Below are positions 1-64,000 of a DNA stretch of 64,000 nucleotides, one piece after another; within the stretch, counting starts at the first letter, position 1; the number at the start of each line of letters is the position of its first letter. Position numbers and translations under genes: made by a program. Location: IMG/VR virus record IMGVR_UViG_3300031993_000032. The stretch is one strand, 5' to 3'. The DNA is from a virus (taxonomy: Duplodnaviria > Heunggongvirae > Uroviricota > Caudoviricetes). The notes below the pieces were generated by a model. The model worked only from the letters and a program-made list of their open reading frames with translations. It was not told the origin of the DNA and ran no database searches.

Positions 1-62
1 ACTGCCAGTCGTCCGGGAGGCTGCCAGCACGAAAAGGGCTGGTTGCCCAGCCCTGATTTAAT

Positions 63-779
63 TTATTTTTTCGATTTCTTTGTAGACTTCCGTTTCTTCT
101 TGAAGCCGTACTCTTTAGCCATTTCGATAAAGGCGTCGTCGTCCATATCAATGACTACTGGAGCTTCCGGAATTTCGCTCAGGTCGTCTTCTTCGATATA
201 CCAGTCGCAGAGATTCGACTGCATTTCGTCGAGGTCGCCAGAATCTGCGTTGAATCCCAGCTCGTTCAGCTTGTCAGTCAGAGCTTCGGCCACCTTGGAA
301 TCGGTGTCGATACTTTCTTGCTCGTGGCAGCCACTCCCTTCGATACCGTCGAAGCTCCACCATTCAGAGTTACCGCATTCCCAGCCGAACGCCGAGAAGG
401 TCAGCGTGGGGAACATCTCAGTAATTGCGTAGTAGAACTCGATCGGGGCGCACCACGCAGTGCTGAAGCTGTAGACGGCTTCCAGCGACTTGCCGTCGAA
501 GCACTCGCTGGTTTCGACAGACACATCGTCGTCGCCGACATCCCACTTACATCCCCAGTGGTCGCAGCACCAGCGATACCAGTTGAACACGGTTTCACAG
601 TGGTTCTCTCTGCCGTCCTGGTAGTTGGGGTCTTTCTCGTCCATAGGCACGAGCGAATTGAACGACAGTGGAGCAGATTCGCCCTTGTCGTTCGCAGGGC
701 CACGAGCCTTCTGCATAAAAAGTTCGACATCGGCCTTCGAGCCGGTAACGGTTAAAACATTTGAACACCAGTTTGGCAT
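63..779 (-). CDS. hypothetical acidic protein (MPNWCSN N-terminus, Trp/Cys-rich core, acidic lysine-tailed C-terminus)
   Basis: ORF 63..905 trimmed to ATG at 779. CCAAGGAG RBS 8 nt upstream. Cassette lies upstream. Confidence 0.6.
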   Translation of the reverse strand: MPNWCSNVLTVTGSKADVELFMQKARGPANDKGESAPLSFNSLVPMDEKDPNYQDGRENHCETVFNWYRWCCDHWGCKWDVGDDDVSVETSECFDGKSLEAVYSFSTAWCAPIEFYYAITEMFPTLTFSAFGWECGNSEWWSFDGIEGSGCHEQESIDTDSKVAEALTDKLNELGFNADSGDLDEMQSNLCDWYIEEDDLSEIPEAPVVIDMDDDAFIEMAKEYGFKKKRKSTKKSKK

Positions 780-817
780 AATCAACTCCTTGGTTTTGGT
801 TTGTGTAGAAAAAATAT

Positions 818-852
818 CCCGGCGAGGCAGTCCCGCCGGGTAAGCGTCAGTC
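818..852 (-). promoter_or_regulatory. cassette instance 1 (hairpin CCCGGCG-GGACTGCCT-CGCCGGG plus GACTGA)
   Basis: Read directly from the sequence. One of about 34 copies, listed in findings. Confidence 0.6.
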
Positions 853-1515
853 TTCGACGTGGTGAGTTTCCCAGTATTCTCTGGCGTAGTCGTCAGAAGC
901 GTCACGGTCGAACGGAGAACCGTCGATCGGCGTACCGGAGAAGCCTGTAGAACATTCAGAAATAAATTCTTCTACGTCCTTGGCGCACGTCGTCTGGTAG
1001 AACTCGGCTATCTTGGTTCGACCGACGTATTCGGCGATACGTTCGTTCTTGATAGTGATTTCGCTGTCCCAGATTTCGTCGACAAAATCATCCAGAAGTT
1101 CTGCGCCGTACCACTTGGCGACCATGGCGTCGCAGTCGTCCTGAGCCAGTTGCAGCTCACGCTTTTTCTTGCCGGTATAGAAGTATCCGTCCACCCAGCG
1201 TTCAGCGATAGCCTCGACGATGTCGCAGCGAGCTTCCATTCGTTCTGGATGGTCGTCACGATCGGTTTCGTCGTCGGTTTCCATCAGAGGGCCGAAGTCC
1301 AGATTCTCCTGAAGCATACGGATCATTACCGCTTCCTTCAGGTCGCGTTCCTTCTGGTTTTCTTGGCTGGGATAGACGGCAGTGTCGTCGTCTACAGCCA
1401 GTTCAGGATTGTCGTTCAGAACATCTTCTTCCGTCGCCTCGTAGCCTTGGGCACAGAGAAGGCTGGTCAGATGGTTTTCTTTACAGGACTTGATGAGTTG
1501 TTCTCTTGAAAGCAT
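847..1515 (-). CDS. hypothetical acidic protein
   Basis: ORF track. AAGGAG RBS. Cassette upstream. Confidence 0.6.
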   Translation of the reverse strand: MLSREQLIKSCKENHLTSLLCAQGYEATEEDVLNDNPELAVDDDTAVYPSQENQKERDLKEAVMIRMLQENLDFGPLMETDDETDRDDHPERMEARCDIVEAIAERWVDGYFYTGKKKRELQLAQDDCDAMVAKWYGAELLDDFVDEIWDSEITIKNERIAEYVGRTKIAEFYQTTCAKDVEEFISECSTGFSGTPIDGSPFDRDASDDYAREYWETHHVED

Positions 1516-1582
1516 TTTAAATCTCCTTGGGTTGTATAGGATAAATAACCCGGCGAGGCAGTCCCGCCGGGTAATGACCAGT

Positions 1583-2026
1583 CTATTTAATGGTCAACGT
1601 CTTGATACGGAGCCAGTACTCAGGACCGAATTCATCCATAGAGAAGTATTCCGCACCGTTGTTCAGAAGCTCCTTGGCTTCTTCACGGTCAGGCTCTTCT
1701 TCGTCGACGTGGATGACGTTAATCTCGGAAGCGTATTCGATAGCGGCAATAGCCTTCTTCGCCAGCTCTTCCTGAGCTTTCTTCTGGTCGAAGAACAGTT
1801 GGATAGTCGGGTCGTTGTCCTGATAGTCTTCAGGCTCCGGCGATTCGACGAGAGCGTACACGGCCTTGGGCAGTGCAGCGACGAACTTCTCGGCGAGTTC
1901 CTTGAGGTCGGTAAAGTAGTTCTCGACCTTGTAGGCGTCGTCGAGGTTATTGGTAGAATAGTCAATGGAGTCTTTGCCCTTCTTGACCAGTTCGTTGACC
2001 TGTTTGATGAATTCTTCCGGTTTCAT
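1583..2026 (-). CDS. hypothetical acidic protein
   Basis: ORF track. AAGGAG RBS. Cassette upstream. Confidence 0.6.
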   Translation of the reverse strand: MKPEEFIKQVNELVKKGKDSIDYSTNNLDDAYKVENYFTDLKELAEKFVAALPKAVYALVESPEPEDYQDNDPTIQLFFDQKKAQEELAKKAIAAIEYASEINVIHVDEEEPDREEAKELLNNGAEYFSMDEFGPEYWLRIKTLTIK

Positions 2027-2063
2027 ATTGAATCTCCTTGGGTTGTGTATAAAGAAAATAAAA

Positions 2064-2096
2064 CACGGTGGCAGTCCCGCAGGGCTGCCGCCAGTG
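2064..2096 (-). promoter_or_regulatory. cassette instance 3 (hairpin GGCAG-T-CCC-GCA-GGG-CTGCC)
   Basis: Read directly from the sequence. Confidence 0.6.
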
Positions 2097-2606
2097 CTAC
2101 ACTTCGTCGATGTCTTCGATAACAGCGTCTACGCCGTCCACATCAGCAGTCTGATATGTTTCGTAGGCTTGTTCTTCGAGCTTTTCACGAGCTTCGTCTT
2201 CGTCGTAAGCTTCGCACTCGACGTAAATGCAGTAGTTGATGCTAGCAGTTGCACTGTACTTCTTGGGCAGCCAGTATTCCTTGAACCACTTCTTGGGGTT
2301 CTTCAGGATGTCGGCAGCCGGTTCATCACATTCAAGGCATTCAGAACCTTTGTCAATGTTAATGCAGTCCACTTTACCTTTCAGAATAGTAATGCACAGG
2401 TCACGACCAGACTTTTTGTGATCGAACAACACATTTTCATAAGTCATATTGTCGATCTTGCGGACTTCGGTTTCCGTGTATGTAAATTCCGTGTCCACGT
2501 CAAATGTTTTCAGCTTGGCTTTAGTAACACACTTGACCAGAAAGTCGTGTGCGGCCTTGAAAGCTGCGTTCTGATTGTCAGTGTATTTGGAAACGAGTGT
2601 ATTCAT
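2097..2606 (-). CDS. hypothetical protein
   Basis: ORF track. CAGGAG RBS. Cassette upstream. Confidence 0.6.
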   Translation of the reverse strand: MNTLVSKYTDNQNAAFKAAHDFLVKCVTKAKLKTFDVDTEFTYTETEVRKIDNMTYENVLFDHKKSGRDLCITILKGKVDCINIDKGSECLECDEPAADILKNPKKWFKEYWLPKKYSATASINYCIYVECEAYDEDEAREKLEEQAYETYQTADVDGVDAVIEDIDEV

Positions 2607-2673
2607 GATTAACTCCTGGGTTTGTATAGGGAAAATAACCCGGCGAGGCAGTCCCGCCGGGCCTGATCCAGTC

Positions 2674-3090
2674 TTACTTCTTCTGGCGCAGCTTCAGCAT
2701 ATCGCCGTCGAACGTGTGGCACGTCCTCGGAATGTCGTACATGACGACGTTGCTCACCTTGTCGCCGTGGATACAGCTGCGAATCATCCACCACTTGCCA
2801 CAGTCAGCGCAGCTGCCCTCGCTGACGATGTACGGATTGAGGCCGATGTGCAGCTCTCCGTTATAGCCACCGTACTCGACCTTGTCGTTCCAGTCGATCG
2901 AGTTGGGCTTGCCGCCGCAGAACGGACATACCAGACCGTCATCGTGCTGCTTCACGGCGATCTGGCAGATCCAGACATCCTCGCCGCAGCTGATCGCCTG
3001 TTCAGTAATCATCTTGCGCTTGCCGTAGAACTTGTTGCGGTAGGTTCCCCAACTCTTGTTGATTTCTTGCGATGTCTTGATAATTCCCAT
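2674..3090 (-). CDS. Cys-rich putative zinc-ribbon protein (CPFCGG...CADCG)
   Basis: ORF 2674..3348 trimmed to Met87, which follows a CCAAGGAG RBS. The cassette lies inside the discarded 5' extension. Confidence 0.55.
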   Translation of the reverse strand: MGIIKTSQEINKSWGTYRNKFYGKRKMITEQAISCGEDVWICQIAVKQHDDGLVCPFCGGKPNSIDWNDKVEYGGYNGELHIGLNPYIVSEGSCADCGKWWMIRSCIHGDKVSNVVMYDIPRTCHTFDGDMLKLRQKK

Positions 3091-3156
3091 ATGAACTCCT
3101 TGGTTTATTGTGTGTAACGGAAATAACCCGGCAGGGCAGTCCCGTGCCGGGTCGAT

Positions 3157-3335
3157 CAGTCCCACGAGATAACCTTTCCGTCGTAGCGAAAGCCGTTGCC
3201 TTGGGAGGCAATGTCCTTCGCCGCTTCGGAATACTTCTCCGGAACCGTAAAAGATTTGATGTGCTTGTAGAACGCCTTTGACACCCACGTGTAGAGGATG
3301 ACCTTCTGGCGTTCGATTTCGTCTTGCTTGCTCAT
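3157..3335 (-). CDS. small 59-aa ORF (MSKQDEIERQK...)
   Basis: Below the ORF-track size cut-off. ATG sits 3 nt after the stop of the upstream gene. Ends in the GACTGA element of the next cassette. Confidence 0.35.
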
Positions 3336-3338
3336 AGG

Positions 3339-3686
3339 CTACCACCATGCCCAGAACGCCGCAGTGTCCCCTTCATGCATCGTGCCCAGAACCTCGCTGG
3401 CATCGTCATAGACTTGCTGCACGTCTCTGAAATACCACTCGTCATAGTCAGTACTGCCAAAGAAGAACCCACTCTGGGTAGGCAGCAGTTCTTCTGCCTT
3501 GTCGTGGTTCTCCAGGACAGTCTTGCAGCGTTCGACGAGGTCGGTCATGTCTTCGACGGACAGATCCACGGACTCGCAGTCTTCGAGTTCGCGATCCAGC
3601 TTCGATTCGACAAACGGAATCAGGAAGTTGACCTTGCGGAAATACTTTTCGCAAGTTTTAGATTTGATAGTGATATCCAGACCCAT
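3339..3686 (-). CDS. hypothetical protein
   Basis: ORF track. AAGGAG RBS. Cassette upstream. Confidence 0.6.
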   Translation of the reverse strand: MGLDITIKSKTCEKYFRKVNFLIPFVESKLDRELEDCESVDLSVEDMTDLVERCKTVLENHDKAEELLPTQSGFFFGSTDYDEWYFRDVQQVYDDASEVLGTMHEGDTAAFWAWW

Positions 3687-3767
3687 GATGATTCTCCTTG
3701 GTTAAGGATTGTATAAAGAAAATAAAATAATGCAGCAGTCCCGCAGGGCTGCCGCCAGTTTTACGAC

Positions 3768-4238
3768 CTAGCCGAACTTGACTACTTGCGACCAGTTGGC
3801 TTCGGATTTGTACTTCTTGACAAACTCCTTGTACTTTGGCGTCCGCTGGTACAGACTGCCGAAGTCGATCGCCCACGCAAAGCCGTCGATACTGTCGTAG
3901 TGGTCTTCTGGGTCGTTGTAGACCAGATAGAGCGACAAGCCGGTGGCTTTCTTGAACTCCTTGTGAATCTTGTTACGCTGCTTGCAGAGCTTCTTGAACA
4001 TCGCTTCGGCTTCTTCGCCGTAGGAGTCGTCGTCGAACAGCCCTTGACCGTTACCGTCACGTGACCAGTCAAGCTCGTCGTTGACAAATTCTTCACGACC
4101 ACAGTCGTCGAGAACGCCGTCGATCTTGAAGAATTCCTTGATAGTGTCGATGTGTTCCTTGGCCAGATCGCCGAGAACCTTGTTTACTGCGTCGTCCGAA
4201 ATTACATAGTGAACTGTTACACATGCGCCCATTGACAT
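3768..4238 (-). CDS. hypothetical acidic protein
   Basis: ORF 3768..4487 trimmed to Met84, which follows an AAGGAG RBS. Confidence 0.55.
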   Translation of the reverse strand: MSMGACVTVHYVISDDAVNKVLGDLAKEHIDTIKEFFKIDGVLDDCGREEFVNDELDWSRDGNGQGLFDDDSYGEEAEAMFKKLCKQRNKIHKEFKKATGLSLYLVYNDPEDHYDSIDGFAWAIDFGSLYQRTPKYKEFVKKYKSEANWSQVVKFG

Positions 4239-4321
4239 AGTTGATCTCCTTGGTTGATTGTTGATGGGTTTGTATGGGTTAAATAAAGGGAAGCAGCAGT
4301 CCCGCAGGGCTGCCGCCAGTA

Positions 4322-4372
4322 TTAGCCGGATACACGCTTCTTGGAAGGCTTCTTGATAATTTTCTTGGGCAT
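4322..4372 (-). CDS. 16-aa basic micropeptide MPKKIIKKPSKKRVSG (paralog family member a)
   Basis: GGAGG RBS. ATG overlaps the upstream stop (TGATG). Two paralogs at 13056 and 19321. Confidence 0.3.
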   Translation of the reverse strand: MPKKIIKKPSKKRVSG

Positions 4373-4572
4373 CAGACGGCCTCCACGTCGGTGATTTCGA
4401 ATGTAGAATCCGGATATTCACAGTACAGATAGTCATGCTGGTCACGGAGAGCAGCGAACAGTGTATCAAAGTCGGCATCGTCAACATCAGACTGCACCGA
4501 AACGGTGCAGTATTCTGTGTCCAGATACTCGCCTTCCTTCGTGATATAGATAGTGAGTTCGAGTTCCTTCAC
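4372..4572 (-). CDS. hypothetical acidic protein (GTG start)
   Basis: ORF track. TAGGAGG RBS 6 nt before GTG. Confidence 0.45.
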   Translation of the reverse strand: MKELELTIYITKEGEYLDTEYCTVSVQSDVDDADFDTLFAALRDQHDYLYCEYPDSTFEITDVEAV

Positions 4573-4581
4573 GGCAGCCTC

Positions 4582-4920
4582 CTACGGAACGATGAACCAA
4601 GTCAGCTGGACTGCCGATTCTTGGACGTAAATTTCTGCAACTGGTTCCGTGCTGTTCGGCTCGGTGGCTGTCTTGATGTAGTAGAAGTCGGTATCGTCTT
4701 CGCAAACATTGTCGAGTACATCATTATTGTCAACACTGCGATACTCGCCGTCGGCAATCGGGTCAAATTCGACATCCAGTTCCTTGAGATTCTTCGACAC
4801 GAGCAGCTTAATTGCCTTGTTCGCTTCGTCGATGTAGTCTACGGTAATGACTTTTACGTTCTGGGGAACCACGCTAACGAAGCCGTTGTTTTCGCCTTGC
4901 ATAATCTGAACTACGTTCAT
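4582..4920 (-). CDS. hypothetical protein
   Basis: ORF track. AAGGAG RBS. Cassette upstream. Confidence 0.6.
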   Translation of the reverse strand: MNVVQIMQGENNGFVSVVPQNVKVITVDYIDEANKAIKLLVSKNLKELDVEFDPIADGEYRSVDNNDVLDNVCEDDTDFYYIKTATEPNSTEPVAEIYVQESAVQLTWFIVP

Positions 4921-4992
4921 ATGAACTCCTTGGTTGTTGGTTGTATAAAGAAAATAAAATGGATAGGCAGTCCCGGAGGAGCTGCCCCAGTC

Positions 4993-5562
4993 CTAAACGA
5001 CCATCAGCGGATAGTCCTCGTGACGGCGAGGCGCAAATATCCAGCTGGACAAGCGCATGTACGGCCAGCTTACCCCTTGCGGCGTGCAGTAGACCTTGCC
5101 ACGCTTTACAGACTTCACGTCGAACGTGTCGCCAGCTTTGAACTTGGTTCCGTTGTTCAGCTCGAAATCACGCTTGGCTGCGATAACCGACCCTGGCTGG
5201 ATGGCCTTCAGCTCCTTGGACGCACGCTCTGCCCGCTCGCAGCTCAACAGCCAGTCGGCCTCGTACTTCTCGGCGATGATACCACGCTTGTCGAGCTCAC
5301 GGCGAAGCCAGCGAGCCGCAGCGAGGTTGATATCATAGGGACCCGACGACACTTCGATGTCCTTGTAGCCGTACTCACGCTTGCCGAACTTGTGTACCAT
5401 CACGTCCACGAGGAACGGACGGTCATTGGCAACGTCCAGACACTTAAGGAAGCTGCCGCACCAGCCGAACGTCTTAACTCGACCAGAACGAGCCATGTCT
5501 TCTTCATATTCACGGCGAAGCACCGTAGGCGTAGTCCATTTCCAGCAACTTGTCCATCCCAT
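4993..5562 (-). CDS. hypothetical protein
   Basis: ORF track. AAGGAG RBS. Cassette upstream. Confidence 0.6.
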   Translation of the reverse strand: MGWTSCWKWTTPTVLRREYEEDMARSGRVKTFGWCGSFLKCLDVANDRPFLVDVMVHKFGKREYGYKDIEVSSGPYDINLAAARWLRRELDKRGIIAEKYEADWLLSCERAERASKELKAIQPGSVIAAKRDFELNNGTKFKAGDTFDVKSVKRGKVYCTPQGVSWPYMRLSSWIFAPRRHEDYPLMVV

Positions 5563-5600
5563 ATCAAACTCCTTGGTTGAGGTTCACTAATAAAATATAA

Positions 5601-5634
5601 CTTTCTGGCAGTCCCGTGTCAATACCACCAGTCA
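5601..5634 (-). promoter_or_regulatory. cassette instance 9 (loop variant TCCCGTGTCAATAC)
   Basis: Read directly from the sequence. The same loop variant recurs at 8569, 10909 and 14213 with compensating stems. Confidence 0.55.
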
Positions 5635-5649
5635 ACTAGTTATATTTTA

Positions 5650-5677
5650 AACGAAAAAAGGGTCTTACAACCCTTTG
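5650..5677 (-). terminator. intrinsic terminator (AAAGGGTCTTACAACCCTTT + T-run on the minus strand)
   Basis: Read directly from the sequence. Confidence 0.6.
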
Positions 5678-6411
5678 ATATACACTCCACGGATACCGTA
5701 GTCAACCCAGTACGGAGCTGACTCCTTCTGGTCTGCAAAAAATTTTTCAATGGCGTCATACTGCGACTTGCGACCAGTGATAAAGAACGACACCACTGCG
5801 TAATCGTCGTTGTCGGAGTCCGTAGTACAAGAAATTTCCTTGTCCTTGCCCCATTCGTTAAACGACTTTTTGAGCTTGGCAGCGTAGTCCCACAATTCAG
5901 TTTCACGCGACAGTGACGACCAGACACTGTAGCCGAACGTCACCTTGTAGTCAAGGTAGTTCGGATAGTTCTTCACGAGAAGAATCGGCAGCGCGGTACC
6001 CTTGTCCTGATCATACTTCGACGTCGACATATAGGTGGTGCCGACGTCCACCTTGAACGCCTTGCCAATGCCGTTCGCACACCAGTAGTTCTGGTGATCC
6101 CCCATCGTGACCAATTCCCACGGGCCTCTGTAACCGTGGTTAGTATATTCACGAGTGCCCTTCGGTGCCACGGCGAGGAACTGGTTGACGACGTCCTTGT
6201 CGTCGTTCAGACGCTTCACTTCGACTGGCATCATGATATGCCAGTTAGTGTCCTTGAGCTTTTCGGTCACAGTAGCCACGGCGTTCTGAGAATACAGCGT
6301 GTGCGTACTGAAACGAGTGTCAGCACCAGCGAGGCTCTTGTCGTTGACCCAGCGCACGGTGAGCGAACCGAGCTTAAATTCCTTGTCACAATTGATAGTC
6401 AGTCTTTTCAT
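5665..6411 (-). CDS. hypothetical protein (248 aa)
   Basis: ORF 5665..6534 trimmed to Met42 after an AAGGAG RBS. Intrinsic terminator downstream at about 5650-5677. Confidence 0.6.
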   Translation of the reverse strand: MKRLTINCDKEFKLGSLTVRWVNDKSLAGADTRFSTHTLYSQNAVATVTEKLKDTNWHIMMPVEVKRLNDDKDVVNQFLAVAPKGTREYTNHGYRGPWELVTMGDHQNYWCANGIGKAFKVDVGTTYMSTSKYDQDKGTALPILLVKNYPNYLDYKVTFGYSVWSSLSRETELWDYAAKLKKSFNEWGKDKEISCTTDSDNDDYAVVSFFITGRKSQYDAIEKFFADQKESAPYWVDYGIRGVYIKGL

Positions 6412-6574
6412 AAATAACTCCTTGGTTGTATAAGGGCAATAACCCGGCGAGACAGTCCCGCCAGGTATCTGCCAGTCGTCCGATCCGGACAGCAAGCAGA
6501 AAAAGGCGGCCAGGGTCTCCCCCAGCCGCCTCACCTCAACAACAAATTTTAATCGTCCCAGTCAAGCTGTGCAA

Positions 6575-6901
6575 TTATTCGGCCTCCTTTACGGTTACGG
6601 TGTAGCTGTTGCCATCGAAGTCGACCAATTCCCAGTCGCCCAGGAATTCGTCTTCCACATCCGTGTGGCTGACTTCTGAGTACAGACCGTCGGCGTTGCG
6701 CTTGAACAGAACTGCTTCAGTCCATGCTGGTTCTTCGTCGCCGCATCCGACGCACTTTACATCAACGATGTACATACCGTCAAGGAACGATACCGATTCG
6801 GTGTGGACTTCTTCGTCGTCCATGTGTCCAGGTTCAGCGAGCGCCTTCTTGATAAATGCGCTGCGTTCCTTGGAAATCTCGATAGTTGCTGTGTAATCCA
6901 T
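6575..6901 (-). CDS. hypothetical protein
   Basis: ORF track. AAGGAG RBS. The tRNA-like element lies directly upstream. Confidence 0.6.
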   Translation of the reverse strand: MDYTATIEISKERSAFIKKALAEPGHMDDEEVHTESVSFLDGMYIVDVKCVGCGDEEPAWTEAVLFKRNADGLYSEVSHTDVEDEFLGDWELVDFDGNSYTVTVKEAE

Positions 6902-6928
6902 GATGAACTCCTTGGTTGTTAAAAATAG

Positions 6929-7054
6929 CGGTCTGGGTAGGACTCGAACCTACATCCTGCGCCCGTATGGAGCCGTTGTCGCTGCTCTTTACTAGTGTAC
7001 AGCTAGTCTATTTTCCCGCCGAAGCCGTCGCCTCGACTTTTAAGCTACCAGACC
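6929..7054 (-). ncRNA. tRNA-like element, 126 nt: canonical T-arm (GTAGG-TTCGAGT-CCTAC), 7-bp acceptor stem (GGTCTGG/CCAGACC), plausible D-arm, no encoded CCA; anticodon region atypical and over-long
   Basis: Read by eye on the minus strand. Perfect 7-bp acceptor complement 126 nt apart. T-loop matches T-Psi-C-R-A. Confidence 0.4.
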
Positions 7055-7102
7055 AATGGTGTAATGATCCGGCGGAGCAGTCCCGCCGGACCGGGTTCAG
7101 TG

Positions 7103-7333
7103 TTACTTCTTGAACTTCTCGTTGTTCTTGGCTCTGATGTCCTTCACACGAGCGATTACCTTCTTGCCGGCCTTCTCGGTCTGGTCAAGTGCGGCTTCCG
7201 TCGCATTGTCTGCGGCGTCACGCACGAGCTCCGTTCCGGCCTTTTTGACAGAAGCCTTCGAAGAATCCGAAGCGAACATATAGAGGCCAGCAAGAACGCC
7301 AGCGAGAAAAATGGCAGCAAGAAATTTAAACAT
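7103..7333 (-). CDS. small membrane protein (76 aa)
   Basis: ORF 7103..7507 trimmed to Met59 after an AAGGAG RBS. Hydrophobic N-terminus. Confidence 0.5.
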   Translation of the reverse strand: MFKFLAAIFLAGVLAGLYMFASDSSKASVKKAGTELVRDAADNATEAALDQTEKAGKKVIARVKDIRAKNNEKFKK

Positions 7334-7419
7334 GGTTGTTTCTCCTTGTGGTTGATTGTTTGCATAAATGGAATAGGAAGAAGGGGCAGTCCCGTAGGAC
7401 TGCCCCCAGTCCACCTCAA

Positions 7420-7794
7420 CTAGACTTCTGTAGGCTTGAAGCTGGCTTCGTCGTGTACCTTGATACCGATGAACAGATAGCCGCCGCCCGCACCGTTGGA
7501 ACGCCATTCCGTGTCGTCGTCAGACTCGCCCACACGGCAGTACTCCATGCCTTGGTCTACTGGCGGCGTGTCCCTCGCGTAGACGTACTTGTCCACGACT
7601 TCCATGACCGCCTTCACGTCTGGATAGCCATCATCGTCTTCGTACCACTTCGCCCAGTCAGCGACGAACAGCGTTTCGCCCTTGGCGTTGGTTCCGATTT
7701 CTTCGAGACTCGAATCGTGCTGGGCGAGAATCGTTCTGATTTCGTCGGCAGCCTTGCGGCCAGCAACAATTTTAACTTCACTGTAGTATCCCAT
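7420..7794 (-). CDS. hypothetical acidic protein
   Basis: ORF track. AAGGAG RBS. Confidence 0.6.
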   Translation of the reverse strand: MGYYSEVKIVAGRKAADEIRTILAQHDSSLEEIGTNAKGETLFVADWAKWYEDDDGYPDVKAVMEVVDKYVYARDTPPVDQGMEYCRVGESDDDTEWRSNGAGGGYLFIGIKVHDEASFKPTEV

Positions 7795-7934
7795 TGTTTA
7801 ACTCCTTGGTTGAGGTTTGTATAAATGTAATAGGACGGTCCGGCAGCCCCGCGGCCGCTAGGCCAGTGTCTCAAGGAACTCGTCCATGTACTCCAGGTCA
7901 GTCTCGTTAGTGCAGCCGAAGCACAAATTATTTT

Positions 7935-8519
7935 TCAGTTTGCGAGCCACGCAAAGTCATACTTCTTTGGGGTAAGTCGACGACGGCGGTTCATCGTATG
8001 CGGTTCCCAGTTCCAGTTCTTGTGGTCGGTAAAGCAAGTGATGACCCTAGTGTCAAGGTTGTAGAACCATACATACTCGCAGAAGTCAAACTCACGGTGT
8101 CCATTCAGCGCCTCTTTGACAGATGTAGGCGCAGTCCTGTCCGTGTCATACGAGCCGATCTCCGTGGGGTCAAGGGCAATCGGCTTGTCGCCCTTCTTGA
8201 CCTGGGGGATGACTGGGAGATAGGCGGTCGGCTGCGGACGCATATAGATGTCCTCAAAGTCCGTGGGCCTGTTAGGGAACCGCTTGAGCCAGTTAGCCTT
8301 CAGGGCTTCGATGTATCCGTCCCAGTAGGACTGCGAGTAAAGGTGTTCGAGATAGAGATAATTGCCTTCGTCAATCGGAGCCATGGCGTTGTAAAGCTCT
8401 TCGATTTCAGAGTCGAGCATATCCTTGAGGGTCTGGCCGTGGTTGTCGCCGTCCCAGTGGAGGAAGCAGTAGCGGACTCGGCGGCCTTTTTGTAATGCGA
8501 GAATAGAACGTGTAGACAT
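7935..8519 (-). CDS. hypothetical protein (194 aa)
   Basis: ORF 7935..8582 trimmed to Met22 after a CAAGGAG RBS. Confidence 0.55.
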   Translation of the reverse strand: MSTRSILALQKGRRVRYCFLHWDGDNHGQTLKDMLDSEIEELYNAMAPIDEGNYLYLEHLYSQSYWDGYIEALKANWLKRFPNRPTDFEDIYMRPQPTAYLPVIPQVKKGDKPIALDPTEIGSYDTDRTAPTSVKEALNGHREFDFCEYVWFYNLDTRVITCFTDHKNWNWEPHTMNRRRRLTPKKYDFAWLAN

Positions 8520-8674
8520 TGTTGAACTCCTTGATTGAGGTTTGTATAAATATAATATAACTAAATGACAGTCCCGTGTCAATACTGTCAGTCAAAAAGT
8601 TATATTTTTGGATCGACCGCCGGTTCGGTAGATCCGAGAACAAATAAAAAAGTGCCCCATCTGGGGCACCGTTT

Positions 8675-9136
8675 TTACTGTTCCTCACACGAGGACATCT
8701 CGACGAATCTGGACGTGCCGTTCATTTCATCGTCGTCCATACTCTCAAACTTTGCCTTGGCTTCGTCTTCGCTGTTGGCCTTGATGTAGAGTTCCTTGCG
8801 GAATGTGATACGGAAGGTCTTGGCACCAGTGTCCTTGGAGCCGTCGCGAGTCACTTTGCCGCCCAGCAAATCGGCGAGCTCGTCGGCTGCGTCGCGGTTC
8901 GGCAGCGGAACGGTGTAGCGGTTCTCCTCGTAGTAGTCGCACCGTTCGTCGCCGCTCTCTACGGTGATGGTAAATTCTGGGTGGCCGTTGGCCATGCTGG
9001 AATCTACATCACCGTCATCGCCAGCGTAGTACTGGAGGAAGAAATTGGTGATATCTTCCGCTTCGAATTCTGCCTCGAAGTGTTCCAGCACTTCGTCGAT
9101 ACCGTAATATTCATGTACATGGGTGGTTGCGCTCAT
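8675..9136 (-). CDS. hypothetical acidic protein
   Basis: ORF track. AAGGAG RBS. Terminator downstream at 8646-8672. Confidence 0.6.
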   Translation of the reverse strand: MSATTHVHEYYGIDEVLEHFEAEFEAEDITNFFLQYYAGDDGDVDSSMANGHPEFTITVESGDERCDYYEENRYTVPLPNRDAADELADLLGGKVTRDGSKDTGAKTFRITFRKELYIKANSEDEAKAKFESMDDDEMNGTSRFVEMSSCEEQ

Positions 9137-9198
9137 AAGTAATCTCCTTGGCTGAGGTTTGTATAAAGGTAATAGTTCGGCGAGGCAGTCCCGCCGAG

Positions 9199-9558
9199 CT
9201 ACGACCAGTAGTGGAACATGCTGGTGTTTCCGTCTAGGATAGCCACGAAATGGTCTGCGGAACTGGCCGACGGCGATTCGGCGAGCTTGCCAGCGGCAAA
9301 GTCCTTCAATACATCATAGGCAAGCTCCTCGTCTGCGCTCTTGCCGTCATCGAGCAAGGCGATAGAGTTCCGTGTTCGGTCGAAAGCGATAGTAAAGTCC
9401 ACGACACGACCATCGGCTGTCGTTACCTTGACAAAGTCTTGAGAACCTTCCATTCCGTCGAGCACATCATCGACAGACAGCCCCTCGAACATCTCGCCGA
9501 GCTCATCGTAGTCAGTGCCGAACACCTTAAATACAAGTTGATTGTTTGGCGTCATCAT
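9199..9558 (-). CDS. hypothetical protein (119 aa)
   Basis: ORF 9199..9660 trimmed to the ATGATG that follows an AAGGAG RBS. Confidence 0.5.
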   Translation of the reverse strand: MMTPNNQLVFKVFGTDYDELGEMFEGLSVDDVLDGMEGSQDFVKVTTADGRVVDFTIAFDRTRNSIALLDDGKSADEELAYDVLKDFAAGKLAESPSASSADHFVAILDGNTSMFHYWS

Positions 9559-9631
9559 AAGAAACTCCTTGGTTGAGGTTTGTATAAAGGGAATAAGACG
9601 GCGAGGCAGTCCCGCCGACCGTTCGCCAGTC

Positions 9632-9970
9632 CTAGAAGGTGTACCGATATCCAAGTACACGGTTTCCGTGAACTACCAGCTGGAAAATGCAATTCTTGAG
9701 CTGACGAGGCAAGGTTACGTGTACGGCCTCGGCAAGTATGCTATTAGACTTTGAACGGCCTACAAATATTTCTCGGAGCTCGTCCCAGCAACGTTTCTTT
9801 TTGTTCCACTTGTAGAGAATAGTTTTTACCCAAGCGGCATCATTGTTTGTTTCCCATAATTTTTCATCAATACGGTCTCTGACGGCACACAGCTTGTTAG
9901 CTATCGTGTGAACGGCGGCGGCTCGTTTCGGCGGGAGCGTAGTAGTTTCGTTTTTGTAATAATCCTTCAT
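9632..9970 (-). CDS. hypothetical basic protein
   Basis: ORF track. AAGGAG RBS. Confidence 0.55.
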   Translation of the reverse strand: MKDYYKNETTTLPPKRAAAVHTIANKLCAVRDRIDEKLWETNNDAAWVKTILYKWNKKKRCWDELREIFVGRSKSNSILAEAVHVTLPRQLKNCIFQLVVHGNRVLGYRYTF

Positions 9971-10037
9971 AAGTAATCTCCTTGGTTGTATAAAGGGAAT
10001 AAGACGGCGAGGCAGTCCCGCCGTCGATGTTTCAGCC

Positions 10038-10442
10038 CTACACCCTCATCGTGTAGGAATCTTCGCACCAGCCCTCGATGTAAGCTGGATAGCCCTCGTG
10101 GGTTCCGTAAAAGAACTTGATGCCTCGCTCGTCTTGGTTGTCGGCGATAATCTCACGGCGGTGGGCCATAAGATACGCTCTGTCTTCCGCAGTAGCCAAA
10201 AGCCACTTGGAATCCTTCTCGCCCTCGTTCGCCGTCCACAGTGCGTGACCGTACTGTTCCTCGCCAGCGATTCGGACGGCCTGGATAGCGTCGGCTCGCT
10301 TCGTGAGGTCGAGCTTGTAAGTTTCGGCAGCCTTGCGGACTCTCTGTTCAAGTTCCTCGCCGTCGCCCATGCCCCAGTTCTGATACAGATACGCCAGCGT
10401 TTCGCCGTCGTGCTTCAGTCGGAAAATAAGTCTATCGCTCAT
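10038..10442 (-). CDS. hypothetical protein (135 aa)
   Basis: ORF 10038..10640 trimmed to Met67 after an AAGGAG RBS. Confidence 0.55.
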   Translation of the reverse strand: MSDRLIFRLKHDGETLAYLYQNWGMGDGEELEQRVRKAAETYKLDLTKRADAIQAVRIAGEEQYGHALWTANEGEKDSKWLLATAEDRAYLMAHRREIIADNQDERGIKFFYGTHEGYPAYIEGWCEDSYTMRV

Positions 10443-10473
10443 ATTGAATCTCCTTGGTTGTATAGAGTAGATA

Positions 10474-10866
10474 CTACTTCGAGGCAGTCCCGTGGGCTGC
10501 CTTCCAGTCGGTGATTGTAATCGTGAAGCACACACAAGTGGTCTTGGCTTCAGCTTCGGTGTCGGCGAGCATGAACAGGACGGAAGGGTCATGACCGCAC
10601 GCCACGATTGCGTTGGGGTAGGCGTTCGCGATGTTCTCACGCATGGACTTCAGACAAGCGATGATGTTCTCTGCGAGCACGGAATCAGAGCCGCACTTGC
10701 TAGGGTCTTCTGCGTTCACTGCGTCGGCAATGTCCTGGGCACGCTTGTGCGTTTTGTCGTTGTTCAAAAGAAATTCAGCGGTGTGCGACTGCATATAGTC
10801 ACGCACCCTATTGTATGCGGTTTGGTTAAGTTCCTTGACGAGCTTGCTATCAAAAGGCCAGTTCAT
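10474..10866 (-). CDS. hypothetical protein whose 3' end reads through the cassette hairpin
   Basis: ORF track. AAGGAG RBS. Confidence 0.55.
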   Translation of the reverse strand: MNWPFDSKLVKELNQTAYNRVRDYMQSHTAEFLLNNDKTHKRAQDIADAVNAEDPSKCGSDSVLAENIIACLKSMRENIANAYPNAIVACGHDPSVLFMLADTEAEAKTTCVCFTITITDWKAAHGTASK

Positions 10867-10977
10867 AATAACTCCTTGGTTAAGTCAGAAATAAAATATA
10901 ACATAAAGGCAGTCTCGTGTCAATACTGCCAGTCCGAGCACTATATTTTAAACAAAAAAGGGGCTTTCGCCCCTGGA

Positions 10978-11370
10978 TTAGTATTCTTTTACGGTTTCCC
11001 AAATGTCAGCTGTAATCCGCTGGCCGTCATCGGTTTCTACCGTCATCGTAGTGTAGTCGCCGTCATCATCGCCGTCGTCATCGCCGTCGTCTTCGCCGTT
11101 AGGCAAGTAGTCAATCTGATAGATAGTTTCGTAGTCGATTTCGTCGTGCAGCTTACCGTCATCGCTTGCATTCCAGCCACCGAACTGGTCAATGTAATTT
11201 TCGATGTCGTCGCACATCGCCTTGCGAGCCTTTTTCAGAGTGTTAAATACTTTCGGCTCATTGACATCGCTTTCACCGTGGCGGTCGTGCCAGTCGCAGA
11301 CCAGTACATAGACGGTTTTGCCGAGAACAGCTTCGGCTTCGATTAACTTGACATTTTTCTTCTGTGCCAT
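10978..11370 (-). CDS. hypothetical acidic protein with (D/G)D repeats
   Basis: ORF track. GGAG RBS. Terminator downstream at 10945-10975. Confidence 0.55.
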   Translation of the reverse strand: MAQKKNVKLIEAEAVLGKTVYVLVCDWHDRHGESDVNEPKVFNTLKKARKAMCDDIENYIDQFGGWNASDDGKLHDEIDYETIYQIDYLPNGEDDGDDDGDDDGDYTTMTVETDDGQRITADIWETVKEY

Positions 11371-11437
11371 ATCGGTACTCCGTGTTGAGGTTTGTATAAA
11401 GGGAATAGGACGACGGTGCAGTCCCGTCGACTGGTTA

Positions 11438-11740
11438 TCAGTCGATAATCCGTACTCGGTTCTCTACACGCCAAGTAATCGTATTCGGCTTGTCTGCTGT
11501 TTCCCAAAAGGTAAACGACGCAGTCGGATTATCGTTCAGTTCAAAGCTCATTTTGCATGTTTGCTTGCTGTCTACATGACGTTGAGTAAGGTCTTTAATG
11601 TCGTCCCAAATCTGCTGGATAATAGCATTTTTATCCTCACTGTAATAAGTCGGCCCCCATTGGGCGGCTGATACATTACCATACTGAATCTGACGGACAA
11701 GTTCAAATGCTGGTACGAGTGTATGATCTTTGTTTGCCAT
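11438..11740 (-). CDS. hypothetical protein
   Basis: ORF track. AAGGAG RBS. Confidence 0.55.
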   Translation of the reverse strand: MANKDHTLVPAFELVRQIQYGNVSAAQWGPTYYSEDKNAIIQQIWDDIKDLTQRHVDSKQTCKMSFELNDNPTASFTFWETADKPNTITWRVENRVRIID

Positions 11741-11862
11741 AATGAATCTCCTTGGTTGAGGTTTGTATAATCATAATGCACCGTCGAGGCAGTCCCGCAG
11801 AGAGACTGCCAGTATCCGGATCGCTGCATAAAGGAAACAGTCCCCATAAGGGGACCTGGTTC

Positions 11863-12192
11863 CTACTTGTTGCGAGCTTTCTTTGCATTGGGGATAGGGT
11901 CTTTGCCAGTATACTTCCACTGGCTAGACGAATACGACCAGTACAGACGACCTTCCGCGTCTTCATGCAGCGTACACGACGCAATAATTTCGTAGGTCTT
12001 CGGCACACGATAGTACAGATTCACGTCCCACTTCTTAAGGTCGCAAATGTCTACATTGCGTTCCTTGGCGAGGGCGACGACTTCTGCATAGGTCGCACCA
12101 GCGAAGCTCAAAGAAATTCTGTTACCCCATTCGTCTGGAGAACCAGCGGAATAAATAGAAAGGTTGTAATAGTTTTTTGTCTTCTTTGCCAT
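11863..12192 (-). CDS. hypothetical protein (109 aa)
   Basis: ORF 11863..12231 trimmed to Met14 after an AAGGAG RBS. Confidence 0.55.
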   Translation of the reverse strand: MAKKTKNYYNLSIYSAGSPDEWGNRISLSFAGATYAEVVALAKERNVDICDLKKWDVNLYYRVPKTYEIIASCTLHEDAEGRLYWSYSSSQWKYTGKDPIPNAKKARNK

Positions 12193-12358
12193 AGTAGGCT
12201 CCTTGTTAGTGGTTGAGGTTTGTATAGTCATAATACACCGTCGAGGCAGTCCCGCACAGTTACTGCCAGTCTTCCGGATCGAATCCGCTGGAAAAAGTGA
12301 CGCCGCCAGTCACCCAGCGGCGTCGCCCAACACGCCAGCCCACCACGGCTGGCACCAC

Positions 12359-12700
12359 CTACATCCACTCTTCGCCGTGAACCTTGCGGAGCTCGCCCAG
12401 CGTGCTCTTGAGAGGCTTCACGCTGATGTCACGCTCGATGGTCAACCCCAGTGGCAGCTTGAGGCTCTCCAGCTCGTCGATGCTGATAGAGCCCAGTTCC
12501 AGACCGTAGCCCAACGTGGCTGCACCGAACACGATGCGACCGTCGTCGTAGCTGTCATCTTCCAGCACGTACCACGTACCAGCACCAGTAGGGTTAAAGA
12601 AGCGTGCGATAACCTTCTTGTCGTCCAGTTCCACGTTCTCGGTAGAGCCATACGGCGTATTCTTGATTGCTTCTTCGATTTCCTTGGTAATCAGCTTCAT
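12359..12700 (-). CDS. hypothetical protein
   Basis: ORF track. AAGGAG RBS. Double-hairpin terminator downstream at 12285-12350. Confidence 0.6.
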   Translation of the reverse strand: MKLITKEIEEAIKNTPYGSTENVELDDKKVIARFFNPTGAGTWYVLEDDSYDDGRIVFGAATLGYGLELGSISIDELESLKLPLGLTIERDISVKPLKSTLGELRKVHGEEWM

Positions 12701-12784
12701 AAGAGCTCCTTGGTTGAGGTTTGTATAGTCAGAATACTCCGGCGAGGCAGTCCCGTCGGAGTCCAGCCAGTCGCTGTCGGCAGA

Positions 12785-13054
12785 CTAGCCCAGCCTCATG
12801 TAGATATCAAGGAATGCGTTTGCTGCGCACACGAGCTCGCTGATGGTCGTCACCTTTCCGGATGCCAGCAGCTTTCGACGGTTCGCCGTCAGATCGACGA
12901 GGTGGATGCGGTACTTGGTCTTGTCCTTGGTGAGCGTCGTACGGATCTCACGGTTATCGAGGGCACGCTTCGACGGTATCGCCTTGTGACAGACGTATTT
13001 GTCCTTCTCCTCATGGAAGTAGATGTTAAATGGTCCGATGTCCGATTCTTGCAT
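12785..13054 (-). CDS. hypothetical basic protein
   Basis: ORF track. Its RBS (GTAGGAGG) is formed by the last codons of the micropeptide immediately upstream. Confidence 0.55.
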   Translation of the reverse strand: MQESDIGPFNIYFHEEKDKYVCHKAIPSKRALDNREIRTTLTKDKTKYRIHLVDLTANRRKLLASGKVTTISELVCAANAFLDIYMRLG

Positions 13055-13055
13055 A

Positions 13056-13112
13056 TTAGCCTCCTACGCGCTTCTTGGACGGTTTGACGATTCTGCTCTG
13101 ATTCTTGGCCAT
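13056..13112 (-). CDS. 18-aa basic micropeptide MAKNQSRIVKPSKKRVGG (paralog b)
   Basis: ORF 13056..13250 trimmed to Met47. TAAGGAGA RBS. Terminator and a candidate promoter lie upstream. Confidence 0.35.
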   Translation of the reverse strand: MAKNQSRIVKPSKKRVGG

Positions 13113-13198
13113 TTGTGTCTCCTTATTATATATTGGTTGATTTGATTGCTTTGTAAAATATAAAAAGATGGGCGGCGACACCGTCGCCCATTTCTGTA

Positions 13199-13840
13199 TT
13201 AGTCGCAGTGGTCGAAGGACTTGCTTCTGCCGTCCCACGGATAGCACCACATGAAATTTCTATAGCGGAGCACTGCGGAGCCGTTGCCATCTGGGTCGAC
13301 CTTGATGGTGCGCTGTCCGTAAACAAAGCCGTCTGTGTCTACGAACCGTTCGCCGTCATATAAATTGCTATGATTCTCGAACTCGTCCAGCGGCACCGTA
13401 GTTCCAGAGAACATGTCGTCGTGCTTTTCCATCTGTTCCAGTATGCGGAGCGTCACGAACTGCTTAGTACGCTTGATGACCTTGAAGAAGGTCACCATAG
13501 CCATCGTAGCGCCCCAGCAGCTGTAGTAGATGTCGCCGACTTGGATGTCGCTCGCACTCGTGGGCGTGTGTGTGACGACGGCGTAGCCTGGATTCTCCTT
13601 GATGTAGGTGGCGACTGCTTCCTTTGTCGCTCTGATGTTCTTCGACCACGTGCCGAGAATGAACTCGTCGTCACTGTAGTACAAGTGCATCTTGTTGAGC
13701 TCTGCGTCGGTAGGGTCCTGGTCGTTGAGCTTCATAACGGCCTTTTTGATGCGCTTTTCTGCGACAGCCATCGACTGACGCATAATCATCATCTGTTCGA
13801 ACGTGGGCTTGGTTTCAATGAACTGGTCAACGGTCATCAT
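13199..13840 (-). CDS. hypothetical protein (213 aa)
   Basis: ORF track. AAGGAG RBS. Confidence 0.6.
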   Translation of the reverse strand: MMTVDQFIETKPTFEQMMIMRQSMAVAEKRIKKAVMKLNDQDPTDAELNKMHLYYSDDEFILGTWSKNIRATKEAVATYIKENPGYAVVTHTPTSASDIQVGDIYYSCWGATMAMVTFFKVIKRTKQFVTLRILEQMEKHDDMFSGTTVPLDEFENHSNLYDGERFVDTDGFVYGQRTIKVDPDGNGSAVLRYRNFMWCYPWDGRSKSFDHCD

Positions 13841-13911
13841 AGGTAACTCCTTGTTGCGGTTTGTATAATGGGAATAGATCGGCGAGGCAGTCCCGCCGAT
13901 CGATATCCAGT

Positions 13912-14166
13912 CTATACCAAGATTTCTATGTCGTCGGCGTCAGACTCTTTGTAAGCGTCCTTTACCGTCTGTGGGATATTGTCGTCGTCGGTGAGCCAGC
14001 AGCCAGGCAAATAAGAGTCGCCGCCACCTAACGCAATATCGCCACGGTTTATCTTGGTCTTTATCGGCGAGCTGTCGCCGTTGACGACCATCAAAAGTTC
14101 CTTTTCCGTGAGTTCCACGGTGGCGCTCAATCTGAACGTGATTGCATATTTTTTCTTGCGAGCCAT
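13912..14166 (-). CDS. hypothetical protein
   Basis: ORF track. AAGGAG RBS. Confidence 0.55.
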   Translation of the reverse strand: MARKKKYAITFRLSATVELTEKELLMVVNGDSSPIKTKINRGDIALGGGDSYLPGCWLTDDDNIPQTVKDAYKESDADDIEILV

Positions 14167-14283
14167 AAGTAATTCTCCTTGGTTTGTTCAAAGATAAAAT
14201 ATAACTAAATAACAGTCCCGTGTCAATACTGTCAGTCGATTTAGTTAATTTATAAACACGAAAAGGGGTTTGCGCCCCTAATT

Positions 14284-14730
14284 CTAGTGTTCCAGCGGGT
14301 CGTAGTCACGACCGTCATAGCAAATCACATACTCACCGATGGCGTAGATAACCGATTCCTTCAGCCCCTTGGTAGGCTTGGTCTTGTAGGTACGGCACTC
14401 GGTGACTTCCTTGATATGGTGGTCTACCACCTTACGCACACGGCGTTCGGAACGCCAACCGACAATGCCCACGAGCACGGCGTTGCAGCAGTAGCTATCA
14501 GGGTAGCTCAGGAAGTCGCCGTACTTCTTGTCTACCGTCTTGTAGAACCGGTCACGGCGGAGCTTGGTCAGGTTGTCCGTAGAGTCCACCTTGACCGTGA
14601 TGCCGTCACTACCGCTATGGTCACGTGTGTACGGAATCTGACGCATCCACCAATTCTTGAAGTCCGTTTCGGCATATCCAGGACGGAACTTAATCTTGTA
14701 CACTTCTTTTGCACTAACGTAATGACCCAT
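14284..14730 (-). CDS. hypothetical protein
   Basis: ORF track. AAGGAG RBS. Terminator downstream at 14250-14280. Confidence 0.6.
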   Translation of the reverse strand: MGHYVSAKEVYKIKFRPGYAETDFKNWWMRQIPYTRDHSGSDGITVKVDSTDNLTKLRRDRFYKTVDKKYGDFLSYPDSYCCNAVLVGIVGWRSERRVRKVVDHHIKEVTECRTYKTKPTKGLKESVIYAIGEYVICYDGRDYDPLEH

Positions 14731-14800
14731 ATTAACTCCTTAGTTGATTGTTGTTGGGGTTTGTATAGAAGGAATAGGACTGCTGGGCAGTCCCGTCCCT

Positions 14801-15244
14801 TTATTCCCAGTCGCCCAGCTTCTTTGCGAGCTGTCTGACCTTACCAATATCTCGGTCAATTTCAAAGGGGAACATCTGCGTATCTCTGTGCTCCCAGTCC
14901 CTCGGATAGCGTCGCAAGAATTCCCACATTTGTGCCACGTACTTGCCATACGGCTGTTCAATGCCCTTGATGCATTCTTCCATCGTGACTTTAAACGAAT
15001 CCAGCGGAAGCCTCTTGAGCGTGCGGAGCATAGCACCGCACTCCACAAAGAAGTCCAGCACCTTGTTCGCCTTGACCTTGTCGGCTTTGCCGTATGTACA
15101 ACAGTAATTATCTCGCATGCGGTTGCGTGTTGCGTTCACGTTCCATTCGTTTTGAAAAATCTTGTGCTCACGCTTGAAAATCTCATTCGAGTGGAATTCT
15201 TCACGGTGCTGCGGTATGTTGATGGTTTGTGTTACGAAAAACAT
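14801..15244 (-). CDS. hypothetical protein
   Basis: ORF track. AAGGAG RBS. Confidence 0.6.
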   Translation of the reverse strand: MFFVTQTINIPQHREEFHSNEIFKREHKIFQNEWNVNATRNRMRDNYCCTYGKADKVKANKVLDFFVECGAMLRTLKRLPLDSFKVTMEECIKGIEQPYGKYVAQMWEFLRRYPRDWEHRDTQMFPFEIDRDIGKVRQLAKKLGDWE

Positions 15245-15370
15245 GGTTAACTCCTTGTTGAGGTTACATAAAAATAATAAGACGCCGGAGCAGTCCCGCT
15301 GTCCAGTAGCCAGTCCGGCATGTCTGTGTAAAAGGAAATAGGGGACGGACGGGCGTCCGCCCCCAAGGAG

Positions 15371-15616
15371 CTAGATAGTAAAGCCCAATTCAAGCACCTT
15401 GCTCGTGGAGTTGTCTGAGTTGACTGCCAGCACACGCACAACAGAGTGCGGTGGAAGCCCCACATACTCGGCCACGGCCTTGTCAATGACCTTGCCAGTA
15501 ATTAAATCGTCAAGCTCGGCAAGCGGATAGTCAAATACAGTGCCGCCGGCAAGCCCACTGCCTTCAATGAAATTGTATGCGGCTTTGGAAAGGTTGATAA
15601 AGGTCTTCTGTAACAT
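15371..15616 (-). CDS. hypothetical protein
   Basis: ORF track. AAGGAG RBS. Confidence 0.55.
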   Translation of the reverse strand: MLQKTFINLSKAAYNFIEGSGLAGGTVFDYPLAELDDLITGKVIDKAVAEYVGLPPHSVVRVLAVNSDNSTSKVLELGFTI

Positions 15617-15683
15617 ATTCTAGCTCCTTGTTTGTATAGAATAAATATAACATACTGGCAGTCCCGTGAGGGAACAGCCAGTC

Positions 15684-15770
15684 TGTGGATAAAGTGTGAA
15701 TAATGTGGAATAAATTGTTTAGATCTTGTGGATAACTTGTTAATAAATATGTTGATATACTGTTAATAAA
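15684..15770. promoter_or_regulatory. DnaA-box cluster: 2 perfect TGTGGATAA (15684-15692, 15727-15735) plus 2 near-perfect boxes and a TGTTAATAAA direct repeat, in AT-rich DNA
   Basis: Read directly from the sequence. The consensus TTATCCACA/TGTGGATAA is established knowledge. Confidence 0.55.
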
Positions 15771-15798
15771 ACGTCAAAAGGGGATTTCGCCCCTTAAG

Positions 15799-16395
15799 TT
15801 ATCCTTTCTTTTGTGATTCTTCCCAGCGATTGAGAGCCGCACGACAAGCATCAGTTCCGTCGCCGCACCACTCTTCCAGATAGTCCCAGCCAGTAGAACC
15901 GATTCTGTTCTGGTATCTATCCAGATAGAATCCGCACATACCACCGAAGCAAGACAGCGTCGCCACAGCGGAATGAACCTTATGCTTGACCGTCTCCGTT
16001 TCCAGAGGGTCGTCGCCCTCAATGTCTTCAAGCGACTCACGACCCATCAGCACTCGGCAGCCGTAGTCGAAGAGGTCTTGTTCGTCGGTCGGACGACCGT
16101 CGCCGTCGCCAACCTTCTTAAGCGTCGCCTCGTTGCAGCACTTCGCCAGAGGCACGAGGAACAGTTCCACTTCGACCTTACCCTTGCAGCTCTTGTAGCC
16201 ACACAGACCGTAGAGGTCATCTGCATCCACCACGAGCTTGAACTCGACTGGCTTCTCGTCATCACCCAGATAGCACTTGTATGTAGACTTCGACCACAGC
16301 AACCAGCGAGAGCCGTCATTATAAGTGTTCTCCACGTGGTCATCGAGCTTGAAGTCGTCAATTACGGTGGACACATTTCCAAATTCGTATTTCAT
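15799..16395 (-). CDS. hypothetical Cys-rich acidic protein
   Basis: ORF track. AAGGAG RBS. Terminator downstream at 15775-15800. Confidence 0.6.
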   Translation of the reverse strand: MKYEFGNVSTVIDDFKLDDHVENTYNDGSRWLLWSKSTYKCYLGDDEKPVEFKLVVDADDLYGLCGYKSCKGKVEVELFLVPLAKCCNEATLKKVGDGDGRPTDEQDLFDYGCRVLMGRESLEDIEGDDPLETETVKHKVHSAVATLSCFGGMCGFYLDRYQNRIGSTGWDYLEEWCGDGTDACRAALNRWEESQKKG

Positions 16396-16520
16396 AGTAG
16401 CTCCTTGTTAGGTTTGTTTCTGTTACATAATCATAATACTCTGGATAGGCAGTCCCGTCACGATGCTGCCAGTCGCTACATATATGATCGATCGATACAG
16501 CCGGTTTGTAAAACGACAAA

Positions 16521-16551
16521 TAAAAAAGGGGCTTTCGCCCCTTTAAATTTC
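16521..16551. terminator. bidirectional intrinsic terminator AAAAAAGGGGCTTTCGCCCCTTTAAA
   Basis: Read directly from the sequence. Near-identical GGGGCTTTCGCCCC hairpins at 10945, 17265 and 21150. Confidence 0.6.
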
Positions 16552-17139
16552 CTCGCCGTCAAGCTTTATTATGTCATTGCAGAGCCAAGGAATTTCTTGA
16601 ATGACTCTTGCATAGACGGACACATTTATATTGCCCTCGTATTCTACGCCCTCAAGATACTTCTCCAGCATATATTCAATGCTTTGAGGTTGTTCCCTAT
16701 TATACTTCTCGTTGGCGTTGTTATTCGCCTCAAATACTTCGATGACAGCGTTCTCCAGCGTCGCCTTGATGGCCTCATAGATACCGTCAGCGGACACGAG
16801 GTCAGCCGTCGCCGTCGAATCGCCGTCGCCTGGGTCGGAGCAGCTTGGGTCAGACCAGCAGATAGTCGGCGCTTCATACCAGCCGTTGACCTCGACCGTG
16901 CCGATTTCAGCACACTCACACTCGCCCAGCAGAGAGGACAAGTCAGTGAGGACAGCCTTAAGCTCCTCTTCCGTGCCGTAGGGCTTGTAGCGTTCCAACA
17001 GCTCGTCATTGAACTGGACATTGACATAACCGTCGCCACCGTCACACTCTGCGCTTACCAGAGAGGCTTTGGCGTCGAACCCTTCGACAAATTTCAGATA
17101 CAGCGTGTTCTCTTCGTGGGTGTATTCTCTTCTTGACAT
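16543..17139 (-). CDS. hypothetical acidic protein
   Basis: ORF track. AAGGAG RBS. Bidirectional terminator at 16521-16551. Confidence 0.6.
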   Translation of the reverse strand: MSRREYTHEENTLYLKFVEGFDAKASLVSAECDGGDGYVNVQFNDELLERYKPYGTEEELKAVLTDLSSLLGECECAEIGTVEVNGWYEAPTICWSDPSCSDPGDGDSTATADLVSADGIYEAIKATLENAVIEVFEANNNANEKYNREQPQSIEYMLEKYLEGVEYEGNINVSVYARVIQEIPWLCNDIIKLDGEEI

Positions 17140-17288
17140 AGGTCATTCTCCTTGTGAGTGGTGGTGTTACATAGATACAATACCTGTCGAGGACAGTCCC
17201 GTCATGAGGCTGCCAGTCTTGGATATATTATCGCATAATCCTGGGAATTTGTCAATAGGAACATAAAAAAAGGGGCTTTCGCCCCAGT

Positions 17289-17438
17289 TTAACGGTGCCT
17301 GACACTATCAAGGAGCGCAAGCATATTGAACATCTGATGACCACGGAGAAAACCAAGTCTCGTGTCATTGTCCAGTGCTTGATATTCACTGATGGTCATG
17401 CCGTGCTGTTCTTTCAGATACTGTTCAAAGTTAGTCAT
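17289..17438 (-). CDS. small 49-aa ORF
   Basis: Below the ORF-track cut-off. AAGGGGA RBS. Tightly packed with two neighbouring small ORFs. Confidence 0.3.
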   Translation of the reverse strand: MTNFEQYLKEQHGMTISEYQALDNDTRLGFLRGHQMFNMLALLDSVRHR

Positions 17439-17450
17439 AGTATTATCCCC

Positions 17451-17594
17451 TTACCAGCCGTAAACCAAAGTTGCTTTGCCGAAGTGGGGCTGCAACGGTT
17501 TCTTTTGAACTTCTTTCTTTACGGTGTCGCTCACGGTTACGGTGACCGTGACGCGCTTACCGTCTACATTCATTTTGGTCGTCTGCGTAGCCAT
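17451..17594 (-). CDS. small 47-aa ORF
   Basis: AGGAGA RBS. Confidence 0.3.
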   Translation of the reverse strand: MATQTTKMNVDGKRVTVTVTVSDTVKKEVQKKPLQPHFGKATLVYGW

Positions 17595-17603
17595 AATTTT
17601 CTC

Positions 17604-17780
17604 CTAGCAGTCATAGCTCTTGTCTAACCCATAGATACTGGTCAGAACTCTGTTAGCGATTTCACGAGGCGTCTTGCCAGCATTGAACAGTCGCTTTGCA
17701 AAGGCGAAGTCGTCTCTCCCAAGATACTTGAAGCCAGCCAGCGAGCAGACCATCTTGACTTCTTTCCAAACCTTTAACAT
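17604..17780 (-). CDS. small 58-aa ORF
   Basis: CCAAGGAG RBS. Confidence 0.3.
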   Translation of the reverse strand: MLKVWKEVKMVCSLAGFKYLGRDDFAFAKRLFNAGKTPREIANRVLTSIYGLDKSYDC

Positions 17781-17819
17781 GTCATCTCCTTGGTTATGGG
17801 TGAAGGGAAAAGAAGAGCG

Positions 17820-18107
17820 TTACACGCTCTTCTTGAAGTCGGCGGCGATAGCGTCGCACATTGCGTCAAATTCAGCCTTGACTTCGTCGGCGTTCATCTC
17901 GTTCTTGGGAGCGAAGCCTGGAGTCGGCGAGCGGCTGTCAATGTTCAGCGTGTGTTCGCCAGCGACGAGCGACTTGAACTGTCCGTTGACGGAACTCACG
18001 GTAGTGTCAACGCCTACCATAAATTTGCACTGCTTGTTGGTGTCGCTGTTGAGCACGCAGATAGCGTACATATTGGCACGGAACGGCATGACTTGAATCT
18101 GGTACAT
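17820..18107 (-). CDS. hypothetical protein
   Basis: ORF track. AAGGAG RBS. Confidence 0.5.
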   Translation of the reverse strand: MYQIQVMPFRANMYAICVLNSDTNKQCKFMVGVDTTVSSVNGQFKSLVAGEHTLNIDSRSPTPGFAPKNEMNADEVKAEFDAMCDAIAADFKKSV

Positions 18108-18189
18108 TGGATAACTCCTTTTTTAATTTTGTTTGTTTGTATAGGATAAATAGGGGAACGGTGCAGTCCCGTTCCCCTTGGGTCAGTCG

Positions 18190-18525
18190 TTAGGCAATTG
18201 CCGCCTGGTATTTTTCCAACACGACATTTTCAATGTGTTCACGGAGCGCTCTCGTCGTAGGGTTCACGACGGTTCTGAACTCTTCGCCCTTATAGAAGGG
18301 GTCTACTGGGTAGCCGACAAATAATCCGTTCTCTCCGTCCATGATACGGAGCCCACGGATTACAAGCGAGTCATTCAGAACAACTTGTGCGACACCCTTG
18401 ATGTGTCCTAGGGTTGCCCCATCGCTGAACGGAAAAACTTGTACCGCAGTTACCACCATATCATAATGGGGCTTTTCAGATTCTTTTACTTCGTCCATAG
18501 TAGGAACTTTCTTTTTCGTAACCAT
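18190..18525 (-). CDS. spoVG: SpoVG-family protein
   Basis: Recognised the SpoVG signature by eye (VQVFPFSDGATLGHIKGVAQVVLNDSLVIRGLRIMDGENGLFVGYP). AGGAGA RBS. Confidence 0.65.
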   Translation of the reverse strand: MVTKKKVPTMDEVKESEKPHYDMVVTAVQVFPFSDGATLGHIKGVAQVVLNDSLVIRGLRIMDGENGLFVGYPVDPFYKGEEFRTVVNPTTRALREHIENVVLEKYQAAIA

Positions 18526-18658
18526 ATCGCTATCTCCTGGTTGATTGTTTCATATATAATAAATATCCTGGCAAGGCACGCCCGTCCGCACACTGTCAGT
18601 CCCTGGTGCCTGGAAAAGAAAATAAAAAGGTCTAGGGAATAATCCCTAGACCTTGCTC

Positions 18659-19147
18659 TTAAAAGAACCGCAATACGATTTCTCCGTTCGGCTTTCTGAC
18701 GATTTCGCCTATGACCTTTTCCTTCGGCTCGGTCTTGGGTGGAACCTTGACCGCAGTCGGCTTGACAGTCTGCACCGCTACGATGGGTGGGTCGCTCTCC
18801 GGTACGTGGTGCGGTGCGGAGCCACCACCGAAGCCCAACCCAGCCACGTAGACCATACCGCTGTGGGTCTGTCTGCGGTCATCGTCTGCGAGGACGATGG
18901 GCTTGGGGCGTCCGTTGGAGCCCCTCACGATGACCACGTCCGTGGGGTTCGGATGAGCCGTAGCCTGGATGAACTCGCCCATATCGGCATCGTCCATCTG
19001 CACGAGCACCTTGATGAGTGCTTCGTCAGTCGGATTCAGTGCCGTTGTCGGCTTGGGGAAGGTTGGCTTGTTGTACTTGCGGTTGCGTGTGTATCGCTTC
19101 TTGCCCTTGCTATAAGAGCCTTTAGGTGTTCCGAATCCCATAGTCAT
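18659..19147 (-). CDS. hypothetical protein, basic N-terminus, Pro-rich
   Basis: ORF track. AAGGAG RBS. The start is probably Met3. Confidence 0.5.
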   Translation of the reverse strand: MTMGFGTPKGSYSKGKKRYTRNRKYNKPTFPKPTTALNPTDEALIKVLVQMDDADMGEFIQATAHPNPTDVVIVRGSNGRPKPIVLADDDRRQTHSGMVYVAGLGFGGGSAPHHVPESDPPIVAVQTVKPTAVKVPPKTEPKEKVIGEIVRKPNGEIVLRFF

Positions 19148-19320
19148 CTCCTTGGTAATGGTTCAACTTCGTTACATAGACAGAATACACCTGGAGTGCA
19201 GTCCCGTAGCAATCATGCCAGTCGACCGCCCTGGTTCCGGATCACCGCTTCCTGGCGAGCCTTCGCCACCATGTCCCAGTAACTGGGGACAGTTTCAGAA
19301 AAACTATTTGCACTCTCATG

Positions 19321-19377
19321 TTACTTGCTCACTCTTTTGGTCGTTCGTGTGGTTACGATTCGATTTGATTTAGCCAT
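19321..19377 (-). CDS. 18-aa basic micropeptide MAKSNRIVTTRTTKRVSK (paralog c)
   Basis: AAGGAA RBS. Terminator hairpin upstream. Confidence 0.3.
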   Translation of the reverse strand: MAKSNRIVTTRTTKRVSK

Positions 19378-19509
19378 GGATGAATTCCTTTTTATAAAAT
19401 TGTGGGCTACTCGACGGCGTAGCCCATGCCGTTTTTATTTATTGTAGTGTGGCACTACACGCCACAACTACGGCGAATACGAGCGCCATAGCTATGATGT
19501 TGTGCCACT

Positions 19510-19791
19510 TCATTCTTTTAATTCCTTCGCCACGGCTTCAGCTGCTTCGACGGCTTTTTCTTTTGCCTTCTGTGTCACTGCTGCGGCGGCGTCAGAAGCT
19601 TTTTCTTTGGCGGCGTCAGCGGCTTCGGTAGCCTTCGCCTTCGCCGTGTCCGCTGCATTATCCAGCGCCGACTTTACGAAGTCTTTTGTAGCCGTCTTCA
19701 TAGCTTCGCCACTCTGCTTTACTTTTTCGTCGCATGCGGTGACCATAAAGGTGACCAGCACGATACCAGCGATAGATGCAATCTTTTTCAT
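19510..19791 (-). CDS. small lipoprotein (signal peptide + lipobox VTAC), Ala/Lys-rich
   Basis: ORF track. AAGGAAAA RBS. Confidence 0.6.
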   Translation of the reverse strand: MKKIASIAGIVLVTFMVTACDEKVKQSGEAMKTATKDFVKSALDNAADTAKAKATEAADAAKEKASDAAAAVTQKAKEKAVEAAEAVAKELKE

Positions 19792-19858
19792 TTTTATTTT
19801 CCTTTTTGGTTGAGAGTGAAAGGGGAGCGACCACCCAGCCGCTCCCCTAGGTTGATGG

Positions 19859-20023
19859 TTAGTGAATTTTTGACAGCAACGTGTTCACTATCAAAAGATA
19901 TATTACAAACACGCCACAGAAACCGACCACCGTCGGCAACGGCTTCGCACCGCTGAAAACCTTTACCGTGGTCAAGAGTGCCGCTATGGCAATAAGAATA
20001 AGTTTAATGCTGATTCCTTCCAT
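19859..20023 (-). CDS. small 54-aa hydrophobic (TM) peptide
   Basis: AAGAGGA RBS. Not in the ORF track. Confidence 0.35.
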   Translation of the reverse strand: MEGISIKLILIAIAALLTTVKVFSGAKPLPTVVGFCGVFVIYLLIVNTLLSKIH

Positions 20024-20073
20024 AATGTCCTCTTTAGTTAAGGTGAAAAAGTAAAGGGCTTACGCCCTTTACT

Positions 20074-21030
20074 TTATTTTTTGCTAGTGTAGATATAGTT
20101 TGCAGCCTTAATTGCAGCTCGACAAGCTTTTTCTACCATATTCTTATCGCTTCTGAGTGCCCTAGCCCATTCCTTCACGTAGGCTGCGCTCTGTTCGTCG
20201 CACTGTGGAGTATCAAATCCGTTATCGTGCATAATCGCACAAGAGCAAATTTCTGCTATCAATTCCTCGAAAGAATAAGAATTTTTGTCCATACGGTTCG
20301 CCAATTCCCTATTCAGTCGCTTGGAATGTCCAGTGCTATGTGCCAATTCGTGGAATACGTCAGAATAGTAGGCATTAGAATTTTTATAGCTATTCATAGG
20401 CGGTACGTGAATCTTATCCAAACTCGGAGAATATGCTGGAGTAGTATTCACGTGGTCAATGACCATACTCTCACGAGCTTGATAGTCCACAATAATCTTT
20501 TCTGCATCCGCAATCGGATTATTATGGTGTTCCTCGGCCTTTTTCGCAAACTTTAAAGGACAGTCTACCTCTCGGCCTACCTGCCATACAGTAGACGCTT
20601 TCAAGATAGGGAAATGCCCCTTAATAGGTTCACCATTTTCGTCGAGGCGAGGCTTTCCGTCCTCATCCTTCTTTGTGTACTCTACCATACTGTAGAAGTA
20701 CACTCGATGACCCTTGACCACTTTGCCGTTCTCGTCACGCTTGAAAGCTCCCCACACGGAACCATCCTTCACGTTCGTATGGTTGCGTTCGGCTACGCCG
20801 TTCACTGTGACGAACTCGCCTTCGGTGCATCCACCTAAAGCCAGCATCAGCGTGTTAAGGAACGAATATGACTTACCGTCGCTCTTGAGGAATCCGCTTT
20901 CGGTACGGTTCCACTGTTCACGCCACGGAACGCATCCCTTATCCAAACAAGCCAAAAACTTGTCCGTAATGTCCGCCATAATCTCGGCGGATACCTCGCT
21001 TGAGGTCTTTTTTGTTTTCGTGTATGCCAT
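20074..21030 (-). CDS. ardC: ArdC-like antirestriction protein (N-terminal ssDNA-binding domain + C-terminal HExxH zincin)
   Basis: CVPWREQW...SYSFLNTLML in the N-terminal domain. HELAHSTGH...NYI in the C-terminal domain. ACGGAGA RBS. The ORF-track TTG start trimmed to ATG. Confidence 0.7.
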   Translation of the reverse strand: MAYTKTKKTSSEVSAEIMADITDKFLACLDKGCVPWREQWNRTESGFLKSDGKSYSFLNTLMLALGGCTEGEFVTVNGVAERNHTNVKDGSVWGAFKRDENGKVVKGHRVYFYSMVEYTKKDEDGKPRLDENGEPIKGHFPILKASTVWQVGREVDCPLKFAKKAEEHHNNPIADAEKIIVDYQARESMVIDHVNTTPAYSPSLDKIHVPPMNSYKNSNAYYSDVFHELAHSTGHSKRLNRELANRMDKNSYSFEELIAEICSCAIMHDNGFDTPQCDEQSAAYVKEWARALRSDKNMVEKACRAAIKAANYIYTSKK

Positions 21031-21167
21031 AATCAATTCTCCGTTGAGTGGTGTTCCGTAAGCCCCATCGGCTTACATAATCTTAATAATCCCACGAGGC
21101 AGTCCCGTAGGCAGTGTGCCAGTCTGTCGCCGTATACGGCACACAATTGGGGCTTTCGCCCCTTTGT

Positions 21168-21494
21168 CTAAAAGTCTAAGCTCTCTATGAGTCCAAAAAA
21201 TAGCTCATCAATATAGGCCGTCTTATTTTCATTTGGTATATGGTCTAAGTCAAGTGTACGCCGTCCATCGGACGCATATACGTAATTTTCGCCATATTCC
21301 AAGTATATTTTGCGGTTATCCTTGAAATATTCATATGTGCGTGAGCCGTCTTTATGGTACGATATAATGACGGCGTGACGTTCACCAGCTACACAAGAGA
21401 TATTTTCCTCGCCAGCGTATTCTTCGCAAATTGGCAAATCATTTGCCAAAGACATAGCTCCGAGAGTCAAAATTGTTAAAATTTGTTTACGCAT
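21168..21494 (-). CDS. secreted protein (signal peptide)
   Basis: ORF 21168..21506 trimmed to Met5. Confidence 0.5.
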   Translation of the reverse strand: MRKQILTILTLGAMSLANDLPICEEYAGEENISCVAGERHAVIISYHKDGSRTYEYFKDNRKIYLEYGENYVYASDGRRTLDLDHIPNENKTAYIDELFFGLIESLDF

Positions 21495-21702
21495 TGCTTG
21501 CTCCAAGGTTTAAGGTTTAACATAGATTTTTAAAAACATTTGATGCAGTCCCGTATCAACTGTATCAGTCACAGACACACTAAATCAAATAAAAAGGCGG
21601 AGCACCTGGGGTAAGGTGCTCCGCCGTCCCGTCCACCACTACGGAGCATAACTGTTTACCACCTAAGTGATAAAAGGTTATGCCCCCTATTGGGGGCGAA
21701 TT

Positions 21703-22530
21703 TTAATTATTTTCGGCTTCTTGGGCTTCAGCGAGCTTGGCAAGCTTTTCGTAATAATTATCACGAATCTTTGCAAGTTCAGCCAAATCCCAATCTTCGT
21801 CGGTTGTGAACTTAATCGGTTCGCCCTTGATGGTGACCACCGCATTTTCAATTTTTATATTCTGATACGGAGCCGAAGCCATCGTCAGCGTCTTGCCGTC
21901 TGGGCCAAGCTTGTCAGAACCATCTTCGTTTTTCTGAATAATTTCATAGCCGTCTTTGTCGGTTATGGTATAGTCAGTGTTCAGACCGCAAAGCTTGTTA
22001 AAAACTTTTGTGTCCTTGATGACTTGACAAATTTCTTCTTTCTTGACATTCTTGCCGTCAGCCGTCCAAATCGTCTTCGGCGTGCCAGCTCGATATGCCA
22101 CGAAATACATTGTGCTGAGGTCATCTTTCACATAGATAAGTTCGGAGTAGACTGGGAACATACCACGATTCTTGATAGCCTTGGTATACGTCCCTTCTAC
22201 TCCGCCACGCTTCATAATGGCTTCGTTCTTGCGGACATAGTTGAGCTTGGCTCCCAAAGTCACCACATAGTCGCTTGTCTTATGGACGACCTTGAAGGGG
22301 TTAGGCGTGCCCTTGGCGAGCGGAGCGACACCAGCCTTCGCCAAATTGGCGTTGAAAGTGTCAATACGCTTCTGAAGGTCAGAGTCGGTCAACCCTTGTT
22401 CCTTGTCAGCCTTGGAAAGCGACGGCATACGAGCCTTCTGCACACATTCCACATCAGCGTCATAGTGGAAGGACGCAAACGAGTTAGAGAGCTTCTTGAG
22501 AAGCTCAAGGTTCAGTTTCTTGATAGCCAT
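21703..22530 (-). CDS. hypothetical protein (275 aa)
   Basis: ORF 21703..22542 trimmed to Met5 after a TGGAG RBS. Last gene of the cassette-driven array. Confidence 0.55.
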   Translation of the reverse strand: MAIKKLNLELLKKLSNSFASFHYDADVECVQKARMPSLSKADKEQGLTDSDLQKRIDTFNANLAKAGVAPLAKGTPNPFKVVHKTSDYVVTLGAKLNYVRKNEAIMKRGGVEGTYTKAIKNRGMFPVYSELIYVKDDLSTMYFVAYRAGTPKTIWTADGKNVKKEEICQVIKDTKVFNKLCGLNTDYTITDKDGYEIIQKNEDGSDKLGPDGKTLTMASAPYQNIKIENAVVTIKGEPIKFTTDEDWDLAELAKIRDNYYEKLAKLAEAQEAENN

Positions 22531-22700
22531 AATAGACTCCATTGGATAGTGGTGGTGGTGGTGCGGTTATGCCCTAACCGCTAGGTTGTAAGCCCCATTG
22601 GCTTACATAGCTATCATAGGACGGCGAGTCAGTCCCGTGCAAGTTCTGCCAGTCCGAAACGCCGTAAGGGGTTCTGTAGGGGAATAGGTTGCCGAGTGTT

Positions 22701-22745
22701 AGCCTAGGCTACCTAGGTTACCCTAGGCTAAGTTAGCCCAGGCTA
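22701..22745. repeat. tandem CCTAGG(C/T)TA repeats
   Basis: Read directly from the sequence. Confidence 0.6.
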
Positions 22746-22843
22746 AAACGCCGTAGGGCACAATTGGGCACTCTAATTTGGTTCTTGTTTACCAGGGGGC
22801 CCTGCGGGCCCACTCGTGACTCCGCACACTCGCTCCCAACCAG

Positions 22844-22892
22844 TCCAGACGAGTCCCAACCATCCCAACCATCCCAACCAGTCCAGACGAGT
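22844..22892. repeat. two 21-bp direct repeats TCCCAACCAGTCCAGACGAGT flanking CCCAACCAT x2 (iteron-like)
   Basis: Read directly from the sequence. Confidence 0.6.
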
Positions 22893-23027
22893 GCGATCCA
22901 GTACAGACCATTCCTATCCATAGCTAGGGGTCTAGGATAAAGTCTGTCCATTTAATGATTATTTTCCAAGGTACGAAAAGTAAATTTTTCTTTACAAATG
23001 GCGGGTGGTATCCTATTTCGAACCGAT

Positions 23028-23064
23028 ATGGGGTACCTGGGTGGTAGGGGGTATGGGGTACCTG
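23028..23064. repeat. direct repeat ATGGGGTACCTGG x2
   Basis: Read directly from the sequence. Confidence 0.55.
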
Positions 23065-23118
23065 GGGGACTATTTTATACATGGTTCCCTTCTACCCTAC
23101 CCGTCATTTCCTATATGT

Positions 23119-23195
23119 GCCCATGTCCCGATTTTGAAAAATTTTGCCTGGGGCAAACTGGTTCCTATATAGGGAAATTTTTGCTATATTTTTAG
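23119..23195. repeat. about 75-bp direct repeat, copy A (copy B at 23783-23876); copy B has an inserted -35 region
   Basis: Read directly from the sequence. Confidence 0.6.
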
Positions 23196-23256
23196 ATACG
23201 ATAAAGAGAAATAGCATCCACCTTGTCCCCTATGATCGAATAGATGACAGCCTGAT

Positions 23257-23745
23257 ATGAATGTGAGATCGTCGATATATATTCTATCGTTTCTGCTAGC
23301 AGCAACCAGCATAATTCGCGGGATACGAGAACGGTTTCGGTTTGCCGTACGGAACAGTTCTGGTGCCGGACAAATAGACGTACGCCATTACATAGAAATT
23401 AGTCGTTTGGACCGGATGTATTTTATAATACGGAACTGTACTGGAGAATGCTACATACATCCGACGTCGCTATACATTCCGTTCGTTCCGGGGATAGACC
23501 GCGCTCTAGGCAAGATCGGTAGCCAGCTTCGGTTTATCTACAGTGAAGAGATGGACGGATTTCATATATACTTGACGACGTTGAGAGTTAACGGATGCCC
23601 CGAAGACCGTTCGAACATAACTGAGTTCTGTAAGAGACACGGTATACGCAGACGTCGAGTCGAAGAAATAATGGTCAGCATGCAGCGCAGATATGTACAA
23701 TGCTTGGTTGAGCGTGGATTCATCCCTAGCGACGCTACTTTTTGA
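23257..23745 (+). CDS. membrane-anchored protein, paralog family member 1 (N-terminal TM + basic patch)
   Basis: ORF track. GC-rich. No clear RBS. Confidence 0.45.
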   Translation: MNVRSSIYILSFLLAATSIIRGIRERFRFAVRNSSGAGQIDVRHYIEISRLDRMYFIIRNCTGECYIHPTSLYIPFVPGIDRALGKIGSQLRFIYSEEMDGFHIYLTTLRVNGCPEDRSNITEFCKRHGIRRRRVEEIMVSMQRRYVQCLVERGFIPSDATF

Positions 23746-23782
23746 TAGAGACCGATACTCGGTCGGCCTTTTCCCATGGAAG

Positions 23783-23876
23783 CCCATGCCCCGATTTTGA
23801 AAAATTTTGCCTGGGGTGCAAAATGGTTCATATATAGGGGAAATTTGCTGTTATTTGGTCATTTTGCTATATTTGG
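23783..23876. repeat. about 75-bp direct repeat copy B, carrying the promoter TTGCTG-N17-TATATT-N9-ATG for gene 23883
   Basis: Read directly from the sequence. Confidence 0.6.
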
Positions 23877-23882
23877 GGCACA

Positions 23883-24308
23883 ATGGACAGAATTACTGGG
23901 TACATATATCCTTTATTGGCTTTTGGGATAGCCGGTATAGGTGCATGGCGATCCATAGGGGATCGGATGCGTAATTCTCGCCGTACTGACATAAAGGGGA
24001 TATTCGACAAGGGGAATCTCCGTCGTGGTGATCTGGTGCCCTTACGGTTCGAGATGTGGCGGGTAGGGATGAAGTTCCGTCACGGGAAGTGGCGGATGAG
24101 GACTGAGGACTACTATACGGAGACTCGGCTTTACTTGCCGTATGCGGTATACAGGGCTATTGGTAGAGTGAATATGCAGTCCATATTCCTATCGACTTGC
24201 GTACTGTACGTGAGCGACTACTGGATATCGATAACGGACTCGTTGCCTACGAAGGCTATCGACATGGTGAGCGGCGGCATAGTGGCGGAGCTAGTATCTA
24301 GTCCTTAA
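23883..24308 (+). CDS. membrane-anchored protein, paralog family member 2
   Basis: ORF track. Promoter 23845-23873 with ATG 9 nt after the -10. Confidence 0.5.
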   Translation: MDRITGYIYPLLAFGIAGIGAWRSIGDRMRNSRRTDIKGIFDKGNLRRGDLVPLRFEMWRVGMKFRHGKWRMRTEDYYTETRLYLPYAVYRAIGRVNMQSIFLSTCVLYVSDYWISITDSLPTKAIDMVSGGIVAELVSSP

Positions 24309-24356
24309 ATCCATGTATAAATGTATAGGAACATATAAATAAAATAAATTTGAAAC

Positions 24357-25837
24357 TATATAAACTTACTTATGAATTGAAGTTAGTAGGATTTCTTCAG
24401 TTCTAAGAAAGAGTTTAGATGCCCTGAAGACGCTAAATCCTACACTAAGTGTCTTCGGGGCATTTCCTATTATATGATTACGACCGCCCAGAAAATAATG
24501 CTTATCGTAGACAAGAAGACTGCAAGTACGTTGAATCGTGCATGCGGTTGTGCTCGCTACGCATACAACTGGGCTAGGGACACCTGGTTTGCCAAGAAGG
24601 CTGCTGGCCATAAATCGGTGACGTGCGCGGAACTACGCAAAGAGTTCAACGAACAAAAGACTGATTGGATGTACGAGAGTCCCAAAGGCTCTATGGACCA
24701 AGCTATTAAGAACTTCGTTCTCGCCAAGAAACGGCATTACGAGAATCTTGAACTGTTCGGATTTCCCAAGCGTAAGAAATACAAGTCTAAGCGGTCATTC
24801 TACATAGAGAACGACAAGGCGAGGATAGTCGATCCTACTCGTGTCAAGTTGCCGTTAATCAAGCTTCCAGTCAGACTGGCGGAGCCAGTGCGGCTAGAAT
24901 GCCTATCTGGTAAGATAAACAACTTCGTTGTATCTAAGGGAAGCAACGACCGTTGGTACATCTCGATTTCCTATACTTACGATGACACTAATAGTTTGTA
25001 TGGAACTGGTGAGAATGGCCTTGTCGGTATAGACATAGGAGTTAAGACGCTGATGCAGTTATCGACAGGGGAATGCGTCGCCAATGAGCATATCAACAAG
25101 ACGCATTGCAAGCGACTTAGACGATATCAGAGGATGATGTCCCGCCGTAAGTATAATTCTACGCATTACAAGGACATCAAGAAGACTTTCAACAAGCAGA
25201 ATGCTTATATCAAGAACTTCAGAAAGGACTTGATACACAAGGCGACGACAGAGATTGTCAAGCACAATATGGTTGTCGCCATAGAGGACTTGAACGTCAA
25301 GGGAATGATGTCCAATCATAAGTTGGCGTCGGCGATTTCGGACTGCGGATTCGGCATGATCCGTAGGTTCCTTGAATACAAAAGTGCCAAGTACGGAACA
25401 TTACTTTTGAAGGTGAACCGATGGTTCCCATCCAGCAAAACTTGTTCCGGGTGTGGACATACGAAAGAAAAACTTTCATTGTCCGAACGAGAGTTCATCT
25501 GTGAGGAATGCGGACTGGTTATCGACCGAGATACTAACGCCGCAATCAATATCCTTGCAGAAGCCTTGTTCAATGAACTATATAAGAGATTCAATACCGA
25601 CATTGCCCGTCGGAAATTCACGCCAGCGGACTTGGTAGCTCTGGCCTCATCCCTTTCGGGATCTGGTGAACCTACCGAGGTCGATGCTCATTGCTTACTT
25701 ACCAGAGATGGTAGGGCGGCTATGGTGGACGATTTCTTCAATCGTCTATGGAATCAAGTTGCTATCGCAACCGTAAATCGCTATATTTAAGTCATAGACA
25801 ATTCCGTCTATACTTTTATATACATTTTATGAGGCAG
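24357..25837 (+). mobile_element. IS200/IS605-family element carrying only tnpB (copy 1); the left-end hairpin co-varies with copy 3
   Basis: Ends mapped by aligning this copy to the one at 56125-57591. About 90 percent protein identity between the two tnpB genes. Confidence 0.65.
24474..25790 (+). CDS. tnpB: TnpB (OrfB_IS605) RNA-guided nuclease-like protein, 438 aa
   Basis: RuvC motifs and a C-terminal CxxC...CxxC zinc finger (CSGCGH...CEECG...DRDTNAAINI). Confidence 0.85.
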   Translation: MITTAQKIMLIVDKKTASTLNRACGCARYAYNWARDTWFAKKAAGHKSVTCAELRKEFNEQKTDWMYESPKGSMDQAIKNFVLAKKRHYENLELFGFPKRKKYKSKRSFYIENDKARIVDPTRVKLPLIKLPVRLAEPVRLECLSGKINNFVVSKGSNDRWYISISYTYDDTNSLYGTGENGLVGIDIGVKTLMQLSTGECVANEHINKTHCKRLRRYQRMMSRRKYNSTHYKDIKKTFNKQNAYIKNFRKDLIHKATTEIVKHNMVVAIEDLNVKGMMSNHKLASAISDCGFGMIRRFLEYKSAKYGTLLLKVNRWFPSSKTCSGCGHTKEKLSLSEREFICEECGLVIDRDTNAAINILAEALFNELYKRFNTDIARRKFTPADLVALASSLSGSGEPTEVDAHCLLTRDGRAAMVDDFFNRLWNQVAIATVNRYI

Positions 25838-25845
25838 TACGTCCG

Positions 25846-26343
25846 GTGAGGCTGTTGATACCGATAATAGCGTTCTTGCTGTCCGGCATAGGGATATTCC
25901 GTTCCATACGTAGACGTGTGAGGTTCGTCATGAATCCGGGCTACAGGGGCTGGATCGACACCGACAGCATACCGCCACATAGGCTTGACGCCATGTACTT
26001 CTGCGTGGAGTACCTCGGAGTGAAGCACTACACGTTCACGAGGATGTACATGCCGAGGTGGATAGGGGACGTGTACATGGACAAGGTACGGTTCCGCATA
26101 AGGGACAACTACCGTACGGAGCTGAAGGGAGGCCGGATGTACGTGGAGTACGACGTTCCGAGGTGCGTGACGGTAGAGTGCAACGGCTACACGATGATCC
26201 GCGAGGAGCACCAGCTCGACACGTTCCTGAGGAAGAGCGGGGTACGGCAGCAGACCTTGATAGCGGTGATGAACGACTACAGGCGTACCATGTACCGTGA
26301 GCTGGTGAAGGACGGCATGATGAAGGAGAGCGACCTCAAGTGA
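25846..26343 (+). CDS. membrane-anchored protein, paralog 3 (GTG start immediately after the IS right end)
   Basis: ORF track. The GAGG in the IS terminal sequence lies 10 nt upstream of the GTG. Confidence 0.5.
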   Translation: MRLLIPIIAFLLSGIGIFRSIRRRVRFVMNPGYRGWIDTDSIPPHRLDAMYFCVEYLGVKHYTFTRMYMPRWIGDVYMDKVRFRIRDNYRTELKGGRMYVEYDVPRCVTVECNGYTMIREEHQLDTFLRKSGVRQQTLIAVMNDYRRTMYRELVKDGMMKESDLK

Positions 26344-26798
26344 AAAGATTTCTTTACATAGTGTACGGGCTGTTTGCTGCGGGTGCTGTACGGAAGTTCT
26401 GGAAGGACGTCGGTAAGCACCGGGAGTTCAAGGTGATGTGCAACCGGTACGACATGCGGAGCAGCTGGTTCAATGTGAAGCTGGTGTACGTGAGGGACAC
26501 TCTGATAGGGAGCAGCCGGATCGACGGCGGCAACGTGAAGCTTCGGCACTACATCGTGAGCGGGTACTTCCGTCGGTTCCGCTGCCGTGGTGCGAGCAGC
26601 AACGTCGACGTGATGTGCGAGCTAAGGAAGGCGATGGACATATATATCAAGAGGCACGGCGGACTTGCGAAGGGGATCGACTACAGTCTGGCACCGATGC
26701 CCGCCTACGTGGGCGGCGTGGAGTACCGTGGGAACAAGGGTCTTGAGGACTTCGACCTGGTCAAGGAAGCCTTCTACGGCATACCGAGGGAACTATGA
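26340..26798 (+). CDS. membrane-anchored protein, paralog 4
   Basis: ORF track. Start overlaps the upstream stop. Confidence 0.5.
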   Translation: MKRFLYIVYGLFAAGAVRKFWKDVGKHREFKVMCNRYDMRSSWFNVKLVYVRDTLIGSSRIDGGNVKLRHYIVSGYFRRFRCRGASSNVDVMCELRKAMDIYIKRHGGLAKGIDYSLAPMPAYVGGVEYRGNKGLEDFDLVKEAFYGIPREL

Positions 26799-27262
26799 GG
26801 TCGTTGCCGTGGCTGTTCTACATACTGGCCGGGGTTCTGGCGATAAGGGACTTCCTTGGGAAGGTGACCTCGCACATGAAGTTCCACACGCTTCTGAGGT
26901 CGTTCGGCAACGGCTACAGCAGCGTGGTGGCCGAGATCCATTACTGCGTGACTTACGACTACGTTGACGGATCGGGTCTGACCAAGCACTGCATAGAGAC
27001 CGTGAGGAGCGATCGTCAAAGGCTGTTCCGCATAAAGGGAGACTGGAGTCCGGAGACCGTGCTGCAGCTGGTCGAGTGCGAGCTTGTCCGACGGATCAAG
27101 CCCCGGTTCGACCTAGTCCATTCCGTGAGGGTACAACAGGCGACAAACATATCGGAATGGCATACACCGGTTTCCAAGGTGAAGTACGTGTCCGATGCGG
27201 TGAGGGACGAGATGCTGCGTATCGAGTTCGTGTTCATGGGGCTGCCGAGGAATGTCGGATGA
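26795..27262 (+). CDS. membrane-anchored protein, paralog 5
   Basis: ORF track. Start overlaps the upstream stop. Confidence 0.5.
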   Translation: MRSLPWLFYILAGVLAIRDFLGKVTSHMKFHTLLRSFGNGYSSVVAEIHYCVTYDYVDGSGLTKHCIETVRSDRQRLFRIKGDWSPETVLQLVECELVRRIKPRFDLVHSVRVQQATNISEWHTPVSKVKYVSDAVRDEMLRIEFVFMGLPRNVG

Positions 27263-27738
27263 GGTACTGGAAGGAGATAGCTTACTGTATCGCCGGGATA
27301 CTTGCGGTATGGCGGATGTCGAAGCTGAGCACGATCGACTTCATGCGCACGTACCACTGGAGAGGCGGAGTATGGTGGTTCCGGGTTGCGCTGATGTTCC
27401 GCAGTGGGGACGGAGGATTCCTGTACCGAATAAGGAAGTTCCGTGTGGCTCACATAATGTCTGCTGTCGGCGCATCCAACCACATCAAGGCGATGCTGCC
27501 CAAGGAACTGATCGAGGGTATCGACCGCAGCAGCGTATGGATCTGTATGGCCGATACCAACCAGGATCTGACCATGGACGACCTATACGACTTCTACGGT
27601 CTCGGCGACAAGGAAGCGTTCATGGCGAGTCTTGACTCACACGAAAGGTGGCTAGTCAACGAGGTCGGCAAGGCGTTCGACGAGCTTCCGGAGAAAATCG
27701 AGGTCAAGCAGCCGATACACCTTTTCCACAGGAACTAG
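27259..27738 (+). CDS. membrane-anchored protein, paralog 6
   Basis: ORF 27076..27738 trimmed to Met62 (ATGA overlap with the upstream gene). Confidence 0.5.
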   Translation: MRYWKEIAYCIAGILAVWRMSKLSTIDFMRTYHWRGGVWWFRVALMFRSGDGGFLYRIRKFRVAHIMSAVGASNHIKAMLPKELIEGIDRSSVWICMADTNQDLTMDDLYDFYGLGDKEAFMASLDSHERWLVNEVGKAFDELPEKIEVKQPIHLFHRN

Positions 27739-27740
27739 AA

Positions 27741-28268
27741 ATGATTAGGGCGATAGGTTTCGTATTTTATTCCGTATTTGCCGTGCTTGCCTTCAAGCGA
27801 ATGGTTAGGAACATCCGACAGTTCCGCAGCAACTACATATCCAAGCGTACATGCAGTCCGCACGTGGTCAAGGTACACGTCCGTCTTCTGGTGACCGTGG
27901 CAAGGACTGCGTACATACTTAGCGAGCGAACGATCCTCATACAGGCGTTCCCCAAGATCGCAAACTTCAATATCGTGATCGACGATGAGTTCCGCAAGAA
28001 GACGTCGAGGTTCGTTCTGGAGAAGCTCTGCCGGATATACAACGTTCGGTTCGGAGACCACTACGAGTTCCGTTGCTACATTTCCGCATATACAAGGAAG
28101 TGCGAGGACGACACTGCCGTGATTGCGACCGCACTTAAGGCCATGCACCACACGAAGGAGGCTTTCTTGCTCAAGTACCCTAAGTACCGTGCGGATATCG
28201 AGAGGATCGTGGACTGGTTCGAACACGAGTCGCTTTCCGACCCGGTGACGATGGAGAAGATGCCATGA
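27741..28268 (+). CDS. membrane-anchored protein, paralog 7
   Basis: ORF 27648..28268 trimmed to Met32. Confidence 0.5.
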   Translation: MIRAIGFVFYSVFAVLAFKRMVRNIRQFRSNYISKRTCSPHVVKVHVRLLVTVARTAYILSERTILIQAFPKIANFNIVIDDEFRKKTSRFVLEKLCRIYNVRFGDHYEFRCYISAYTRKCEDDTAVIATALKAMHHTKEAFLLKYPKYRADIERIVDWFEHESLSDPVTMEKMP

Positions 28269-28789
28269 AGCTCTTGAACCTATTCTATGCAGTGTGTGCG
28301 CTCCGTGCGGCATGCCGTGTAATTTCCCACATCAAGGGGAACCATGCACGCATGGTCAAGGCGTCGCACAAGGCAGTCCATATGAATGCGCACATGTTCG
28401 TGTACGCAGAGTACTACGGATACCATATCCTTGGGCACAAGGACATTTCCATAACGAGCTATCTTACACGGCATGCGTATCATTTCGGCAAGGACGAACT
28501 CATCAAGTTCAACATGGACTGGCTATGGCAGCAGATCAACTTGACAAAGCCGTGCTATAATTCGTCACGCTACACGACAGCCGTATATATCGACGGCGAT
28601 CCGGAAGGCGTACGGTGCGAAAAGCAGTTTTACAATGCCGTCAGGCGTAGGTGGCCGTACCAGTCAGCCGATGCGATGGTTCGCCATTATCCGGAACTGA
28701 AGACGGAGATTAATCAGATCATGTACTGGTTCAACCGTTTCGACCCGGTATCCAAATCGCTACGGATGTGCGATCTTGATAGGCTATAA
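28265..28789 (+). CDS. membrane-anchored protein, paralog 8
   Basis: ORF track. Bidirectional terminator at 28793-28822. Confidence 0.5.
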   Translation: MKLLNLFYAVCALRAACRVISHIKGNHARMVKASHKAVHMNAHMFVYAEYYGYHILGHKDISITSYLTRHAYHFGKDELIKFNMDWLWQQINLTKPCYNSSRYTTAVYIDGDPEGVRCEKQFYNAVRRRWPYQSADAMVRHYPELKTEINQIMYWFNRFDPVSKSLRMCDLDRL

Positions 28790-28843
28790 GAAAAAGGCGA
28801 CCGATTTCTCGGTCGTCTTTTGGTATGTCGGCAAAGAAACCTC

Positions 28844-29680
28844 TTAGACCTGGACGAAGGTAGGGATCTCGTCGAAGGTATCCTTGAACTTCGGAATCCT
28901 GGTCTGCTTTACCATTGCGTTCCATGCGAGCACCACGTTGCAGTACTTGATGCTTTCACGGATGTTGGTCTTGGCGTTGCGGAAGAGCCACTTGCGGAGA
29001 GCGTTGACGTATTCGTCCGGATGGGTGTCCTCGCTGATTGCGCCGGTGATGAAGCTTTCGACGCTGTCCCAGTCGTAGCCGAGGTCGTTGATGAGGTAGT
29101 ACATGACGGAACCGGCGGTTCTTGGAGTCAGCATGCGGTTGGCATGTGTCAGAGGATAGACAGTGGAAATGATGCGCTGGTACATTTCGGAGTGTGCATG
29201 GTATTCCTCGGTCACCTCGGTGTTGGTCATGGGGATGAGCTCGACGTTCTTGAAGGTGTTGTTGCGGATCAAATGGACGCCGTGGATGATGCTGGCGATC
29301 TGGGTATTGTACTTCACGCCTTCGATCTGCAGAGCCTGAGCTGCGTTACGAGAGTGGCCGCAGTTGATGGTGGTGAAGGTCTTGCGGTCGATGTTCTTGA
29401 TCACGCTGGTGGCGAACGGGGTATTGGCCTTGATGCAAGCGTGGAGACGGTGCTGACCGTCGATGACGCCGCCGTCCTTGTCGAGGACGATGGTCTCGCC
29501 GTTGAGCATCCAGCCACGGTTCGCCATAATCTTGGCGAAGCGTGTCACCCATTTCTGGTTGATGCGGCGGTTCGTGATACCGAGCATTTCGGTCTTCTTG
29601 AGCATGGCGGAGGCCATTGCCGGGGTAATGTTCATCAAGCAGTGCTTGGGCTTTTCGTGAGTTTCGATTTCTCTTGTCAT
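28844..29680 (-). CDS. ParB-like nuclease-domain (ParB/Srx fold, DGQHRL motif) protein
   Basis: IVLDKDGGVIDGQHRL motif. RBS AAAAGGAA. Promoter TTGACA-N17-TATATT at 29717-29745. Confidence 0.65.
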   Translation of the reverse strand: MTREIETHEKPKHCLMNITPAMASAMLKKTEMLGITNRRINQKWVTRFAKIMANRGWMLNGETIVLDKDGGVIDGQHRLHACIKANTPFATSVIKNIDRKTFTTINCGHSRNAAQALQIEGVKYNTQIASIIHGVHLIRNNTFKNVELIPMTNTEVTEEYHAHSEMYQRIISTVYPLTHANRMLTPRTAGSVMYYLINDLGYDWDSVESFITGAISEDTHPDEYVNALRKWLFRNAKTNIRESIKYCNVVLAWNAMVKQTRIPKFKDTFDEIPTFVQV

Positions 29681-29716
29681 GGTAAATTCCTTTTAGGATA
29701 AGATGTTTGTATTCAG

Positions 29717-29745
29717 AATATAGTAAATAAAACAAACCGTGTCAA
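29717..29745 (-). promoter_or_regulatory. sigma-70-type promoter TTGACA-N17-TATATT
   Basis: Read directly from the sequence. Confidence 0.6.
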
Positions 29746-29784
29746 CGAATGTCGGCACGGTTTAATTTTATTTTTCCTCACGTA

Positions 29785-29976
29785 TTAGCGGTTGTACCAA
29801 TGGACAAATTTGTAGTCACGGTTGATAATGCCCTCGGTGATTTGCGATGGATAGACACGAAGCGCATCAAGGTCTTCGTGTGTTGTTCTGGAGTTGCTGT
29901 AGTAGCCATACCCATCGTAATCAATGAGGCATCCGCTCTGGCAATCCTCGATAAATTCGTCCAGCTCTAACACCAT
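29785..29976 (-). CDS. hypothetical 63-aa protein
   Basis: ORF 29785..30069 trimmed to the ATG 1 nt after the upstream stop. Confidence 0.4.
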   Translation of the reverse strand: MVLELDEFIEDCQSGCLIDYDGYGYYSNSRTTHEDLDALRVYPSQITEGIINRDYKFVHWYNR

Positions 29977-29977
29977 A

Positions 29978-30265
29978 TTACACGTCTTTATATTCCCATT
30001 TACCATCGATTTCGACAGCTCGTAGGAACTGCAAGTCCATAATAGCACCTTTAGACAGAACGGTATCAAGCGTTGTTTCTATGATTGCGTAATCCCGATG
30101 ATTCTCGGTGTCTTCAAGGTGGTTGATTACCGTCGACTGCGAATCGCCTGTATATCTGTTAACCAGTGCGTTCCACTCGTTGATGGACAGACGGTCGCAC
30201 AAGTACTTACCCTCGATGTAAAGTCTAATTCTCTGGTTTGGTACGGTCACCTTCTGATTAGTCAT
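29978..30265 (-). CDS. hypothetical 95-aa protein
   Basis: ORF 29978..30322 trimmed to Met20 after a CGAGGAG RBS. Confidence 0.5.
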   Translation of the reverse strand: MTNQKVTVPNQRIRLYIEGKYLCDRLSINEWNALVNRYTGDSQSTVINHLEDTENHRDYAIIETTLDTVLSKGAIMDLQFLRAVEIDGKWEYKDV

Positions 30266-30401
30266 TTTGTTTAAACTCCTCGTTATGGAAGGTTTCCCAG
30301 ATGTCCCACCGCTTGCCTCCAAGCATGTCGCACTCCTGGTAAACCAGCTCGACTGGACGTAGGCTCAACAGAAAGTCGATAATGCGATCAACTATCTTCA
30401 C
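30258..30401 (-). CDS. small 47-aa ORF (GTG start)
   Basis: AGAAGG RBS. Translationally coupled to its neighbours. Not in the ORF track. Confidence 0.3.
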   Translation of the reverse strand: MKIVDRIIDFLLSLRPVELVYQECDMLGGKRWDIWETFHNEEFKQND

Positions 30402-30413
30402 GGTAAACCTTCT

Positions 30414-30551
30414 TTACGTTCTGTGTCGAGGTTTCTTTTTCTCAAATACCGCGTCGTAGGCTTCGTCGATAGCCTTTTCCACCTCAAGTGATACATTAAG
30501 GCGGCAGCCCAGCTTTTCAGCGCACGTTCTCAACTTTTGCATCACTGGCAT
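30414..30551 (-). CDS. small 45-aa ORF
   Basis: ATG 4 nt after the stop of the upstream gene. Confidence 0.3.
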   Translation of the reverse strand: MPVMQKLRTCAEKLGCRLNVSLEVEKAIDEAYDAVFEKKKPRHRT

Positions 30552-30555
30552 AGCA

Positions 30556-31653
30556 TCACCGAGTATGTTCAGGGAACTGGTTCAGTACGTAATTGTGCCC
30601 TAACGCACTAGACTCCGCCATTACCTTGCTGAGAAATTCCTTGATAGCCTTCTCGTCCTTCTCGGCGGTATCGTCCATGTGGGTGTCGATACGGTCGCAA
30701 CGCTTGCAGAATTCCTCGTAGCTCCATACCTTAATGATCGGACCGTACTTGCCGATGAATTCTTGCTTTCCGCCGTTGGAGGCGAAGCAAGACTCGCTGA
30801 TATTGGGATTGTACATCGGAGTTACGTAATTGCATTCGTGTCTGTACATGACGTTCAGACCGTTTGCGAATGCGTAACGTACGTACCGCTTGTACAAGGT
30901 CATTCTTGGCATGTCACCAAGGATTCTCGTATAAATGATGAACTCGGTTGGATTCACGGAGATTTTTTCCGGGAACGTGGAGAGTTCGGAACATTCCATG
31001 AAGTTGGACGAAATTACCGGATTCTTTGCCTGGTAATATCCATTGAAATACTGGCCGAACCGTCCCGAGTATGTCTGAATAACGGCACCAGAATGCATCG
31101 ACCCAAGTCCACGCTGGATACAGATATGAATGTTGCTAATCGCACATTCTACTTTGTCACGCAGTTTCTCGACCTTATGACGCCACGGCATCTGACCGTC
31201 CAGCTGTACGAAAATGACTGTATTTAACCAGCCTAGATTTGAAGTCTTGTTACGCAGCGATTCGAAAACAGATGACGGCGAGAATAGCAACTTGTCACCG
31301 ATTTCATTGGAGTCTCCCCAGTTGGAACGTACCGGCTCGTTCAGCTCGTCATAATGCAACGTAGCGGACGAAATCTGTGCGGCGAGAAACAGCTTCTTGT
31401 CATAATCTTCAATGATACATGCCCCGTCAAGCCGTGCAGTGTACTGCGTAGACTCGATGTAGAACCGTTTGTACGGTCGGATACGGAACAAGCGCTTCAC
31501 GCCTCGAATGATATTACGTGCGATCAAATCTTGCTGGATATGCAAGAATTCCTTGGAGTCAACGTCCCACGAATAGAACATCAATTCGTCCAATTCTCTT
31601 GGAGTCTGGTGTGTTGGCGGAGGCGGTGAAGGTAATGCTGATCTTCTGATCAT
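30556..31653 (-). CDS. hypothetical protein (365 aa), possibly enzymatic
   Basis: ORF track. AAGGAAAA RBS. No family recognised. Confidence 0.55.
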   Translation of the reverse strand: MIRRSALPSPPPPTHQTPRELDELMFYSWDVDSKEFLHIQQDLIARNIIRGVKRLFRIRPYKRFYIESTQYTARLDGACIIEDYDKKLFLAAQISSATLHYDELNEPVRSNWGDSNEIGDKLLFSPSSVFESLRNKTSNLGWLNTVIFVQLDGQMPWRHKVEKLRDKVECAISNIHICIQRGLGSMHSGAVIQTYSGRFGQYFNGYYQAKNPVISSNFMECSELSTFPEKISVNPTEFIIYTRILGDMPRMTLYKRYVRYAFANGLNVMYRHECNYVTPMYNPNISESCFASNGGKQEFIGKYGPIIKVWSYEEFCKRCDRIDTHMDDTAEKDEKAIKEFLSKVMAESSALGHNYVLNQFPEHTR

Positions 31654-31664
31654 GATATTTTCCT

Positions 31665-32753
31665 TTATACAAGTTGTGCAGCGAGGTCTCCGAAGGCGTC
31701 AAAGAAACCGTTCGGATAGAATTCGAATTCGCCGTTCTGGTCGATGTTGATTTTCTGGTTACCATACATCATGTAGTAGCCACGGACACCAAGTGTCCGG
31801 ATCTGCAGCTTCACGTCATACAGCGCAGTGATATTCTTGATACAGCCGACATATCGTCCTTGAGGGTCGAACAGATCGACTTGCGGATCGAGGTCGTTGT
31901 GGATGACTATCGGAGAGAACCGATATTCTTCTCGCTTCTTGGGAGTAACTGTATGCTTGCTACGGCGAATGTCATAGATGACCTTCTGGATAGCGATAGG
32001 TGCGGTCGTATATCCATCAAGCAACGTGTGTGACTGTAGATATTCTTGCACCGGCGTAATTGAGTAAGCCAAGCGTTCGTTCATTTCTTCGATAGTCTTG
32101 TCGCTATAGTCGCGTTTCAGACAGTCATGAATCAAGTACCACTCGTCATTGGCATTAGCTCTCCAGAGACAGTCCCTATGGTAGTCCCACAGTGCGTCAT
32201 GGATGTCGCTTCGGATATCTTCCTGGTGTTCTACAAAGCCTACAAAGCAGTCTGAATGCACTTCCGGAAATTCCACGCCGTTTGCGGATCCGGTTCCGTA
32301 CGCAAGACGGTAGTAGACAGTGTCGAATACTCCGTCGGTAATCACTTTCATGATGTCGGAATAAGCCGCATGGAGCATAACACGGAAATAGCACTTGCCA
32401 CCGACATGACGGGTGCATTCAATGTTGTATGCAAAGAAATAAGGCTGGTATTGATCCTTGTCTGTCGGATGGAAATCATGGGAACAGTGGTTTGCCACTG
32501 TAACCTTGATGTCCTTGCATTTCCAGTGTTTCAGCTCGGCGATGATTCTCGGCATGAGCTTCTTGTACGGCTTGACATGCGTATTGACGAGTCGCCATAC
32601 TTCAGCCAGTGCGGGGCCTTCTATACGGGCACCTTGAGCAAGTTCAGTAGCCTTAGCTTCTACTTCGTCAAGTAGTTCCGTCTTGATGCATTCCGGTCGC
32701 TCTGAGGCGATCTGACGCAACTGTCGGAAAAGGTGGGCTACGGTCGTATTCAT
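31665..32753 (-). CDS. hypothetical protein (362 aa) sharing a C-terminal domain of about 90 aa with the 33246..34124 product
   Basis: ORF 31665..32900 (TTG) trimmed to Met50. ATGA overlap with the upstream gene. The paralogous C-terminal stretch is GYY.M..Q.I.ID..G..E.YP..FFD. Confidence 0.5.
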   Translation of the reverse strand: MNTTVAHLFRQLRQIASERPECIKTELLDEVEAKATELAQGARIEGPALAEVWRLVNTHVKPYKKLMPRIIAELKHWKCKDIKVTVANHCSHDFHPTDKDQYQPYFFAYNIECTRHVGGKCYFRVMLHAAYSDIMKVITDGVFDTVYYRLAYGTGSANGVEFPEVHSDCFVGFVEHQEDIRSDIHDALWDYHRDCLWRANANDEWYLIHDCLKRDYSDKTIEEMNERLAYSITPVQEYLQSHTLLDGYTTAPIAIQKVIYDIRRSKHTVTPKKREEYRFSPIVIHNDLDPQVDLFDPQGRYVGCIKNITALYDVKLQIRTLGVRGYYMMYGNQKINIDQNGEFEFYPNGFFDAFGDLAAQLV

Positions 32754-33268
32754 TTGTGCATTTCCTTGTCGGCGTAGTCCTTGAGGGCTTCGTTCTGAAC
32801 GTTCCTCAATCGGCGAGTGATTGAACTCACAGCGCTCTCGATCATGGAGCTCGCCTTCCTTGCGGTAATCACCTTGGCACGCATGATGTCGCCAACGCAA
32901 TGATTATCCATGTCCTTCTTGCTTGTGAAGCGGATTGTTTGAACGGTATCGTTATAATCATCGCCTTTCTTGGCATGACCCATATAGACGAGTCGAGAGA
33001 ACTGCAGAAAGTACCTATTATTGCCGTCCCATTTTTTTGCACCGACGACTTTTCCGAGACGGAAATAGTTATCTCCGTCGATTTCGTCGCAAGGATCCCA
33101 GCCAGGGATAACGACCCACTTGTCCATGATACGGCGGAGCTTTCCGTTGATGTCGGCCAGCATCACTCGGTCACGGATTTTATTTTGTTCGTCATACAAC
33201 TTGTCGATGGTCGTCTCGATTTCTTCGAGCCTATTCAAATCTTCTTCATGCGTTGTATTCGTCATCAT
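32750..33268 (-). CDS. hypothetical protein (172 aa)
   Basis: ORF track. AGAGG RBS. Confidence 0.55.
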   Translation of the reverse strand: MMTNTTHEEDLNRLEEIETTIDKLYDEQNKIRDRVMLADINGKLRRIMDKWVVIPGWDPCDEIDGDNYFRLGKVVGAKKWDGNNRYFLQFSRLVYMGHAKKGDDYNDTVQTIRFTSKKDMDNHCVGDIMRAKVITARKASSMIESAVSSITRRLRNVQNEALKDYADKEMHK

Positions 33269-34124
33269 TTACCTCTGGGTTGATTGGTTGCGGATAGATT
33301 TCTGCGAGTTTCGATTGGAATAGTGACTGGACTTCGGTATCGGTGGACAGCAAGTCGCCAGCTGCAGTGATAACGGTATCAAAGAAATTTATCGGATATT
33401 CTTCGATATTTCCGTAGCGGTCGATATCGATGCGCTGCCCGTCGAACATGAAGTAGTAGCCAGCCAAACGCTGCAGACCGATCTGCCTACGGACATCCTC
33501 GAATGCCGTGTCGTTCTTGACTTCGCCTACCTTGAATCCGTCCGGATTGTACAAGGTTGTTGGCTTGTCGAGGTCATTACGCACAATGACCTTCATCCTT
33601 GCCGGATTGATGAACTTGATACGGTCAAGGTCGATCTCGTGCTCTACGGTGTCGTCGATCAGTACGTTAAACTTGTTGGTATCGTCGACACCCCACTTCC
33701 ATACAGTAGGCTTGTTCAGCCCATACGAACCGAATCCGCCTGGTTGCAGCAACGTATCTCGGTCGAACGCAAAATCAGAACACTGGCCGATCAACGTGTC
33801 GACCGCATCTTCCTTGACGAAGATAGTGCCACGGTGCTCCTTGTCGACCCCAATCCTCTTGTACAAGTTATCTACAAGCCCAAGCTCGATTTCGGAACGG
33901 TGTACCCATCCCCAAGTATAGATATTCACCTTGTAATGGTGTCCGTCGTGCTTGTGGATATATTCCTTGATATTATCACATTGGTGGTTCAGAAAATTCG
34001 CATTGAACAAGTCGTCAATAAGCGTTCCCTCGATATCTACATAGATCTCGATATCGGCTTCCTTCTTGCGTTTCATTGGAGTCGTATTGATTACTGGTTC
34101 TTCGTGATGTACAGGATAAGTCAT
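33246..34124 (-). CDS. hypothetical protein with a weak HAD-like N-terminal motif (VDIEGTL) and the C-terminal domain shared with 31665..32753
   Basis: ORF trimmed to Met26, which sits 6 nt after the TATATT of promoter 34131-34159. Confidence 0.5.
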   Translation of the reverse strand: MTYPVHHEEPVINTTPMKRKKEADIEIYVDIEGTLIDDLFNANFLNHQCDNIKEYIHKHDGHHYKVNIYTWGWVHRSEIELGLVDNLYKRIGVDKEHRGTIFVKEDAVDTLIGQCSDFAFDRDTLLQPGGFGSYGLNKPTVWKWGVDDTNKFNVLIDDTVEHEIDLDRIKFINPARMKVIVRNDLDKPTTLYNPDGFKVGEVKNDTAFEDVRRQIGLQRLAGYYFMFDGQRIDIDRYGNIEEYPINFFDTVITAAGDLLSTDTEVQSLFQSKLAEIYPQPINPEVNDDEYNA

Positions 34125-34130
34125 GTACAA

Positions 34131-34159
34131 AATATAGTAAATACTCTGATGAGTGTCAA
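34131..34159 (-). promoter_or_regulatory. sigma-70-type promoter TTGACA-N17-TATATT with the ATG 6 nt downstream (leaderless)
   Basis: Read directly from the sequence. Confidence 0.6.
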
Positions 34160-34222
34160 CGCAGAAAGGCCAGCCTTGCGGCTGGCCTTGTTGTATCAAC
34201 AGAGGTAAATTTTAACGAACTA

Positions 34223-35848
34223 TTATTCCCAAGGGAGCTTGCGGTCAGACTTCGGCTGAGCCTTCTTGACGTTGTTTACAACGGTCTTGAGCTGTTCAGC
34301 GGTCATCTTGGGTGCAGCCTTCGGTTCTTCGGCCTTGGGAGCTTCGGCAGCCTTCGGTGCTTCGTTCACGACAGTACACTGGCACGGTTCTGCCTTGTTG
34401 GAACCTACTCCAGCAAGCTTGGCACCGAACATGGAGCTGAGCACGTTCGGAAGATTGATGCCAAGGGATTCGGTGAGACCGTTGGACATCTTGGTAAGAG
34501 TGCTGATAAGGTTGCCAGTGAGATTTTCTGGGCCGTGTTCGCCATACATGACGAGGCTTCCGATCTTTTCCCACGGCTTGGCGAGAGATTCTGCCATGTG
34601 CGGCAACTGTTCGAAGTACTTTTCGAGAGCCTTGAGCTGCATTTCTTGACGAGCAGCTTCGCCGTACTTCTGCATTGCTTCTGCCTTCTGGTCGAGGGCA
34701 GCGGCTTCTGCAAGACCCTTTGCCTTGATGGCATCAGCCTCAGCTTCACCACGAGCACGGATAGCTTCAGCGTCGTTGAATGCACGAGTCTTTTCGGCTT
34801 CGGAAATCTGCTTGATGGCTTCTGCTTCTTGAGTCTTTGCGAAGAGCTTTGCTTCGGCATCCTTGTTCTGGCGGTAGAGGTCAGCTTCAGAGTTCTGGAT
34901 CTGGGCTTGACGGTTAGCTTCGGCCTTCTTCTGGATTTCAGCTTCGAGTTCTTTCTGCTTCACAGTGACCATGCGTTCACGGATTTCGGCTTCCTTTTCT
35001 TGGCGAGCGCATTCCGCTTCTGCAGCCTTGATATTAATGGTCTTCTGCTGTTCTTGCTTCTGGATTTCGTATGCGGCGTCTGCTTCGGCCTTTTTGGTGT
35101 CGGCTTGACGCTTAAGGTCAGCCTTCTTCACTTCGAGGTCATTCTGCTTCTGGGCGATTTCGAGGTCAGCAGCGACCTTAGCATCGTTGGCTTCCTTTGC
35201 AGCCTTGGATTCGGCGATGCTAATATCACGGTCGGAATTAGCTTTAGAGATCGCCGCAGCCTTACGAATAGCGGATGTCTTGTCTACACCGAGGTCTTTG
35301 ATGACGCCCTTGTCGTCAACAAAGTTCTGGATGTTGAAAGTCTGGATTTCCAAGCCGAGTTTCTTGAGGTCTGGGTCAGCATTTTCACGAACGAGATCAG
35401 ACACACCCTTACGGTCATTGACAAGCTTGACGAGTTCCATCTGGCCGACAATTTCACGCATGTTGCCTTCCAGGATGTCCTTGATGTTGCTTGCAATGTT
35501 TTCTGTAGAGTTATTCAAGAAGTTCTGGGCAGATGCTTCCAAAAGTTTTTCATCATCAGACACCTTCACTGTCACGACGGCATCGACGTCAACGTTGATG
35601 TAGTCGCTTGTCGGAATTGCCTTGGTCTTCACGTCGATGGGGAAGAGCTTCAAGCTAAGCTTGTCGGCTCGTTCCAAGAACGGAATCTTGAATCCGGCAT
35701 GGCCGATGACGGTGCGGCGCTTGCGGAAACCGGAAATGATGATGACTTCGTCGGGTGCGGCCTTGATATAGGACACGCAGAAGAGGATAATGAGGAAGAG
35801 CACGACGACTGCAATTCCACCATAGAGCAGAATACTGGAAAGATCCAT
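34223..35848 (-). CDS. flotillin-like SPFH/band-7 protein (N-terminal TM, SPFH domain, long EA/KA-rich coiled-coil)
   Basis: Domain architecture recognised by eye. AAGGAAA RBS. Confidence 0.75.
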   Translation of the reverse strand: MDLSSILLYGGIAVVVLFLIILFCVSYIKAAPDEVIIISGFRKRRTVIGHAGFKIPFLERADKLSLKLFPIDVKTKAIPTSDYINVDVDAVVTVKVSDDEKLLEASAQNFLNNSTENIASNIKDILEGNMREIVGQMELVKLVNDRKGVSDLVRENADPDLKKLGLEIQTFNIQNFVDDKGVIKDLGVDKTSAIRKAAAISKANSDRDISIAESKAAKEANDAKVAADLEIAQKQNDLEVKKADLKRQADTKKAEADAAYEIQKQEQQKTINIKAAEAECARQEKEAEIRERMVTVKQKELEAEIQKKAEANRQAQIQNSEADLYRQNKDAEAKLFAKTQEAEAIKQISEAEKTRAFNDAEAIRARGEAEADAIKAKGLAEAAALDQKAEAMQKYGEAARQEMQLKALEKYFEQLPHMAESLAKPWEKIGSLVMYGEHGPENLTGNLISTLTKMSNGLTESLGINLPNVLSSMFGAKLAGVGSNKAEPCQCTVVNEAPKAAEAPKAEEPKAAPKMTAEQLKTVVNNVKKAQPKSDRKLPWE

Positions 35849-35863
35849 GTTACTGTTTCCTTG

Positions 35864-36274
35864 TTATTGTTGATTGTTTCTGATGTCTACATCGCCAGAC
35901 ACGGTACTCACCGATCCAGCGACGCTACCTCTGACATCGACATCCCCAGAGACTGCGGATACCGAGCCACTTACATCGCCGTGGATTTCGATGTCGCCAG
36001 ACGTCGTACTGACGTTGCCGACATTTCCGTTCACGACAATGTTCGGAAGATTTTGTACGGACTTGAGATTGCCAACGATGTTGATCCCAGCGATACGGCT
36101 ACCGCATTCGATGCGCTGACCGCCGATGATCACCACATTGTCCGATTCTAATGTGATATCACCTTGTACGTGGAAATCTTCGGAATCGTTCACGGAGACC
36201 ATTACGTTTCCGTTGGCGTCCTTGAGCGTGACGGAACTTTTACCGTCAAGTCCTTTTGCAATTTGTACATTCAT
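35864..36274 (-). CDS. bactofilin-like (DUF583-type beta-helical GxV repeat) protein
   Basis: Repeats GDVSGSVSAVSGDVDVRGSVAGSV. TAATG overlap with the upstream gene. Confidence 0.55.
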   Translation of the reverse strand: MNVQIAKGLDGKSSVTLKDANGNVMVSVNDSEDFHVQGDITLESDNVVIIGGQRIECGSRIAGINIVGNLKSVQNLPNIVVNGNVGNVSTTSGDIEIHGDVSGSVSAVSGDVDVRGSVAGSVSTVSGDVDIRNNQQ

Positions 36275-37065
36275 TACCAGTCCCTCACTGAACCGTTAAG
36301 CCATTCATTTGGCGCAACTACGAAGAATACTACTGCGATGATAATAATTAACGAGAAGCATATCCAGAAATACAGTACGCCATGTTCTCTGATGTAGTAA
36401 TCGATCGCACCGTCAAGTGGAACTCCGTCCGCCCACATCGAATCGTTGATTCGGTGGTTGACCGCATTCGTGTACATCGTTCCGGTGTAAGTCAAGTTAC
36501 GACCGTAGTACACGTAGCGTTGGCGATTCGACATCAATGCGTCCCATAGCCCAGTCTTCTTGATGGGAATCGTTTCGATATAATGTTCCCTAGGCAACGC
36601 AGGGAATTCCGAATAATAGAACCGCTTGCCAAGGAAGTCCACATGGTTGACACTGAAATGGTCAGTCTTCATGACGTCCCACGTCCAGTATGTCTCCGTA
36701 TGGCAATGACGGTTCTTTCCCTCGCCAGAGCAGACAGTACGATGGTGCTTTCTGTATTCCTCCAAGTCACGAGTAAGTGTCATGTAGTGTCCGATACCGT
36801 CGTCGGTAACGAACTCGACTGCGCTTACAGTTCCATATGCCAGCATGTGGCCAGCATCTGTTTTGAAGGCATAGTTAAATTGCGTTGAGTCGGAGACATG
36901 TACTGCGTGATAGAACTTCACGTTGTACTCGTCCTGGGCTTGTGCGATTTTGTTGGCAATGATGCAGCCCAAGATAATGGCCAGCAACACGCCGACAAGC
37001 GACACGAAAAACTCACGGACGGTCAGATCCCAGCTACCGCCATCAAATAGCGTACGAGAACTCAT
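36274..37065 (-). CDS. membrane protein (N- and C-terminal TM, Cys-containing extracytoplasmic domain), LemA partner
   Basis: ORF track. TAATG coupling to lemA. Confidence 0.55.
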   Translation of the reverse strand: MSSRTLFDGGSWDLTVREFFVSLVGVLLAIILGCIIANKIAQAQDEYNVKFYHAVHVSDSTQFNYAFKTDAGHMLAYGTVSAVEFVTDDGIGHYMTLTRDLEEYRKHHRTVCSGEGKNRHCHTETYWTWDVMKTDHFSVNHVDFLGKRFYYSEFPALPREHYIETIPIKKTGLWDALMSNRQRYVYYGRNLTYTGTMYTNAVNHRINDSMWADGVPLDGAIDYYIREHGVLYFWICFSLIIIIAVVFFVVAPNEWLNGSVRDW

Positions 37066-37640
37066 TAGTCTTTCTGATCCTTTTTCTTCTTCAAGAGACC
37101 AGTAGGCGCATCAACCGGAGCATTTGCAAACTCCAAGAAGTCGTATTTCTGTGCAACGTAGCCAAGGATAGACAAGCAGAAACGAGCCGGGAATCCACGC
37201 ACGTAAGCATTGTAGTTGCCTACCATGGTGTTGTAGTCGTTTCTGTGCGAAGCGATACGATTTTCGGTCATGGCGAGTTCCGTCATGTACCGGTCGTAAT
37301 TCTCGATAGAACGGAGCTGCGGATAGCGTTCGACCACGCCCTGGATGTATGCGGACGCATTCACGTTGCCCTTGCCGCCTTCCGGTGTACGAGCCTTGGA
37401 GAGTTCGACGATCACTTGCGCTTCGTGCTCGTCATAGCTCATGACAGCTTCGGCCAAGTTGACCAAGAGTCCGGCACGGCGGTTGTATTCCGCATTGAGG
37501 TTGGAATTAGCACGTTCGACGAGCTGTTCCATCTGGATAGCACGGTTCTGGTAGTTCTGCACCATGAAGATGGATGCGACGATAGTGAGTGCAATGACGA
37601 CGACAAATCCGATTGCGCCGAGGATGATTGCTTTTGCCAT
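37065..37640 (-). CDS. lemA: LemA-family protein
   Basis: N-terminal TM, then YN..A..L.......VIVELSKARTPEGG.....TENRIA..R.DYN....YN...R.FP. AAAGGAAAA RBS. Confidence 0.75.
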   Translation of the reverse strand: MAKAIILGAIGFVVVIALTIVASIFMVQNYQNRAIQMEQLVERANSNLNAEYNRRAGLLVNLAEAVMSYDEHEAQVIVELSKARTPEGGKGNVNASAYIQGVVERYPQLRSIENYDRYMTELAMTENRIASHRNDYNTMVGNYNAYVRGFPARFCLSILGYVAQKYDFLEFANAPVDAPTGLLKKKKDQKD

Positions 37641-37658
37641 TTTGTTTTCCTTTGTTGA

Positions 37659-38915
37659 TTATTTGACAGTTTCAATTTTGTAAATAAGTGTGCTGTTACC
37701 CATCTTGATTTCAAGATGGTTAGGGAATGCCGCAGCAATCTTTGCGTATTCAGCTTCCAAGAGTTCGCTGGCCTTGATGCCGAATTCCTTGCCTTGAGCA
37801 ATCCCCATTGACTGCACGGTATCATTGATAGCCTTGCGGTCTGGTTCATTATCCTTCAGATAGCAAGCAGCCGGAAGCTGTTCCAGCCAAGCCCTTTCGC
37901 AATAATAGTCTCTCATGAGAGCAAGCAACAGCTCATACTCACCAGAAACGAAGTTCACCAGAGACGTCCAGTACTTGCCATCGTCCGGATTCCACGCATA
38001 CACGTTACCGTATGAACGGAGCCAGTTCCACAGCTTTCGTTCATCACGTGTAGGAACAAACGCTTCCAGATTGATTTCACTGGCAGCAGTGAAGCAGATT
38101 GCCGGGAACAAGTTATCCTTGGTCAGCAATTCGTCGCATTCGATCAGCTGACACTTGACTTCGTACGGATCCAGACCGTCAAATCCTTCGATATGCCGAA
38201 GCAAGCCGTTCCAAATCAACCTATCAATGAAGTCCGGAGTATCGGCATAGTCCTTCAGTTTCAAGAATTCGGCACGGATACGTTCATTTGACACGTTTTC
38301 CAGTCGTTCTGCATTTGCACTCATGGCGCATGCAGTCTTGTTTTCAATGCTATATTCGAAGTTCACGGCGAAACGAGCGCCACGGATCATGCGGAGCGCA
38401 TCTTCTTCGAATCGCTTGTCAGGATCGCCGACAGCACGGATAATCTTGTTCTTGATATCTTCGACACCGCCATGGTAGTCGATAATTTCGCCGTCCCACG
38501 CAAGGCCGAGCGCATTGATGGTAAAGTCACGTCGAGCTGTATCTTCTTCGAAAGACTCGGTAAGCGTAATAGAGTCTGGATGACGACCGTCGCTGTATTC
38601 ACCGTCAGTACGGAAATGGGTAACCTCGAAATAGATGCCATCCCACCAGACAAGAATGGTGCCGTGTTTTTCGCCGTTGTTGTCGCATGTCTTGAAGTAT
38701 GTCTTCAAGTTATCAAGCGGCATTGACGTGGCGATATCGATGTCATGGATATCCAGCTCGTCGGTCTGGCCGAGCTGGTAACGAACAATGTCACGGACAC
38801 AGCCGCCCACGAGATAAGCCTCAGACTTGTAGGGGCCCAACTCGGTAATCTTCTTGGCTAATGCCAGACCAGCCTTCAACTGATCGTTGTTAATGTCATC
38901 CAAATTGATTTTCAT
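37659..38915 (-). CDS. cca: tRNA nucleotidyltransferase (CCA-adding enzyme / poly(A) polymerase family, head+neck only, no HD domain)
   Basis: GGCVRD, DIHDIDIAT, TARRDFTINAL and FEEDALRMIRGARFA motifs. Leaderless promoter 38923-38951. Confidence 0.8.
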   Translation of the reverse strand: MKINLDDINNDQLKAGLALAKKITELGPYKSEAYLVGGCVRDIVRYQLGQTDELDIHDIDIATSMPLDNLKTYFKTCDNNGEKHGTILVWWDGIYFEVTHFRTDGEYSDGRHPDSITLTESFEEDTARRDFTINALGLAWDGEIIDYHGGVEDIKNKIIRAVGDPDKRFEEDALRMIRGARFAVNFEYSIENKTACAMSANAERLENVSNERIRAEFLKLKDYADTPDFIDRLIWNGLLRHIEGFDGLDPYEVKCQLIECDELLTKDNLFPAICFTAASEINLEAFVPTRDERKLWNWLRSYGNVYAWNPDDGKYWTSLVNFVSGEYELLLALMRDYYCERAWLEQLPAACYLKDNEPDRKAINDTVQSMGIAQGKEFGIKASELLEAEYAKIAAAFPNHLEIKMGNSTLIYKIETVK

Positions 38916-38922
38916 GTTTTAG

Positions 38923-38951
38923 AATATAGTAATAACACTCATATCCGTCAA
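38923..38951 (-). promoter_or_regulatory. sigma-70-type promoter TTGACG-N17-TATATT with the ATG 7 nt downstream
   Basis: Read directly from the sequence. Confidence 0.6.
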
Positions 38952-38986
38952 GCGACTTTTGATATAATTTATTAAATATGCGAGAA

Positions 38987-39163
38987 AAAATCTACATGGC
39001 AATCTACATAGCGTTCGTCGTAGGCGCTTGCCATCACGTGTACGCAATAATGAAGATCCGCTGGAAGGCGGCACTCACTCGCATGCAAAGGGGAATTACT
39101 CCCGCAGTTGGATACATCCTTGAAGCGATACACAAGTGGTTGAATTCAAAATAATGGAAAAGG
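38987..39163 (+). CDS. small 58-aa hydrophobic ORF from a divergent extended -10 promoter (TGATATAAT)
   Basis: Not in the ORF track. No SD. Near-leaderless. Confidence 0.25.
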
Positions 39164-39180
39164 CTGGTCAATGACCAGCC
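39150..39180. terminator. bidirectional terminator GGCTGGTCAATGACCAGCC
   Basis: Read directly from the sequence. Confidence 0.55.
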
Positions 39181-39185
39181 TTTCG

Positions 39186-39794
39186 TTAACCGTTGCGTTC
39201 CGTCGGATCAACACCGGGAACCGGACACAGCGAACCAGGGATAGTGTGCCAAGTTCCGTGCTGGATGCCGTCGGCGACAACGGTAAACTTTTCAGTCGGC
39301 TTGTTCTCGTTCGATACGAGGAACTCCAACTTACCGTCAACGTTCTTGACGTCGAAGATACGGTAATGAGCGTTGCCACGGATAGTACGGTTCAGCGGCG
39401 ACGCCTTGATGATAAAGGTCTTCTTGTTACGGTAACGGATGAACAGCGACGAACCGTGATGTAGTCCGATGAGGTAGTCTTCATCTTCGGATTCGCTTGC
39501 CTTTGCGTCGTCCTTTTCGATTTCCTTGATACCGTTAGCCAGAGATACATGAAGCTGGTTATCGTTCGGATCCACATAGCCAAAAGTAATCTTGTGCGGA
39601 TTTTCCGTAGACACATAGATACCGACTACGGTCACTTCGGTAGGTTCCGGATATGAATAGAACGTACCGTACAAGCGATACTTGAGTTCCTTCGAGCCCT
39701 TCGTTGCAGCTATGTCAAGAGTGTACTTATGGGCAACACCATGCACCGGGCATTCGATGTGCGGCAAGTCGATAGTTTGTGCTAAATTAATCAT
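39186..39794 (-). CDS. hypothetical protein (202 aa)
   Basis: ORF 39186..39884 trimmed to Met31 (ATGA overlap with the HD gene). Terminator at 39150-39180. Confidence 0.5.
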   Translation of the reverse strand: MINLAQTIDLPHIECPVHGVAHKYTLDIAATKGSKELKYRLYGTFYSYPEPTEVTVVGIYVSTENPHKITFGYVDPNDNQLHVSLANGIKEIEKDDAKASESEDEDYLIGLHHGSSLFIRYRNKKTFIIKASPLNRTIRGNAHYRIFDVKNVDGKLEFLVSNENKPTEKFTVVADGIQHGTWHTIPGSLCPVPGVDPTERNG

Positions 39795-40573
39795 ATGGAA
39801 CCTTTGTCCTTCATGCACCTCAGTGCAGCTTTTAGAATTGAGTCTTTCTTGAGACAGCCGCCGTTGATCTGAATCTTGTGGCAAGTCTCATACAGTTCAA
39901 ACTTCTTGTTGGCGTCAGCGATTTTCTCGACTTCCGGATTAGCAATCATGTCGTTCCATGTCACCAGATGGCTAGGCATCGGATGCGACATGCAGTAGAC
40001 CACGATAGGGTTAGAATTAATCTCTTCCATGTAGTCCATCGCCGGATTGCCTTCGGCATCGATGGTGCTGTTGGAATCAGCGACGGCAAGCTTGAACACA
40101 CGGTTGATCCACGGGTGCGACACGAATGACCAGCAAGCGAACTTCTGTTTCGCTTTCGGCAAGGCGTTCGCTTGCGTATGGTTCTCTACCATCCACAGCA
40201 CGATATCCTTTTCGTGCTTCTTGAATCCGAAACTGTCAAGTACAGCTTCGGCAAGCGGCAATCCGAGCTTTTCGTGACCGGCCATGTTCTTGCCGTTGTT
40301 CTTCGCTAGCGCATCCTTCTTGCCGATATCGTGCAGCAGAGCCGCAGTGACATCCAAGTAGTCGTGCTTGTCCTTGAGGATATTCTCGATGACCATCTTG
40401 GTATGAACCCACACGTCACCTTCATGGTGATAATTAACGTGTTCGCATCCGGCCATGTACTGATCGATGAAACCGAACAGAGGATTATACTTCCGTTCAC
40501 ATTCCAGCCGATCCACCACATCTGGTGCGGTCAATATGCTATGCACATTATTGTAGGTTTCCTCGATCGTCAT
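39791..40573 (-). CDS. HD-domain phosphohydrolase
   Basis: H..HHEGDVWVHT...LLHDIGK motif. AAGAGGA RBS. Confidence 0.7.
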   Translation of the reverse strand: MTIEETYNNVHSILTAPDVVDRLECERKYNPLFGFIDQYMAGCEHVNYHHEGDVWVHTKMVIENILKDKHDYLDVTAALLHDIGKKDALAKNNGKNMAGHEKLGLPLAEAVLDSFGFKKHEKDIVLWMVENHTQANALPKAKQKFACWSFVSHPWINRVFKLAVADSNSTIDAEGNPAMDYMEEINSNPIVVYCMSHPMPSHLVTWNDMIANPEVEKIADANKKFELYETCHKIQINGGCLKKDSILKAALRCMKDKGSI

Positions 40574-40742
40574 TGTTCCTCTTTAATATCTCACGCAATT
40601 TATGCGGCCACTGACTGATTGTTTTTTCAATCCGTTTGAGCCTTCTTTCGTTTCTAATATAGCAAATGATCTTAAATATGGCAAATCCATACACCGATAC
40701 AATAGCCAAAATCACCAGAATTAATAGAATGTTCCACACCAT
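40548..40742 (-). CDS. small 64-aa TM protein
   Basis: ORF track. ATG 7 nt after a TATATT -10 (40750-40755). Overlaps the second promoter 40656-40684. Confidence 0.35.
   Translation of the reverse strand: MVWNILLILVILAIVSVYGFAIFKIICYIRNERRLKRIEKTISQWPHKLREILKRNNDDRGNLQ
40656..40684 (-). promoter_or_regulatory. sigma-70-type promoter TTGCCA-N17-TATATT upstream of the HD gene
   Basis: Read directly from the sequence. Confidence 0.5.
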
Positions 40743-40868
40743 GGCGCGAAATATAGTAAAGATTTATAACAAACTAACTTATATTTTGTTTATTTTTGCC
40801 ACGGGTTGCCAAACATACACTCATTTGCTATATTACATGGAAACTTAATCTTTAACAAGGACTATTCA

Positions 40869-42215
40869 ATGGCAGTCAAAGTCTCCGAAAAAACGATTGC
40901 GAGGGCAAAGCAGCCTTGTCGCACCGTTTGCAAGCGTCGTGCTGTCGGCGTAACGGCAAACAAGCAGTATCAGCGCAAGAACAAAGACCAGTGGTTCGTC
41001 ACGCATCTCACCAAGACCGATACTTACAAGTTCGGCATGTGTCAAGCGGTCTTCCACAAGCATCCGAACGAACGTGCCTACTGGGAATTCAAGCTCCGTT
41101 CTGATGGCGTCGACCTGACTCCGTACTACGACGAAATCAACAAGGAACTCGATCACCTTTGCACACTCAAGTTTACTGAATGGGAACTCGAAGGCATTCG
41201 CCGTGTTATGCCTTGGCTGTCCGACGACTTCATCGAATGGCTTGCCGACTTCCAGCTCAAGCGCAAGTACATCCACGTCGACTATGATGCTACTCGCAAC
41301 GGCGGTCTCCACATCTGGGCTGAAGGCCCCGCAATCCAAGTTACCTGGTTTGAAATCTATGTTCTGAAGATTATCCAGAACCTCTTCTTCGACGATCTCG
41401 AAATCGACTGGGAAGAATCCAAGAAGACACTCAACGAATCTATCGCAAAGTGGAACGCAGCTCTCCGCCGTGGCGTCAAGTTCACGATCTCTGACTTCGG
41501 TGTCCGCCGTTCCGTGTCCGACGAATGGAACGAATACATGGTTCAGACCATGATCGACTTCTGCCCCGCTTTTGTGGGCACTTCCAACGTGTACCTTGCC
41601 ATCAAGCTAGGCTGCAAGGCTATTGGTACTTTTGCCCATGAAATGTACGCACTGTATCAAGGCATTGACGACATTCCGCTTCACCTTGTGCAGAAGAAAG
41701 TTCTCGAAGACTGGTCTGACGAATTCCGTGGCGACCTCGGTATTGCGCTTTCCGACAACTTTGGCTTCAATGCATTCTTGCGTGATTTCGATAAGTATTA
41801 CGCCAAGCTGTTCGACGGTTGCCGTCACGACTCTGGCGACCCGTATGTCTGGGGCGAAATGCTTATCGCTCACTACACCAAGAACGGCATCAATTCCAAG
41901 AGCAAGGTAGGCTGCTGGTCTGACAGCCTCAACTGCGACCAGTCCATCGCTATCGCCGAACGCTTCCACACTCGTATCAACGTGGCATTCGGTATCGGCG
42001 GCTTCCTCGCTTGCAAGGTGCTCCGCTTCAAGGGTGGCATCAAGCGTGACGCTCTCCGCATGATCATGAAGCTTGTCATGTCCAACGGCAAGTACGCCGT
42101 GAAGCTCTCCGACTCTCCGGGCAAGGTCAACTGTCCTGACCCGAAGGTGATTGAACGTGCGAAGGACGCATACCATTACGAACCAATTGCAGAAAACAAG
42201 GACGCTTTGGATTAA
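40869..42215 (+). CDS. pncB: nicotinate phosphoribosyltransferase
   Basis: Collinear matches to PncB: DTYKFGMCQAVFH, FGVRRSVS...FVGTSNVYLA, GIALSDNFGFNAFLRDF, CRHDSGDPYVWGE, VKLSDSPGKVNCPD. Trimmed to Met22 after AAGGA. Confidence 0.85.
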   Translation: MAVKVSEKTIARAKQPCRTVCKRRAVGVTANKQYQRKNKDQWFVTHLTKTDTYKFGMCQAVFHKHPNERAYWEFKLRSDGVDLTPYYDEINKELDHLCTLKFTEWELEGIRRVMPWLSDDFIEWLADFQLKRKYIHVDYDATRNGGLHIWAEGPAIQVTWFEIYVLKIIQNLFFDDLEIDWEESKKTLNESIAKWNAALRRGVKFTISDFGVRRSVSDEWNEYMVQTMIDFCPAFVGTSNVYLAIKLGCKAIGTFAHEMYALYQGIDDIPLHLVQKKVLEDWSDEFRGDLGIALSDNFGFNAFLRDFDKYYAKLFDGCRHDSGDPYVWGEMLIAHYTKNGINSKSKVGCWSDSLNCDQSIAIAERFHTRINVAFGIGGFLACKVLRFKGGIKRDALRMIMKLVMSNGKYAVKLSDSPGKVNCPDPKVIERAKDAYHYEPIAENKDALD

Positions 42216-42217
42216 AG

Positions 42218-42862
42218 ATGAAAGTACTCGAACTATTTGCTGGCGAACGTTGCATTGGCAAGGCATTTGAACGTGCTGGCCATGAGGTATATTCAGTAGA
42301 CTGGGACAAAATCCATCCAAATATCGACTGGTATACAGATATTTCTAAAGTGACTGCTCAAGATATCCTTGAACGGTTTGGGCATCCGGACGTTATTTGG
42401 ATGAGTCCGGATTGCACAACGTATTCAGTCGCCGCAATTTCTTATCATCGAACCAATGTAAATGGCGAATTGCAGCCAAAAACTGAATATGCAAAATTTT
42501 GTGATGCACTTAATGTGCATTGTAATGAACTGATTAAAGAGTTAAGTCCATCGTTATGGTTTAGGGAAAATCCACGAGGTGGCATGCGCAAAATGTCATT
42601 TGTTGCTGGATTGCCTAGATATACCGTAACATACTGTCAATACGGCGATACGAGGCAAAAGCCAACAGACATTTGGACCAACCATCCGAATCCTAATTTT
42701 TTGCCACCATGTAAACCGGGTTCACCTTGCCATGAAGCGGCCCCTCGTGGCAGCCGTACCGGTACTCAAGGACGTGCTGGCCATGTTATGCGGTCATTAA
42801 TTCCAGATAATCTATGCGATCATATCGTCAAAATTTGTGAAGAATATATGGGTGTCAAATGA
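42218..42862 (+). CDS. minimal C5-cytosine-methyltransferase-like protein (214 aa; motifs I LELFAG, IV SPDC, VI FRENP; no obvious TRD)
   Basis: Motif order read by eye. Sits between pncB and nadD. Confidence 0.4.
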   Translation: MKVLELFAGERCIGKAFERAGHEVYSVDWDKIHPNIDWYTDISKVTAQDILERFGHPDVIWMSPDCTTYSVAAISYHRTNVNGELQPKTEYAKFCDALNVHCNELIKELSPSLWFRENPRGGMRKMSFVAGLPRYTVTYCQYGDTRQKPTDIWTNHPNPNFLPPCKPGSPCHEAAPRGSRTGTQGRAGHVMRSLIPDNLCDHIVKICEEYMGVK

Positions 42863-43284
42863 AGAAGGTGTACATCTACGGCGGAGCATTCGACCCGGTA
42901 ACGACTGCGCACACCGCCATTATTACCGAACTGCTCAGCCGACTCAAGAAGGAACCTGATTCCCTCTTGTACATCTTGGTTAGTGACAACGATACGAAGA
43001 ATTACAAGGTCGAATGCGAAGACCGCATGGCGATGATCGTCCATACGGTCAATTCGCTCCACAGCTTGTATTCTGACACGTCCGATTCTCCGGCTGCATA
43101 CAATCAAGGCGAACCGTCCGAAATCTTCCACCGTGTGAAGATTGTCGACGAAGTGAGCCGTACAGCTGAAGCCCTGCAGAATCTCCGCAAGGATACCAGC
43201 TTGACTGATGCTACATTCACGCTGGTTCTCGGCACTGACGAATGGCAGTCGCTGTTGACCAAACAATGGGCTGTTAACAGCTAA
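42859..43284 (+). CDS. nadD: NadD-like nicotinate/nicotinamide mononucleotide adenylyltransferase, short (141 aa; lacks the C-terminal third of canonical NadD)
   Basis: GGAFDPVTTAH nucleotidyltransferase motif. LVLGTDEWQSL block. ATGA overlap with the upstream gene. Confidence 0.55.
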   Translation: MKKVYIYGGAFDPVTTAHTAIITELLSRLKKEPDSLLYILVSDNDTKNYKVECEDRMAMIVHTVNSLHSLYSDTSDSPAAYNQGEPSEIFHRVKIVDEVSRTAEALQNLRKDTSLTDATFTLVLGTDEWQSLLTKQWAVNS

Positions 43285-43439
43285 CCTAAATTCTACCGAA
43301 TTCTACTCAAATCTACTTAGAATTATAATCAATTTGATAAGATTTTATGTTGACAATCGGCATAAAATTTTGTACATGGTTATAAACTTGTGATATAAAG
43401 GTTCGATGAATTAGTGCAATTCTTCATTGAATCCAAGTA

Positions 43440-45260
43440 AGAAAACATTTATGATGGCTCGTTTGGAGTTGAATTGCACAATAAATTCCGAACGAGCCAT
43501 GTCTGTATTGTATGAGTAAGCACTGTTGGACATTGAAGGATAGGTACGAGTCGCATTTCTCCGCTGCGTTCTATCCTATGTATTTGTCCGACACCAAGCG
43601 TGCCGAAATCATCCATCGTGCCGAGGAAATCCGTTCTGTACGGAACGATATATCCGACGTGTTCTTCTCTGATATGCTCGGCTTCCAAGACATGAGCAAG
43701 TTTGATGCATACAAGTATTTCATTCCCATATTTAATACAAGACTATGTAGTCATTACTTGAAGACGGCAATCGAGGATGTGTGGAAGGCATACCAGTTAA
43801 GATTTGGTGCCATCCGAAAGAAGATTGAGTTCGTCAAGGTAGAAGAGCTTGTGCCGTCCTTCTACAAGATCAATTCTTATGGGCATAAAAAGGGCGAACT
43901 AAAATCCATAGAACGGCATACCAAGAAGACTGAACTATCGAAAGTACTGACCTGGCTTTCCAGATATGGAAAGGACGAATCCGTTTACTGGCTAGAATCC
44001 GTTATTCCTAATGCAGAAGAAACCAAGCAAAAGTTTTACCGCACTATACTGGATAAGATAAGGAAGTTCGGATTCGACCGCCTCATGCGGTTGGCCTTAT
44101 TCCGTAGGAAAGCTGTATATGCGAAGTATATCGCACGAGGGAAGATTACCTTTGAATCTCTCACATTCTCTGGCCGCAGTCGTATTAAGCGTCCTATCGT
44201 GGATGCCAGAAGGAACGATACCGGCAAGTTCGACTACTTCATCGAGATTTCTTGGGACTGGTTCAACCGGGCATACCATGGGCCTAGTGATCATACGCTG
44301 TGCATCCCGATCAAGTACAACAAGGCATATCACAAATCATTACAAAGATACTGCAATGGACCGGATACGTCCTATACAATCGTAATTCGCGGCAAAGACA
44401 TCCACGTAGTTCTTGCCCGTGACGGCTACCGTTACAAGAGCGATGAAAAAATTACCGAGGAGAATACGGTTGGTATAGACGTCAATTCCAAGCACAATAT
44501 GTTCGCCTTGAGTAACGGGGAGTTCATTCCGCATGACGAGGAAATGATTGCTGAACTAGAAGACGAACTGCTGAAAATTGATACCAAGCAGAAGAACTAC
44601 GATGCTAGGTTCAATGACGCTGAGGAGCATGACGCATTCAAGATTTCACGTAAGGACAAGAAACGAATAGAAGCAATCACAGTGAAGCTGAACGCATCCA
44701 ACAAGCGTAGAATAGCTGCAATGTGCAAGGATCTTGCTGAACGTGGATTCAAGCACATCGTGATGGAGAACCTTACCGGGTTTCAAGGAAGCAAACTCAA
44801 TGCCGATGACAAGAAAGGATTTAACCTCGGTAGGTTGCATCTACGTATAGGATTGTCCTCGTTAAAAGACGATGTAGAACATATATCGGCACATTATGGA
44901 CTGGGATTTTCACTCGTCCAGCCAGAATATACCTCGAAGATGTGCCCGGAATGCGGTGGAATAGATGACCGTAACCGTCAGACTCAGGAAGATTTCAAGT
45001 GTGTGTACTGCTTGCATACAGACAATGCAGACCACAACAGTGCGATTAACATCAAGTTCCGCCTTACCTCGACCGTGTTAAGAGGGAACTTGCTCGAAAG
45101 GGTAGGGGATAGCGGATATAGGTACTTTCAGCCAAAGAGCTTGTTCAGGTGGCAAGTAAGGAAGTGCCTAGAAAAATGTCGTTGCAATGGTCTGTTCAAA
45201 CGGACTATAGGAAATCACGAAAGACTTACCATAAGTAAGTTTGAGTAGATTTCAGTCAAC
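43440..45260 (+). mobile_element. second, distinct IS605-family tnpB element (approximate ends); left-end inverted repeat ATGGCTCGTT/AACGAGCCAT at 43452-43500
   Basis: TnpB ORF plus the left-end hairpin. The right end must lie within a few nt of the tnpB stop, because pncA homology resumes at about 45265. Confidence 0.45.
43512..45248 (+). CDS. tnpB: large TnpB-like protein (578 aa; RuvC-I VGIDVN, RuvC-II MENL, RuvC-III NADHNSAINI, zinc finger CPECGG...CVYC)
   Basis: Motifs read by eye. Confidence 0.8.
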   Translation: MSKHCWTLKDRYESHFSAAFYPMYLSDTKRAEIIHRAEEIRSVRNDISDVFFSDMLGFQDMSKFDAYKYFIPIFNTRLCSHYLKTAIEDVWKAYQLRFGAIRKKIEFVKVEELVPSFYKINSYGHKKGELKSIERHTKKTELSKVLTWLSRYGKDESVYWLESVIPNAEETKQKFYRTILDKIRKFGFDRLMRLALFRRKAVYAKYIARGKITFESLTFSGRSRIKRPIVDARRNDTGKFDYFIEISWDWFNRAYHGPSDHTLCIPIKYNKAYHKSLQRYCNGPDTSYTIVIRGKDIHVVLARDGYRYKSDEKITEENTVGIDVNSKHNMFALSNGEFIPHDEEMIAELEDELLKIDTKQKNYDARFNDAEEHDAFKISRKDKKRIEAITVKLNASNKRRIAAMCKDLAERGFKHIVMENLTGFQGSKLNADDKKGFNLGRLHLRIGLSSLKDDVEHISAHYGLGFSLVQPEYTSKMCPECGGIDDRNRQTQEDFKCVYCLHTDNADHNSAINIKFRLTSTVLRGNLLERVGDSGYRYFQPKSLFRWQVRKCLEKCRCNGLFKRTIGNHERLTISKFE

Positions 45261-45264
45261 GGCG

Positions 45265-45543
45265 AAGTACTTCCTCAGCGACGACGCTTTCAACGCCGAT
45301 GGTTCTCTCAAGAGCCAGGAAGAGCTCGCAAAGCTCGGCAAGGAACGCATTGGCCGTATCCGCCTCGTTGGTACTTGCACCGACATCTGCGTCATTTCCA
45401 ACGCAATGATCCTCCGTGCGATGTTCAAGGATACTCCTATCGAAATCGTGGAATACGCTTGTGCCGCTACTCCTGGAGCACAGGATGCAGCAATCCTCGT
45501 CATGGAACGTTGCGGATTCACGATTATCCGTGAAGCTGCCTAA
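45265..45543 (+). pseudogene. pncA: C-terminal fragment (about 90 aa) of a nicotinamidase/isochorismatase (PncA-like), 5'-truncated at the tnpB element
   Basis: RIRLVGTCTDICVISNA...VEYACAA matches the PncA catalytic-Cys region. The ORF begins inside the tnpB 3' end. No N-terminal half was found anywhere upstream. Confidence 0.5.
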
Positions 45544-45596
45544 TATTTGATTGGGATGGAAAGAAGGCTGGCCGATTGGCCAGCCTTTCTGCGTAT

Positions 45597-45944
45597 TTAA
45601 ACAAGCGATTTCTTCTTGTACAAGTTATATGCTTCAAGAACGGCTCGCCGCAGCGTCTTGTTCTGGATTGAAGTCGCTACGGCTTCTTGAAAGCTACCCG
45701 GTTCAACTTCAGTAAACTCGAACTGGTTGTTGAGGTCGTCCAATATGGCATGCTTGACAGTGATTTCGTCACCAGATGCCGTATCGCCGTCGGCTGACGT
45801 ATACATGAGCTGTCCGATTTCGCTAAGCGACAAAGTCCCCATCGGGACATCGTAGATCTTGATGTCGACGGCGTCGCCATTTGGCTCGGCAACTAGGCCA
45901 GTTTTGTCAATCATTCGGTTCGCTGTATCTAGCAATTTGTCCAT
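45597..45944 (-). CDS. hypothetical acidic protein
   Basis: ORF track. GAGGGGG RBS. Terminator at 45555-45590. Confidence 0.55.
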   Translation of the reverse strand: MDKLLDTANRMIDKTGLVAEPNGDAVDIKIYDVPMGTLSLSEIGQLMYTSADGDTASGDEITVKHAILDDLNNQFEFTEVEPGSFQEAVATSIQNKTLRRAVLEAYNLYKKKSLV

Positions 45945-45956
45945 ATGGCCCCCTCA

Positions 45957-47246
45957 TTAGTCCTCATCAAGGATTTTGTCAGTGTCCTGGTGTCGGTTAG
46001 ATTCGCTGGTTCCCTTTTTCTTTCGTCTGCGATCGAGCCAATCCTTTGCATCTTTAATAAAGTGAGACGATTCTATGTTCTTTTTCGGGTTCGCCGTCTG
46101 GTTCAATACACCTTCTTGGTTCCAGTTATTGATTGTATTGTTCAACCAGTTAAAATATCCCTTATCTTCTGGTTTATCGTTTGGCTTACTATTAGACGTA
46201 TTATCATTTGATTGATTATCGTCTGGTTTCTTTTTTGGACCCCAGTTCATATCGTCATCGTCTGGATCGTTCGACTCCTTAGACTTCTTCTCATCAGTCT
46301 TTGTATACAGGTCTACATAAGACGCCACCAAGTCTTGCACCTTTTCCTGGACATCATTGTCATAGACATCCGGAAAGTCTTCCATTGCCTTGTCGTAGTA
46401 CTCATCTACGAGTGCATCCTTACCTTCGTCGTCAAGTTCATCGGCATTTCTCTGGCAGTACAGCTGCAAGTCGTCCTTGTAGTTATCCTGGAAGTTCTTG
46501 CGGATCTTCCGGTACAGTGCCTTCGGGTCATCCTCGTCGGACGGAGTGTCTGGATTGTTCTTCTGGTCCTGCGGATTCTGCTGCTGCTGGTCCTGCGGAT
46601 TGTTCTCGTCCGGATTGCCCTGCTTATTCTGTTCTTCCTGGGCGTTCTGCTTCTCTTCCTTTGCCTTCTGTCTTGCTTCTTTTTGCTGCTGTTTCTTCAG
46701 TTGTTTCTCTTCATAATCCGGATCTAATACAGAATCCAGCAATTTACTAAGTTGCTTGTCAATGATATCAGATCGTGCCGTACTATAGGGCGAGTTTTTC
46801 TGTGCGGCAAAAGATCTTAAATCTTGTATCCCCACTAGTTTTTTAGCCATATTACCACTAGTTTTATGGTTAATGATAGACGATAAGTTAATAGAAATAT
46901 GCTTGTCATCCGTCATTTTAGCTGGCGGTTCCGTATCCAATAAAGGATCATTCATTACAATATAATTACCAGACTTGCCTAGCAGGAATTTGTGAGAATA
47001 CGTTTCTGGCCAATACGTAGCGCAGAATAACTTATAATTTAGTTTTTCTGACTTCTCCAAGTTTTCTCTGATCTTATCTGTAATCGTGCTAGACTTGAAC
47101 TTATCATTGGTTGCATCTGTCTGCGTAGCACCGGACGTGCCAGCAGCCGCCTTATCGGCTCCAGTATCCTCCGGGGTCGCCTTCTTATTTGCTTCCATCA
47201 GGGAATTGAAGGTTCTCAGGTCTTCGTCATAGTCAAAAAACTGCAT
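45957..47246 (-). CDS. low-complexity Q/N/D/K-rich protein (429 aa), possibly a virion or ejected protein
   Basis: ORF track. Candidate promoter TTGACA-N17-ATATGA overlaps the glf stop. Confidence 0.5.
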   Translation of the reverse strand: MQFFDYDEDLRTFNSLMEANKKATPEDTGADKAAAGTSGATQTDATNDKFKSSTITDKIRENLEKSEKLNYKLFCATYWPETYSHKFLLGKSGNYIVMNDPLLDTEPPAKMTDDKHISINLSSIINHKTSGNMAKKLVGIQDLRSFAAQKNSPYSTARSDIIDKQLSKLLDSVLDPDYEEKQLKKQQQKEARQKAKEEKQNAQEEQNKQGNPDENNPQDQQQQNPQDQKNNPDTPSDEDDPKALYRKIRKNFQDNYKDDLQLYCQRNADELDDEGKDALVDEYYDKAMEDFPDVYDNDVQEKVQDLVASYVDLYTKTDEKKSKESNDPDDDDMNWGPKKKPDDNQSNDNTSNSKPNDKPEDKGYFNWLNNTINNWNQEGVLNQTANPKKNIESSHFIKDAKDWLDRRRKKKGTSESNRHQDTDKILDED

Positions 47247-47280
47247 ACGATCTCGCTTTTGGTCATATGCAGTTTATACG

Positions 47281-48456
47281 TTATTTGTCAATGTAACGCC
47301 GTCCGATCTGCCTTGCGGCCAGGATACAATCATCCATGTCCATGTAGCTGTATGTGCCAAGTCGACCGACAAACTGAACATTAGTCGGCTGAGATTCATG
47401 GTGCTGTACGTATTTGGCATACAGCGCCTGATTAGCCTCGTCGTTGACCGGATAGTACGGTTCCATGCCCTTCTTCCATTCAGAGGAATACTCGTAGCTC
47501 ACGATAGAGCCCTTAGTACCGTCATGCGGGCAGAACCACTTGTGCTCAATAGAGCGAGTATATGGTACATCGGTCGACGTGTAATTGCATACCGGGCAGC
47601 CTTGTACATTATCCGACTTGAATTCCTTTTCCTTGAACTTGACCGAACGGTACTTGAGCGCACCGAACTTGTATCCATAAAACTCATCGATACCGCCAGA
47701 ATAAAAGACCCTTTTACCCTTGATACCAAGTTCAGCAAGCTTCTGATATGGCGTGTCCAGCATAATATCCAAGCGGATGTCATCATATTTGTTTACTTCA
47801 TTGAACATATTCTCAATGACGCTTGTATAACCGTCGTCTGGCATCAGCTGGTACGTATCATTGAAATAATTATTGTCGAACGTAAAACGCACGGGGAGAC
47901 GCTTGATGATGCTAGCCGGAAGGTCTTCGCACTTCCGACCCCACTGCTTCTCTGTGTAGCCCTTGACGAGTGTATTGAAGATGGTCGTGCCGACCATTGA
48001 GATGGCTTGTTCGGCAAGGTTCTTCGGTTCCTTGATACCAGCTGCGTCGATTTCCTTCTGGATAGCAGCCTTGATTTCATCCGGTGTCGTAAGTCCTGGG
48101 AACAACTGCACGAACGTATTCATGTTGAATGGCATGTTGTACATTCGTTTCGTTCCGTCTGGCTGTGTAAACACGGCGATCGGCTGGTTGATGAACGGAC
48201 TCCATTCTCCGAACTGCTGGATATAGGACGCAGCAAAGTCATTGGACGTATGGAAAATATGGGCACCGTACTTATGTACGTCAATTCCGTTCTTCTTTTC
48301 GGTGTAGCAGTTACCGCCTATATGGTTACGACGGTCGATGACGAGCATCTTGATATTAGCATCCCAGCGGCTATTGCTTGCGATGGTTTCTGCGATGGTA
48401 GCGTTGGTTAGACCAGCGCCGACAAATATAAAGTCGTAGTTCTTTATGTATTTCAT
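47281..48456 (-). CDS. glf: UDP-galactopyranose mutase
   Basis: FIFVGAGLTNATIAE..LVIDRRNHIGGNCYTE..GIDVHKYGAHIFHT matches Glf. ORF trimmed to Met112. TATATT 6 nt upstream of the ATG. Confidence 0.85.
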   Translation of the reverse strand: MKYIKNYDFIFVGAGLTNATIAETIASNSRWDANIKMLVIDRRNHIGGNCYTEKKNGIDVHKYGAHIFHTSNDFAASYIQQFGEWSPFINQPIAVFTQPDGTKRMYNMPFNMNTFVQLFPGLTTPDEIKAAIQKEIDAAGIKEPKNLAEQAISMVGTTIFNTLVKGYTEKQWGRKCEDLPASIIKRLPVRFTFDNNYFNDTYQLMPDDGYTSVIENMFNEVNKYDDIRLDIMLDTPYQKLAELGIKGKRVFYSGGIDEFYGYKFGALKYRSVKFKEKEFKSDNVQGCPVCNYTSTDVPYTRSIEHKWFCPHDGTKGSIVSYEYSSEWKKGMEPYYPVNDEANQALYAKYVQHHESQPTNVQFVGRLGTYSYMDMDDCILAARQIGRRYIDK

Positions 48457-48507
48457 GCAGTTAATATAGCAAAAAGAACTATAAACGGCTATAAAAGGAG
48501 GTTCGAC

Positions 48508-49482
48508 ATGACTCCAGAAACAATCGCTAGCCGTGAGGCCAAGTTTGCCAATACCTTGACGGATTCGTCCGGCAAGAAGTTCACCGCTGGAAACCCGATC
48601 GATATCGGTGACGGCTTCAGCATCATTCCCATCAATCCTGGGTTCAAGACCTATTTCTACCAGACACGTACGGTAAAGACGCAGATATGCCTCCATTTCA
48701 CCGTAGGCGTGATTACAGGCGACGTTGCGTCCTTGACAAAGGAGAACAACCACATGTCGGTTCCGTACGTCGTAGACCGCTGTGGACACATCTACAGGCT
48801 TTTCGATGACGCCTTCTGGTCATACCACCTCGGATCCACCGCTATTGGCGGAAATGCAGTAATGTCAAAGCAGTCCATCGGTATCGAGATATCGAACTAC
48901 GGGCCCCTTAAGGACAAGGAACAGAACGGAAACTATCTCGACGCATACGGAAACCTATACACCAAGGATCCGGTAAACGTCGACTTCGTTTCGTATCGTG
49001 GATATAACTGCTATGCAAAGATGACGTCGGTGCAGAAACAAGCTATTGCTCACTTGCTTAAGTATCTGTCGGAGAAGCACGATATTCCGCTTACCTTCAA
49101 GGAACTGATCGGAGACGTGTTTGAATCTGCAGAACAAGCAGTCGCCTACAAAGGCATCTTCTGTCACTCGAACGTGAGGAAGGACAAGTACGACATGCCT
49201 CCGGAATTCACCTTGCAAATCAAGGACGCTCTTGATGAAATGAACAAGGTTGAGGAACCAGTTGCTGTAGAACCAGAACCTACCGAGGAGCAGGAACCAG
49301 TCGTGGAAGATCCTCAACCGGAGACCGATTTCGTCAAGCGTGATTTCGTCGTCAAGGAAACCGAAGACGGCGACCCTTACGTCGCCGAAGTGGAATCAAG
49401 TGAACCAGCCGAGGAGCAAGTCCATTTGACATGGTTCGACAATTTTGTGAACTGGATCAAGTCACTGTTTAAGTCTCGGTAG
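48508..49482 (+). CDS. N-acetylmuramoyl-L-alanine amidase (Amidase_2/PGRP, T7-lysozyme-like) with acidic C-terminal extension; probable lysin
   Basis: ICLHFTVG, SIGIEISNYG and CHSNV...DMPPEF motifs. AAAGGAGG RBS. Confidence 0.75.
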   Translation: MTPETIASREAKFANTLTDSSGKKFTAGNPIDIGDGFSIIPINPGFKTYFYQTRTVKTQICLHFTVGVITGDVASLTKENNHMSVPYVVDRCGHIYRLFDDAFWSYHLGSTAIGGNAVMSKQSIGIEISNYGPLKDKEQNGNYLDAYGNLYTKDPVNVDFVSYRGYNCYAKMTSVQKQAIAHLLKYLSEKHDIPLTFKELIGDVFESAEQAVAYKGIFCHSNVRKDKYDMPPEFTLQIKDALDEMNKVEEPVAVEPEPTEEQEPVVEDPQPETDFVKRDFVVKETEDGDPYVAEVESSEPAEEQVHLTWFDNFVNWIKSLFKSR

Positions 49483-50359
49483 GCTCTTTTTCGTTCGCAT
49501 ACAGCACAGCATCTTCGCCACGGAAAATAACGTCCGTGGCGTTCTTGATATCGTCGATACCAGCGGCTGGACTGTTTAACGGCATGTAAATAGGATCCAG
49601 CTGATATGGAAGACTATTGCTCCACGAGGTGGCCAGTTTCACGTAGTATTCCTGGATTTCCGTACGGATACATGTATCAGGAATCTTCGCCGCCACTTCT
49701 GGTTTCAGCTTGCTGCGGTCGATGTCTACCGGCTTTTCCACGTTGACACGGTGATAGAACGTACCGTAGCGAGCTTCCATAGGATAGCCCTTCCAGTCGC
49801 TACCGATGATTTTGAGCTTTTCGTCCGTGTTCAGACCGTCGCATTTCTTGTGGCCGACCTTGTATCGAGCTGCAGAGCTTACGGCATTACGGACAGCATC
49901 ACGGTAACGGAAACGCAGCGCATTGACTGCTTCCCATTCATCCGGCACGTTGAATACACGGCAGTCGAACAGCGGTAAGCCAACCGTTGGAGTGTCTGGA
50001 TCGATGAACTTACTGAACCAATAGGTAGCGGTCGACGCAATGACGCTGTTCATCTTGGACAACTTACCACTCAAGAAAGCTTCCGTAGTCGGCTTGAACA
50101 GCAGAGTGATTTCATCGGACTGCACATAGGTCAAGATAGGGTCAAACGTCTCTGTCAGCTTCTTGGCGGTCTCTTGCATAGCCTTGACGAAACGATTGTC
50201 GAACGGCTTGTGTATCCGCTTGGTATAGGTATGGAACGCCTTGCCGTCCACACGAGCGATGAACGGCAGCGATGGGTCAATTTTGTGTTCGGTAAACTGG
50301 TGTTCGTATGCCTTGATACGGTCGCCAAGCTTCATAGTATCTGATTGTATTCTTTCCAT
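49469..50359 (-). CDS. thg1: Thg1-like tRNA-His guanylyltransferase (3'-5' nucleotidyltransferase) with about 90-aa C-terminal extension
   Basis: KLGDRIKAYE...FIARVDGKAFHTYTKRIHKPFDNRF...YVQSDEITLLF matches the Thg1 core. ATG 7 nt after promoter 50367-50395. Confidence 0.7.
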   Translation of the reverse strand: MERIQSDTMKLGDRIKAYEHQFTEHKIDPSLPFIARVDGKAFHTYTKRIHKPFDNRFVKAMQETAKKLTETFDPILTYVQSDEITLLFKPTTEAFLSGKLSKMNSVIASTATYWFSKFIDPDTPTVGLPLFDCRVFNVPDEWEAVNALRFRYRDAVRNAVSSAARYKVGHKKCDGLNTDEKLKIIGSDWKGYPMEARYGTFYHRVNVEKPVDIDRSKLKPEVAAKIPDTCIRTEIQEYYVKLATSWSNSLPYQLDPIYMPLNSPAAGIDDIKNATDVIFRGEDAVLYANEKEPTET

Positions 50360-50570
50360 ACTTGACAATATAGCAATTAAGAGTAAAATTGTCTACGATA
50401 AAAGCGAAATCCATCGCATTTGCGATGGATTGTCCTTTATGCTTGATTTTCCGTGAGTATTTCTTCTTGTCAAGAACCAGCCGAGTGCGAAGTGTCGCAC
50501 CGTTGCCAGTCCCGGCAATCCTTGCGGCCCGTTGGGTTCTCGTTTCCTTGATGTGTTCTATATTGCTCAT
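50277..50570 (-). CDS. small basic protein (97 aa) whose reading frame runs through the thg1 promoter and the first 90 nt of thg1
   Basis: ORF track. Promoter TTGACA-N16-TATATT at 50580-50607 with the ATG 9 nt downstream. Confidence 0.4.
   Translation of the reverse strand: MSNIEHIKETRTQRAARIAGTGNGATLRTRLVLDKKKYSRKIKHKGQSIANAMDFAFIVDNFTLNCYIVKYGKNTIRYYEAWRPYQGIRTPVYRTQN
50367..50395 (-). promoter_or_regulatory. sigma-70-type promoter TAGACA-N17-TATATT, leaderless
   Basis: Read directly from the sequence. Confidence 0.55.
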
Positions 50571-50609
50571 AATGTACCAAATATAGGAATTTAACTCTAT
50601 GTGTCAAGA

Positions 50610-53129
50610 CTATTTTTCATCGGTGTCTTTCTTGCCTTTCCATTTATCGAACCGATGCGATACCTCGTCGGAATAATGATACGGAGATTCTTCATCATCG
50701 TTATCCTCATCATCTTCCGACATACGTCCGCTAGCATCCAACTGCCTCATTTGATTATCATACGCAGCTAACGCCCTTTCGTCTTCTGGAAGGTCAGAAT
50801 AATTGCGGAGCTGGTTATTATCATCTACATACTGGCCATTGAACTCCTGGTTCACATCGATGTCCGGTGCGAGATACATGCGGCTTGTCTTGGTTCCCTT
50901 CGGAAGATTCGACAGCGGTTCTTGTGGCGCACTGGAATCATCATACAAAGACTTGACAATCTTGATAACAAGCGGGTCGATCTTATAAATGATGTTTCCT
51001 TCCTTATCAAGCTTCTCGGTAGCATTGTTTCGAATAGCTCTATGGATCGTCGAAGTGACCTGGTTTCCGGATGCGCCAAGATACCATTCTAGGAATTCTG
51101 GCGACAGTCGATCACCGTCCAATTCAATTTCAACCCAGTGATTATTAAACGAACATTCTGCGTGAACTTTATGGTCGTCCTTATACTTTGTAGTAATCCT
51201 ACCGCCACCAGTCGCAAGATATCCGTCGCCATAGATACTACATTCAGCTTCGATAGGCACTTGCTTGCCATCTTTCAGCGTAGTGATATTGTAGTAGAAG
51301 TCGCCGAAGTTCATCTTGGAATTGAAATTACTCTTATGGTCAGGACCATAACCAAATACACCAGGTCCAAACGTATTTACAAACGCATCACGTACGTCTA
51401 GCAAGAGCGATCCCACCGGAGAAGAACTCTGGAAGCGGAGCACCTTGGCTGTCTTTGCCAATGTGTTTTCTTTGTGCTGGATCACATTTTTCTTTAAGTT
51501 ATGCGGCAACGGGTTATCTACAGACCCAGTGCATACATGTACAATTTCCGCAGCCAACAGCTGGCCTAGATTACGGACTTCAGTTCCGTCATAAGAAAGA
51601 CTCTGCTTAAAGATCGAATTGTTGGACATTCGATATGCCTTTTTATTTGTAATCTGGCATAAAATTTTGACTTCTGATCCAGAACGCTCAATAAAGCATG
51701 CAACCGGAATAGTCATACTTGTCGTCTGCGAAATGATGTTGACATGCAATTCGCTTTCATATTCCGGCAATACGGTAAAGTAATACGAGGTCGAGGTATA
51801 GATATTGTCCAGAGGAAGCTTTGCACTCTTGTAGATGTCGTTGGTAAAGTATTTAACCGACTGTTCGATGTCGCAAGCAACCGCTGACAGTGAGATAAGT
51901 TCACGAACAATTTCCAAGGCACGCTCGATGTTGATTCGGTCGATTGTTTCAGTACCACCTCGACCAGAGTTATAGCTAAGGATTGCCGTTCTGGTATCAT
52001 CGCCAGACAGCACAATCAAGTCGTTCGCTGTCACCTTATTCTGGTCAGAAATATAGTTGACGTCGCCGTCCACGTATATCGCAGCAATCGTTCCCATCAT
52101 CGGGCATGAATAGGATATACAGAAACGTCTCTTGGTAGAACGAGTTACAGCGACCCTAACCTTCAGCGAATCCAGCGGATATATGTCATAGAAATCATCG
52201 ATACCATAGCCGATAACCGGTTCAGATTGCAATAGCTTTGAATCGCTGGCAATTTTGCTGTCCGCCGATTTGATCGGCATGTCACGCTGTTGCAAAGTAC
52301 CGACATATCCTAGTGCGATTCGGTGTTTTTCGGTGACTTGCTTATCGGTGGTTTCACGATCAACTATCGTACGGTCGTTTTCGACAATTGACCATCCTTC
52401 GACAATATCATTTATTTTGGAATAGACTGATTTTTCGTCGGTATCGTCAGCAGTCAGTGAATCCTTGGTTGATACATGGTCGGCATGCGTACTTAAACGA
52501 TGTTCGGTGCCAGTATTCAAATATCTGGCGATTGCAATTGCGTCATTTTCGAATATGATATGGTATAGCGGAACCATTTCGCCGGTTTCATAGGATACCA
52601 GGTCAACGGTCAAACGGTTAACCTTGGACAGCGGTTGGTTCAACGTAGCATTTTCATCAGACTGGTCAAGCTTTACTCGTTCTTTACCGTCGATAATACA
52701 CATGATATCCAACGGAGATGAAGTCGATGGATAGATCCGGTGGTATTCGTCACTACGTGCGCTATCATATACACAACCGACGTTCACGATTTGGTACAAT
52801 ATATGGCTTACCAAGTATTGGTAGGTCAGTAAAAGATTAGTCAACATTGATACACTACTGTCGTCCAACTGCATCGTTGCCATGTTCACTGTCAATCGGA
52901 TCTTACGTATGCCATTCGACAATATAATGAACATCTTGTCAGTCGATGCAGATTGCATCGTCTTAAGAATCCATTGATTCTTGTAACCAGCACCCACGGT
53001 AATTTTCGCTATATATTCAGTATGTGCCGCATTTTGCTGCAATTGATTCAACTTGACACCAATTGTCCTACATATAGGCAGCATGAATATATTGTTAAGC
53101 AACGTGCGGATTTGGAGATTGGTCAACAT
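50610..53129 (-). CDS. large hypothetical protein (839 aa), acidic C-terminus
   Basis: ORF track. Start uncertain: M1 has an AAGG RBS. Candidate promoter TTGACC-N17-TTAAAT at about 53190. Confidence 0.5.
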   Translation of the reverse strand: MLTNLQIRTLLNNIFMLPICRTIGVKLNQLQQNAAHTEYIAKITVGAGYKNQWILKTMQSASTDKMFIILSNGIRKIRLTVNMATMQLDDSSVSMLTNLLLTYQYLVSHILYQIVNVGCVYDSARSDEYHRIYPSTSSPLDIMCIIDGKERVKLDQSDENATLNQPLSKVNRLTVDLVSYETGEMVPLYHIIFENDAIAIARYLNTGTEHRLSTHADHVSTKDSLTADDTDEKSVYSKINDIVEGWSIVENDRTIVDRETTDKQVTEKHRIALGYVGTLQQRDMPIKSADSKIASDSKLLQSEPVIGYGIDDFYDIYPLDSLKVRVAVTRSTKRRFCISYSCPMMGTIAAIYVDGDVNYISDQNKVTANDLIVLSGDDTRTAILSYNSGRGGTETIDRINIERALEIVRELISLSAVACDIEQSVKYFTNDIYKSAKLPLDNIYTSTSYYFTVLPEYESELHVNIISQTTSMTIPVACFIERSGSEVKILCQITNKKAYRMSNNSIFKQSLSYDGTEVRNLGQLLAAEIVHVCTGSVDNPLPHNLKKNVIQHKENTLAKTAKVLRFQSSSPVGSLLLDVRDAFVNTFGPGVFGYGPDHKSNFNSKMNFGDFYYNITTLKDGKQVPIEAECSIYGDGYLATGGGRITTKYKDDHKVHAECSFNNHWVEIELDGDRLSPEFLEWYLGASGNQVTSTIHRAIRNNATEKLDKEGNIIYKIDPLVIKIVKSLYDDSSAPQEPLSNLPKGTKTSRMYLAPDIDVNQEFNGQYVDDNNQLRNYSDLPEDERALAAYDNQMRQLDASGRMSEDDEDNDDEESPYHYSDEVSHRFDKWKGKKDTDEK

Positions 53130-53226
53130 AGTATACCTTGTTTACTATATGCGCAGTTTATCATTTCATAACGGCATCGCATTTAAAAATTATATAAACT
53201 TAAGGTCAAATCGATGGAGCAATCCA

Positions 53227-55095
53227 ATGAATCTTTTTGACGAAAAACTTGCGGAATTCACTACGCCAGATAATGCGGTCTACTTGGAAGCCGTATCCCA
53301 CATGTACAAGGTCTTGTTCGAGGAACAGATCGACAACGCTCAAGAACAATCCACCGAGGAACCAGCTGCAGAAGATACCAAACAGCAGCCGGATGCCGAG
53401 GTTCGTCAACATTTGCTGGATATTGCCCAGAAGGTGTATGATGCTGGCGAACGACTCAAGAACGAAAAGGACATGAGGGACAACAGCAAGCCGTCCCTAA
53501 TCTCGTATTTCGTTAAGCCGGCAACGGAAGACCCGATCTATGACTCCGCCGACCAAACTAAGCAGAATCAATATGACACTTGGTCATTATTCAAGCACTG
53601 TCTTGAAACCCCAACCATGTCAAATTATGATCTGTTCAAGAACCTTTACAACATTGCTGCTCGTTTGATCCAGAATACAAAGATCGTAAACGACAAGACT
53701 TGGCAGCAGAATTTGAGAATCGGTAAAGTTCCCAATGCTCAAATTCAATCTGCTCTGAATTTCCGTGATAATTTGCTGAGCGAGTTTACACAGTATCTTG
53801 TTTCTCTGGCCAATGACCATAGCAGGGCTCCGTCGATGTTCAAGCGTCCGGCCAAGGACAAGAATGTCTATCTGGGTAACGACTTCTTCAATACGACGAC
53901 CAATACAACTGACGCCGCCGATACAGCTGCAGCTACACCTAACGGCAAGGCTCCGAAGACTGGCAAGAAAACCACTAAGGAAGAAAAGTCAGCCGCTCAA
54001 GAAGACGAAGTTCCGACCAACTTTATCGATGGTAGTTCCGTCAGCGCAGACGCCAATCACTTGATTATCTCCGCAGAAAACATGCCCCCACAAGATGCGA
54101 ATCGCATTATCAATTACCTGAATAATTCATTGAACGAATTGCTGCAGTCTAAGGGTAAAGCTCTTAGCCTTCGTCGTGAATCATTTGTCTTTGAGTATCA
54201 GCAAGGCACTGGTACTGGCGCTGGGTCAGACGCCGTGTCCGAAGATGATCTGCTCAATGACACCGGTTCAAGCAATGGTACGCTCAAGCTCTACATTGAC
54301 CAAAAATATACCGATGATCAGACCAACATGAATCTGTACAACATTTCCGAAGTTGCATTGTACTGCCTTTACATGGATGCTCGAATCAAGGATATCATCG
54401 CTGCCCCGATGAAGGTTGATGGTGCAAGCATTATTGTTCAAGACAACTACAATGGACGTGGCTTTATCAATAAGCTCGCAAAGCATTACGAAATTTCCGT
54501 ATATGACAAGGTGAACCTACCGGGTGTAAGCGAAATTGCTGGAATGTTGAACATGCCAGCCACCTCTGGTCTCGCACAGCAAATTGCCGCAGCTATCTAT
54601 AGCTATATTAGCGATACCTTCAATCCAAAACTCATTGCACAGTTTAATGGCGCTAATGAAGAAGAACTTCGCCAGTATAAGACAATTTTCAACAAGGCAA
54701 TTGCGAACGTTGTTGATATCATGAACCACAAGGGTTCTAATACCGAAGATAAGCTCCGTGGAAAGGTATCCAATGCTGGCGGCATTGACAAGGGCAAGGT
54801 TCTTGGAATTGTCGGCAACTCCGATGTCTTTACAAAGCTCTTGGCTGATATCCAAGCCAATTCGGCAAAGGATAGCGATCCGTCCGCAAACGCTATTCAA
54901 GATTACAATACCTTGGCAGCGAATGTGATCACGTATTGCCGTAATGATAACCAGAACAAGCGCATGGAAAATCACAACGAATACCGTGCATTCGTGAACG
55001 ATGACTTCACTCGTGACGAAGACGATATTGCTAATGAAGAGTTCCAGCAGTCTGACAACCAATCCAAGTTGGCTGGGTTTGCATCGGCTCGATAA
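53227..55095 (+). CDS. large N/Q/D/K-rich hypothetical protein (623 aa)
   Basis: ORF 53053..55095 trimmed to Met59 after an ATGGAG RBS. Terminator at 55108-55140. Confidence 0.55.
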   Translation: MNLFDEKLAEFTTPDNAVYLEAVSHMYKVLFEEQIDNAQEQSTEEPAAEDTKQQPDAEVRQHLLDIAQKVYDAGERLKNEKDMRDNSKPSLISYFVKPATEDPIYDSADQTKQNQYDTWSLFKHCLETPTMSNYDLFKNLYNIAARLIQNTKIVNDKTWQQNLRIGKVPNAQIQSALNFRDNLLSEFTQYLVSLANDHSRAPSMFKRPAKDKNVYLGNDFFNTTTNTTDAADTAAATPNGKAPKTGKKTTKEEKSAAQEDEVPTNFIDGSSVSADANHLIISAENMPPQDANRIINYLNNSLNELLQSKGKALSLRRESFVFEYQQGTGTGAGSDAVSEDDLLNDTGSSNGTLKLYIDQKYTDDQTNMNLYNISEVALYCLYMDARIKDIIAAPMKVDGASIIVQDNYNGRGFINKLAKHYEISVYDKVNLPGVSEIAGMLNMPATSGLAQQIAAAIYSYISDTFNPKLIAQFNGANEEELRQYKTIFNKAIANVVDIMNHKGSNTEDKLRGKVSNAGGIDKGKVLGIVGNSDVFTKLLADIQANSAKDSDPSANAIQDYNTLAANVITYCRNDNQNKRMENHNEYRAFVNDDFTRDEDDIANEEFQQSDNQSKLAGFASAR

Positions 55096-55107
55096 TTGAA
55101 ACATCCA

Positions 55108-55140
55108 TGAAACGAAACAAGCTCGATTCTGTCGAGCTTG
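55108..55140. terminator. terminator AACAAGCTCGATTCTGTCGAGCTTGTTTTTTATTT
   Basis: Read directly from the sequence. Confidence 0.6.
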
Positions 55141-55149
55141 TTTTTTATT

Positions 55150-55500
55150 TCACTTGTCATTGCTTACGATTACCGGATTGTGCCCAATAACTCGTACTTG
55201 CCGTAATTCCTTCAGACTGACATCTATCGATAAGTCAGACGTGGCATGCTTGTCGCCGCAGTAACCCTTGATATACCGATATGGCGTGGCCGTAAACGAT
55301 ATGATGTCTCCTGGAGACATACGAGCGAACGCATTGCACCATTTCACCCAGATATGATCGCATAGTACATGGTCTTGCTCGTCACGCAGCATAATGAGCA
55401 ACGCATTCCTATCCTTGCCGGATCGACCAGCACGGATGTAGGTCGCATTATACTTGTGAGGCGTCAGCGTAGCACCAAGATTCCTAATTCCATTCGTCAT
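55150..55500 (-). CDS. hypothetical protein
   Basis: ORF 55150..55608, start uncertain (Met37 chosen). Confidence 0.4.
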   Translation of the reverse strand: MTNGIRNLGATLTPHKYNATYIRAGRSGKDRNALLIMLRDEQDHVLCDHIWVKWCNAFARMSPGDIISFTATPYRYIKGYCGDKHATSDLSIDVSLKELRQVRVIGHNPVIVSNDK

Positions 55501-55669
55501 TGTCGGCGAGTTCACTGAGTCGACTGTAGGACTCGTCGCCGAATGACAGTTCTTGGGTTTCTTCGACATCTTCGGGCTCCTCAATAATAGATTCATCTTG
55601 CTCTTCAATGAGCTCGTTCTCGTTTTCAGCTTCCAGTTCGTTATACTCGATCGGTTTCTTCTTTGCCAT
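55484..55669 (-). CDS. small highly acidic protein (61 aa)
   Basis: ORF track. GAGGT RBS. Confidence 0.5.
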   Translation of the reverse strand: MAKKKPIEYNELEAENENELIEEQDESIIEEPEDVEETQELSFGDESYSRLSELADNDEWN

Positions 55670-56117
55670 TTTGCTTACCTCGTGCGTCGTCTCGCATAGC
55701 CGTCAGAATTGACGTTACGGTTTCATTCTTGTTTATCACTAGCAAAGAAACTAAGTATTCCAGATCGAAGACAAACAAGTACTTTCCGTTTTCTTCATAG
55801 GCAAATTCGTCTGTATCGGTAACATACTGCATACCGAAATCGGTCATTTCCTTCGACAAGGTAGCCATGAACTCCTTGTCATCGATCTTCGCCTTGACCG
55901 CCAGCGTATGGGCAACATTCTTCATCATTTCACCCATAATTGCCCGTACCTTGGCCAAGTCATACGTCTTGCTGACATCGTTGGTCAACCAAGGAACGCT
56001 GAACTCGATGTTCGGTTCGCACTCACGGTAGACCATCAAGTTACGGTCTTCGTCATAGTCGAACAAGTTATTCTCGAACAGCCGTATCACGCTGCTGCTA
56101 TTTATCATCGTCGCCAT
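55641..56117 (-). CDS. hypothetical protein (158 aa); its RBS is supplied by the IS right-end terminal sequence
   Basis: ORF track. GAGGCAGGA lies 11 nt upstream of the ATG. Confidence 0.5.
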   Translation of the reverse strand: MATMINSSSVIRLFENNLFDYDEDRNLMVYRECEPNIEFSVPWLTNDVSKTYDLAKVRAIMGEMMKNVAHTLAVKAKIDDKEFMATLSKEMTDFGMQYVTDTDEFAYEENGKYLFVFDLEYLVSLLVINKNETVTSILTAMRDDARGKQNGKEETDRV

Positions 56118-56124
56118 TTATATC

Positions 56125-57591
56125 CTGCCTCATAAAATGTATATAAAGGTATAGATGACCTAAATATAGCAATTTACGGTTGCGTTAGCAACTTGGTTCC
56201 ATAGACGATTAAAGAAATCGTCCACCATAGCCATCCTACCATCTCTGGTAAGTAGGCGATGAGCATCAACCTCGGTAGTTTCACCAGTTCCCGAAAGGGA
56301 AGAGGCCAGAGCTACCAAGTCCGCTGGTGTGAATTTCCGACGGGCAATGTCGGTATTAAAACGATTATTTAGTTCAATGAACAAGGCTTCGGCAAGGATA
56401 TTGATGGCGGCATTGGTATCCCTATCGATAACCAGACCACATTTCTCGCAGACATACTCTCGTTCGGACAATGAAAGTTTTTCTTTCACATGCCCACAAC
56501 CGGAACATTTCTTTGACGACGGGAAGAACCGTCCGACTTTTAAGAGCAATGTTCCGTACTTGGCACTCTTGTATTCTAGGAACCTACGAATCATGCCGAA
56601 TCCGCAGTCAGAAATGACCGACGCCAACTTGTGGTTGGTCATCATTCCCTTTACATTCAAGTCCTCTATGGCGACAACCATGTTATGCTTAACGATTTCT
56701 GTCGTCGCCTTGTGTATCAAGTCCTTTCTGAAGTTCTTGATATAGGTATTCGTCTTATTAAACGTCTTCTTGATATCCTTGTAATGTACTGAATTGTACT
56801 TCCGGCGGGACATCATCCTCTGATATCTCTTTAGTCGCTTATAATGCCTCTTGTTGATATGCTCGTTAGCGACACATTCGCCGGTAGACAGCTGCATCAG
56901 CGTCTTAACGCCCATATCTATGCCGACAAGACCGTTAACATCTGTTCCGTACAAACGTTGGGTGTCATCGTAAGTATAGGATATCGAGATGTACCAACGG
57001 TCGTTGCTTCCTTTGGATATAACGAAGTTGTTTATCTTACCGGATAGGCATTCGTACCGTACTGGCTCCGCCAGTCTGACTGGAAGCTTGATTAACGGCA
57101 ACTTGATATGAATAGGATCGACAATCCTAGCATGGTCGTTCTCTATGTAGAACGAACGCTTAGACTTGTATTTCTTTCGCTTGGGAAAGCCGAACAGATC
57201 TGGATTCTCGTAATGCCGTTTCTTGGCTAGAACGAAGTTCTTGATGGCTTGATTCATAGAGCCTTTGGGACTCTCGTACATCCAGTCAGTCTTTTGTTCG
57301 TTGAATTCCTTGCGGAGTTCCGCACACGTCACCGATTTCTGGCCAGCAGCTTTCTTGGCAAACCAGGTATCCCTAGCCCAGTTATATGCGTAGCGAGCAC
57401 AACCGCATGCTCGGTTCAATGCGCTTGCTGTCTTGCTATCGACTATCAACATTATTTTCTGGGCTGTACTTATCATACACACAAGAAATGCCCCGGTAAC
57501 GCCTATTGTGGTATTTAACGTTACCGGAGCACCGAAAACTCTTCAATTAGAACAAGAAATACCACTAACTTATTCTATAACGAAGTTTATA
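56125..57591 (-). mobile_element. IS200/IS605-family tnpB-only element, copy 3 (inverted relative to copy 1, about 10 percent diverged)
   Basis: Ends mapped by aligning this copy to 24357-25837. Compensatory left-end hairpin GCTCCGGTAACG/CGTTACCGGGGC versus GCCCTGAAGAC/GTCTTCGGGGC. Confidence 0.65.
56160..57476 (-). CDS. tnpB: TnpB (OrfB_IS605), 438 aa
   Basis: About 90 percent identical to the 24474..25790 product. Trimmed to the ATG matching the copy-1 start. Confidence 0.85.
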   Translation of the reverse strand: MISTAQKIMLIVDSKTASALNRACGCARYAYNWARDTWFAKKAAGQKSVTCAELRKEFNEQKTDWMYESPKGSMNQAIKNFVLAKKRHYENPDLFGFPKRKKYKSKRSFYIENDHARIVDPIHIKLPLIKLPVRLAEPVRYECLSGKINNFVISKGSNDRWYISISYTYDDTQRLYGTDVNGLVGIDMGVKTLMQLSTGECVANEHINKRHYKRLKRYQRMMSRRKYNSVHYKDIKKTFNKTNTYIKNFRKDLIHKATTEIVKHNMVVAIEDLNVKGMMTNHKLASVISDCGFGMIRRFLEYKSAKYGTLLLKVGRFFPSSKKCSGCGHVKEKLSLSEREYVCEKCGLVIDRDTNAAINILAEALFIELNNRFNTDIARRKFTPADLVALASSLSGTGETTEVDAHRLLTRDGRMAMVDDFFNRLWNQVANATVNCYI

Positions 57592-57672
57592 GCATTCGCA
57601 TCTTGAATTCATGCGGTGTTCATGAAAAGGCTGTTATTTTTTATTTACAATTCAATACATTCATATATTGTT

Positions 57673-58155
57673 TCAGCTACTAGATACAATCTCCAAATTG
57701 CTAAGTTCGTTCTCGATACGCTTTCCATCAAATATACATTCATCACGATTTTCACGCAAGGCAAGTTCCTTCGCCAGCGTACGGATATTCACCATCTGCG
57801 CCTTCATGTCGAACAAGTCCGGAACCTTCTTATTATATGCGTTTTCGTAATCGGTGCACAGCTTGCCCATAAGGGGCCCGTAGATACATTCGATTGACCG
57901 CGTGTACTGCCGGTGAAGCTCGTCGATCTTCTTCTCGAATGCACGCAGCTGGGCAGCAATCTTGATATAGCCAACAACAGAATTTTCATCCATTGTGTAG
58001 TGAACTCTTGGAAGATCAATTTTCACATCGGACTGAATCTCGTTGTCCGGCGTATCGTCGTTATCAAACTTCATGTCAAGCGAAATCGACAACGGCGTAA
58101 TCTTCTTCCGCTTTGCAGCACGGATCAGCTGCAGCAAGTCATTGTCATTTCTCAT
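57673..58155 (-). CDS. hypothetical protein (160 aa)
   Basis: ORF track. AAAGGAAG RBS. ATGA coupling to the sigma gene. Confidence 0.55.
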   Translation of the reverse strand: MRNDNDLLQLIRAAKRKKITPLSISLDMKFDNDDTPDNEIQSDVKIDLPRVHYTMDENSVVGYIKIAAQLRAFEKKIDELHRQYTRSIECIYGPLMGKLCTDYENAYNKKVPDLFDMKAQMVNIRTLAKELALRENRDECIFDGKRIENELSNLEIVSSS

Positions 58156-58892
58156 ACAGCTTCCTTTCGCAGATATTTAGCCTCTGCGACCATATTTTCG
58201 TATTGAGGGCTCTTGCGGATGCGGTTTAATGCTGCGTTACGAATCTGGCGAACTCGTTCGTGGGAGACATTCATGTCAGAACCAACGCTACGCAATGTTA
58301 CCGAATCGTCGCCATATACGAACAGACGGTTAAGCACTTCACGCTCATTGTCGCTGACCATCGACAAGAAACGTTCAGTCAACTTAGCATTCTCGTCATT
58401 TGCGGTTCCTTCTTCGGTATCTTCTCCGCTACGCAGCAGATCGCCGATGGAACGCTTTCCATCCAGCTTCATGTCAGTGGACAGCATCGCTACCGAAGCC
58501 TTGGTCGTGTCCTTGGATTTCAAGATATTTTCCGGTCGATGAATCAGAAGGCTTGCGAATGACGCCTTCTTCATTTCATTCAGTGCCTTTGCGGAGAAGT
58601 ATGTATAAAATGCCGTGCCACGGCTCGGATCGAATTCCTTGACTGCCTTGGGCAATCCGAACACTGCGGAATTCACCAATTCGTCAATCGTCAGGTTGTA
58701 TGCACTCGTAGACAGCTGTTTTGCCATCTTGTACAAGAACGGAATGTACTTGTAGATCAGCCGGGTGGTGGCAGCACGGTCACCTTCCTTGGCACGTTGG
58801 ATGTAGATCATTTCCACATCACGGTTTGGTATAGCTTGAATTGAACGACGATATTCGTCTCTGAACCTGTTACGAAGAACGGTTGATGTCAT
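58152..58892 (-). CDS. phage-encoded sigma-70-family RNA polymerase sigma factor (regions 2 and 4 present)
   Basis: Region 2: RLIYKYIPFLYKMAK...NSAVFGLPKAVKEFDPSRGTAFYTYFSAKALNEM. Region 4.2: SHERVRQIRNAALNRIRK. AACAGGA RBS. Confidence 0.8.
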   Translation of the reverse strand: MTSTVLRNRFRDEYRRSIQAIPNRDVEMIYIQRAKEGDRAATTRLIYKYIPFLYKMAKQLSTSAYNLTIDELVNSAVFGLPKAVKEFDPSRGTAFYTYFSAKALNEMKKASFASLLIHRPENILKSKDTTKASVAMLSTDMKLDGKRSIGDLLRSGEDTEEGTANDENAKLTERFLSMVSDNEREVLNRLFVYGDDSVTLRSVGSDMNVSHERVRQIRNAALNRIRKSPQYENMVAEAKYLRKEAV

Positions 58893-58917
58893 GTGTGTCC
58901 TGTTTATGGTGTGTTGG

Positions 58918-59193
58918 TTAATAAGAAAACGTATGTTCCCGATAGCTGGCGGTGTGCTTTTTCTTCGCTCGGATACGGTCGATCAAGATCGATGCGGCGC
59001 ATGCAACCGAGTCGTCCGCTTCCTTTGGTTCGGCTGTCAGCATCAGCTGCGCTTGCAAGTTCTGCAATGCATGGAAGACGGCCTCGTCGATGGTCTCGTC
59101 ATTATTCTCATAATACTTGCCCAAGTCCAGCTCTGCGTAAACCGTGTCGCCGTCCTTTACCGTCAATTTTTCTTCCGAGTGAGTAATAACCAT
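58918..59193 (-). CDS. hypothetical protein adjacent to the sigma gene (anti-sigma or modulator candidate)
   Basis: ORF track. TAATG coupling. Confidence 0.5.
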   Translation of the reverse strand: MVITHSEEKLTVKDGDTVYAELDLGKYYENNDETIDEAVFHALQNLQAQLMLTAEPKEADDSVACAASILIDRIRAKKKHTASYREHTFSY

Positions 59194-59456
59194 TAGAACA
59201 TCGCCTTGTAGAATTCCGGATCGCTGAGTGAACTCTGTACATTGCCTTCAATACGACCAGTCAGAACAACCTTGTTCATCATGTCGTCGACGTACTTGGT
59301 TTCTTCTGCGGACAGATGGATAACGTCGCACTTGTATGCGACAAACATCACCAGCAGCTTGTCATTAGGGTACTCGGCAACGATTCCGATATTCGTAGCT
59401 ACGCCAAGCAGCTCCTCGGTAAACCGTTCCCAGATGTCATCAACCATTCCGTACAT
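59193..59456 (-). CDS. hypothetical protein (87 aa)
   Basis: ORF 59193..59504 trimmed to Met17 after an AAGGAAG RBS. Confidence 0.45.
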   Translation of the reverse strand: MYGMVDDIWERFTEELLGVATNIGIVAEYPNDKLLVMFVAYKCDVIHLSAEETKYVDDMMNKVVLTGRIEGNVQSSLSDPEFYKAMF

Positions 59457-59727
59457 TCGCTTCTTCCTTAGGATCGAGATTAGTATATTCGATGTCGGTA
59501 ACATATCCCGGTGACGAGATTCCGAACTTGTCCGGATCCAGCCAGAGATGCCATACCGATATTTTCAAGTGTTCGTTCCGTGTATGCAGCCGGTATATTA
59601 CCTTGTTCATCTTGTGAGTGCGGTCTCGCTGTCCACGACTCGGAACAAATCCTTTCGATATTAAGAACTTGTTTAGTAAGCTGAACGGCTTGTCCATGAA
59701 CATCATAACGGATTCTCGATTCGTCAT
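59440..59727 (-). CDS. hypothetical basic protein
   Basis: ORF track. AGAGGGA RBS. ATGA coupling. Confidence 0.5.
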   Translation of the reverse strand: MTNRESVMMFMDKPFSLLNKFLISKGFVPSRGQRDRTHKMNKVIYRLHTRNEHLKISVWHLWLDPDKFGISSPGYVTDIEYTNLDPKEEANVRNG

Positions 59728-59960
59728 AGTCCCTCTACTAGTAGGTATTGTTTGAGTGCTTTAAGAGTGTCGACGGCAGCCTTCTTCTCGTACTGCAGCG
59801 CATCGGTGACCTGAGCCTCCACGATTGTCTCGTAGTTCTCGTAGCCATCGTCAAGAGCAACCCGTTCGTCCCTCAAGTGGAGCGCACGACCGTCTTGTAT
59901 GCTTTTCGTAAGAATTTCGACTTGATTATCTATGGTTTTAATTAGACTTTCGTCAGACAT
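59724..59960 (-). CDS. hypothetical acidic protein, first gene of the sigma operon
   Basis: ATG 6 nt after the TATATT of promoter 59967-59995. The TTG start given by the ORF track is discarded. Confidence 0.5.
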   Translation of the reverse strand: MSDESLIKTIDNQVEILTKSIQDGRALHLRDERVALDDGYENYETIVEAQVTDALQYEKKAAVDTLKALKQYLLVEGL

Positions 59961-59966
59961 ATTCAA

Positions 59967-59995
59967 AATATAGCAATTAATTTACTTGTTTGTAA
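59967..59995 (-). promoter_or_regulatory. sigma-70-type promoter TTACAA-N17-TATATT, leaderless, driving the sigma-factor operon
   Basis: Read directly from the sequence. Confidence 0.55.
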
Positions 59996-60075
59996 CAGGT
60001 TTATTAAATTTTACATGCAAAAAGACGGCGGTCTTTCGACCACCGTCCCAGGACACAAACCAACAAAAAACTCGA

Positions 60076-60231
60076 TTATTCTTCTGGTTCCATTTCGACA
60101 CCAAACTTTTGTTCAGCGGATGCACGCTTGGCAGTAACAAGGCGCACGATGGTAAGTCCGATGGACAGAATACCGACAATCGCCAAGGCGATCACAGACT
60201 TTTCTTTAATATCGATAAGTTTTTCTTTCAT
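60076..60231 (-). CDS. small TM peptide (51 aa)
   Basis: ORF trimmed to Met20 after an AGAGGAA RBS. Promoter TTGCCA-N17-TATATT at 60250-60278. Terminator at 60030-60060. Confidence 0.45.
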   Translation of the reverse strand: MKEKLIDIKEKSVIALAIVGILSIGLTIVRLVTAKRASAEQKFGVEMEPEE

Positions 60232-60290
60232 GATGAATTCCTCTATGTTTGATATTGAGAATATAGCAATATATCCACCGCTTGGCAAGA

Positions 60291-60530
60291 CTATTTTTTC
60301 TCGTCTTCCAAGGCTGCCTTCATGAACTCTTCCGCAGTAGCGTCAAGGGCTGGATTCCTCAATGTCATTACAATGTCCTCGACCACACGTCCAATAATAG
60401 CCTCCATCTGCGTAGCCAAGAACACTTCTACTGGGTCGTTACTGTTATTCGCAATAATTCCCATACGATTCAAGGTGGCATTAACTTCATCAAATACAAT
60501 AGATTTCCTAAGTTCTTCTTTCTGAGCCAT
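60291..60530 (-). CDS. hypothetical protein
   Basis: ORF track. Confidence 0.45.
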   Translation of the reverse strand: MAQKEELRKSIVFDEVNATLNRMGIIANNSNDPVEVFLATQMEAIIGRVVEDIVMTLRNPALDATAEEFMKAALEDEKK

Positions 60531-60535
60531 AATTA

Positions 60536-60862
60536 CTACTTGCTCCTGTCATTCCAGCCAACCACGATCTTGCCAGTATCCCCTTCACGAGTGGCAAATG
60601 CGTTGTGATTGTGCATGGCCGACATAATCAGTTCATCATTATCCGTATACGACTGGATAATTTCAAGTGCGGAAAACTTGTCCATCAAGGTAAGCTCGGT
60701 ATCCATCGGAATATCAACCGTCTCGAACTTCCTTATACGGATAGATCCGTCCGGATGATATTCCGTATACGTGGCGGTGGACATGTCGAATTCATCTCGC
60801 CATGTGCTGGACACGCACATCTGGTACAGCATGTTGTCGACGGTAAATTTCGGCTTATCCAT
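60536..60862 (-). CDS. hypothetical protein
   Basis: ORF track. TAATG coupling. Confidence 0.5.
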   Translation of the reverse strand: MDKPKFTVDNMLYQMCVSSTWRDEFDMSTATYTEYHPDGSIRIRKFETVDIPMDTELTLMDKFSALEIIQSYTDNDELIMSAMHNHNAFATREGDTGKIVVGWNDRSK

Positions 60863-61200
60863 TATCCAACCATCGCCTTGTAAAGTTCAAACATCGCCAC
60901 CACGGTTCCGTCATCTGATTCGAATCTCACGAAATCGTCGTGACTAGTCAGTACAGCCCCAGTTACTTCTTTGTACTGGTCGGACATTCTGGAGACTGCG
61001 GCTTTCTTCGTCGGATGGTAAGTCGTAATGGACTTTACGACGGTCTGTCCGTCCTCTATCGTCCTAACTTTCGATTCAAGAACATACGTAGCCTTGCAAG
61101 CCTTGACGTGCGCCATTGTCTGGGCAATCTTATCTACAGACTTGCTGGCTTCCGCTAATTCTCGCTTGACTGAATCTTTATTTTTTGACATCGCTAACAT
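60862..61200 (-). CDS. hypothetical protein (start may be Met4 at 61191)
   Basis: ORF track. Confidence 0.45.
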   Translation of the reverse strand: MLAMSKNKDSVKRELAEASKSVDKIAQTMAHVKACKATYVLESKVRTIEDGQTVVKSITTYHPTKKAAVSRMSDQYKEVTGAVLTSHDDFVRFESDDGTVVAMFELYKAMVG

Positions 61201-61480
61201 CCGTTGGTTTAGGTGAAATCAGACCAATATCGGTCAACCACTTGACGTAATTGCCTTGGAACGGGGTCAATTCGCCGTCCTTCATAGCCTTTCTTACACA
61301 TTGACACAAAGTACACAACGATCGTTCAAGTTCAATTCCCCTGGCAAAATCCGGATCATAGTTCAATCCGTCCTCGACCGATGCCTTGGCGTCCATTGCG
61401 TCCTCAAAGGTAGCTGACATGATGGCACGCATGAGACCATGCATCGTAATCGAGTCTAATCTGTCTAATGGCATACTCAT
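61178..61480 (-). CDS. hypothetical protein
   Basis: ATG 7 nt after the TATATT of promoter 61488-61516 (TTGCCG-N17-TATATT). Confidence 0.5.
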   Translation of the reverse strand: MSMPLDRLDSITMHGLMRAIMSATFEDAMDAKASVEDGLNYDPDFARGIELERSLCTLCQCVRKAMKDGELTPFQGNYVKWLTDIGLISPKPTDVSDVKK

Positions 61481-61487
61481 GGCTCAA

Positions 61488-61516
61488 AATATAGTAAACA
61501 ATGCTTTAAACGGCAA
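61488..61516 (-). promoter_or_regulatory. sigma-70-type promoter TTGCCG-N17-TATATT, leaderless
   Basis: Read directly from the sequence. Confidence 0.55.
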
Positions 61517-61566
61517 CAATCAAGGAAAAAGTTATAAACTCCGTGTAAATCAGTCTGGTTGTTAAT

Positions 61567-63597
61567 ATGACTAATCAAGAGCGTTTTCACTGGTTCGATG
61601 TATACCTAGAATCAATCGAAGGACTAAGTCCGTCCATCAAGAAACCCATTTCTCAGCTCGCTCGCTGCGTGTTCGAGGCTGAAACCGGAATCGACGTAAG
61701 TAATGCCCCAGTCGACGTTGCTGACATTCTGGGAATTCAAAATGTAATTGATACTATCAGCGATAGCATCGACAACAAGAAACCGCTTCCAAAAGATATC
61801 GTACAGCAGATCAACGACCTTACGTACGCCATCGACAAGCTCCAAAACTCCAACGACTTGAAGAACTTGGATACGTCTGCGGCTAAGGCTGCCATCAACA
61901 CATTCGCAAATACGAAGCCGATGATCGATAACCTCAATCGAGAACTGGCTGACCTCAAGCGTCAATATAGTGGACTAAACCGCAACATGGATCCGCAGAA
62001 GCTCCGGGAATTGAGCGAACAAGTAGCTACCATCAACAATACGAAACGTATGCTTGATGCCATCGGCAAGCCGTATGACCAGCTCAAGTCACACTTGGAT
62101 ATGCTTGATCAAGCAATCAACAATGCCAAGCATGATGAACGCAATCTCAACTATCGTCAGCATGAGTTCGACCAGTTTGTAAAGAACAAGGAGATCGACG
62201 ATCAGCGTATGGCAAGTAAACGCCAAGCTGCGCGTGATAACGCCAGCCAGGAAAAGGCGGCATCGGCTAATGCAGAAAAGGATATCAATACTTCTGCAAC
62301 ACCAAAAGCCGATATTTCAAAATTGTTCACCAAGCCGGAAGAAAAACTGTCTCCACAAGAACAAGCTCTAGTAGACATGAAGACCGCCATTACCGATGCC
62401 GTTAGCGCAAATGGCACTGCAAGCATAACTGAATTCCTTCCTTCTATCGACGAGTTCTTGACCAACGTAAAGAATTGTAGCGCCGGTAATTACGCTGATA
62501 TGGATAATCTTGATCAGCAAGGTCAAGCAATCAAGACACAGCTGGCTACCTTTATTGATACATGTAAGAAATACTTAGGCGACCAAGACTTCCAAGATGT
62601 ACTGCATAACGTAACTACAGAACAGCTTCGTAACAGCATTACAGAACACGGAATCGATATTAACGAGGCCGAGGATATTAATGAAGAGCTCGGCGAGATA
62701 AATGGACAAATTGATGTTATCAATCAGTCCATAGCTGGTCACATGGGTCAACTCAATGCAATGAAACGTGCAGCTCACATCAATGAATTTAAAGATGGCG
62801 TCAATGCCGATGAATTCGCTACAGAAAATGAGGATCTACTGAATGCTCTACAAGTAGATAAAGATACTCTGCGCCAGTATCAAGTAGAGACTAATAACTT
62901 GAACAATATCTTGCATGCATTCGACACTATCAAGGTGATCATGTCTGGTTGTGACTGGCTTGACAATGTTGCCCACCCTACAATCAAGAAGTTCCAAGCC
63001 AAGCGTGAGGCTGACCGCAACAACTATCTGTCCTCTCTCAAGACGACGCCAGAAACATTTGTAACCGATCTCCAAGATCGCCTCAATGCAATCATCACGG
63101 CAACCGCAGCTCAATCGGACAATATCCGTAATATGTACAAGGCGATTATCGGACAGAACCGTGATGCAAATCTCGGCACAAAGATGACCGTCAAGCGCAA
63201 GATCCACGACTGGGGTCTTAAAGTTGATACTTCGTTGTTCGTAACCGACAAGAATACCGGTAATTTCTTGTTCCGTGGCGAAGGCGTGAACATTCCGATC
63301 CGTATCGCTTACGAAATGGCTACCAATGGAGTCACTTTGTCTGGTAACGGCAATACCGTCGATCTGAATGAGCATGCCTCCATCAAGAACGGCGAAGCAT
63401 TCTCGGAACACTGGAAAATCCAGTTTACCCAAACAGAAGCTACCAAGTCTAGCGCAGACGGTGTGTCGATTACTGCTTCGTTTGACTCAGCAATCAACCA
63501 AGAAACCGTTCTCATGACTCGTGCAAGCATTGACGACATTATTCAGAACGCTTTCTATCAAGTGCTCAAGCTGCTGCCGAACGTCAAGCAGATCTAA
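61567..63597 (+). CDS. large coiled-coil-rich hypothetical protein (676 aa); candidate virion, scaffold or tape-measure-like protein
   Basis: ORF track. No SD. Strong terminator at 63620-63650. Confidence 0.55.
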   Translation: MTNQERFHWFDVYLESIEGLSPSIKKPISQLARCVFEAETGIDVSNAPVDVADILGIQNVIDTISDSIDNKKPLPKDIVQQINDLTYAIDKLQNSNDLKNLDTSAAKAAINTFANTKPMIDNLNRELADLKRQYSGLNRNMDPQKLRELSEQVATINNTKRMLDAIGKPYDQLKSHLDMLDQAINNAKHDERNLNYRQHEFDQFVKNKEIDDQRMASKRQAARDNASQEKAASANAEKDINTSATPKADISKLFTKPEEKLSPQEQALVDMKTAITDAVSANGTASITEFLPSIDEFLTNVKNCSAGNYADMDNLDQQGQAIKTQLATFIDTCKKYLGDQDFQDVLHNVTTEQLRNSITEHGIDINEAEDINEELGEINGQIDVINQSIAGHMGQLNAMKRAAHINEFKDGVNADEFATENEDLLNALQVDKDTLRQYQVETNNLNNILHAFDTIKVIMSGCDWLDNVAHPTIKKFQAKREADRNNYLSSLKTTPETFVTDLQDRLNAIITATAAQSDNIRNMYKAIIGQNRDANLGTKMTVKRKIHDWGLKVDTSLFVTDKNTGNFLFRGEGVNIPIRIAYEMATNGVTLSGNGNTVDLNEHASIKNGEAFSEHWKIQFTQTEATKSSADGVSITASFDSAINQETVLMTRASIDDIIQNAFYQVLKLLPNVKQI

Positions 63598-63619
63598 TTG
63601 GGCATCTAATACGAAATTA

Positions 63620-63650
63620 AGCTCACTCATGCCAAATGAGTGAGTTTTCT
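63620..63650. terminator. terminator GCTCACTCATGCCAAATGAGTGAG + T-run (also the 3' end of the fourth tnpB element)
   Basis: Read directly from the sequence. Confidence 0.6.
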
Positions 63651-63671
63651 TTTTGGTGAACTACGCACCGC

Positions 63672-64000
63672 CTAAAGGCGGTGAGCTTCGCGTTGTGTAT
63701 CATTGTTTCCCGCGCCTTTAACCGCAGTCCCTGCGGCGATTAATCTTTTCCCTTCAGAAAGGATGTTGATGGCGGCATTGACGTCACGGTCGTGAGACGT
63801 GCCGCACTGCGGGCACGTCCACGACCTTATTTTCAAGTCCTTGGTCAACGAATTCTTGAACCCACAGCAGTGACATAGCTGAGACGAGGGGAACCATCGT
63901 CCGACGCGGACGATGGTTCTGCCGTACCATTCAGCCTTGTACTGTAGTTTGTTCAGGAACATCCTCCAGGCTGTGTCATGCTCGGACTTCGCGTGGTCGC
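63672..64000 (-). CDS. tnpB: TnpB C-terminal part (fourth tnpB; gene continues beyond the window)
   Basis: VRVGRWFPSSQLCHCCG...CPQCG...DRDVNAAINI motifs. Reading frame stays open to the window edge. Terminal hairpin CACCGCC-TAAAG-GCGGTG spans the stop. Confidence 0.7.
   Translation of the reverse strand, partial: DHAKSEHDTAWRMFLNKLQYKAEWYGRTIVRVGRWFPSSQLCHCCGFKNSLTKDLKIRSWTCPQCGTSHDRDVNAAINILSEGKRLIAAGTAVKGAGNNDTQREAHRL

Follow-up and report, generated by a model that had tools for sequence, protein, structure and literature searches.

Probable remains of a jumbo-phage NAD-salvage operon disrupted by an IS607-like TnpB element

Preiss-Handler clusters (pncB-nadD-nadE) have been published for gastrointestinal jumbo phages such as 'Kuafu_71', in a study that also mentions phage pncA (Microbiome 2024, PMC11662467). 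Other phages restore NAD by different routes. NARP2 of KVP40 comprises NadV/Nampt and Nmnat, runs along the amidated route from Nam through NMN to NAD, is self-sufficient to NAD, and its ability to defeat Thoeris and DSR2 has been demonstrated (Osterman et al., bioRxiv 10.1101/2024.02.11.579819). NARP3 pairs the PnuC transporter with NadR to take in and convert nicotinamide riboside, without PncA, PncB or NadD (Sci Adv 2026, PMC13464706). The initial annotation of the locus described here had proposed a third NARP variant; as a novelty this proposal falls, given that Preiss-Handler jumbo-phage clusters are published (PMC11662467) and the name NARP3 is taken (PMC13464706), and the idea of a new variant pertains only to the intact relatives considered below.

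The window is a 64,000-nucleotide stretch of a virus record (IMGVR_UViG_3300031993_000032), in which an ORF check found all five features named by the initial annotation to be real and correctly placed. The locus contains the following:

40869..42215, + strand: pncB, nicotinate phosphoribosyltransferase, 448 aa, intact (Pfam, NCBIfam)
42218..42862, + strand: compact C5 DNA-cytosine methyltransferase gene, 214 aa (phrog_757, AlphaFold/Foldseek)
42859..43269, + strand: 5' nadD-Nudix remnant, first 137 codons (alignment with the L108 fusion)
43270..45262, + strand: non-autonomous IS607-like TnpB/ωRNA element, 1,993 bp (homology limits, junction alignment)
43289..43319, + strand: three subterminal direct repeats AAWTCTAC at 10-bp spacing (43289, 43299, 43309; pattern search)
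43402..43502, + strand: structured 5' leader of tnpB, two hairpins with pairing loops (alifold and pair counts, 11 copies)
43512..45248, + strand: tnpB, RNA-guided RuvC nuclease homologue, 578 aa (Pfam, NCBIfam, PDB sequence matches)
45058..45262, + strand: ωRNA scaffold extending from the 3' part of tnpB to the right end of the element, final letters ...CAACGG (covariation)
45262..45543, + strand: 3' pncA remnant, 93 codons and stop, equal to L108 PncA residues 103-195 (alignment with L108)
45263..45282, + strand: predicted ωRNA guide, right flank within the pncA remnant (position, IS607 TnpB model)

Set against over 16 related jumbo-phage contigs, this locus probably represents (at roughly 85%) the remains of a NAD-salvage operon that is conserved in related jumbo phages, pncB -> nadD-Nudix -> pncA. 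In the ancestral arrangement, pncB, a gene for a NadD-like adenylyltransferase-Nudix fusion (~390 aa) and pncA (~196 aa) form a tight operon; its intact carriers (L001/L111, L004, L005, L108-L113, L118, L119, L123-L129 and L131) have neither the methyltransferase nor TnpB at the operon. Relatives sharing the short nadD and lacking pncA would have counted against the initial annotation; the opposite was found, the relatives carrying full-length nadD-Nudix and pncA. The lineage in the window differs from this operon twice, by an added C5 methyltransferase gene and by a TnpB element replacing ~1.08-1.13 kb, and synteny with the intact relatives breaks at 42226-42857 and ~43258/43270-45260.

The pncB product matched Pfam NAPRTase (3.6e-55) and NAPRTase_N (9.8e-29), exceeded both NCBIfam nicotinate phosphoribosyltransferase cut-offs (PRK05321, 399.1 > 379; TIGR01514, 334.9 > 269.55) and is 97.5% identical in amino acids to that of L108, bearing out the earlier call of a genuine pncB. 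In the relatives, the NadD domain has S. aureus NadD (2H29) as its best PDB match and NadD models as its NCBIfam matches, while full-length PncA matched Pfam Isochorismatase (4.7e-15) and the nicotinamidases 1ILW, 3S2S, 3O90 and 3PL1 in the PDB. The Nudix box of the fused domain is perfect, and the best PDB matches of that domain are NadM-Nudix proteins of Francisella and Synechocystis (2QJT, 2QJO). The fusion resembles these bifunctional enzymes (Synechocystis slr0787, 2QJO; Francisella, 2QJT) in joining an adenylyltransferase to a C-terminal ADPR-pyrophosphatase-type Nudix domain, but its N-terminal half is of the NadD type. The KVP40 adenylyltransferase is likewise fused to a Nudix domain.

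We infer the enzyme specificities from family resemblance, the full-length NadD domain (65.6 against 112.45) and PncA (23.9 against 174) both lying under their NCBIfam equivalog cut-offs. In the intact relatives PncA would deamidate nicotinamide to nicotinate, PncB would convert nicotinate and PRPP to NaMN, and the NadD domain would adenylate NaMN to NaAD. NadE was not found among the scanned window ORFs of roughly at least 240 aa, so that even the intact operon would end at NaAD, and the step to NAD would need host NadE. The fused Nudix domain probably cleaves ADP-ribose to AMP and ribose-5-phosphate; if it does act on ADP-ribose, the intact operon would use up both products of NADase defence effectors.

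Like the published Preiss-Handler clusters, these are jumbo-phage contigs, apparently from ruminant or other animal gut (judged by record names and PMC11662467), with clustered pncB and a nadD-type adenylyltransferase. In contrast to those clusters, the conserved unit here is pncB, the NadD-Nudix fusion and pncA, nadE is missing both next to the unit and from the scanned window ORFs, and only one of the three genes survives whole in this window. The word Nudix has 0 occurrences in PMC11662467; the NadD-Nudix fusion is therefore not described in that paper. With NARP2 the operon shares phage-encoded classical salvage enzymes, a phosphoribosyltransferase and an adenylyltransferase; unlike NARP2, it would follow the deamidated route (PncA and a true PncB) and need NadE, and its adenylyltransferase is NadD-like rather than NadM-like.

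Both genes flanking the element are truncated. The nadD-like ORF (42859-43284, 141 aa) matched CTP_transf_like (1.9e-7) and NadD models, all under cut-off, and its last four codons, with the stop at 43284, belong to the IS. The remnant shares 92% identity with the N-terminal part of the 389-aa L108 fusion and keeps GGAFDPVTTAH; missing are SSTKAR (the SSTxxR motif, at 187-192 of L108) and the Nudix box (at 280-302 of L108), the whole Nudix domain being lost. On the other side, the 100-aa ORF at 45241-45543 has its TTG start within the right end of the IS and covers only positions 107-171 of the 175-position isochorismatase profile (1.3e-5). Here the remnant is 96.8% identical to the L108 PncA C-terminus and retains the TDICV Cys; with residues 1-102 removed, D11, D49/H51/H66 and K94 (catalytic Asp and Lys, metal ligands) are gone.

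That the cluster works as it stands, a 141-aa minimal NadD and a 100-aa nicotinamidase forming a new PncA/PncB-based NARP, is highly improbable. Both remnants are indeed ORFs free of internal stops that still match the right superfamilies, but the relatives all carry the ~390-aa and ~196-aa proteins, the remnants have lost the NadD SSTxxR motif along with the Nudix domain and, in PncA, the catalytic Asp and Lys as well as the metal ligands, and IS sequence supplies both the final four residues of the first ORF and the TTG start of the second. The minimal NadD offered by the initial annotation was thus rejected, as it equals the first 137 residues of the ~390-aa fusion. With NadD and PncA cut short and the Nudix domain gone, both proteins are predicted to be dead, and PncB is, on this evidence, the only one of the operon's three enzymes left intact. 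Since the relatives keep whole genes, the lineage is best read as a natural knockout of nicotinamide-to-NAD recycling genes and not as a new minimal pathway. Comparison with the intact relatives thus agrees with the earlier suggestions that these are truncated remnants, that the TnpB element removed the missing nadD and pncA parts, and that this lineage has an inactivated pathway.

The methyltransferase gene forms a 632-bp insertion from the pncB stop to the nadD start, and is absent from all 16 intact-operon relatives (junction comparison with L001 and L108-L113). Its match to PF00145 is weak (0.0029; 17.5 against a cut-off of 22), that to phrog_757 'DNA methyltransferase' strong (1.3e-41); the AlphaFold (AF2) model (pLDDT 89) had M.HaeIII, DNMT3 and M.HhaI as top Foldseek matches (E~4e-9, prob 1.0), and motifs I (FAG...G), IV (PDC) and VI (ENP) were recognised by eye. 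It thus shares the C5 DNA-cytosine methyltransferase fold with M.HaeIII, M.HhaI, the DNMT3 catalytic domain and phrog_757, but differs from typical members in having 214 aa only, with a ~35-residue segment at the usual position of the target-recognition domain. The family has more than 8000 homologues, which sources name DNA cytosine methyltransferase. Given its absence from the relatives and this very large family, its earlier listing as a cluster member is not upheld; it is an unrelated insertion outside the NAD pathway, placed seamlessly between pncB and nadD.

In the other change to this lineage, a TnpB-only element with IS607-type ends bridges a GG of nadD and a GG of pncA, and the ~1.1 kb that lay between is lost. 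The insertion previously put at 1.7 kb is real, that length being the ORF; the mobile element spans 1,993 bp (43270-45262). Among 17 other viral loci compared, DNA homology ended on the left at 43262-43297 in the 12 loci reaching that end, and on the right at 45255-45266 in all but one (L012, 45217) of the 15 loci that extend that far. The ends themselves were set by junction alignment, and one contig of 1,999 bp (L133) stops at the element's own boundaries. The element stands in place of 1,079 bp (against L108) or 1,128 bp (against L001) of nadD-Nudix 3' and pncA 5' sequence. Its junctions read ...GG/G...CAACGG/ (slashes marking the junctions), with GG at both, the two target sites in L108-L110 read GGCTGGG, that is, TGGG, and the copies occupy at least 10 distinct GG-flanked insertion sites. 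As none of the relatives turned up with one clean insertion at either GG site, we can only infer the route of the deletion: copies of the element inserted at both TGGG sites may have recombined unequally, or transposase may have mediated an adjacent deletion.

As described in the literature, IS607 elements have GG at their termini and in the target, favouring (G)GG/TGGG; they carry direct repeats and one imperfect inverted repeat in subterminal position, and their ωRNA ends ...CGG (PMC6188088; bioRxiv 10.1101/2023.11.20.567912). The element resembles IS607-family TnpB/ωRNA elements (C. botulinum IStron, Žedaveinytė et al.; IS607, IS1535, Chen et al., eLife 2018) in its GG ends and target with a TGGG-like site, in having phased subterminal direct repeats plus an imperfect inverted repeat, likewise subterminal (I1; 43295-43319 with 45232-45256, 25 nt, 84% complementary, its left arm overlapping the direct repeats) where terminal inverted repeats are absent, and in a 3'-end ωRNA ending ...CGG with a TnpB of intact RuvC triad. 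It differs in the absence of tnpA and intron, in a 578-aa TnpB with a long N-terminal part, far under the IS607_TnpB cut-off, in its kissing-loop 5' leader and in a lineage essentially confined to phage contigs. Neither the surroundings of the copies nor the scanned window ORFs nor a left-end motif search yielded a serine-recombinase TnpA, so IS607 membership is assigned by end architecture only.

Most TnpB genes are associated with IS200/IS605, two canonical IS605-type TnpBs lie elsewhere in the window, and IStrons are known for IS605 and IS607 (bioRxiv 10.1101/2023.11.20.567912). An IS200/IS605-type (Y1 transposase) element, or a group I intron IStron spliced from mRNA with gene function kept, is nevertheless very unlikely: an Rfam search (E<=1) gave no match, including to group I introns, the left end has just 242 nt, the junctions are GG with no TA-rich TAM, and the subterminal repeats occur without IS605 end hairpins. 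Moreover, 1.1 kb of coding sequence is absent, so splicing could restore neither gene. The multicopy element does break assemblies, but a chimera in which the repeat collapses two distant regions is the least credible explanation of all. At least four metagenome samples (ERZ27257203, ERZ27256849, JGI 3300028887 and JGI 3300037512) share one identical broken allele, which is therefore not an assembly artefact; both junctions are identical in the contigs of four samples from different assemblers (99.97-100% identity over 10-16 kb), and the flanks are syntenic with the relatives on each side.

TnpB matched Pfam Cas12f1-like_TNB (2.4e-13) and Cas12f and TnpB sequences in the PDB, and scored under the NCBIfam cut-offs (guided_TnpB, 90.4 bits against 100; IS607_TnpB, 24.9 against 350). 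In a column-by-column check D323 and D507 were identical in 13 of 13 copies, and E419 is invariant across protein alignments, leaving the RuvC triad intact; dN/dS of 0.08-0.10 indicates strong purifying selection. Eighteen of the 65 predicted ωRNA pairs show compensatory changes, and 98.3% of cells are paired against 36-46% in slid controls (observed values reached by 0 of 500 shuffles; MFE z = -3.7). From the invariant triad, purifying selection and conserved ωRNA, the element looks functional. A read-through guide is predicted to match the relatives' intact pncA beside a TGGG motif; these read TGGG and then CGAAGTACTTCCTCGGCGAC, with one mismatch to the predicted guide in L109 and L110 and two in L108, and the L001 site was also read from the alignment.

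The TnpB/ωRNA might act mainly as a phage-versus-phage homing drive, its guide directing cutting of related phages' intact pncA in co-infection (predicted target TGGG-CGAAGTACTTCCTC) and repair from this genome copying element and deletion into the rival phage. We regard this as unlikely, though less so than the other alternatives. The mismatches fall at guide positions 8 and 15, TGGG is the TAM of an IS607 TnpB (bioRxiv 10.1101/2023.11.20.567912), and the selection on TnpB and the conserved ωRNA would fit. So would its distribution, with one match (a MAG) in 185,579 bacterial and archaeal genomes and abundance on phage-sized contigs. Sample 3300037512 holds both intact and broken alleles, and L142 carries an identical methyltransferase-to-downstream block beside a 90%-identical pncB, a recombination breakpoint, although L142 is possibly a chimeric assembly. 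The many GG-flanked sites and the contig breaks at element ends point instead to ordinary transposition, and the left flanks of the copies show only NGG/G.

In the tnpB leader, 43415-43423 pairs with 43473-43481 in a loop-loop contact whose central 4 nt are hypervariable and always compensated; across 11 copies all nine pairs are 100% paired, and four show two-sided changes only. The same kissing-loop leader could be made out by eye in L154, whose protein identity is 65%.

The NAD locus in this window is what remains of a jumbo-phage NAD salvage cluster of a known kind, split by a methyltransferase gene and inactivated by an IS. Whole-locus alignments with related viral and metagenome contigs showed synteny on both sides and two discontinuities, at 42226-42857 and at 43270-45262, the latter a 1,993-bp TnpB/ωRNA unit (hereafter the element). 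The ORFs named in the initial annotation were all found in place, and the locus comprises the following features.

40869-42215: pncB, with both NAPRTase domains (PF04095 and PF17767)
42226-42857: methyltransferase insertion, a 214-aa gene fitted exactly between the stop codon of pncB and the start codon of nadD
42859-43284: 141-aa NadD-like ORF with weak matches to cytidylyltransferase-like and NadD models
43512-45248: tnpB, 578 aa, with a Cas12f1-like TNB domain (PF07282, 50.4 against a cut-off of 26.3)
45058-45262: predicted ωRNA scaffold, the last ~205 nt of the element, overlapping the tnpB 3' end and ending at the element right end
45241-45543: 100-aa ORF, a pncA remnant covering isochorismatase profile positions 107-171 of 175 only

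The pncB gene is genuine, as initially annotated. Besides carrying both domains, its product exceeds the curated NCBIfam cut-offs (PRK05321, 399.1 against 379; TIGR01514, 334.9 against 269.55) and is therefore a true PncB; an identity as NadV/Nampt, which would make the locus NARP2, was rejected because these nicotinate phosphoribosyltransferase cut-offs were exceeded. The phage PncBs bear a basic N-terminal extension of ~45 residues (residues 1-45 at 40869-41000 in the window, and also in the related loci L001 and L002), and the bacterial PncB profile match starts only at residues 38-47, leaving this extension outside.

A PncB scan of viral contigs recovered five jumbo-phage contigs of 203-355 kb. 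In one of them, L001 (PncB 94% identical), pncB is directly followed by a 398-aa fusion gene and then by a ~196-aa isochorismatase-family gene. The N-terminus of the 398-aa protein corresponds to the window's 141-aa ORF and its C-terminus is a Nudix domain, while the C-terminus of the ~196-aa protein corresponds to the window's 100-aa ORF. A further 25 loci came from a metagenome scan, and in 16 of them all three genes are present in this order; the closest, L108, has a PncB identity of 97.5%, and none of these 16 intact operons contains a methyltransferase or TnpB gene. The gene order is kept even in L004 and L005, where PncB identity is just 56-57%, and no NAD synthetase gene adjoins the operon in these two loci. 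The comparison with related phages lacking the insertion, recommended in the initial annotation, thus yielded full-length nadD-Nudix and pncA genes. Among phage records, pncB is annotated in 13 of 50,697, a few huge cultured and uncultured phages.

Measured against these relatives, both genes flanking the element are broken. The 141-aa ORF retains the GxFxPx(H/T)xxH motif as GGAFDPVTTAH (residues 8-18), with G-G-A-F-D-P, T15 and H18 invariant in seven homologues. The NadD part ends at residue 137, ahead of both the Nudix domain and SSTKAR, the ISSTxxR-type ATP-binding motif found at residues 187-192 in L108, and does not amount to a full-length Rossmann domain; the suggestion that it might be a new minimal NadD was accordingly abandoned. 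The window fragment (43.8) and the full-length L001 protein (65.6) both score below the TIGR00482 cut-off of 112.45. The best solved match of the fusion's NadD-type N-terminal domain is S. aureus NadD (2H29); the Nudix domain at the fusion's C-terminus shows a GX5EX7REUXEEXGU box without deviation, and among its closest solved relatives are the Nudix portions of NadM-Nudix from Francisella and Synechocystis. Full-length homologues of the fusion number ~76 and lie almost exclusively on large metagenome contigs, which reach 470 kb; a tblastn search with the 141-aa ORF found a single weak match, to a Staphylococcus phage. The fusion gene is also mosaic: four intact relatives (L108-L110 and L113) are only ~70% identical to L001 and L112 in NadD-Nudix, with the first ~140 residues ~91% identical and the flanking PncB and PncA about 90-98% identical.

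The full-length L001 PncA homologue scores 56.6 against Pfam Isochorismatase (gathering threshold 27), and the window fragment falls below it at 25.8. The best solved relatives of these homologues are nicotinamidases/pyrazinamidases (1ILW, 3S2S, 3O90, 3PL1 and 2H0R), and all catalytic and metal residues are present in L108 (D11, D49/H51/H66, K94 and C145). The remnant begins at residue 103, in agreement with the proposal that the tnpB element had removed the 5' part of pncA, and of the Asp-Lys-Cys triad and metal site it retains the Cys (TDICV) alone. With NadD cut at residue 137 and PncA starting at residue 103, both ORFs are therefore pseudogene fragments and, judged from the predicted products, PncB is the sole intact enzyme of the operon in the window. 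The lesson for annotation is that the short 'NadD' and 'isochorismatase' ORFs of the window should be read as pseudogene fragments.

In the intact operon, to go by family knowledge, PncA would convert Nam to NA, PncB would convert NA to NaMN and the NadD domain would convert NaMN to NaAD, with host NadE completing the route; the Nudix domain plausibly hydrolyses ADP-ribose. The intact operon may hence be a deamidating NAD-reconstitution route that also disposes of ADP-ribose. The proposed PncA/PncB/NadD cluster holds for the relatives; in the window two of its three genes are truncated, and no NadE was found among the scanned ORFs of roughly 240 aa or more, so that the complete NAD route expected of a NARP is absent there. 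NARP1 and NARP2 were described by Osterman et al., NARP2 being the amidated route of Nampt and Nmnat (bioRxiv 10.1101/2024.02.11.579819), and NARP3 consists of PnuC and NadR (PMC13464706); PncA, PncB and NadD are mentioned in neither paper. In gastrointestinal jumbo phages, gene sets for the whole salvage or Preiss-Handler route have been reported, a pncB-nadD-nadE cluster among them, and a phage pncA is mentioned in the same study (Microbiome 2024, PMC11662467). Phage Preiss-Handler genes have therefore already been published, and the idea of a third NARP variant could not be upheld, that place being taken by PnuC and NadR. Overall, the initial observation was confirmed and its interpretation supported in part. 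An operon of PncB, NadD-Nudix and PncA would take both NADase products, nicotinamide and ADP-ribose, and in this predicted use of both it would be a variant beyond those covered in the papers cited here. Megablast of the region against deposited phage genomes gave no match.

The first discontinuity concerns a different function. The 214-aa protein is a member of phrog_757 'DNA methyltransferase' (1.3e-41), in a family of more than 8000 members named DNA cytosine methyltransferase by the sources. Its Pfam score is under the cut-off, and a profile search against PDB sequences gave matches to M.HhaI only, which were sub-significant; the matter was settled by a fold search. The AlphaFold model (pLDDT 89, pTM 0.87) has a class-I MTase fold and matches M.HaeIII, DNMT3A/B and M.HhaI over ~190 residues in Foldseek (E 4e-9 to 1e-7, prob 1.0), and SPDC (motif IV) and ENPRG (motif VI) are invariant or nearly so in 21 homologues. 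As modelled, the product is a C5 DNA methyltransferase of compact size whose target-recognition segment is very short; it has no connection with NAD metabolism. The order pncB-MTase-nadD likewise occurs in a more distant relative, L135 (86% nt identity).

The second discontinuity was delimited by comparison with other copies. The stretch 43270-45262 takes the place of 1,079 bp in L108-L110 and of 1,128 bp in L001. TnpBs 71-88% identical were found at 17 other viral loci, at full length where the locus spans the whole gene, and in the loci reaching the ends DNA homology to the window begins at about 43262-43297 and ends at about 45255-45266. The aligned ends read flank...GG/GTTAYCAACAGCTAACCTAAAATCTACC ... 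GAGTAGATTTCAGTCAACGG/flank (slashes marking the junctions), and the flanks are unrelated across at least 10 insertion sites. A 1,999-bp metagenome contig begins and ends at the element ends, as is expected of a multicopy repeat. GG occurs at both termini (GG/G left, CAACGG/ right) except in the two most divergent copies, of which L014 ends in ...CAACGA with an ambiguous left junction and L015 has a right end that fails to align. The target GG is present at both matching sites of L108-L110 and L001, and in L108-L110 both junction sites are GGCTGGG. The left end contains three AAWTCTAC repeats (AAATCTAC) at 43289, 43299 and 43309, spaced by 10 bp and lying 20-47 bp from the terminus, and the right end one inverted copy at 45245; there is also a 25-nt inverted repeat (84% complementary) whose arms lie 26 nt inside the left terminus and 6 nt inside the right.

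IS607-family ends are characterized by a GG at either terminus and in the target, with a (G)GG/TGGG preference, by subterminal repeats in phase and by an imperfect inverted repeat whose arms differ in distance from the ends (PMC6188088; bioRxiv 10.1101/2023.11.20.567912). The element has the terminal and target GG, the subterminal direct repeats and the imperfect inverted repeat. The ωRNA scaffold of IS607 TnpB ends in ...UCGG and its TAM is TGGG (bioRxiv 10.1101/2023.11.20.567912); the window element's right end reads ...AACGG. No serine-recombinase TnpA was found in the element or beside any copy, and in every copy with a recovered left end about 230-240 bp separate this end from tnpB. With tnpB as the sole gene in 1,993 bp, the element can be no more than a non-autonomous derivative. 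TnpB also scores below the NCBIfam cut-offs (guided_TnpB, 90.4 against 100; IS607_TnpB, 24.9 against 350); given the missing recombinase and the low IS607_TnpB score, the element is called non-autonomous with IS607-type ends and not a certified IS607. A search of viral contigs with the left-end motif for an autonomous partner returned only copies already known, and in bacterial and archaeal genomes a first scan gave nothing and a second gave one MAG contig without tnpA. A group I intron or IStron was rejected, Rfam being empty on the element (no match in 42800-45800 at E<=1), and the window contains no CRISPR arrays, whether near the large TnpB or elsewhere.

The left end at 43270-43281 (G[C/T]T[G/A]T[T/C]AACAGC) resembles nadD just past the target GG in L001 and L112 (GTGAACAGC; ~11760-11775 in L001), a likeness that could be due to chance or to the recombinase's target preference. 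A tnpB-less miniature of the element was seen ~1.2 kb upstream of pncB in the metagenome locus L129 (positions 1-150, Ga0129306_1002112). It joins the left end (element positions 11-51) to the ωRNA region (1796-1892), its left junction is again ...CTCTGG/G, and it is truncated by the contig start.

Since the element's flanks lie 1.08 kb apart in the relatives, sequence was deleted here, and the event differs from a simple insertion. The two junctions fall at GG/TGGG sites separated by about 1.1 kb, and the element is complete at either end. LE-specific bases directly follow the GG, which therefore places the crossover at GG; microhomology was rejected as the cause, the window's nadD allele reading CAATGGG against GGCTGGG at both L108-L110 sites. 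Three routes would be consistent with the GG junctions and complete ends. Unequal homologous recombination could have occurred between two same-orientation copies, one at each site, either within a single genome or between two genomes in a co-infection; recombinase-mediated adjacent deletion could have run from one element end to a nearby GG; and repair after a TnpB cut would be less likely than either. No relative with a single insertion at the nadD or pncA GG site was found, nor were clean empty sites for the other element copies among the fetched loci, where L015 and L009 are rearranged relative to each other.

The broken allele is neither an artefact nor brand new. Contigs from ERZ27257203, ERZ27256849, JGI 3300028887 and JGI 3300037512 encode precisely the window's 141-aa product and TnpB, and over 10-16 kb spanning both junctions they match the window at 99.97-100% identity; JGI 3300037512 also contains L001, the intact-allele phage. 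Two broken-allele contigs from ERZ27256849 (L142 and L146), compared with window 41085-51284, match it at 100% from the start of the methyltransferase gene up to where the comparison stops, and diverge from it by 9.8% in pncB; this sharp change at the pncB/MTase border indicates a recombination breakpoint, or else a chimeric assembly. The locus is a natural knockout of NadD-Nudix and PncA, assembled independently from at least four metagenome samples and accompanied by intact sister lineages. Comparing the two offers a test of whether deamidating NAD salvage pays off under Thoeris, DSR and SIR2-HerA or is dispensable.

TnpB itself appears well maintained. Its RuvC triad is kept (no variation at D323 or D507 in 13 copies, nor at E419 in the alignments) and dN/dS among copies is 0.08-0.10; the structure prediction (pLDDT 41) was too low for a fold search. 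The 3' end of the element folds into 65 pairs, 18 of them with compensatory changes, and 98.3% of cells are paired against 36-46% with partners slid; none of 500 shuffles matched the observed values (MFE z = -3.7). This structured end is, on covariation and position, the expected ωRNA. The positional guide directly 3' of the right end is CGAAGTACTTCCTCAGCGAC, and the predicted guide sequence to accompany the 45058-45262 scaffold is CGAAGTACTTCCTCAG. In intact relatives TGGG is followed by the 20-nt guide with one mismatch (position 15) in L109, L110 and L001 and two (positions 8 and 15) in L108. By this position and TGGG context the flank is a putative guide, which, on an unlikely homing reading, would be aimed at the intact pncA of sister phages and would act as a gene drive turning rivals to the NAD-salvage-deficient allele.

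Two conserved hairpins occupy the tnpB 5' leader (43402-43502) in the window and in other copies (L006-L022, L133 and L154), their loops pairing 43415-43423 with 43473-43481. The central 4 nt of this kissing loop vary by copy (GCAA, CGAG, GGAT, GAGA, GGCT, AGCG and CGTG), every change being compensated on the partner loop, and no Rfam family matches the leader. A tie between the core and the insertion site was rejected, there being no correlation, with L006 and L009 sharing a core on different flanks. The hypervariable, compensated loop may be a copy-specific control device.

Database searching gave 735 TnpB matches; among the best 120, identity is never below 73% and length is about 555-611 aa, mostly 577-579 aa. 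No close relative was found in deposited phage genomes (identity 24% or less), and across 185,579 bacterial and archaeal species genomes the lineage occurs on one MAG contig only (Clostridia, buffalo caecum, 65% identity). The occurrence of TnpB genes in phages as such has been described before (PMC12607003). That a phage-restricted TnpB lineage homes by RNA guidance among co-infecting jumbo phages, with the pncA drive and the loop control, we consider unlikely. Such an abundant and almost phage-only lineage may serve as a model for how OMEGA elements persist in viral genomes, and it could yield nucleases with a G-rich TAM. Two more canonical TnpB genes, at 24474-25790 (+) and 56160-57482 (-), encode 438 and 440 aa with HTH_OrfB_IS605, OrfB_IS605 and TNB domains, so the 64-kb window holds three TnpB-family genes.

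The NAD locus is flanked on the minus strand by genes for a CCA-adding-enzyme-like nucleotidyltransferase (37659-38915), an HD-domain protein (39791-40573) and a Thg1-like tRNA-His guanylyltransferase (49469-50368), together a possible tRNA-repair set. A candidate anti-restriction protein is encoded at 20074-21036 (minus strand), in which an ArdC-N-like domain is joined to a zincin metallopeptidase (MPTase-PolyVal, 5e-31). Also encoded on the minus strand are an SPFH/flotillin-like protein (34223-35848), a LemA-family protein (37065-37640), a UDP-galactopyranose mutase (47281-48789) and a sigma-70-type factor (58152-58892).

Follow-up and report, generated by a model that had tools for sequence, protein, structure and literature searches.

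Phages that lack a polymerase of their own classically time their gene expression by encoded sigma factors, and jumbo phages are known to carry such factors. In the sigma cascade of the Bacillus phage SPO1 (gp28, and gp33/34), the phage sigma gene is transcribed early from host sigma-A-type promoters. The small SPO1 sigma factor (~220-250 aa) displaces the host sigma on the host core and directs it to a phage-specific promoter class. In its host-takeover module, SPO1 has arrays of small genes that are each driven by a strong promoter of their own. In T4, middle promoters are activator-dependent (AsiA/MotA) and late transcription proceeds via gp55/gp33. "Group 2" jumbo phages, which do not have their own RNAP, encode sigma factors that recruit host catalytic subunits, and both minimal and RpoD-like versions have been described (Iyer et al. 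2021, PMC7824862).

We analysed 64 kb (hereafter the window) out of the 350-460 kb genome of an uncultured rumen phage. The gene at 58152..58892 on the minus strand is a genuine sigma-70-family gene, and the features that an initial annotation had described around it are present on that strand where it placed them. Phage sigma factors as such are already known. On balance we read the locus as an early operon that switches transcription in a clade of rumen phages of 350-460 kb. The operon and the elements that close or interrupt it are as follows.

59724..59960, minus strand: gene 1, 78 aa, no assigned function; orthologues are 56-96% identical
59440..59727, minus strand: gene 2, 95 aa, no assigned function; overlaps gene 1 by 4 nt
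59193..59456, minus strand: gene 3, most likely 87 aa from the ATG at 59456; the ORF could reach 59504
58918..59193, minus strand: gene 4, 91 aa, put forward as an anti-sigma candidate in the initial annotation
58152..58892, minus strand: sigma-70-family sigma factor, 246 aa, fifth gene of the operon
57673..58155, minus strand: 160-aa gene, translationally coupled to sigma by an ATGA overlap with the sigma stop
56125..57703, minus strand: IS200/IS605-type element with TnpB at 56160..57482; boundaries approximate
56117..55641 and 55608..55150, minus strand: the two genes that end the operon (158 aa and 139-152 aa), its best-conserved ones at 60-92% identity
55114-55144: bidirectional terminator hairpin after the last two operon genes

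The 58152..58892 product is almost certainly a sigma-70-family factor, predicted from its sequence and its model to bind core polymerase and to direct promoter-specific initiation. Sigma regions 2 and 4.2 had been noticed in it before, and the Pfam check bore this out: Sigma70_r2 (PF04542) scored 35.9 bits against a cut-off of 24 and Sigma70_r4 (PF04545) 36 bits against 24.1. The ORF also matched PHROG 351, "RNA polymerase sigma factor", at 1e-27. NCBIfam TIGR02937 aligned in one stretch to sigma residues 43-227 with 55.8 bits (cut-off 42.9); this is a superfamily-level model, so the match backs the two-domain architecture and not ECF membership proper. Profile alignment to PDB placed sigma2 on RpoS residues 80-152, including the core-binding motif GL..Av.kFDp.rG..F.TY, and covered regions 3.2-4.2 as well, with matches to the region 4 structures of RpoS, RpoD and SigA. 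In the AF2 model, residues 39-117 form helices at pLDDT 85-90, and the best Foldseek matches of the model were sigmaS, sigma32, sigB and sigA. Purifying selection is evident over 22 homologues of 50-93% identity, in which KYIPFLYKMA and SHERxRQ never vary and the region 4.2 stretch TLRSVG...SHERVRQ varies little or not at all. Outside the clade, the closest relative in IMG/VR (L061) has 29% identity.

The protein runs from sigma2 (residues ~20-117) through 31 disordered linker residues that align to region 3.2 to sigma4 (149-226) and an extra C-terminal helix. No Sigma70_r3 match was obtained with Pfam at E<=0.1. The RpoS, RpoH, FliA and SigBFG models align to it as two separate stretches, and the SigK model TIGR02846 is colinear with it (residues 24-227 against model positions 32-224 of 227). 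Its TIGR02846 score of 46.6 bits lies far under the SigK equivalog cut-off of 298.65, and NF004471, another model for the SigK/SigE sporulation sigmas, gave 41 bits against 252. As judged from these alignments and the model, the phage sigma is composed of sigma2, linker and sigma4, without sigma3. The length of 246 aa, which had been taken as an oddity, is normal for such a protein, given the colinearity with SigK and the 31-aa linker.

This architecture is that of Bacillus SigE/SigK and of the ECF (group 4) factors. Unlike them, the rumen sigma lacks a pro-sequence and an ECF-type GGAAC/CGT promoter, no anti-sigma partner is recognisable for it, and its region 4.2 helix resembles those of groups 1 and 2 and of RpoH. 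Compared with the sigma factors of the group 2 jumbo phages, it is neither a one-HTH minimal sigma nor an RpoD-like sigma with sigma3. T4 gp55 has only a sigma2-like domain, whereas the rumen sigma has a well-conserved sigma4. The locus resembles SPO1 in having a small phage sigma with a probable host-type early promoter, but beyond the sigma-70 superfamily the two sigma factors show no detectable sequence relationship. The sigma-70 counterpart of SHERVRQ is TRERIRQ. A recognition helix so nearly of the housekeeping type predicts a TTG-type -35 element and not a novel 9-mer.

The operon is tightly packed and is present in at least seven lineages of the 350-460 kb rumen phages, with a gene order common to L001, L003, L005, L007, L009, L054, L073 and L074. 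Four small genes (78, 95, 87 and 91 aa) precede sigma, one more than first counted. The operon extends past 57673: in the relatives it continues into two more genes, which a TnpB element of ~1.58 kb separates from the rest in the window. The start of gene 3 is most likely 59456 and not 59504, because the relatives' versions are all 84-87 aa. Genes 2 and 3 had no family match in Pfam, NCBIfam or PHROG searches. For the last operon gene, matches to IF-1 OB-fold profiles were weak (E~0.05), and Pfam gave no support.

Gene 4 had been proposed as an anti-sigma factor or appropriator, and similarity searches lent this no support. It is the quickest-evolving gene of the operon (28-42% identity beyond the closest relative) and had no Pfam, NCBIfam or PHROG match. 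An 8-sequence profile against PDB found designed helical repeat proteins and no anti-sigma factor; Foldseek returned nothing at E<2 for a weak model (pLDDT 66) built from four near-identical sequences. The 160-aa gene, whose final ~10 codons derive from the insertion element, had no family match (Pfam, NCBIfam) and no PDB match, and on inspection a ZAS-type HxxxCxxC motif was absent. By its position, this coupled gene is a better candidate for a sigma partner than gene 4.

Upstream of gene 1 lie three elements.

60019..60049, minus strand: intrinsic terminator, hairpin GGGACGGTGGTC-GAAA-GACCGCCGTC followed by TTTTT
60006..60015, minus strand: A/T-rich element TGTAAAATTT, ~13 nt upstream of the -35
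59967..59996, minus strand: operon promoter with a weak -35 and an extended -10

The consensus fold of the terminator over seven lineages has 12 pairs, three of them with compensatory changes, at -22.6 kcal/mol; as predicted from this fold, it insulates the sigma operon from the small-gene unit upstream. Within the A/T-rich element, GTAAAATTT is invariant in eight loci and occurs as a single exact copy within the window. The element is putatively either UP-element-like or an operator. The promoter was read directly as TTACAA (59995-59990), N17, TATATT (59972-59967) and ATG (59960), with TGC at 59975-59973 as the -10 extension; GTTACA with an 18-nt spacer is an alternative -35. Seven of eight related loci carry TGCTATATT without any change in front of the operon, the L009 version being TACTATATT, and only "ACA" of the -35 is conserved over these loci. 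In the window the ATG of gene 1 lies 6 nt past the -10, a spacing from which we infer a leaderless mRNA. Across the eight loci, the start codon (ATG/GTG) follows TATATT by 6-7 nt in six, by 9 nt in one and by 19 nt in L005.

Scanning 54-64 kb for a generic sigma-70 consensus gave 17 sites against 17.3 expected, so a loose consensus match is by itself uninformative. More specific words were enriched: the 9-mer TGNTATATT has 12 copies against 1.8 expected, and CTATATT has 23 copies in the window against one CTATAAT. The operon promoter belongs to this CTATATT class, which is phage-wide and carries TTGACA/TTGCCA at 17 bp. An ATG (of an ORF of >=50 aa) lies 6-9 nt past 9 of the 23 CTATATT sites in the window against a background of 3.6% (P=5e-8). 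From geometry and conservation, it is highly probable that the operon promoter is early, host-type and leaderless. The original description of a host-type leaderless promoter thus stands, as a near-consensus sequence with an extended -10 behind a terminator, from which leaderless mRNA is the most likely product by geometry.

This promoter must presumably be read by the host holoenzyme, because the sigma gene cannot depend on itself alone. That argument weighs against a reading in which the TGCTATATT class comprises the phage sigma's own promoters, the operon is autoregulated and the cassettes described below are read by another factor. The striking uniformity of CTATATT would agree with autoregulation, as would the fit of a housekeeping-like region 4.2 to the -35 elements of this class. 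However, the sigma gene could then not switch on unless the protein were injected with the DNA, and we know of no precedent for an injected phage sigma. Equal uniformity is also common among early phage promoters that host sigma reads. Moreover, the TG of an extended -10 is read by sigma region 3.0 in known holoenzyme structures; this region, the normal reader of the TG extension conserved here, is missing from the phage sigma. We regard autoregulation as very improbable.

The other promoter-like class of the window is spatially separate, as had been proposed: the cassettes occupy 0-22.6 kb and the sigma-70-like promoters lie elsewhere.

1..22650, minus strand: ~35 single-gene cassettes found by motif scan, the putative target regulon

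A cassette has the form GACTGG-N12-GGGACTGCC-N9-TATT-N5-TATACAA...AAGGAG-ATG, and the arms of a stem lie on either side of the box (GGGACTGCC). The motif gave 47 matches against 9.4 expected. The cassettes contain no canonical -35 and no TG extension. The array differs from that of SPO1, where the small-gene array is early and host-sigma-read, the opposite of what the initial annotation assigned to the cassettes.

That annotation placed the cassettes in the canonical register, with a -35 of CTGnCn inside the box, GGGR as its 5' extension, a 17-bp spacer and TATACA as the -10, all read directly by sigma4 and sigma2. The spacing is in accord with this. Of the 122 cassettes, from five genomes, in which TAYAYAA was found, 115 have exactly 20 nt from the box to this motif, which puts CTG at -35..-33 with a 17-bp spacer. 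All box variants retain nTGnCn, which fits the invariant E-R-x-R-Q helix, and a -10 without TG and T(-7) suits a sigma without sigma3. TATACAA is also similar to the consensus CATACA(A/C)T that bioRxiv 10.1101/2020.04.13.040188 quotes for SigE, and the phage sigma is colinear with SigK models. Against this register, the SD begins 3-4 nt past TATACAA in a third to half of cassettes, where a start site ~7 nt past TATACA would fall inside or beyond it. TA at +21/+22 after the box is absent from 25-50% of cassettes, in contrast to TAT at +12, which is retained. A tRNA-like gene begins at +24 and occupies the TATACAA position. We consider the canonical register unlikely.

The same observations point to another -10. 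Of the A/T elements, TAT at +12..+14 after the box is conserved best and is near-invariant; in the IMG/VR relative, the information content is ~1.8 bits at A(+13) and ~0.6 bits at A(+22), and the L038 cassettes have lost TATACAA yet retain TAT[GTC]. Together, the conservation, the SD positions and the junction with the tRNA-like gene speak for TATTnT being the -10 of the cassettes. If so, the GGGRCTGCC box would lie at -30..-22, too near for canonical sigma4 reading. Boxes so placed occur in the activator-dependent middle promoters of T4 and are not known as sigma -35 elements. Direct reading of the box by sigma4 is doubtful because it would be only 9-11 bp from TATTnT, a distance that a canonical sigma4/sigma2 pair cannot span.

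A promoter of this shape, with a good TAT -10, no -35 and a 9-bp box ~10 bp upstream, would resemble the MotA-box promoters of T4, whose spacing is similar to the 9-11 bp found here. T4 likewise has several promoter classes and a phage sigma alongside. The cassettes might accordingly be read through TATTnT by the host primary-sigma holoenzyme, with a phage DNA-binding activator, possibly joined by a partner that remodels sigma4, on the GGGRCTGCC box (-30..-22) and the GACTGG box (-48..-43), and the phage sigma would serve a different, late or structural class outside the window. This reading accommodates the conserved TAT, the L038 cassettes, the tRNA-like gene and the SD that a start downstream of TATACA would cut. 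It also agrees with the gene content of the window, in which Pfam and PHROG scans found no structural genes among the ORFs, so a late promoter class would not be visible in these 64 kb. On the other hand, family, profile and PDB searches with the operon proteins revealed nothing like MotA or AsiA, and neither sequence nor fold comparison turned up a homologue of AsiA, MotA or gp33, the fold model of the 91-aa gene being weak. T at -7 is often missing from TATTnT, and the sigma is the sole recognisable transcription factor adjoining the array. We hold this T4-like arrangement as a tentative possibility, somewhat above the canonical register.

The stem around the box raises the possibility that the elements of the cassettes work chiefly at the RNA level, as hairpins for termination or processing whose loop is bound by a protein, in which case there would be no sigma regulon and the targets of sigma would lie elsewhere. 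The arms flanking the box vary in sequence but stay complementary, and the 3' arm is followed by T-rich sequence. In all five genomes the box region folds ~5 kcal/mol stabler than flank-shuffled controls. However, the rigid spacing of box, TAT and TAYAYAA and the near-invariant TAT are promoter-like, and a 9-12 nt loop with an A-interrupted T-tract would make a poor intrinsic terminator. Hairpin and promoter roles are compatible with each other. A mainly RNA-level function seems improbable.

The sigma had been named a candidate master regulator of the cassettes. In its favour, sigma and cassettes lie on the same contig in three of three testable genomes, all of one syntenic phage family (the window, IMG/VR UViG_3300037512_000782 and ENA scaffold_898). 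Other transcription proteins were not recognised by Pfam among the scanned ORFs of the window, and the cassettes are the only visible candidate target class for the sigma in the 64 kb. The part of the claim that fared poorly is direct recognition: the box drifts among lineages (GGGACTGCC, GGGGCTGCC, GGGGCTGRCC) while the sigma recognition helix is invariant, and the 9-11 bp register stands against it as well. That the sigma is required for cassette transcription is plausible, though we incline slightly against it. As only 64 kb of 350-460 kb were seen, further sigma factors, polymerases, activators and a late promoter class may exist.

The following sequence of events would agree with these features. 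Host polymerase with its primary sigma would recognise the UP-like element, the weak -35 and the extended -10 TGCTATATT behind the terminator. Transcription would begin on the first start codon or no more than 2-3 nt from it and give a leaderless polycistronic mRNA. Gene 5 encodes a compact sigma that retains the core-binding region 2.2 and the housekeeping-like region 4.2 helix. The phage sigma would bind host core and redirect it to phage promoters poorly read by the host holoenzyme, probably aided by at least one of the seven conserved co-operonic proteins, which have no assigned function. It might supply -10 recognition alone while a partner reads the box, or it might serve an unseen late promoter class elsewhere in the genome. 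In the most elaborate version, sigma and its co-operonic partner(s) would form a new holoenzyme of non-canonical geometry reading GACTGG (-48..-43), GGGRCTGCC (-30..-22) and a minimal TAT -10, and the hairpin that terminates the preceding gene would carry the proximal box in its loop. We give this holoenzyme a low probability. If it exists, one early-made factor would run more than 100 insulated single-gene units.

The locus adds a well-defined and strongly conserved sigma example from uncultured 350-460 kb rumen phages. The additions are a sigma that lacks sigma3 yet has a region 4.2 of housekeeping type, seven fixed partner genes and a probable leaderless early promoter, and the same genomes hold a very large set of stereotyped cassettes. 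Should the sigma or its operon read these cassettes, the system would offer an orthogonal promoter/sigma pair that is compact and brings its own terminators, and the promoter geometry would be new; should it not, it would be one more divergent phage sigma.

The TnpB of the element that splits the operon matched Pfam OrfB_IS605 and Cas12f1-like TNB at 7e-18 and 2.5e-22. The equivalent position in L001 is an empty site. A second copy at 24474-25790 is 90% identical, and end alignments showed that the two share both ends. The right end of the element carries TTGCTA-N17-TATATT with TGC, plus an SD for the next gene, and a CGC->TGC change was seen in the alignments of the element ends.

The ORF at 58152..58892 on the minus strand encodes a 246-aa protein (sigma) that scored above the cut-offs of both Pfam Sigma70_r2 (35.9 bits, cut-off 24) and Sigma70_r4 (36 bits, cut-off 24.1) and matched PHROG 351 'RNA polymerase sigma factor' at 1e-27. 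These matches confirm the initial annotation of a sigma-70-family protein with regions 2 and 4, and all the features it had placed were found on the minus strand at the positions given. NCBIfam placed sigma at the superfamily level only (TIGR02937, 55.8 bits vs. a cut-off of 42.9). The RpoS, RpoH, FliA and SigBFG models each matched two separate stretches of the protein; the SigK models were colinear with it (residues 24-227 against model positions 32-224 of 227) at scores far below cut-off. In a profile alignment of 22 homologues, residues 26-100 correspond to region 2 of RpoS, including the core-binding motif GL..Av.kFDp.rG, and residues 117-228 align with RpoS 207-321, which spans region 3.1/3.2 through 4.2. 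An AlphaFold2 model (pLDDT 75) contains the following parts.

Residues 4-117: sigma2 helices
Residues 118-148: disordered segment
Residues 149-226: sigma4
Residues 229-244: extra C-terminal helix

Because the 31-residue linker is too short for a sigma3 domain, sigma is a two-domain protein with an architecture as in ECF or SigE/K sigmas. Its length had been regarded as notably short; given this architecture, 246 aa is ordinary. The best Foldseek matches of the model were sigmaS, sigma32, sigB and sigA. The region 4.2 helix, SHERVRQ, is invariant among the homologues and close to the sigma-70/RpoS/RpoH type T/S-R/A-E-R-I/V-R-Q. A reading of HRPE in the linker as the H455/E458 pair of region 3.0 was dropped, the profile alignment placing this segment in region 3.1/3.2.

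Eight related loci share one gene order for the minus-strand operon, in which sigma comes fifth: 78, 95, 87 and 91 aa, sigma, then 160, 158 and about 150 aa. Most of the genes overlap or abut, and the overlap of sigma with the 160-aa gene is ATGA. Measured against the window's proteins and leaving out the near-identical closest relative (L001), identity to the relatives is 28-42% for the 91-aa protein, 36-51% for the 160-aa protein, 54-62% for sigma and 60-73% for the products of the last two genes. The seven partner proteins had no match in Pfam, NCBIfam or PHROGs, and profiles of the 160-, 158- and 152-aa proteins found nothing significant in the PDB. The 91-aa product (58918..59193), earlier proposed as an anti-sigma or appropriator, gained no family match. 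Its 8-lineage profile retrieved only designed helical repeat proteins, taken to be a compositional effect, and its AlphaFold2 model (three strands and two long helices; pLDDT 66, from a shallow alignment) found no similar fold by Foldseek at E<2. The 160-aa gene, which is translationally coupled to sigma, is by its position a stronger candidate for an anti-sigma or partner. Neither the 839-aa nor the 622-aa protein adjoining the operon, in which an RNAP subunit was sought, showed similarity to PDB or Pfam entries.

The operon is closed by a bidirectional hairpin at 55114-55144. Its last gene (55150-55608, minus strand, 152 aa) gave weak IF-1 OB-fold profile matches below significance (E 0.05-0.07 for four IF-1 sequences, E~1 for one more) with no Pfam support, a resemblance that is intriguing beside leaderless mRNAs.

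The promoter described in the initial annotation is present: TTACAA (59995-59990), a 17-nt spacer and TATATT (59972-59967), with an ATG at 59960. Since scanning the region for generic sigma-70 promoters returned 17 sites vs. 17.3 expected, which is chance level, the promoter call rests on the excess of the 9-mer TGNTATATT (12 in the window vs. 1.8 expected) and on conservation of the motif in the relatives. At the operon promoter TGCTATATT is invariant save for TAC in one locus; the -35 is poorly conserved, with ACA alone kept across loci. In six of the eight loci, 6-7 nt separate TATATT from the start codon (ATG or GTG); the distance is 9 nt in one locus and 19 nt in another. Two further elements lie upstream.

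60049-60019, minus strand: hairpin followed by a T-run, with compensatory stem changes in seven lineages
60006-60015, minus strand: GTAAAATTT, invariant in eight loci, about 13 nt upstream of the weak -35

GTAAAATTT may be UP-element-like or may serve as an operator that controls sigma; TGTAAAATTT has a single copy in the window.

The window holds 23 copies of CTATATT, most of them preceded at a distance of 17 bp by TTGACA or TTGCCA. At nine of the 23 (P=5e-8), with the C at 23867, 34137, 38929, 40756, 48469, 50373, 50586, 59973 and 61494, a real ORF begins with an ATG 6-9 nt downstream. The enrichment also holds in six relatives, and several relatives have GTG in the leaderless position. Among the leaderless genes are those for the CCA-adding enzyme, Thg1 and the mutase, whose start is probably the leaderless ATG at 48456 rather than the upstream GTG at 48789. 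Leaderless genes thus appear, from sequence, to be a genome-wide habit of this phage, from which the array genes differ in having strong AAGGAG SDs. The TG of an extended -10 is read by sigma region 3.0 in known holoenzymes. We concluded that the operon promoter and the CTATATT class would be the host-type promoter class of the phage, because it has to be the host holoenzyme that turns on the sigma gene and because the conserved TG is read by region 3.0, which the phage sigma lacks.

The window contains four TnpB (IS605 OrfB) genes, one of them within the operon.

56125-57703, minus strand: TnpB element in the sigma operon
24474-25790, plus strand: second TnpB copy, 90% identical to the operon element
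43512-45248, plus strand: TnpB (IS605 OrfB) gene
63672-64000, minus strand: TnpB (IS605 OrfB) gene

The operon element, of IS605 type and ~1.58 kb long, is inserted in the last codons of the window's 160-aa gene and is missing from the closest relative. Compared with the 90% identical sister copy, its right end carries a CGC->TGC change that yields the phage TGCTATATT extended -10, plus an SD, ahead of the next operon gene. This change may be a compensatory fix for a polar insertion. Beside the copy at 24474-25790, the segment 26000-28000 holds six co-oriented plus-strand genes; its G+C is 0.557 vs. ~0.47 and its GC skew strongly positive, and it may be a foreign insert.

The greatest interest of the locus lies in the cassette regulon and its reader. 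The cassettes are repeated units upstream of single genes in the 0-22.6 kb array, each with a GGGRCTGCC box. With one mismatch allowed, GGGACTGCC occurs 47 times in the window vs. 9.4 expected, nearly always on the minus strand of the array and once per gene. Homologous arrays were found on an IMG/VR contig of 348 kb together with a 54% identical sigma, on ENA scaffold_898 alongside a 62% identical sigma, and on two further contigs of 405-440 kb. The box drifts across lineages: the window has GGGACTGCC, two lineages have mostly GGGGCTGCC, and another two have GGGGCTG[GA]CC. Its spacing is rigid: ACTG begins 17 nt upstream of the box, TATN lies 11 nt after GGGRCTG, and, of the 122 cassettes in which TAYAYAA was found, 115 have it 20 nt after GGGRCTG. 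The box flanks form a stem that, by minimum folding energies, is ~5 kcal/mol more stable than flank-shuffled controls; an overly permissive hairpin criterion passed 55% of the shuffled controls. The SD varies along with the box, ACGGAGG accompanying GGGGCTG[GA]CC in two related loci (L076 and L078) and AAGGAG accompanying GGG[AG]CTGCC in the window, a third related locus (L077) and the IMG/VR loci; despite these differences, TAT and TAYAYAA keep fixed distances.

Two known promoter types were rejected for the cassette. A sigma-54 -24/-12 promoter would need a GG/GC pair, and in the window lineage none has the required spacing. Against an N4-type hairpin promoter stand both the size of the loop, 9-12 nt, and its excessive distance from any plausible start.

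The cassette can be read in two registers. In register A, proposed in the initial annotation, CTGnCn is the -35 and TATACA the -10 across a 17-bp spacer, and sigma would read the cassette directly. This geometry is canonical and fits the invariant region 4.2 helix, and the -10 resembles the SigE consensus CATACA(A/C)T (bioRxiv 10.1101/2020.04.13.040188). Register B, which is better supported, takes TATTnT as the -10 and the A of TATACAA as the start, with the box at -30..-22. In the IMG/VR relative with an array (UViG_3300037512_000782), the A of TAT carries ~1.8 bits vs. ~0.6 bits for the A of TATACA, and one sub-array retains TAT[GTC] without TATACAA. The SD begins 3-4 nt past TATACAA in a third to half of the cassettes, so that a start in register A would cut the SD. 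The distance from -10 to start in register B, 6 nt, equals that of the leaderless class. A tRNA-like gene also bears on the start, its 5' end lying 24 nt after a box.

7054-6929, minus strand: tRNA-like gene (Rfam RF00005, 37.9 bits) with 48-nt and 18-nt insertions

It begins exactly at +24 of a cassette that has CATT and no TATACAA, as register B predicts. The gene, which ARAGORN missed, is flanked by a cassette box and the next gene's SD and has a counterpart in the IMG/VR relative (L027, 4310-4430).

If register B holds, the box is out of reach for a canonical sigma4, and the geometry looks like that of a T4 middle promoter. T4 middle promoters are activator-dependent. Co-variation of the box with region 4.2 was sought across the lineages and none was found, since the recognition helix never changes. 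No recognisable transcription protein besides sigma was found by Pfam among the window ORFs scanned, and the sigma operon is the leading suspect for the cassette reader. The earlier view of sigma as a candidate master regulator of the cassettes can be kept tentatively: we give somewhat less than an even chance that sigma is required for cassette transcription, by direct reading in register A or by reading the -10 with a partner in register B. The main rival, which we regard as somewhat less likely, is that host sigma and a phage activator read the cassettes and the phage sigma serves an unseen late class.

Megablast of 57-61.5 kb against INPHARED phages gave no match, and tblastn of sigma there found only RpoS or cyanophage sigmas at 23-26% identity. 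An IMG/VR scan with the single sigma sequence found nothing; the IMG/VR relatives came from an alignment-based scan, in which the nearest sigma outside the clade was 29% identical. Metagenomes yielded 23 homologues at 50-93% identity, nearly all of 246 aa, on contigs up to 440 kb, and contigs of 405-460 kb carry homologues of array genes. As homologue contigs reach 460 kb and the samples appear to be cattle-rumen assemblies, the window is part of a huge, uncultured rumen phage. Sigma was also found in rumen MAGs binned as Prevotella and as Fibrobacter, a contradiction that probably reflects mis-binning. Toward inferring the host, ARAGORN found no tRNAs in the window, and GTDB genomes held no relatives of the window's TnpB. 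SD use and TTGACA/TATATT promoters would argue against a Bacteroidota host. Our literature searches found no description of this rumen phage clade or its motifs.

Phage sigma factors made early from host-type promoters are textbook cases (SPO1 gp28, T4 gp55), of which this locus is a divergent, newly seen example. Sigma defines a small family that is so far restricted to huge rumen phages. As predicted from sequence and model, it unites an unusual set of traits: no sigma3, a housekeeping-like region 4.2, an extra C-terminal helix, seven fixed partners and leaderless expression. Jumbo phages without their own RNAP all encode sigma factors (comparative review, PMC7824862).

No structural genes were found among the window ORFs scanned. 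Auxiliary genes encode NAPRTase, a CCA-adding/polyA polymerase, UDP-galactopyranose mutase, flotillin, Thg1 and LemA; HD, isochorismatase-like and cytidylyltransferase-like domains came only from a batch Pfam scan of the other non-array ORFs. Two sets can be recognized.

37659-42215 and 49469-50359: tRNA repair/maturation set and NAD salvage set

The tRNA set comprises the CCA-adding enzyme and the Thg1-like gene, to which the HD domain may belong. The NAD salvage set comprises NAPRTase (40869-42215) with the isochorismatase-like and cytidylyltransferase-like domains.
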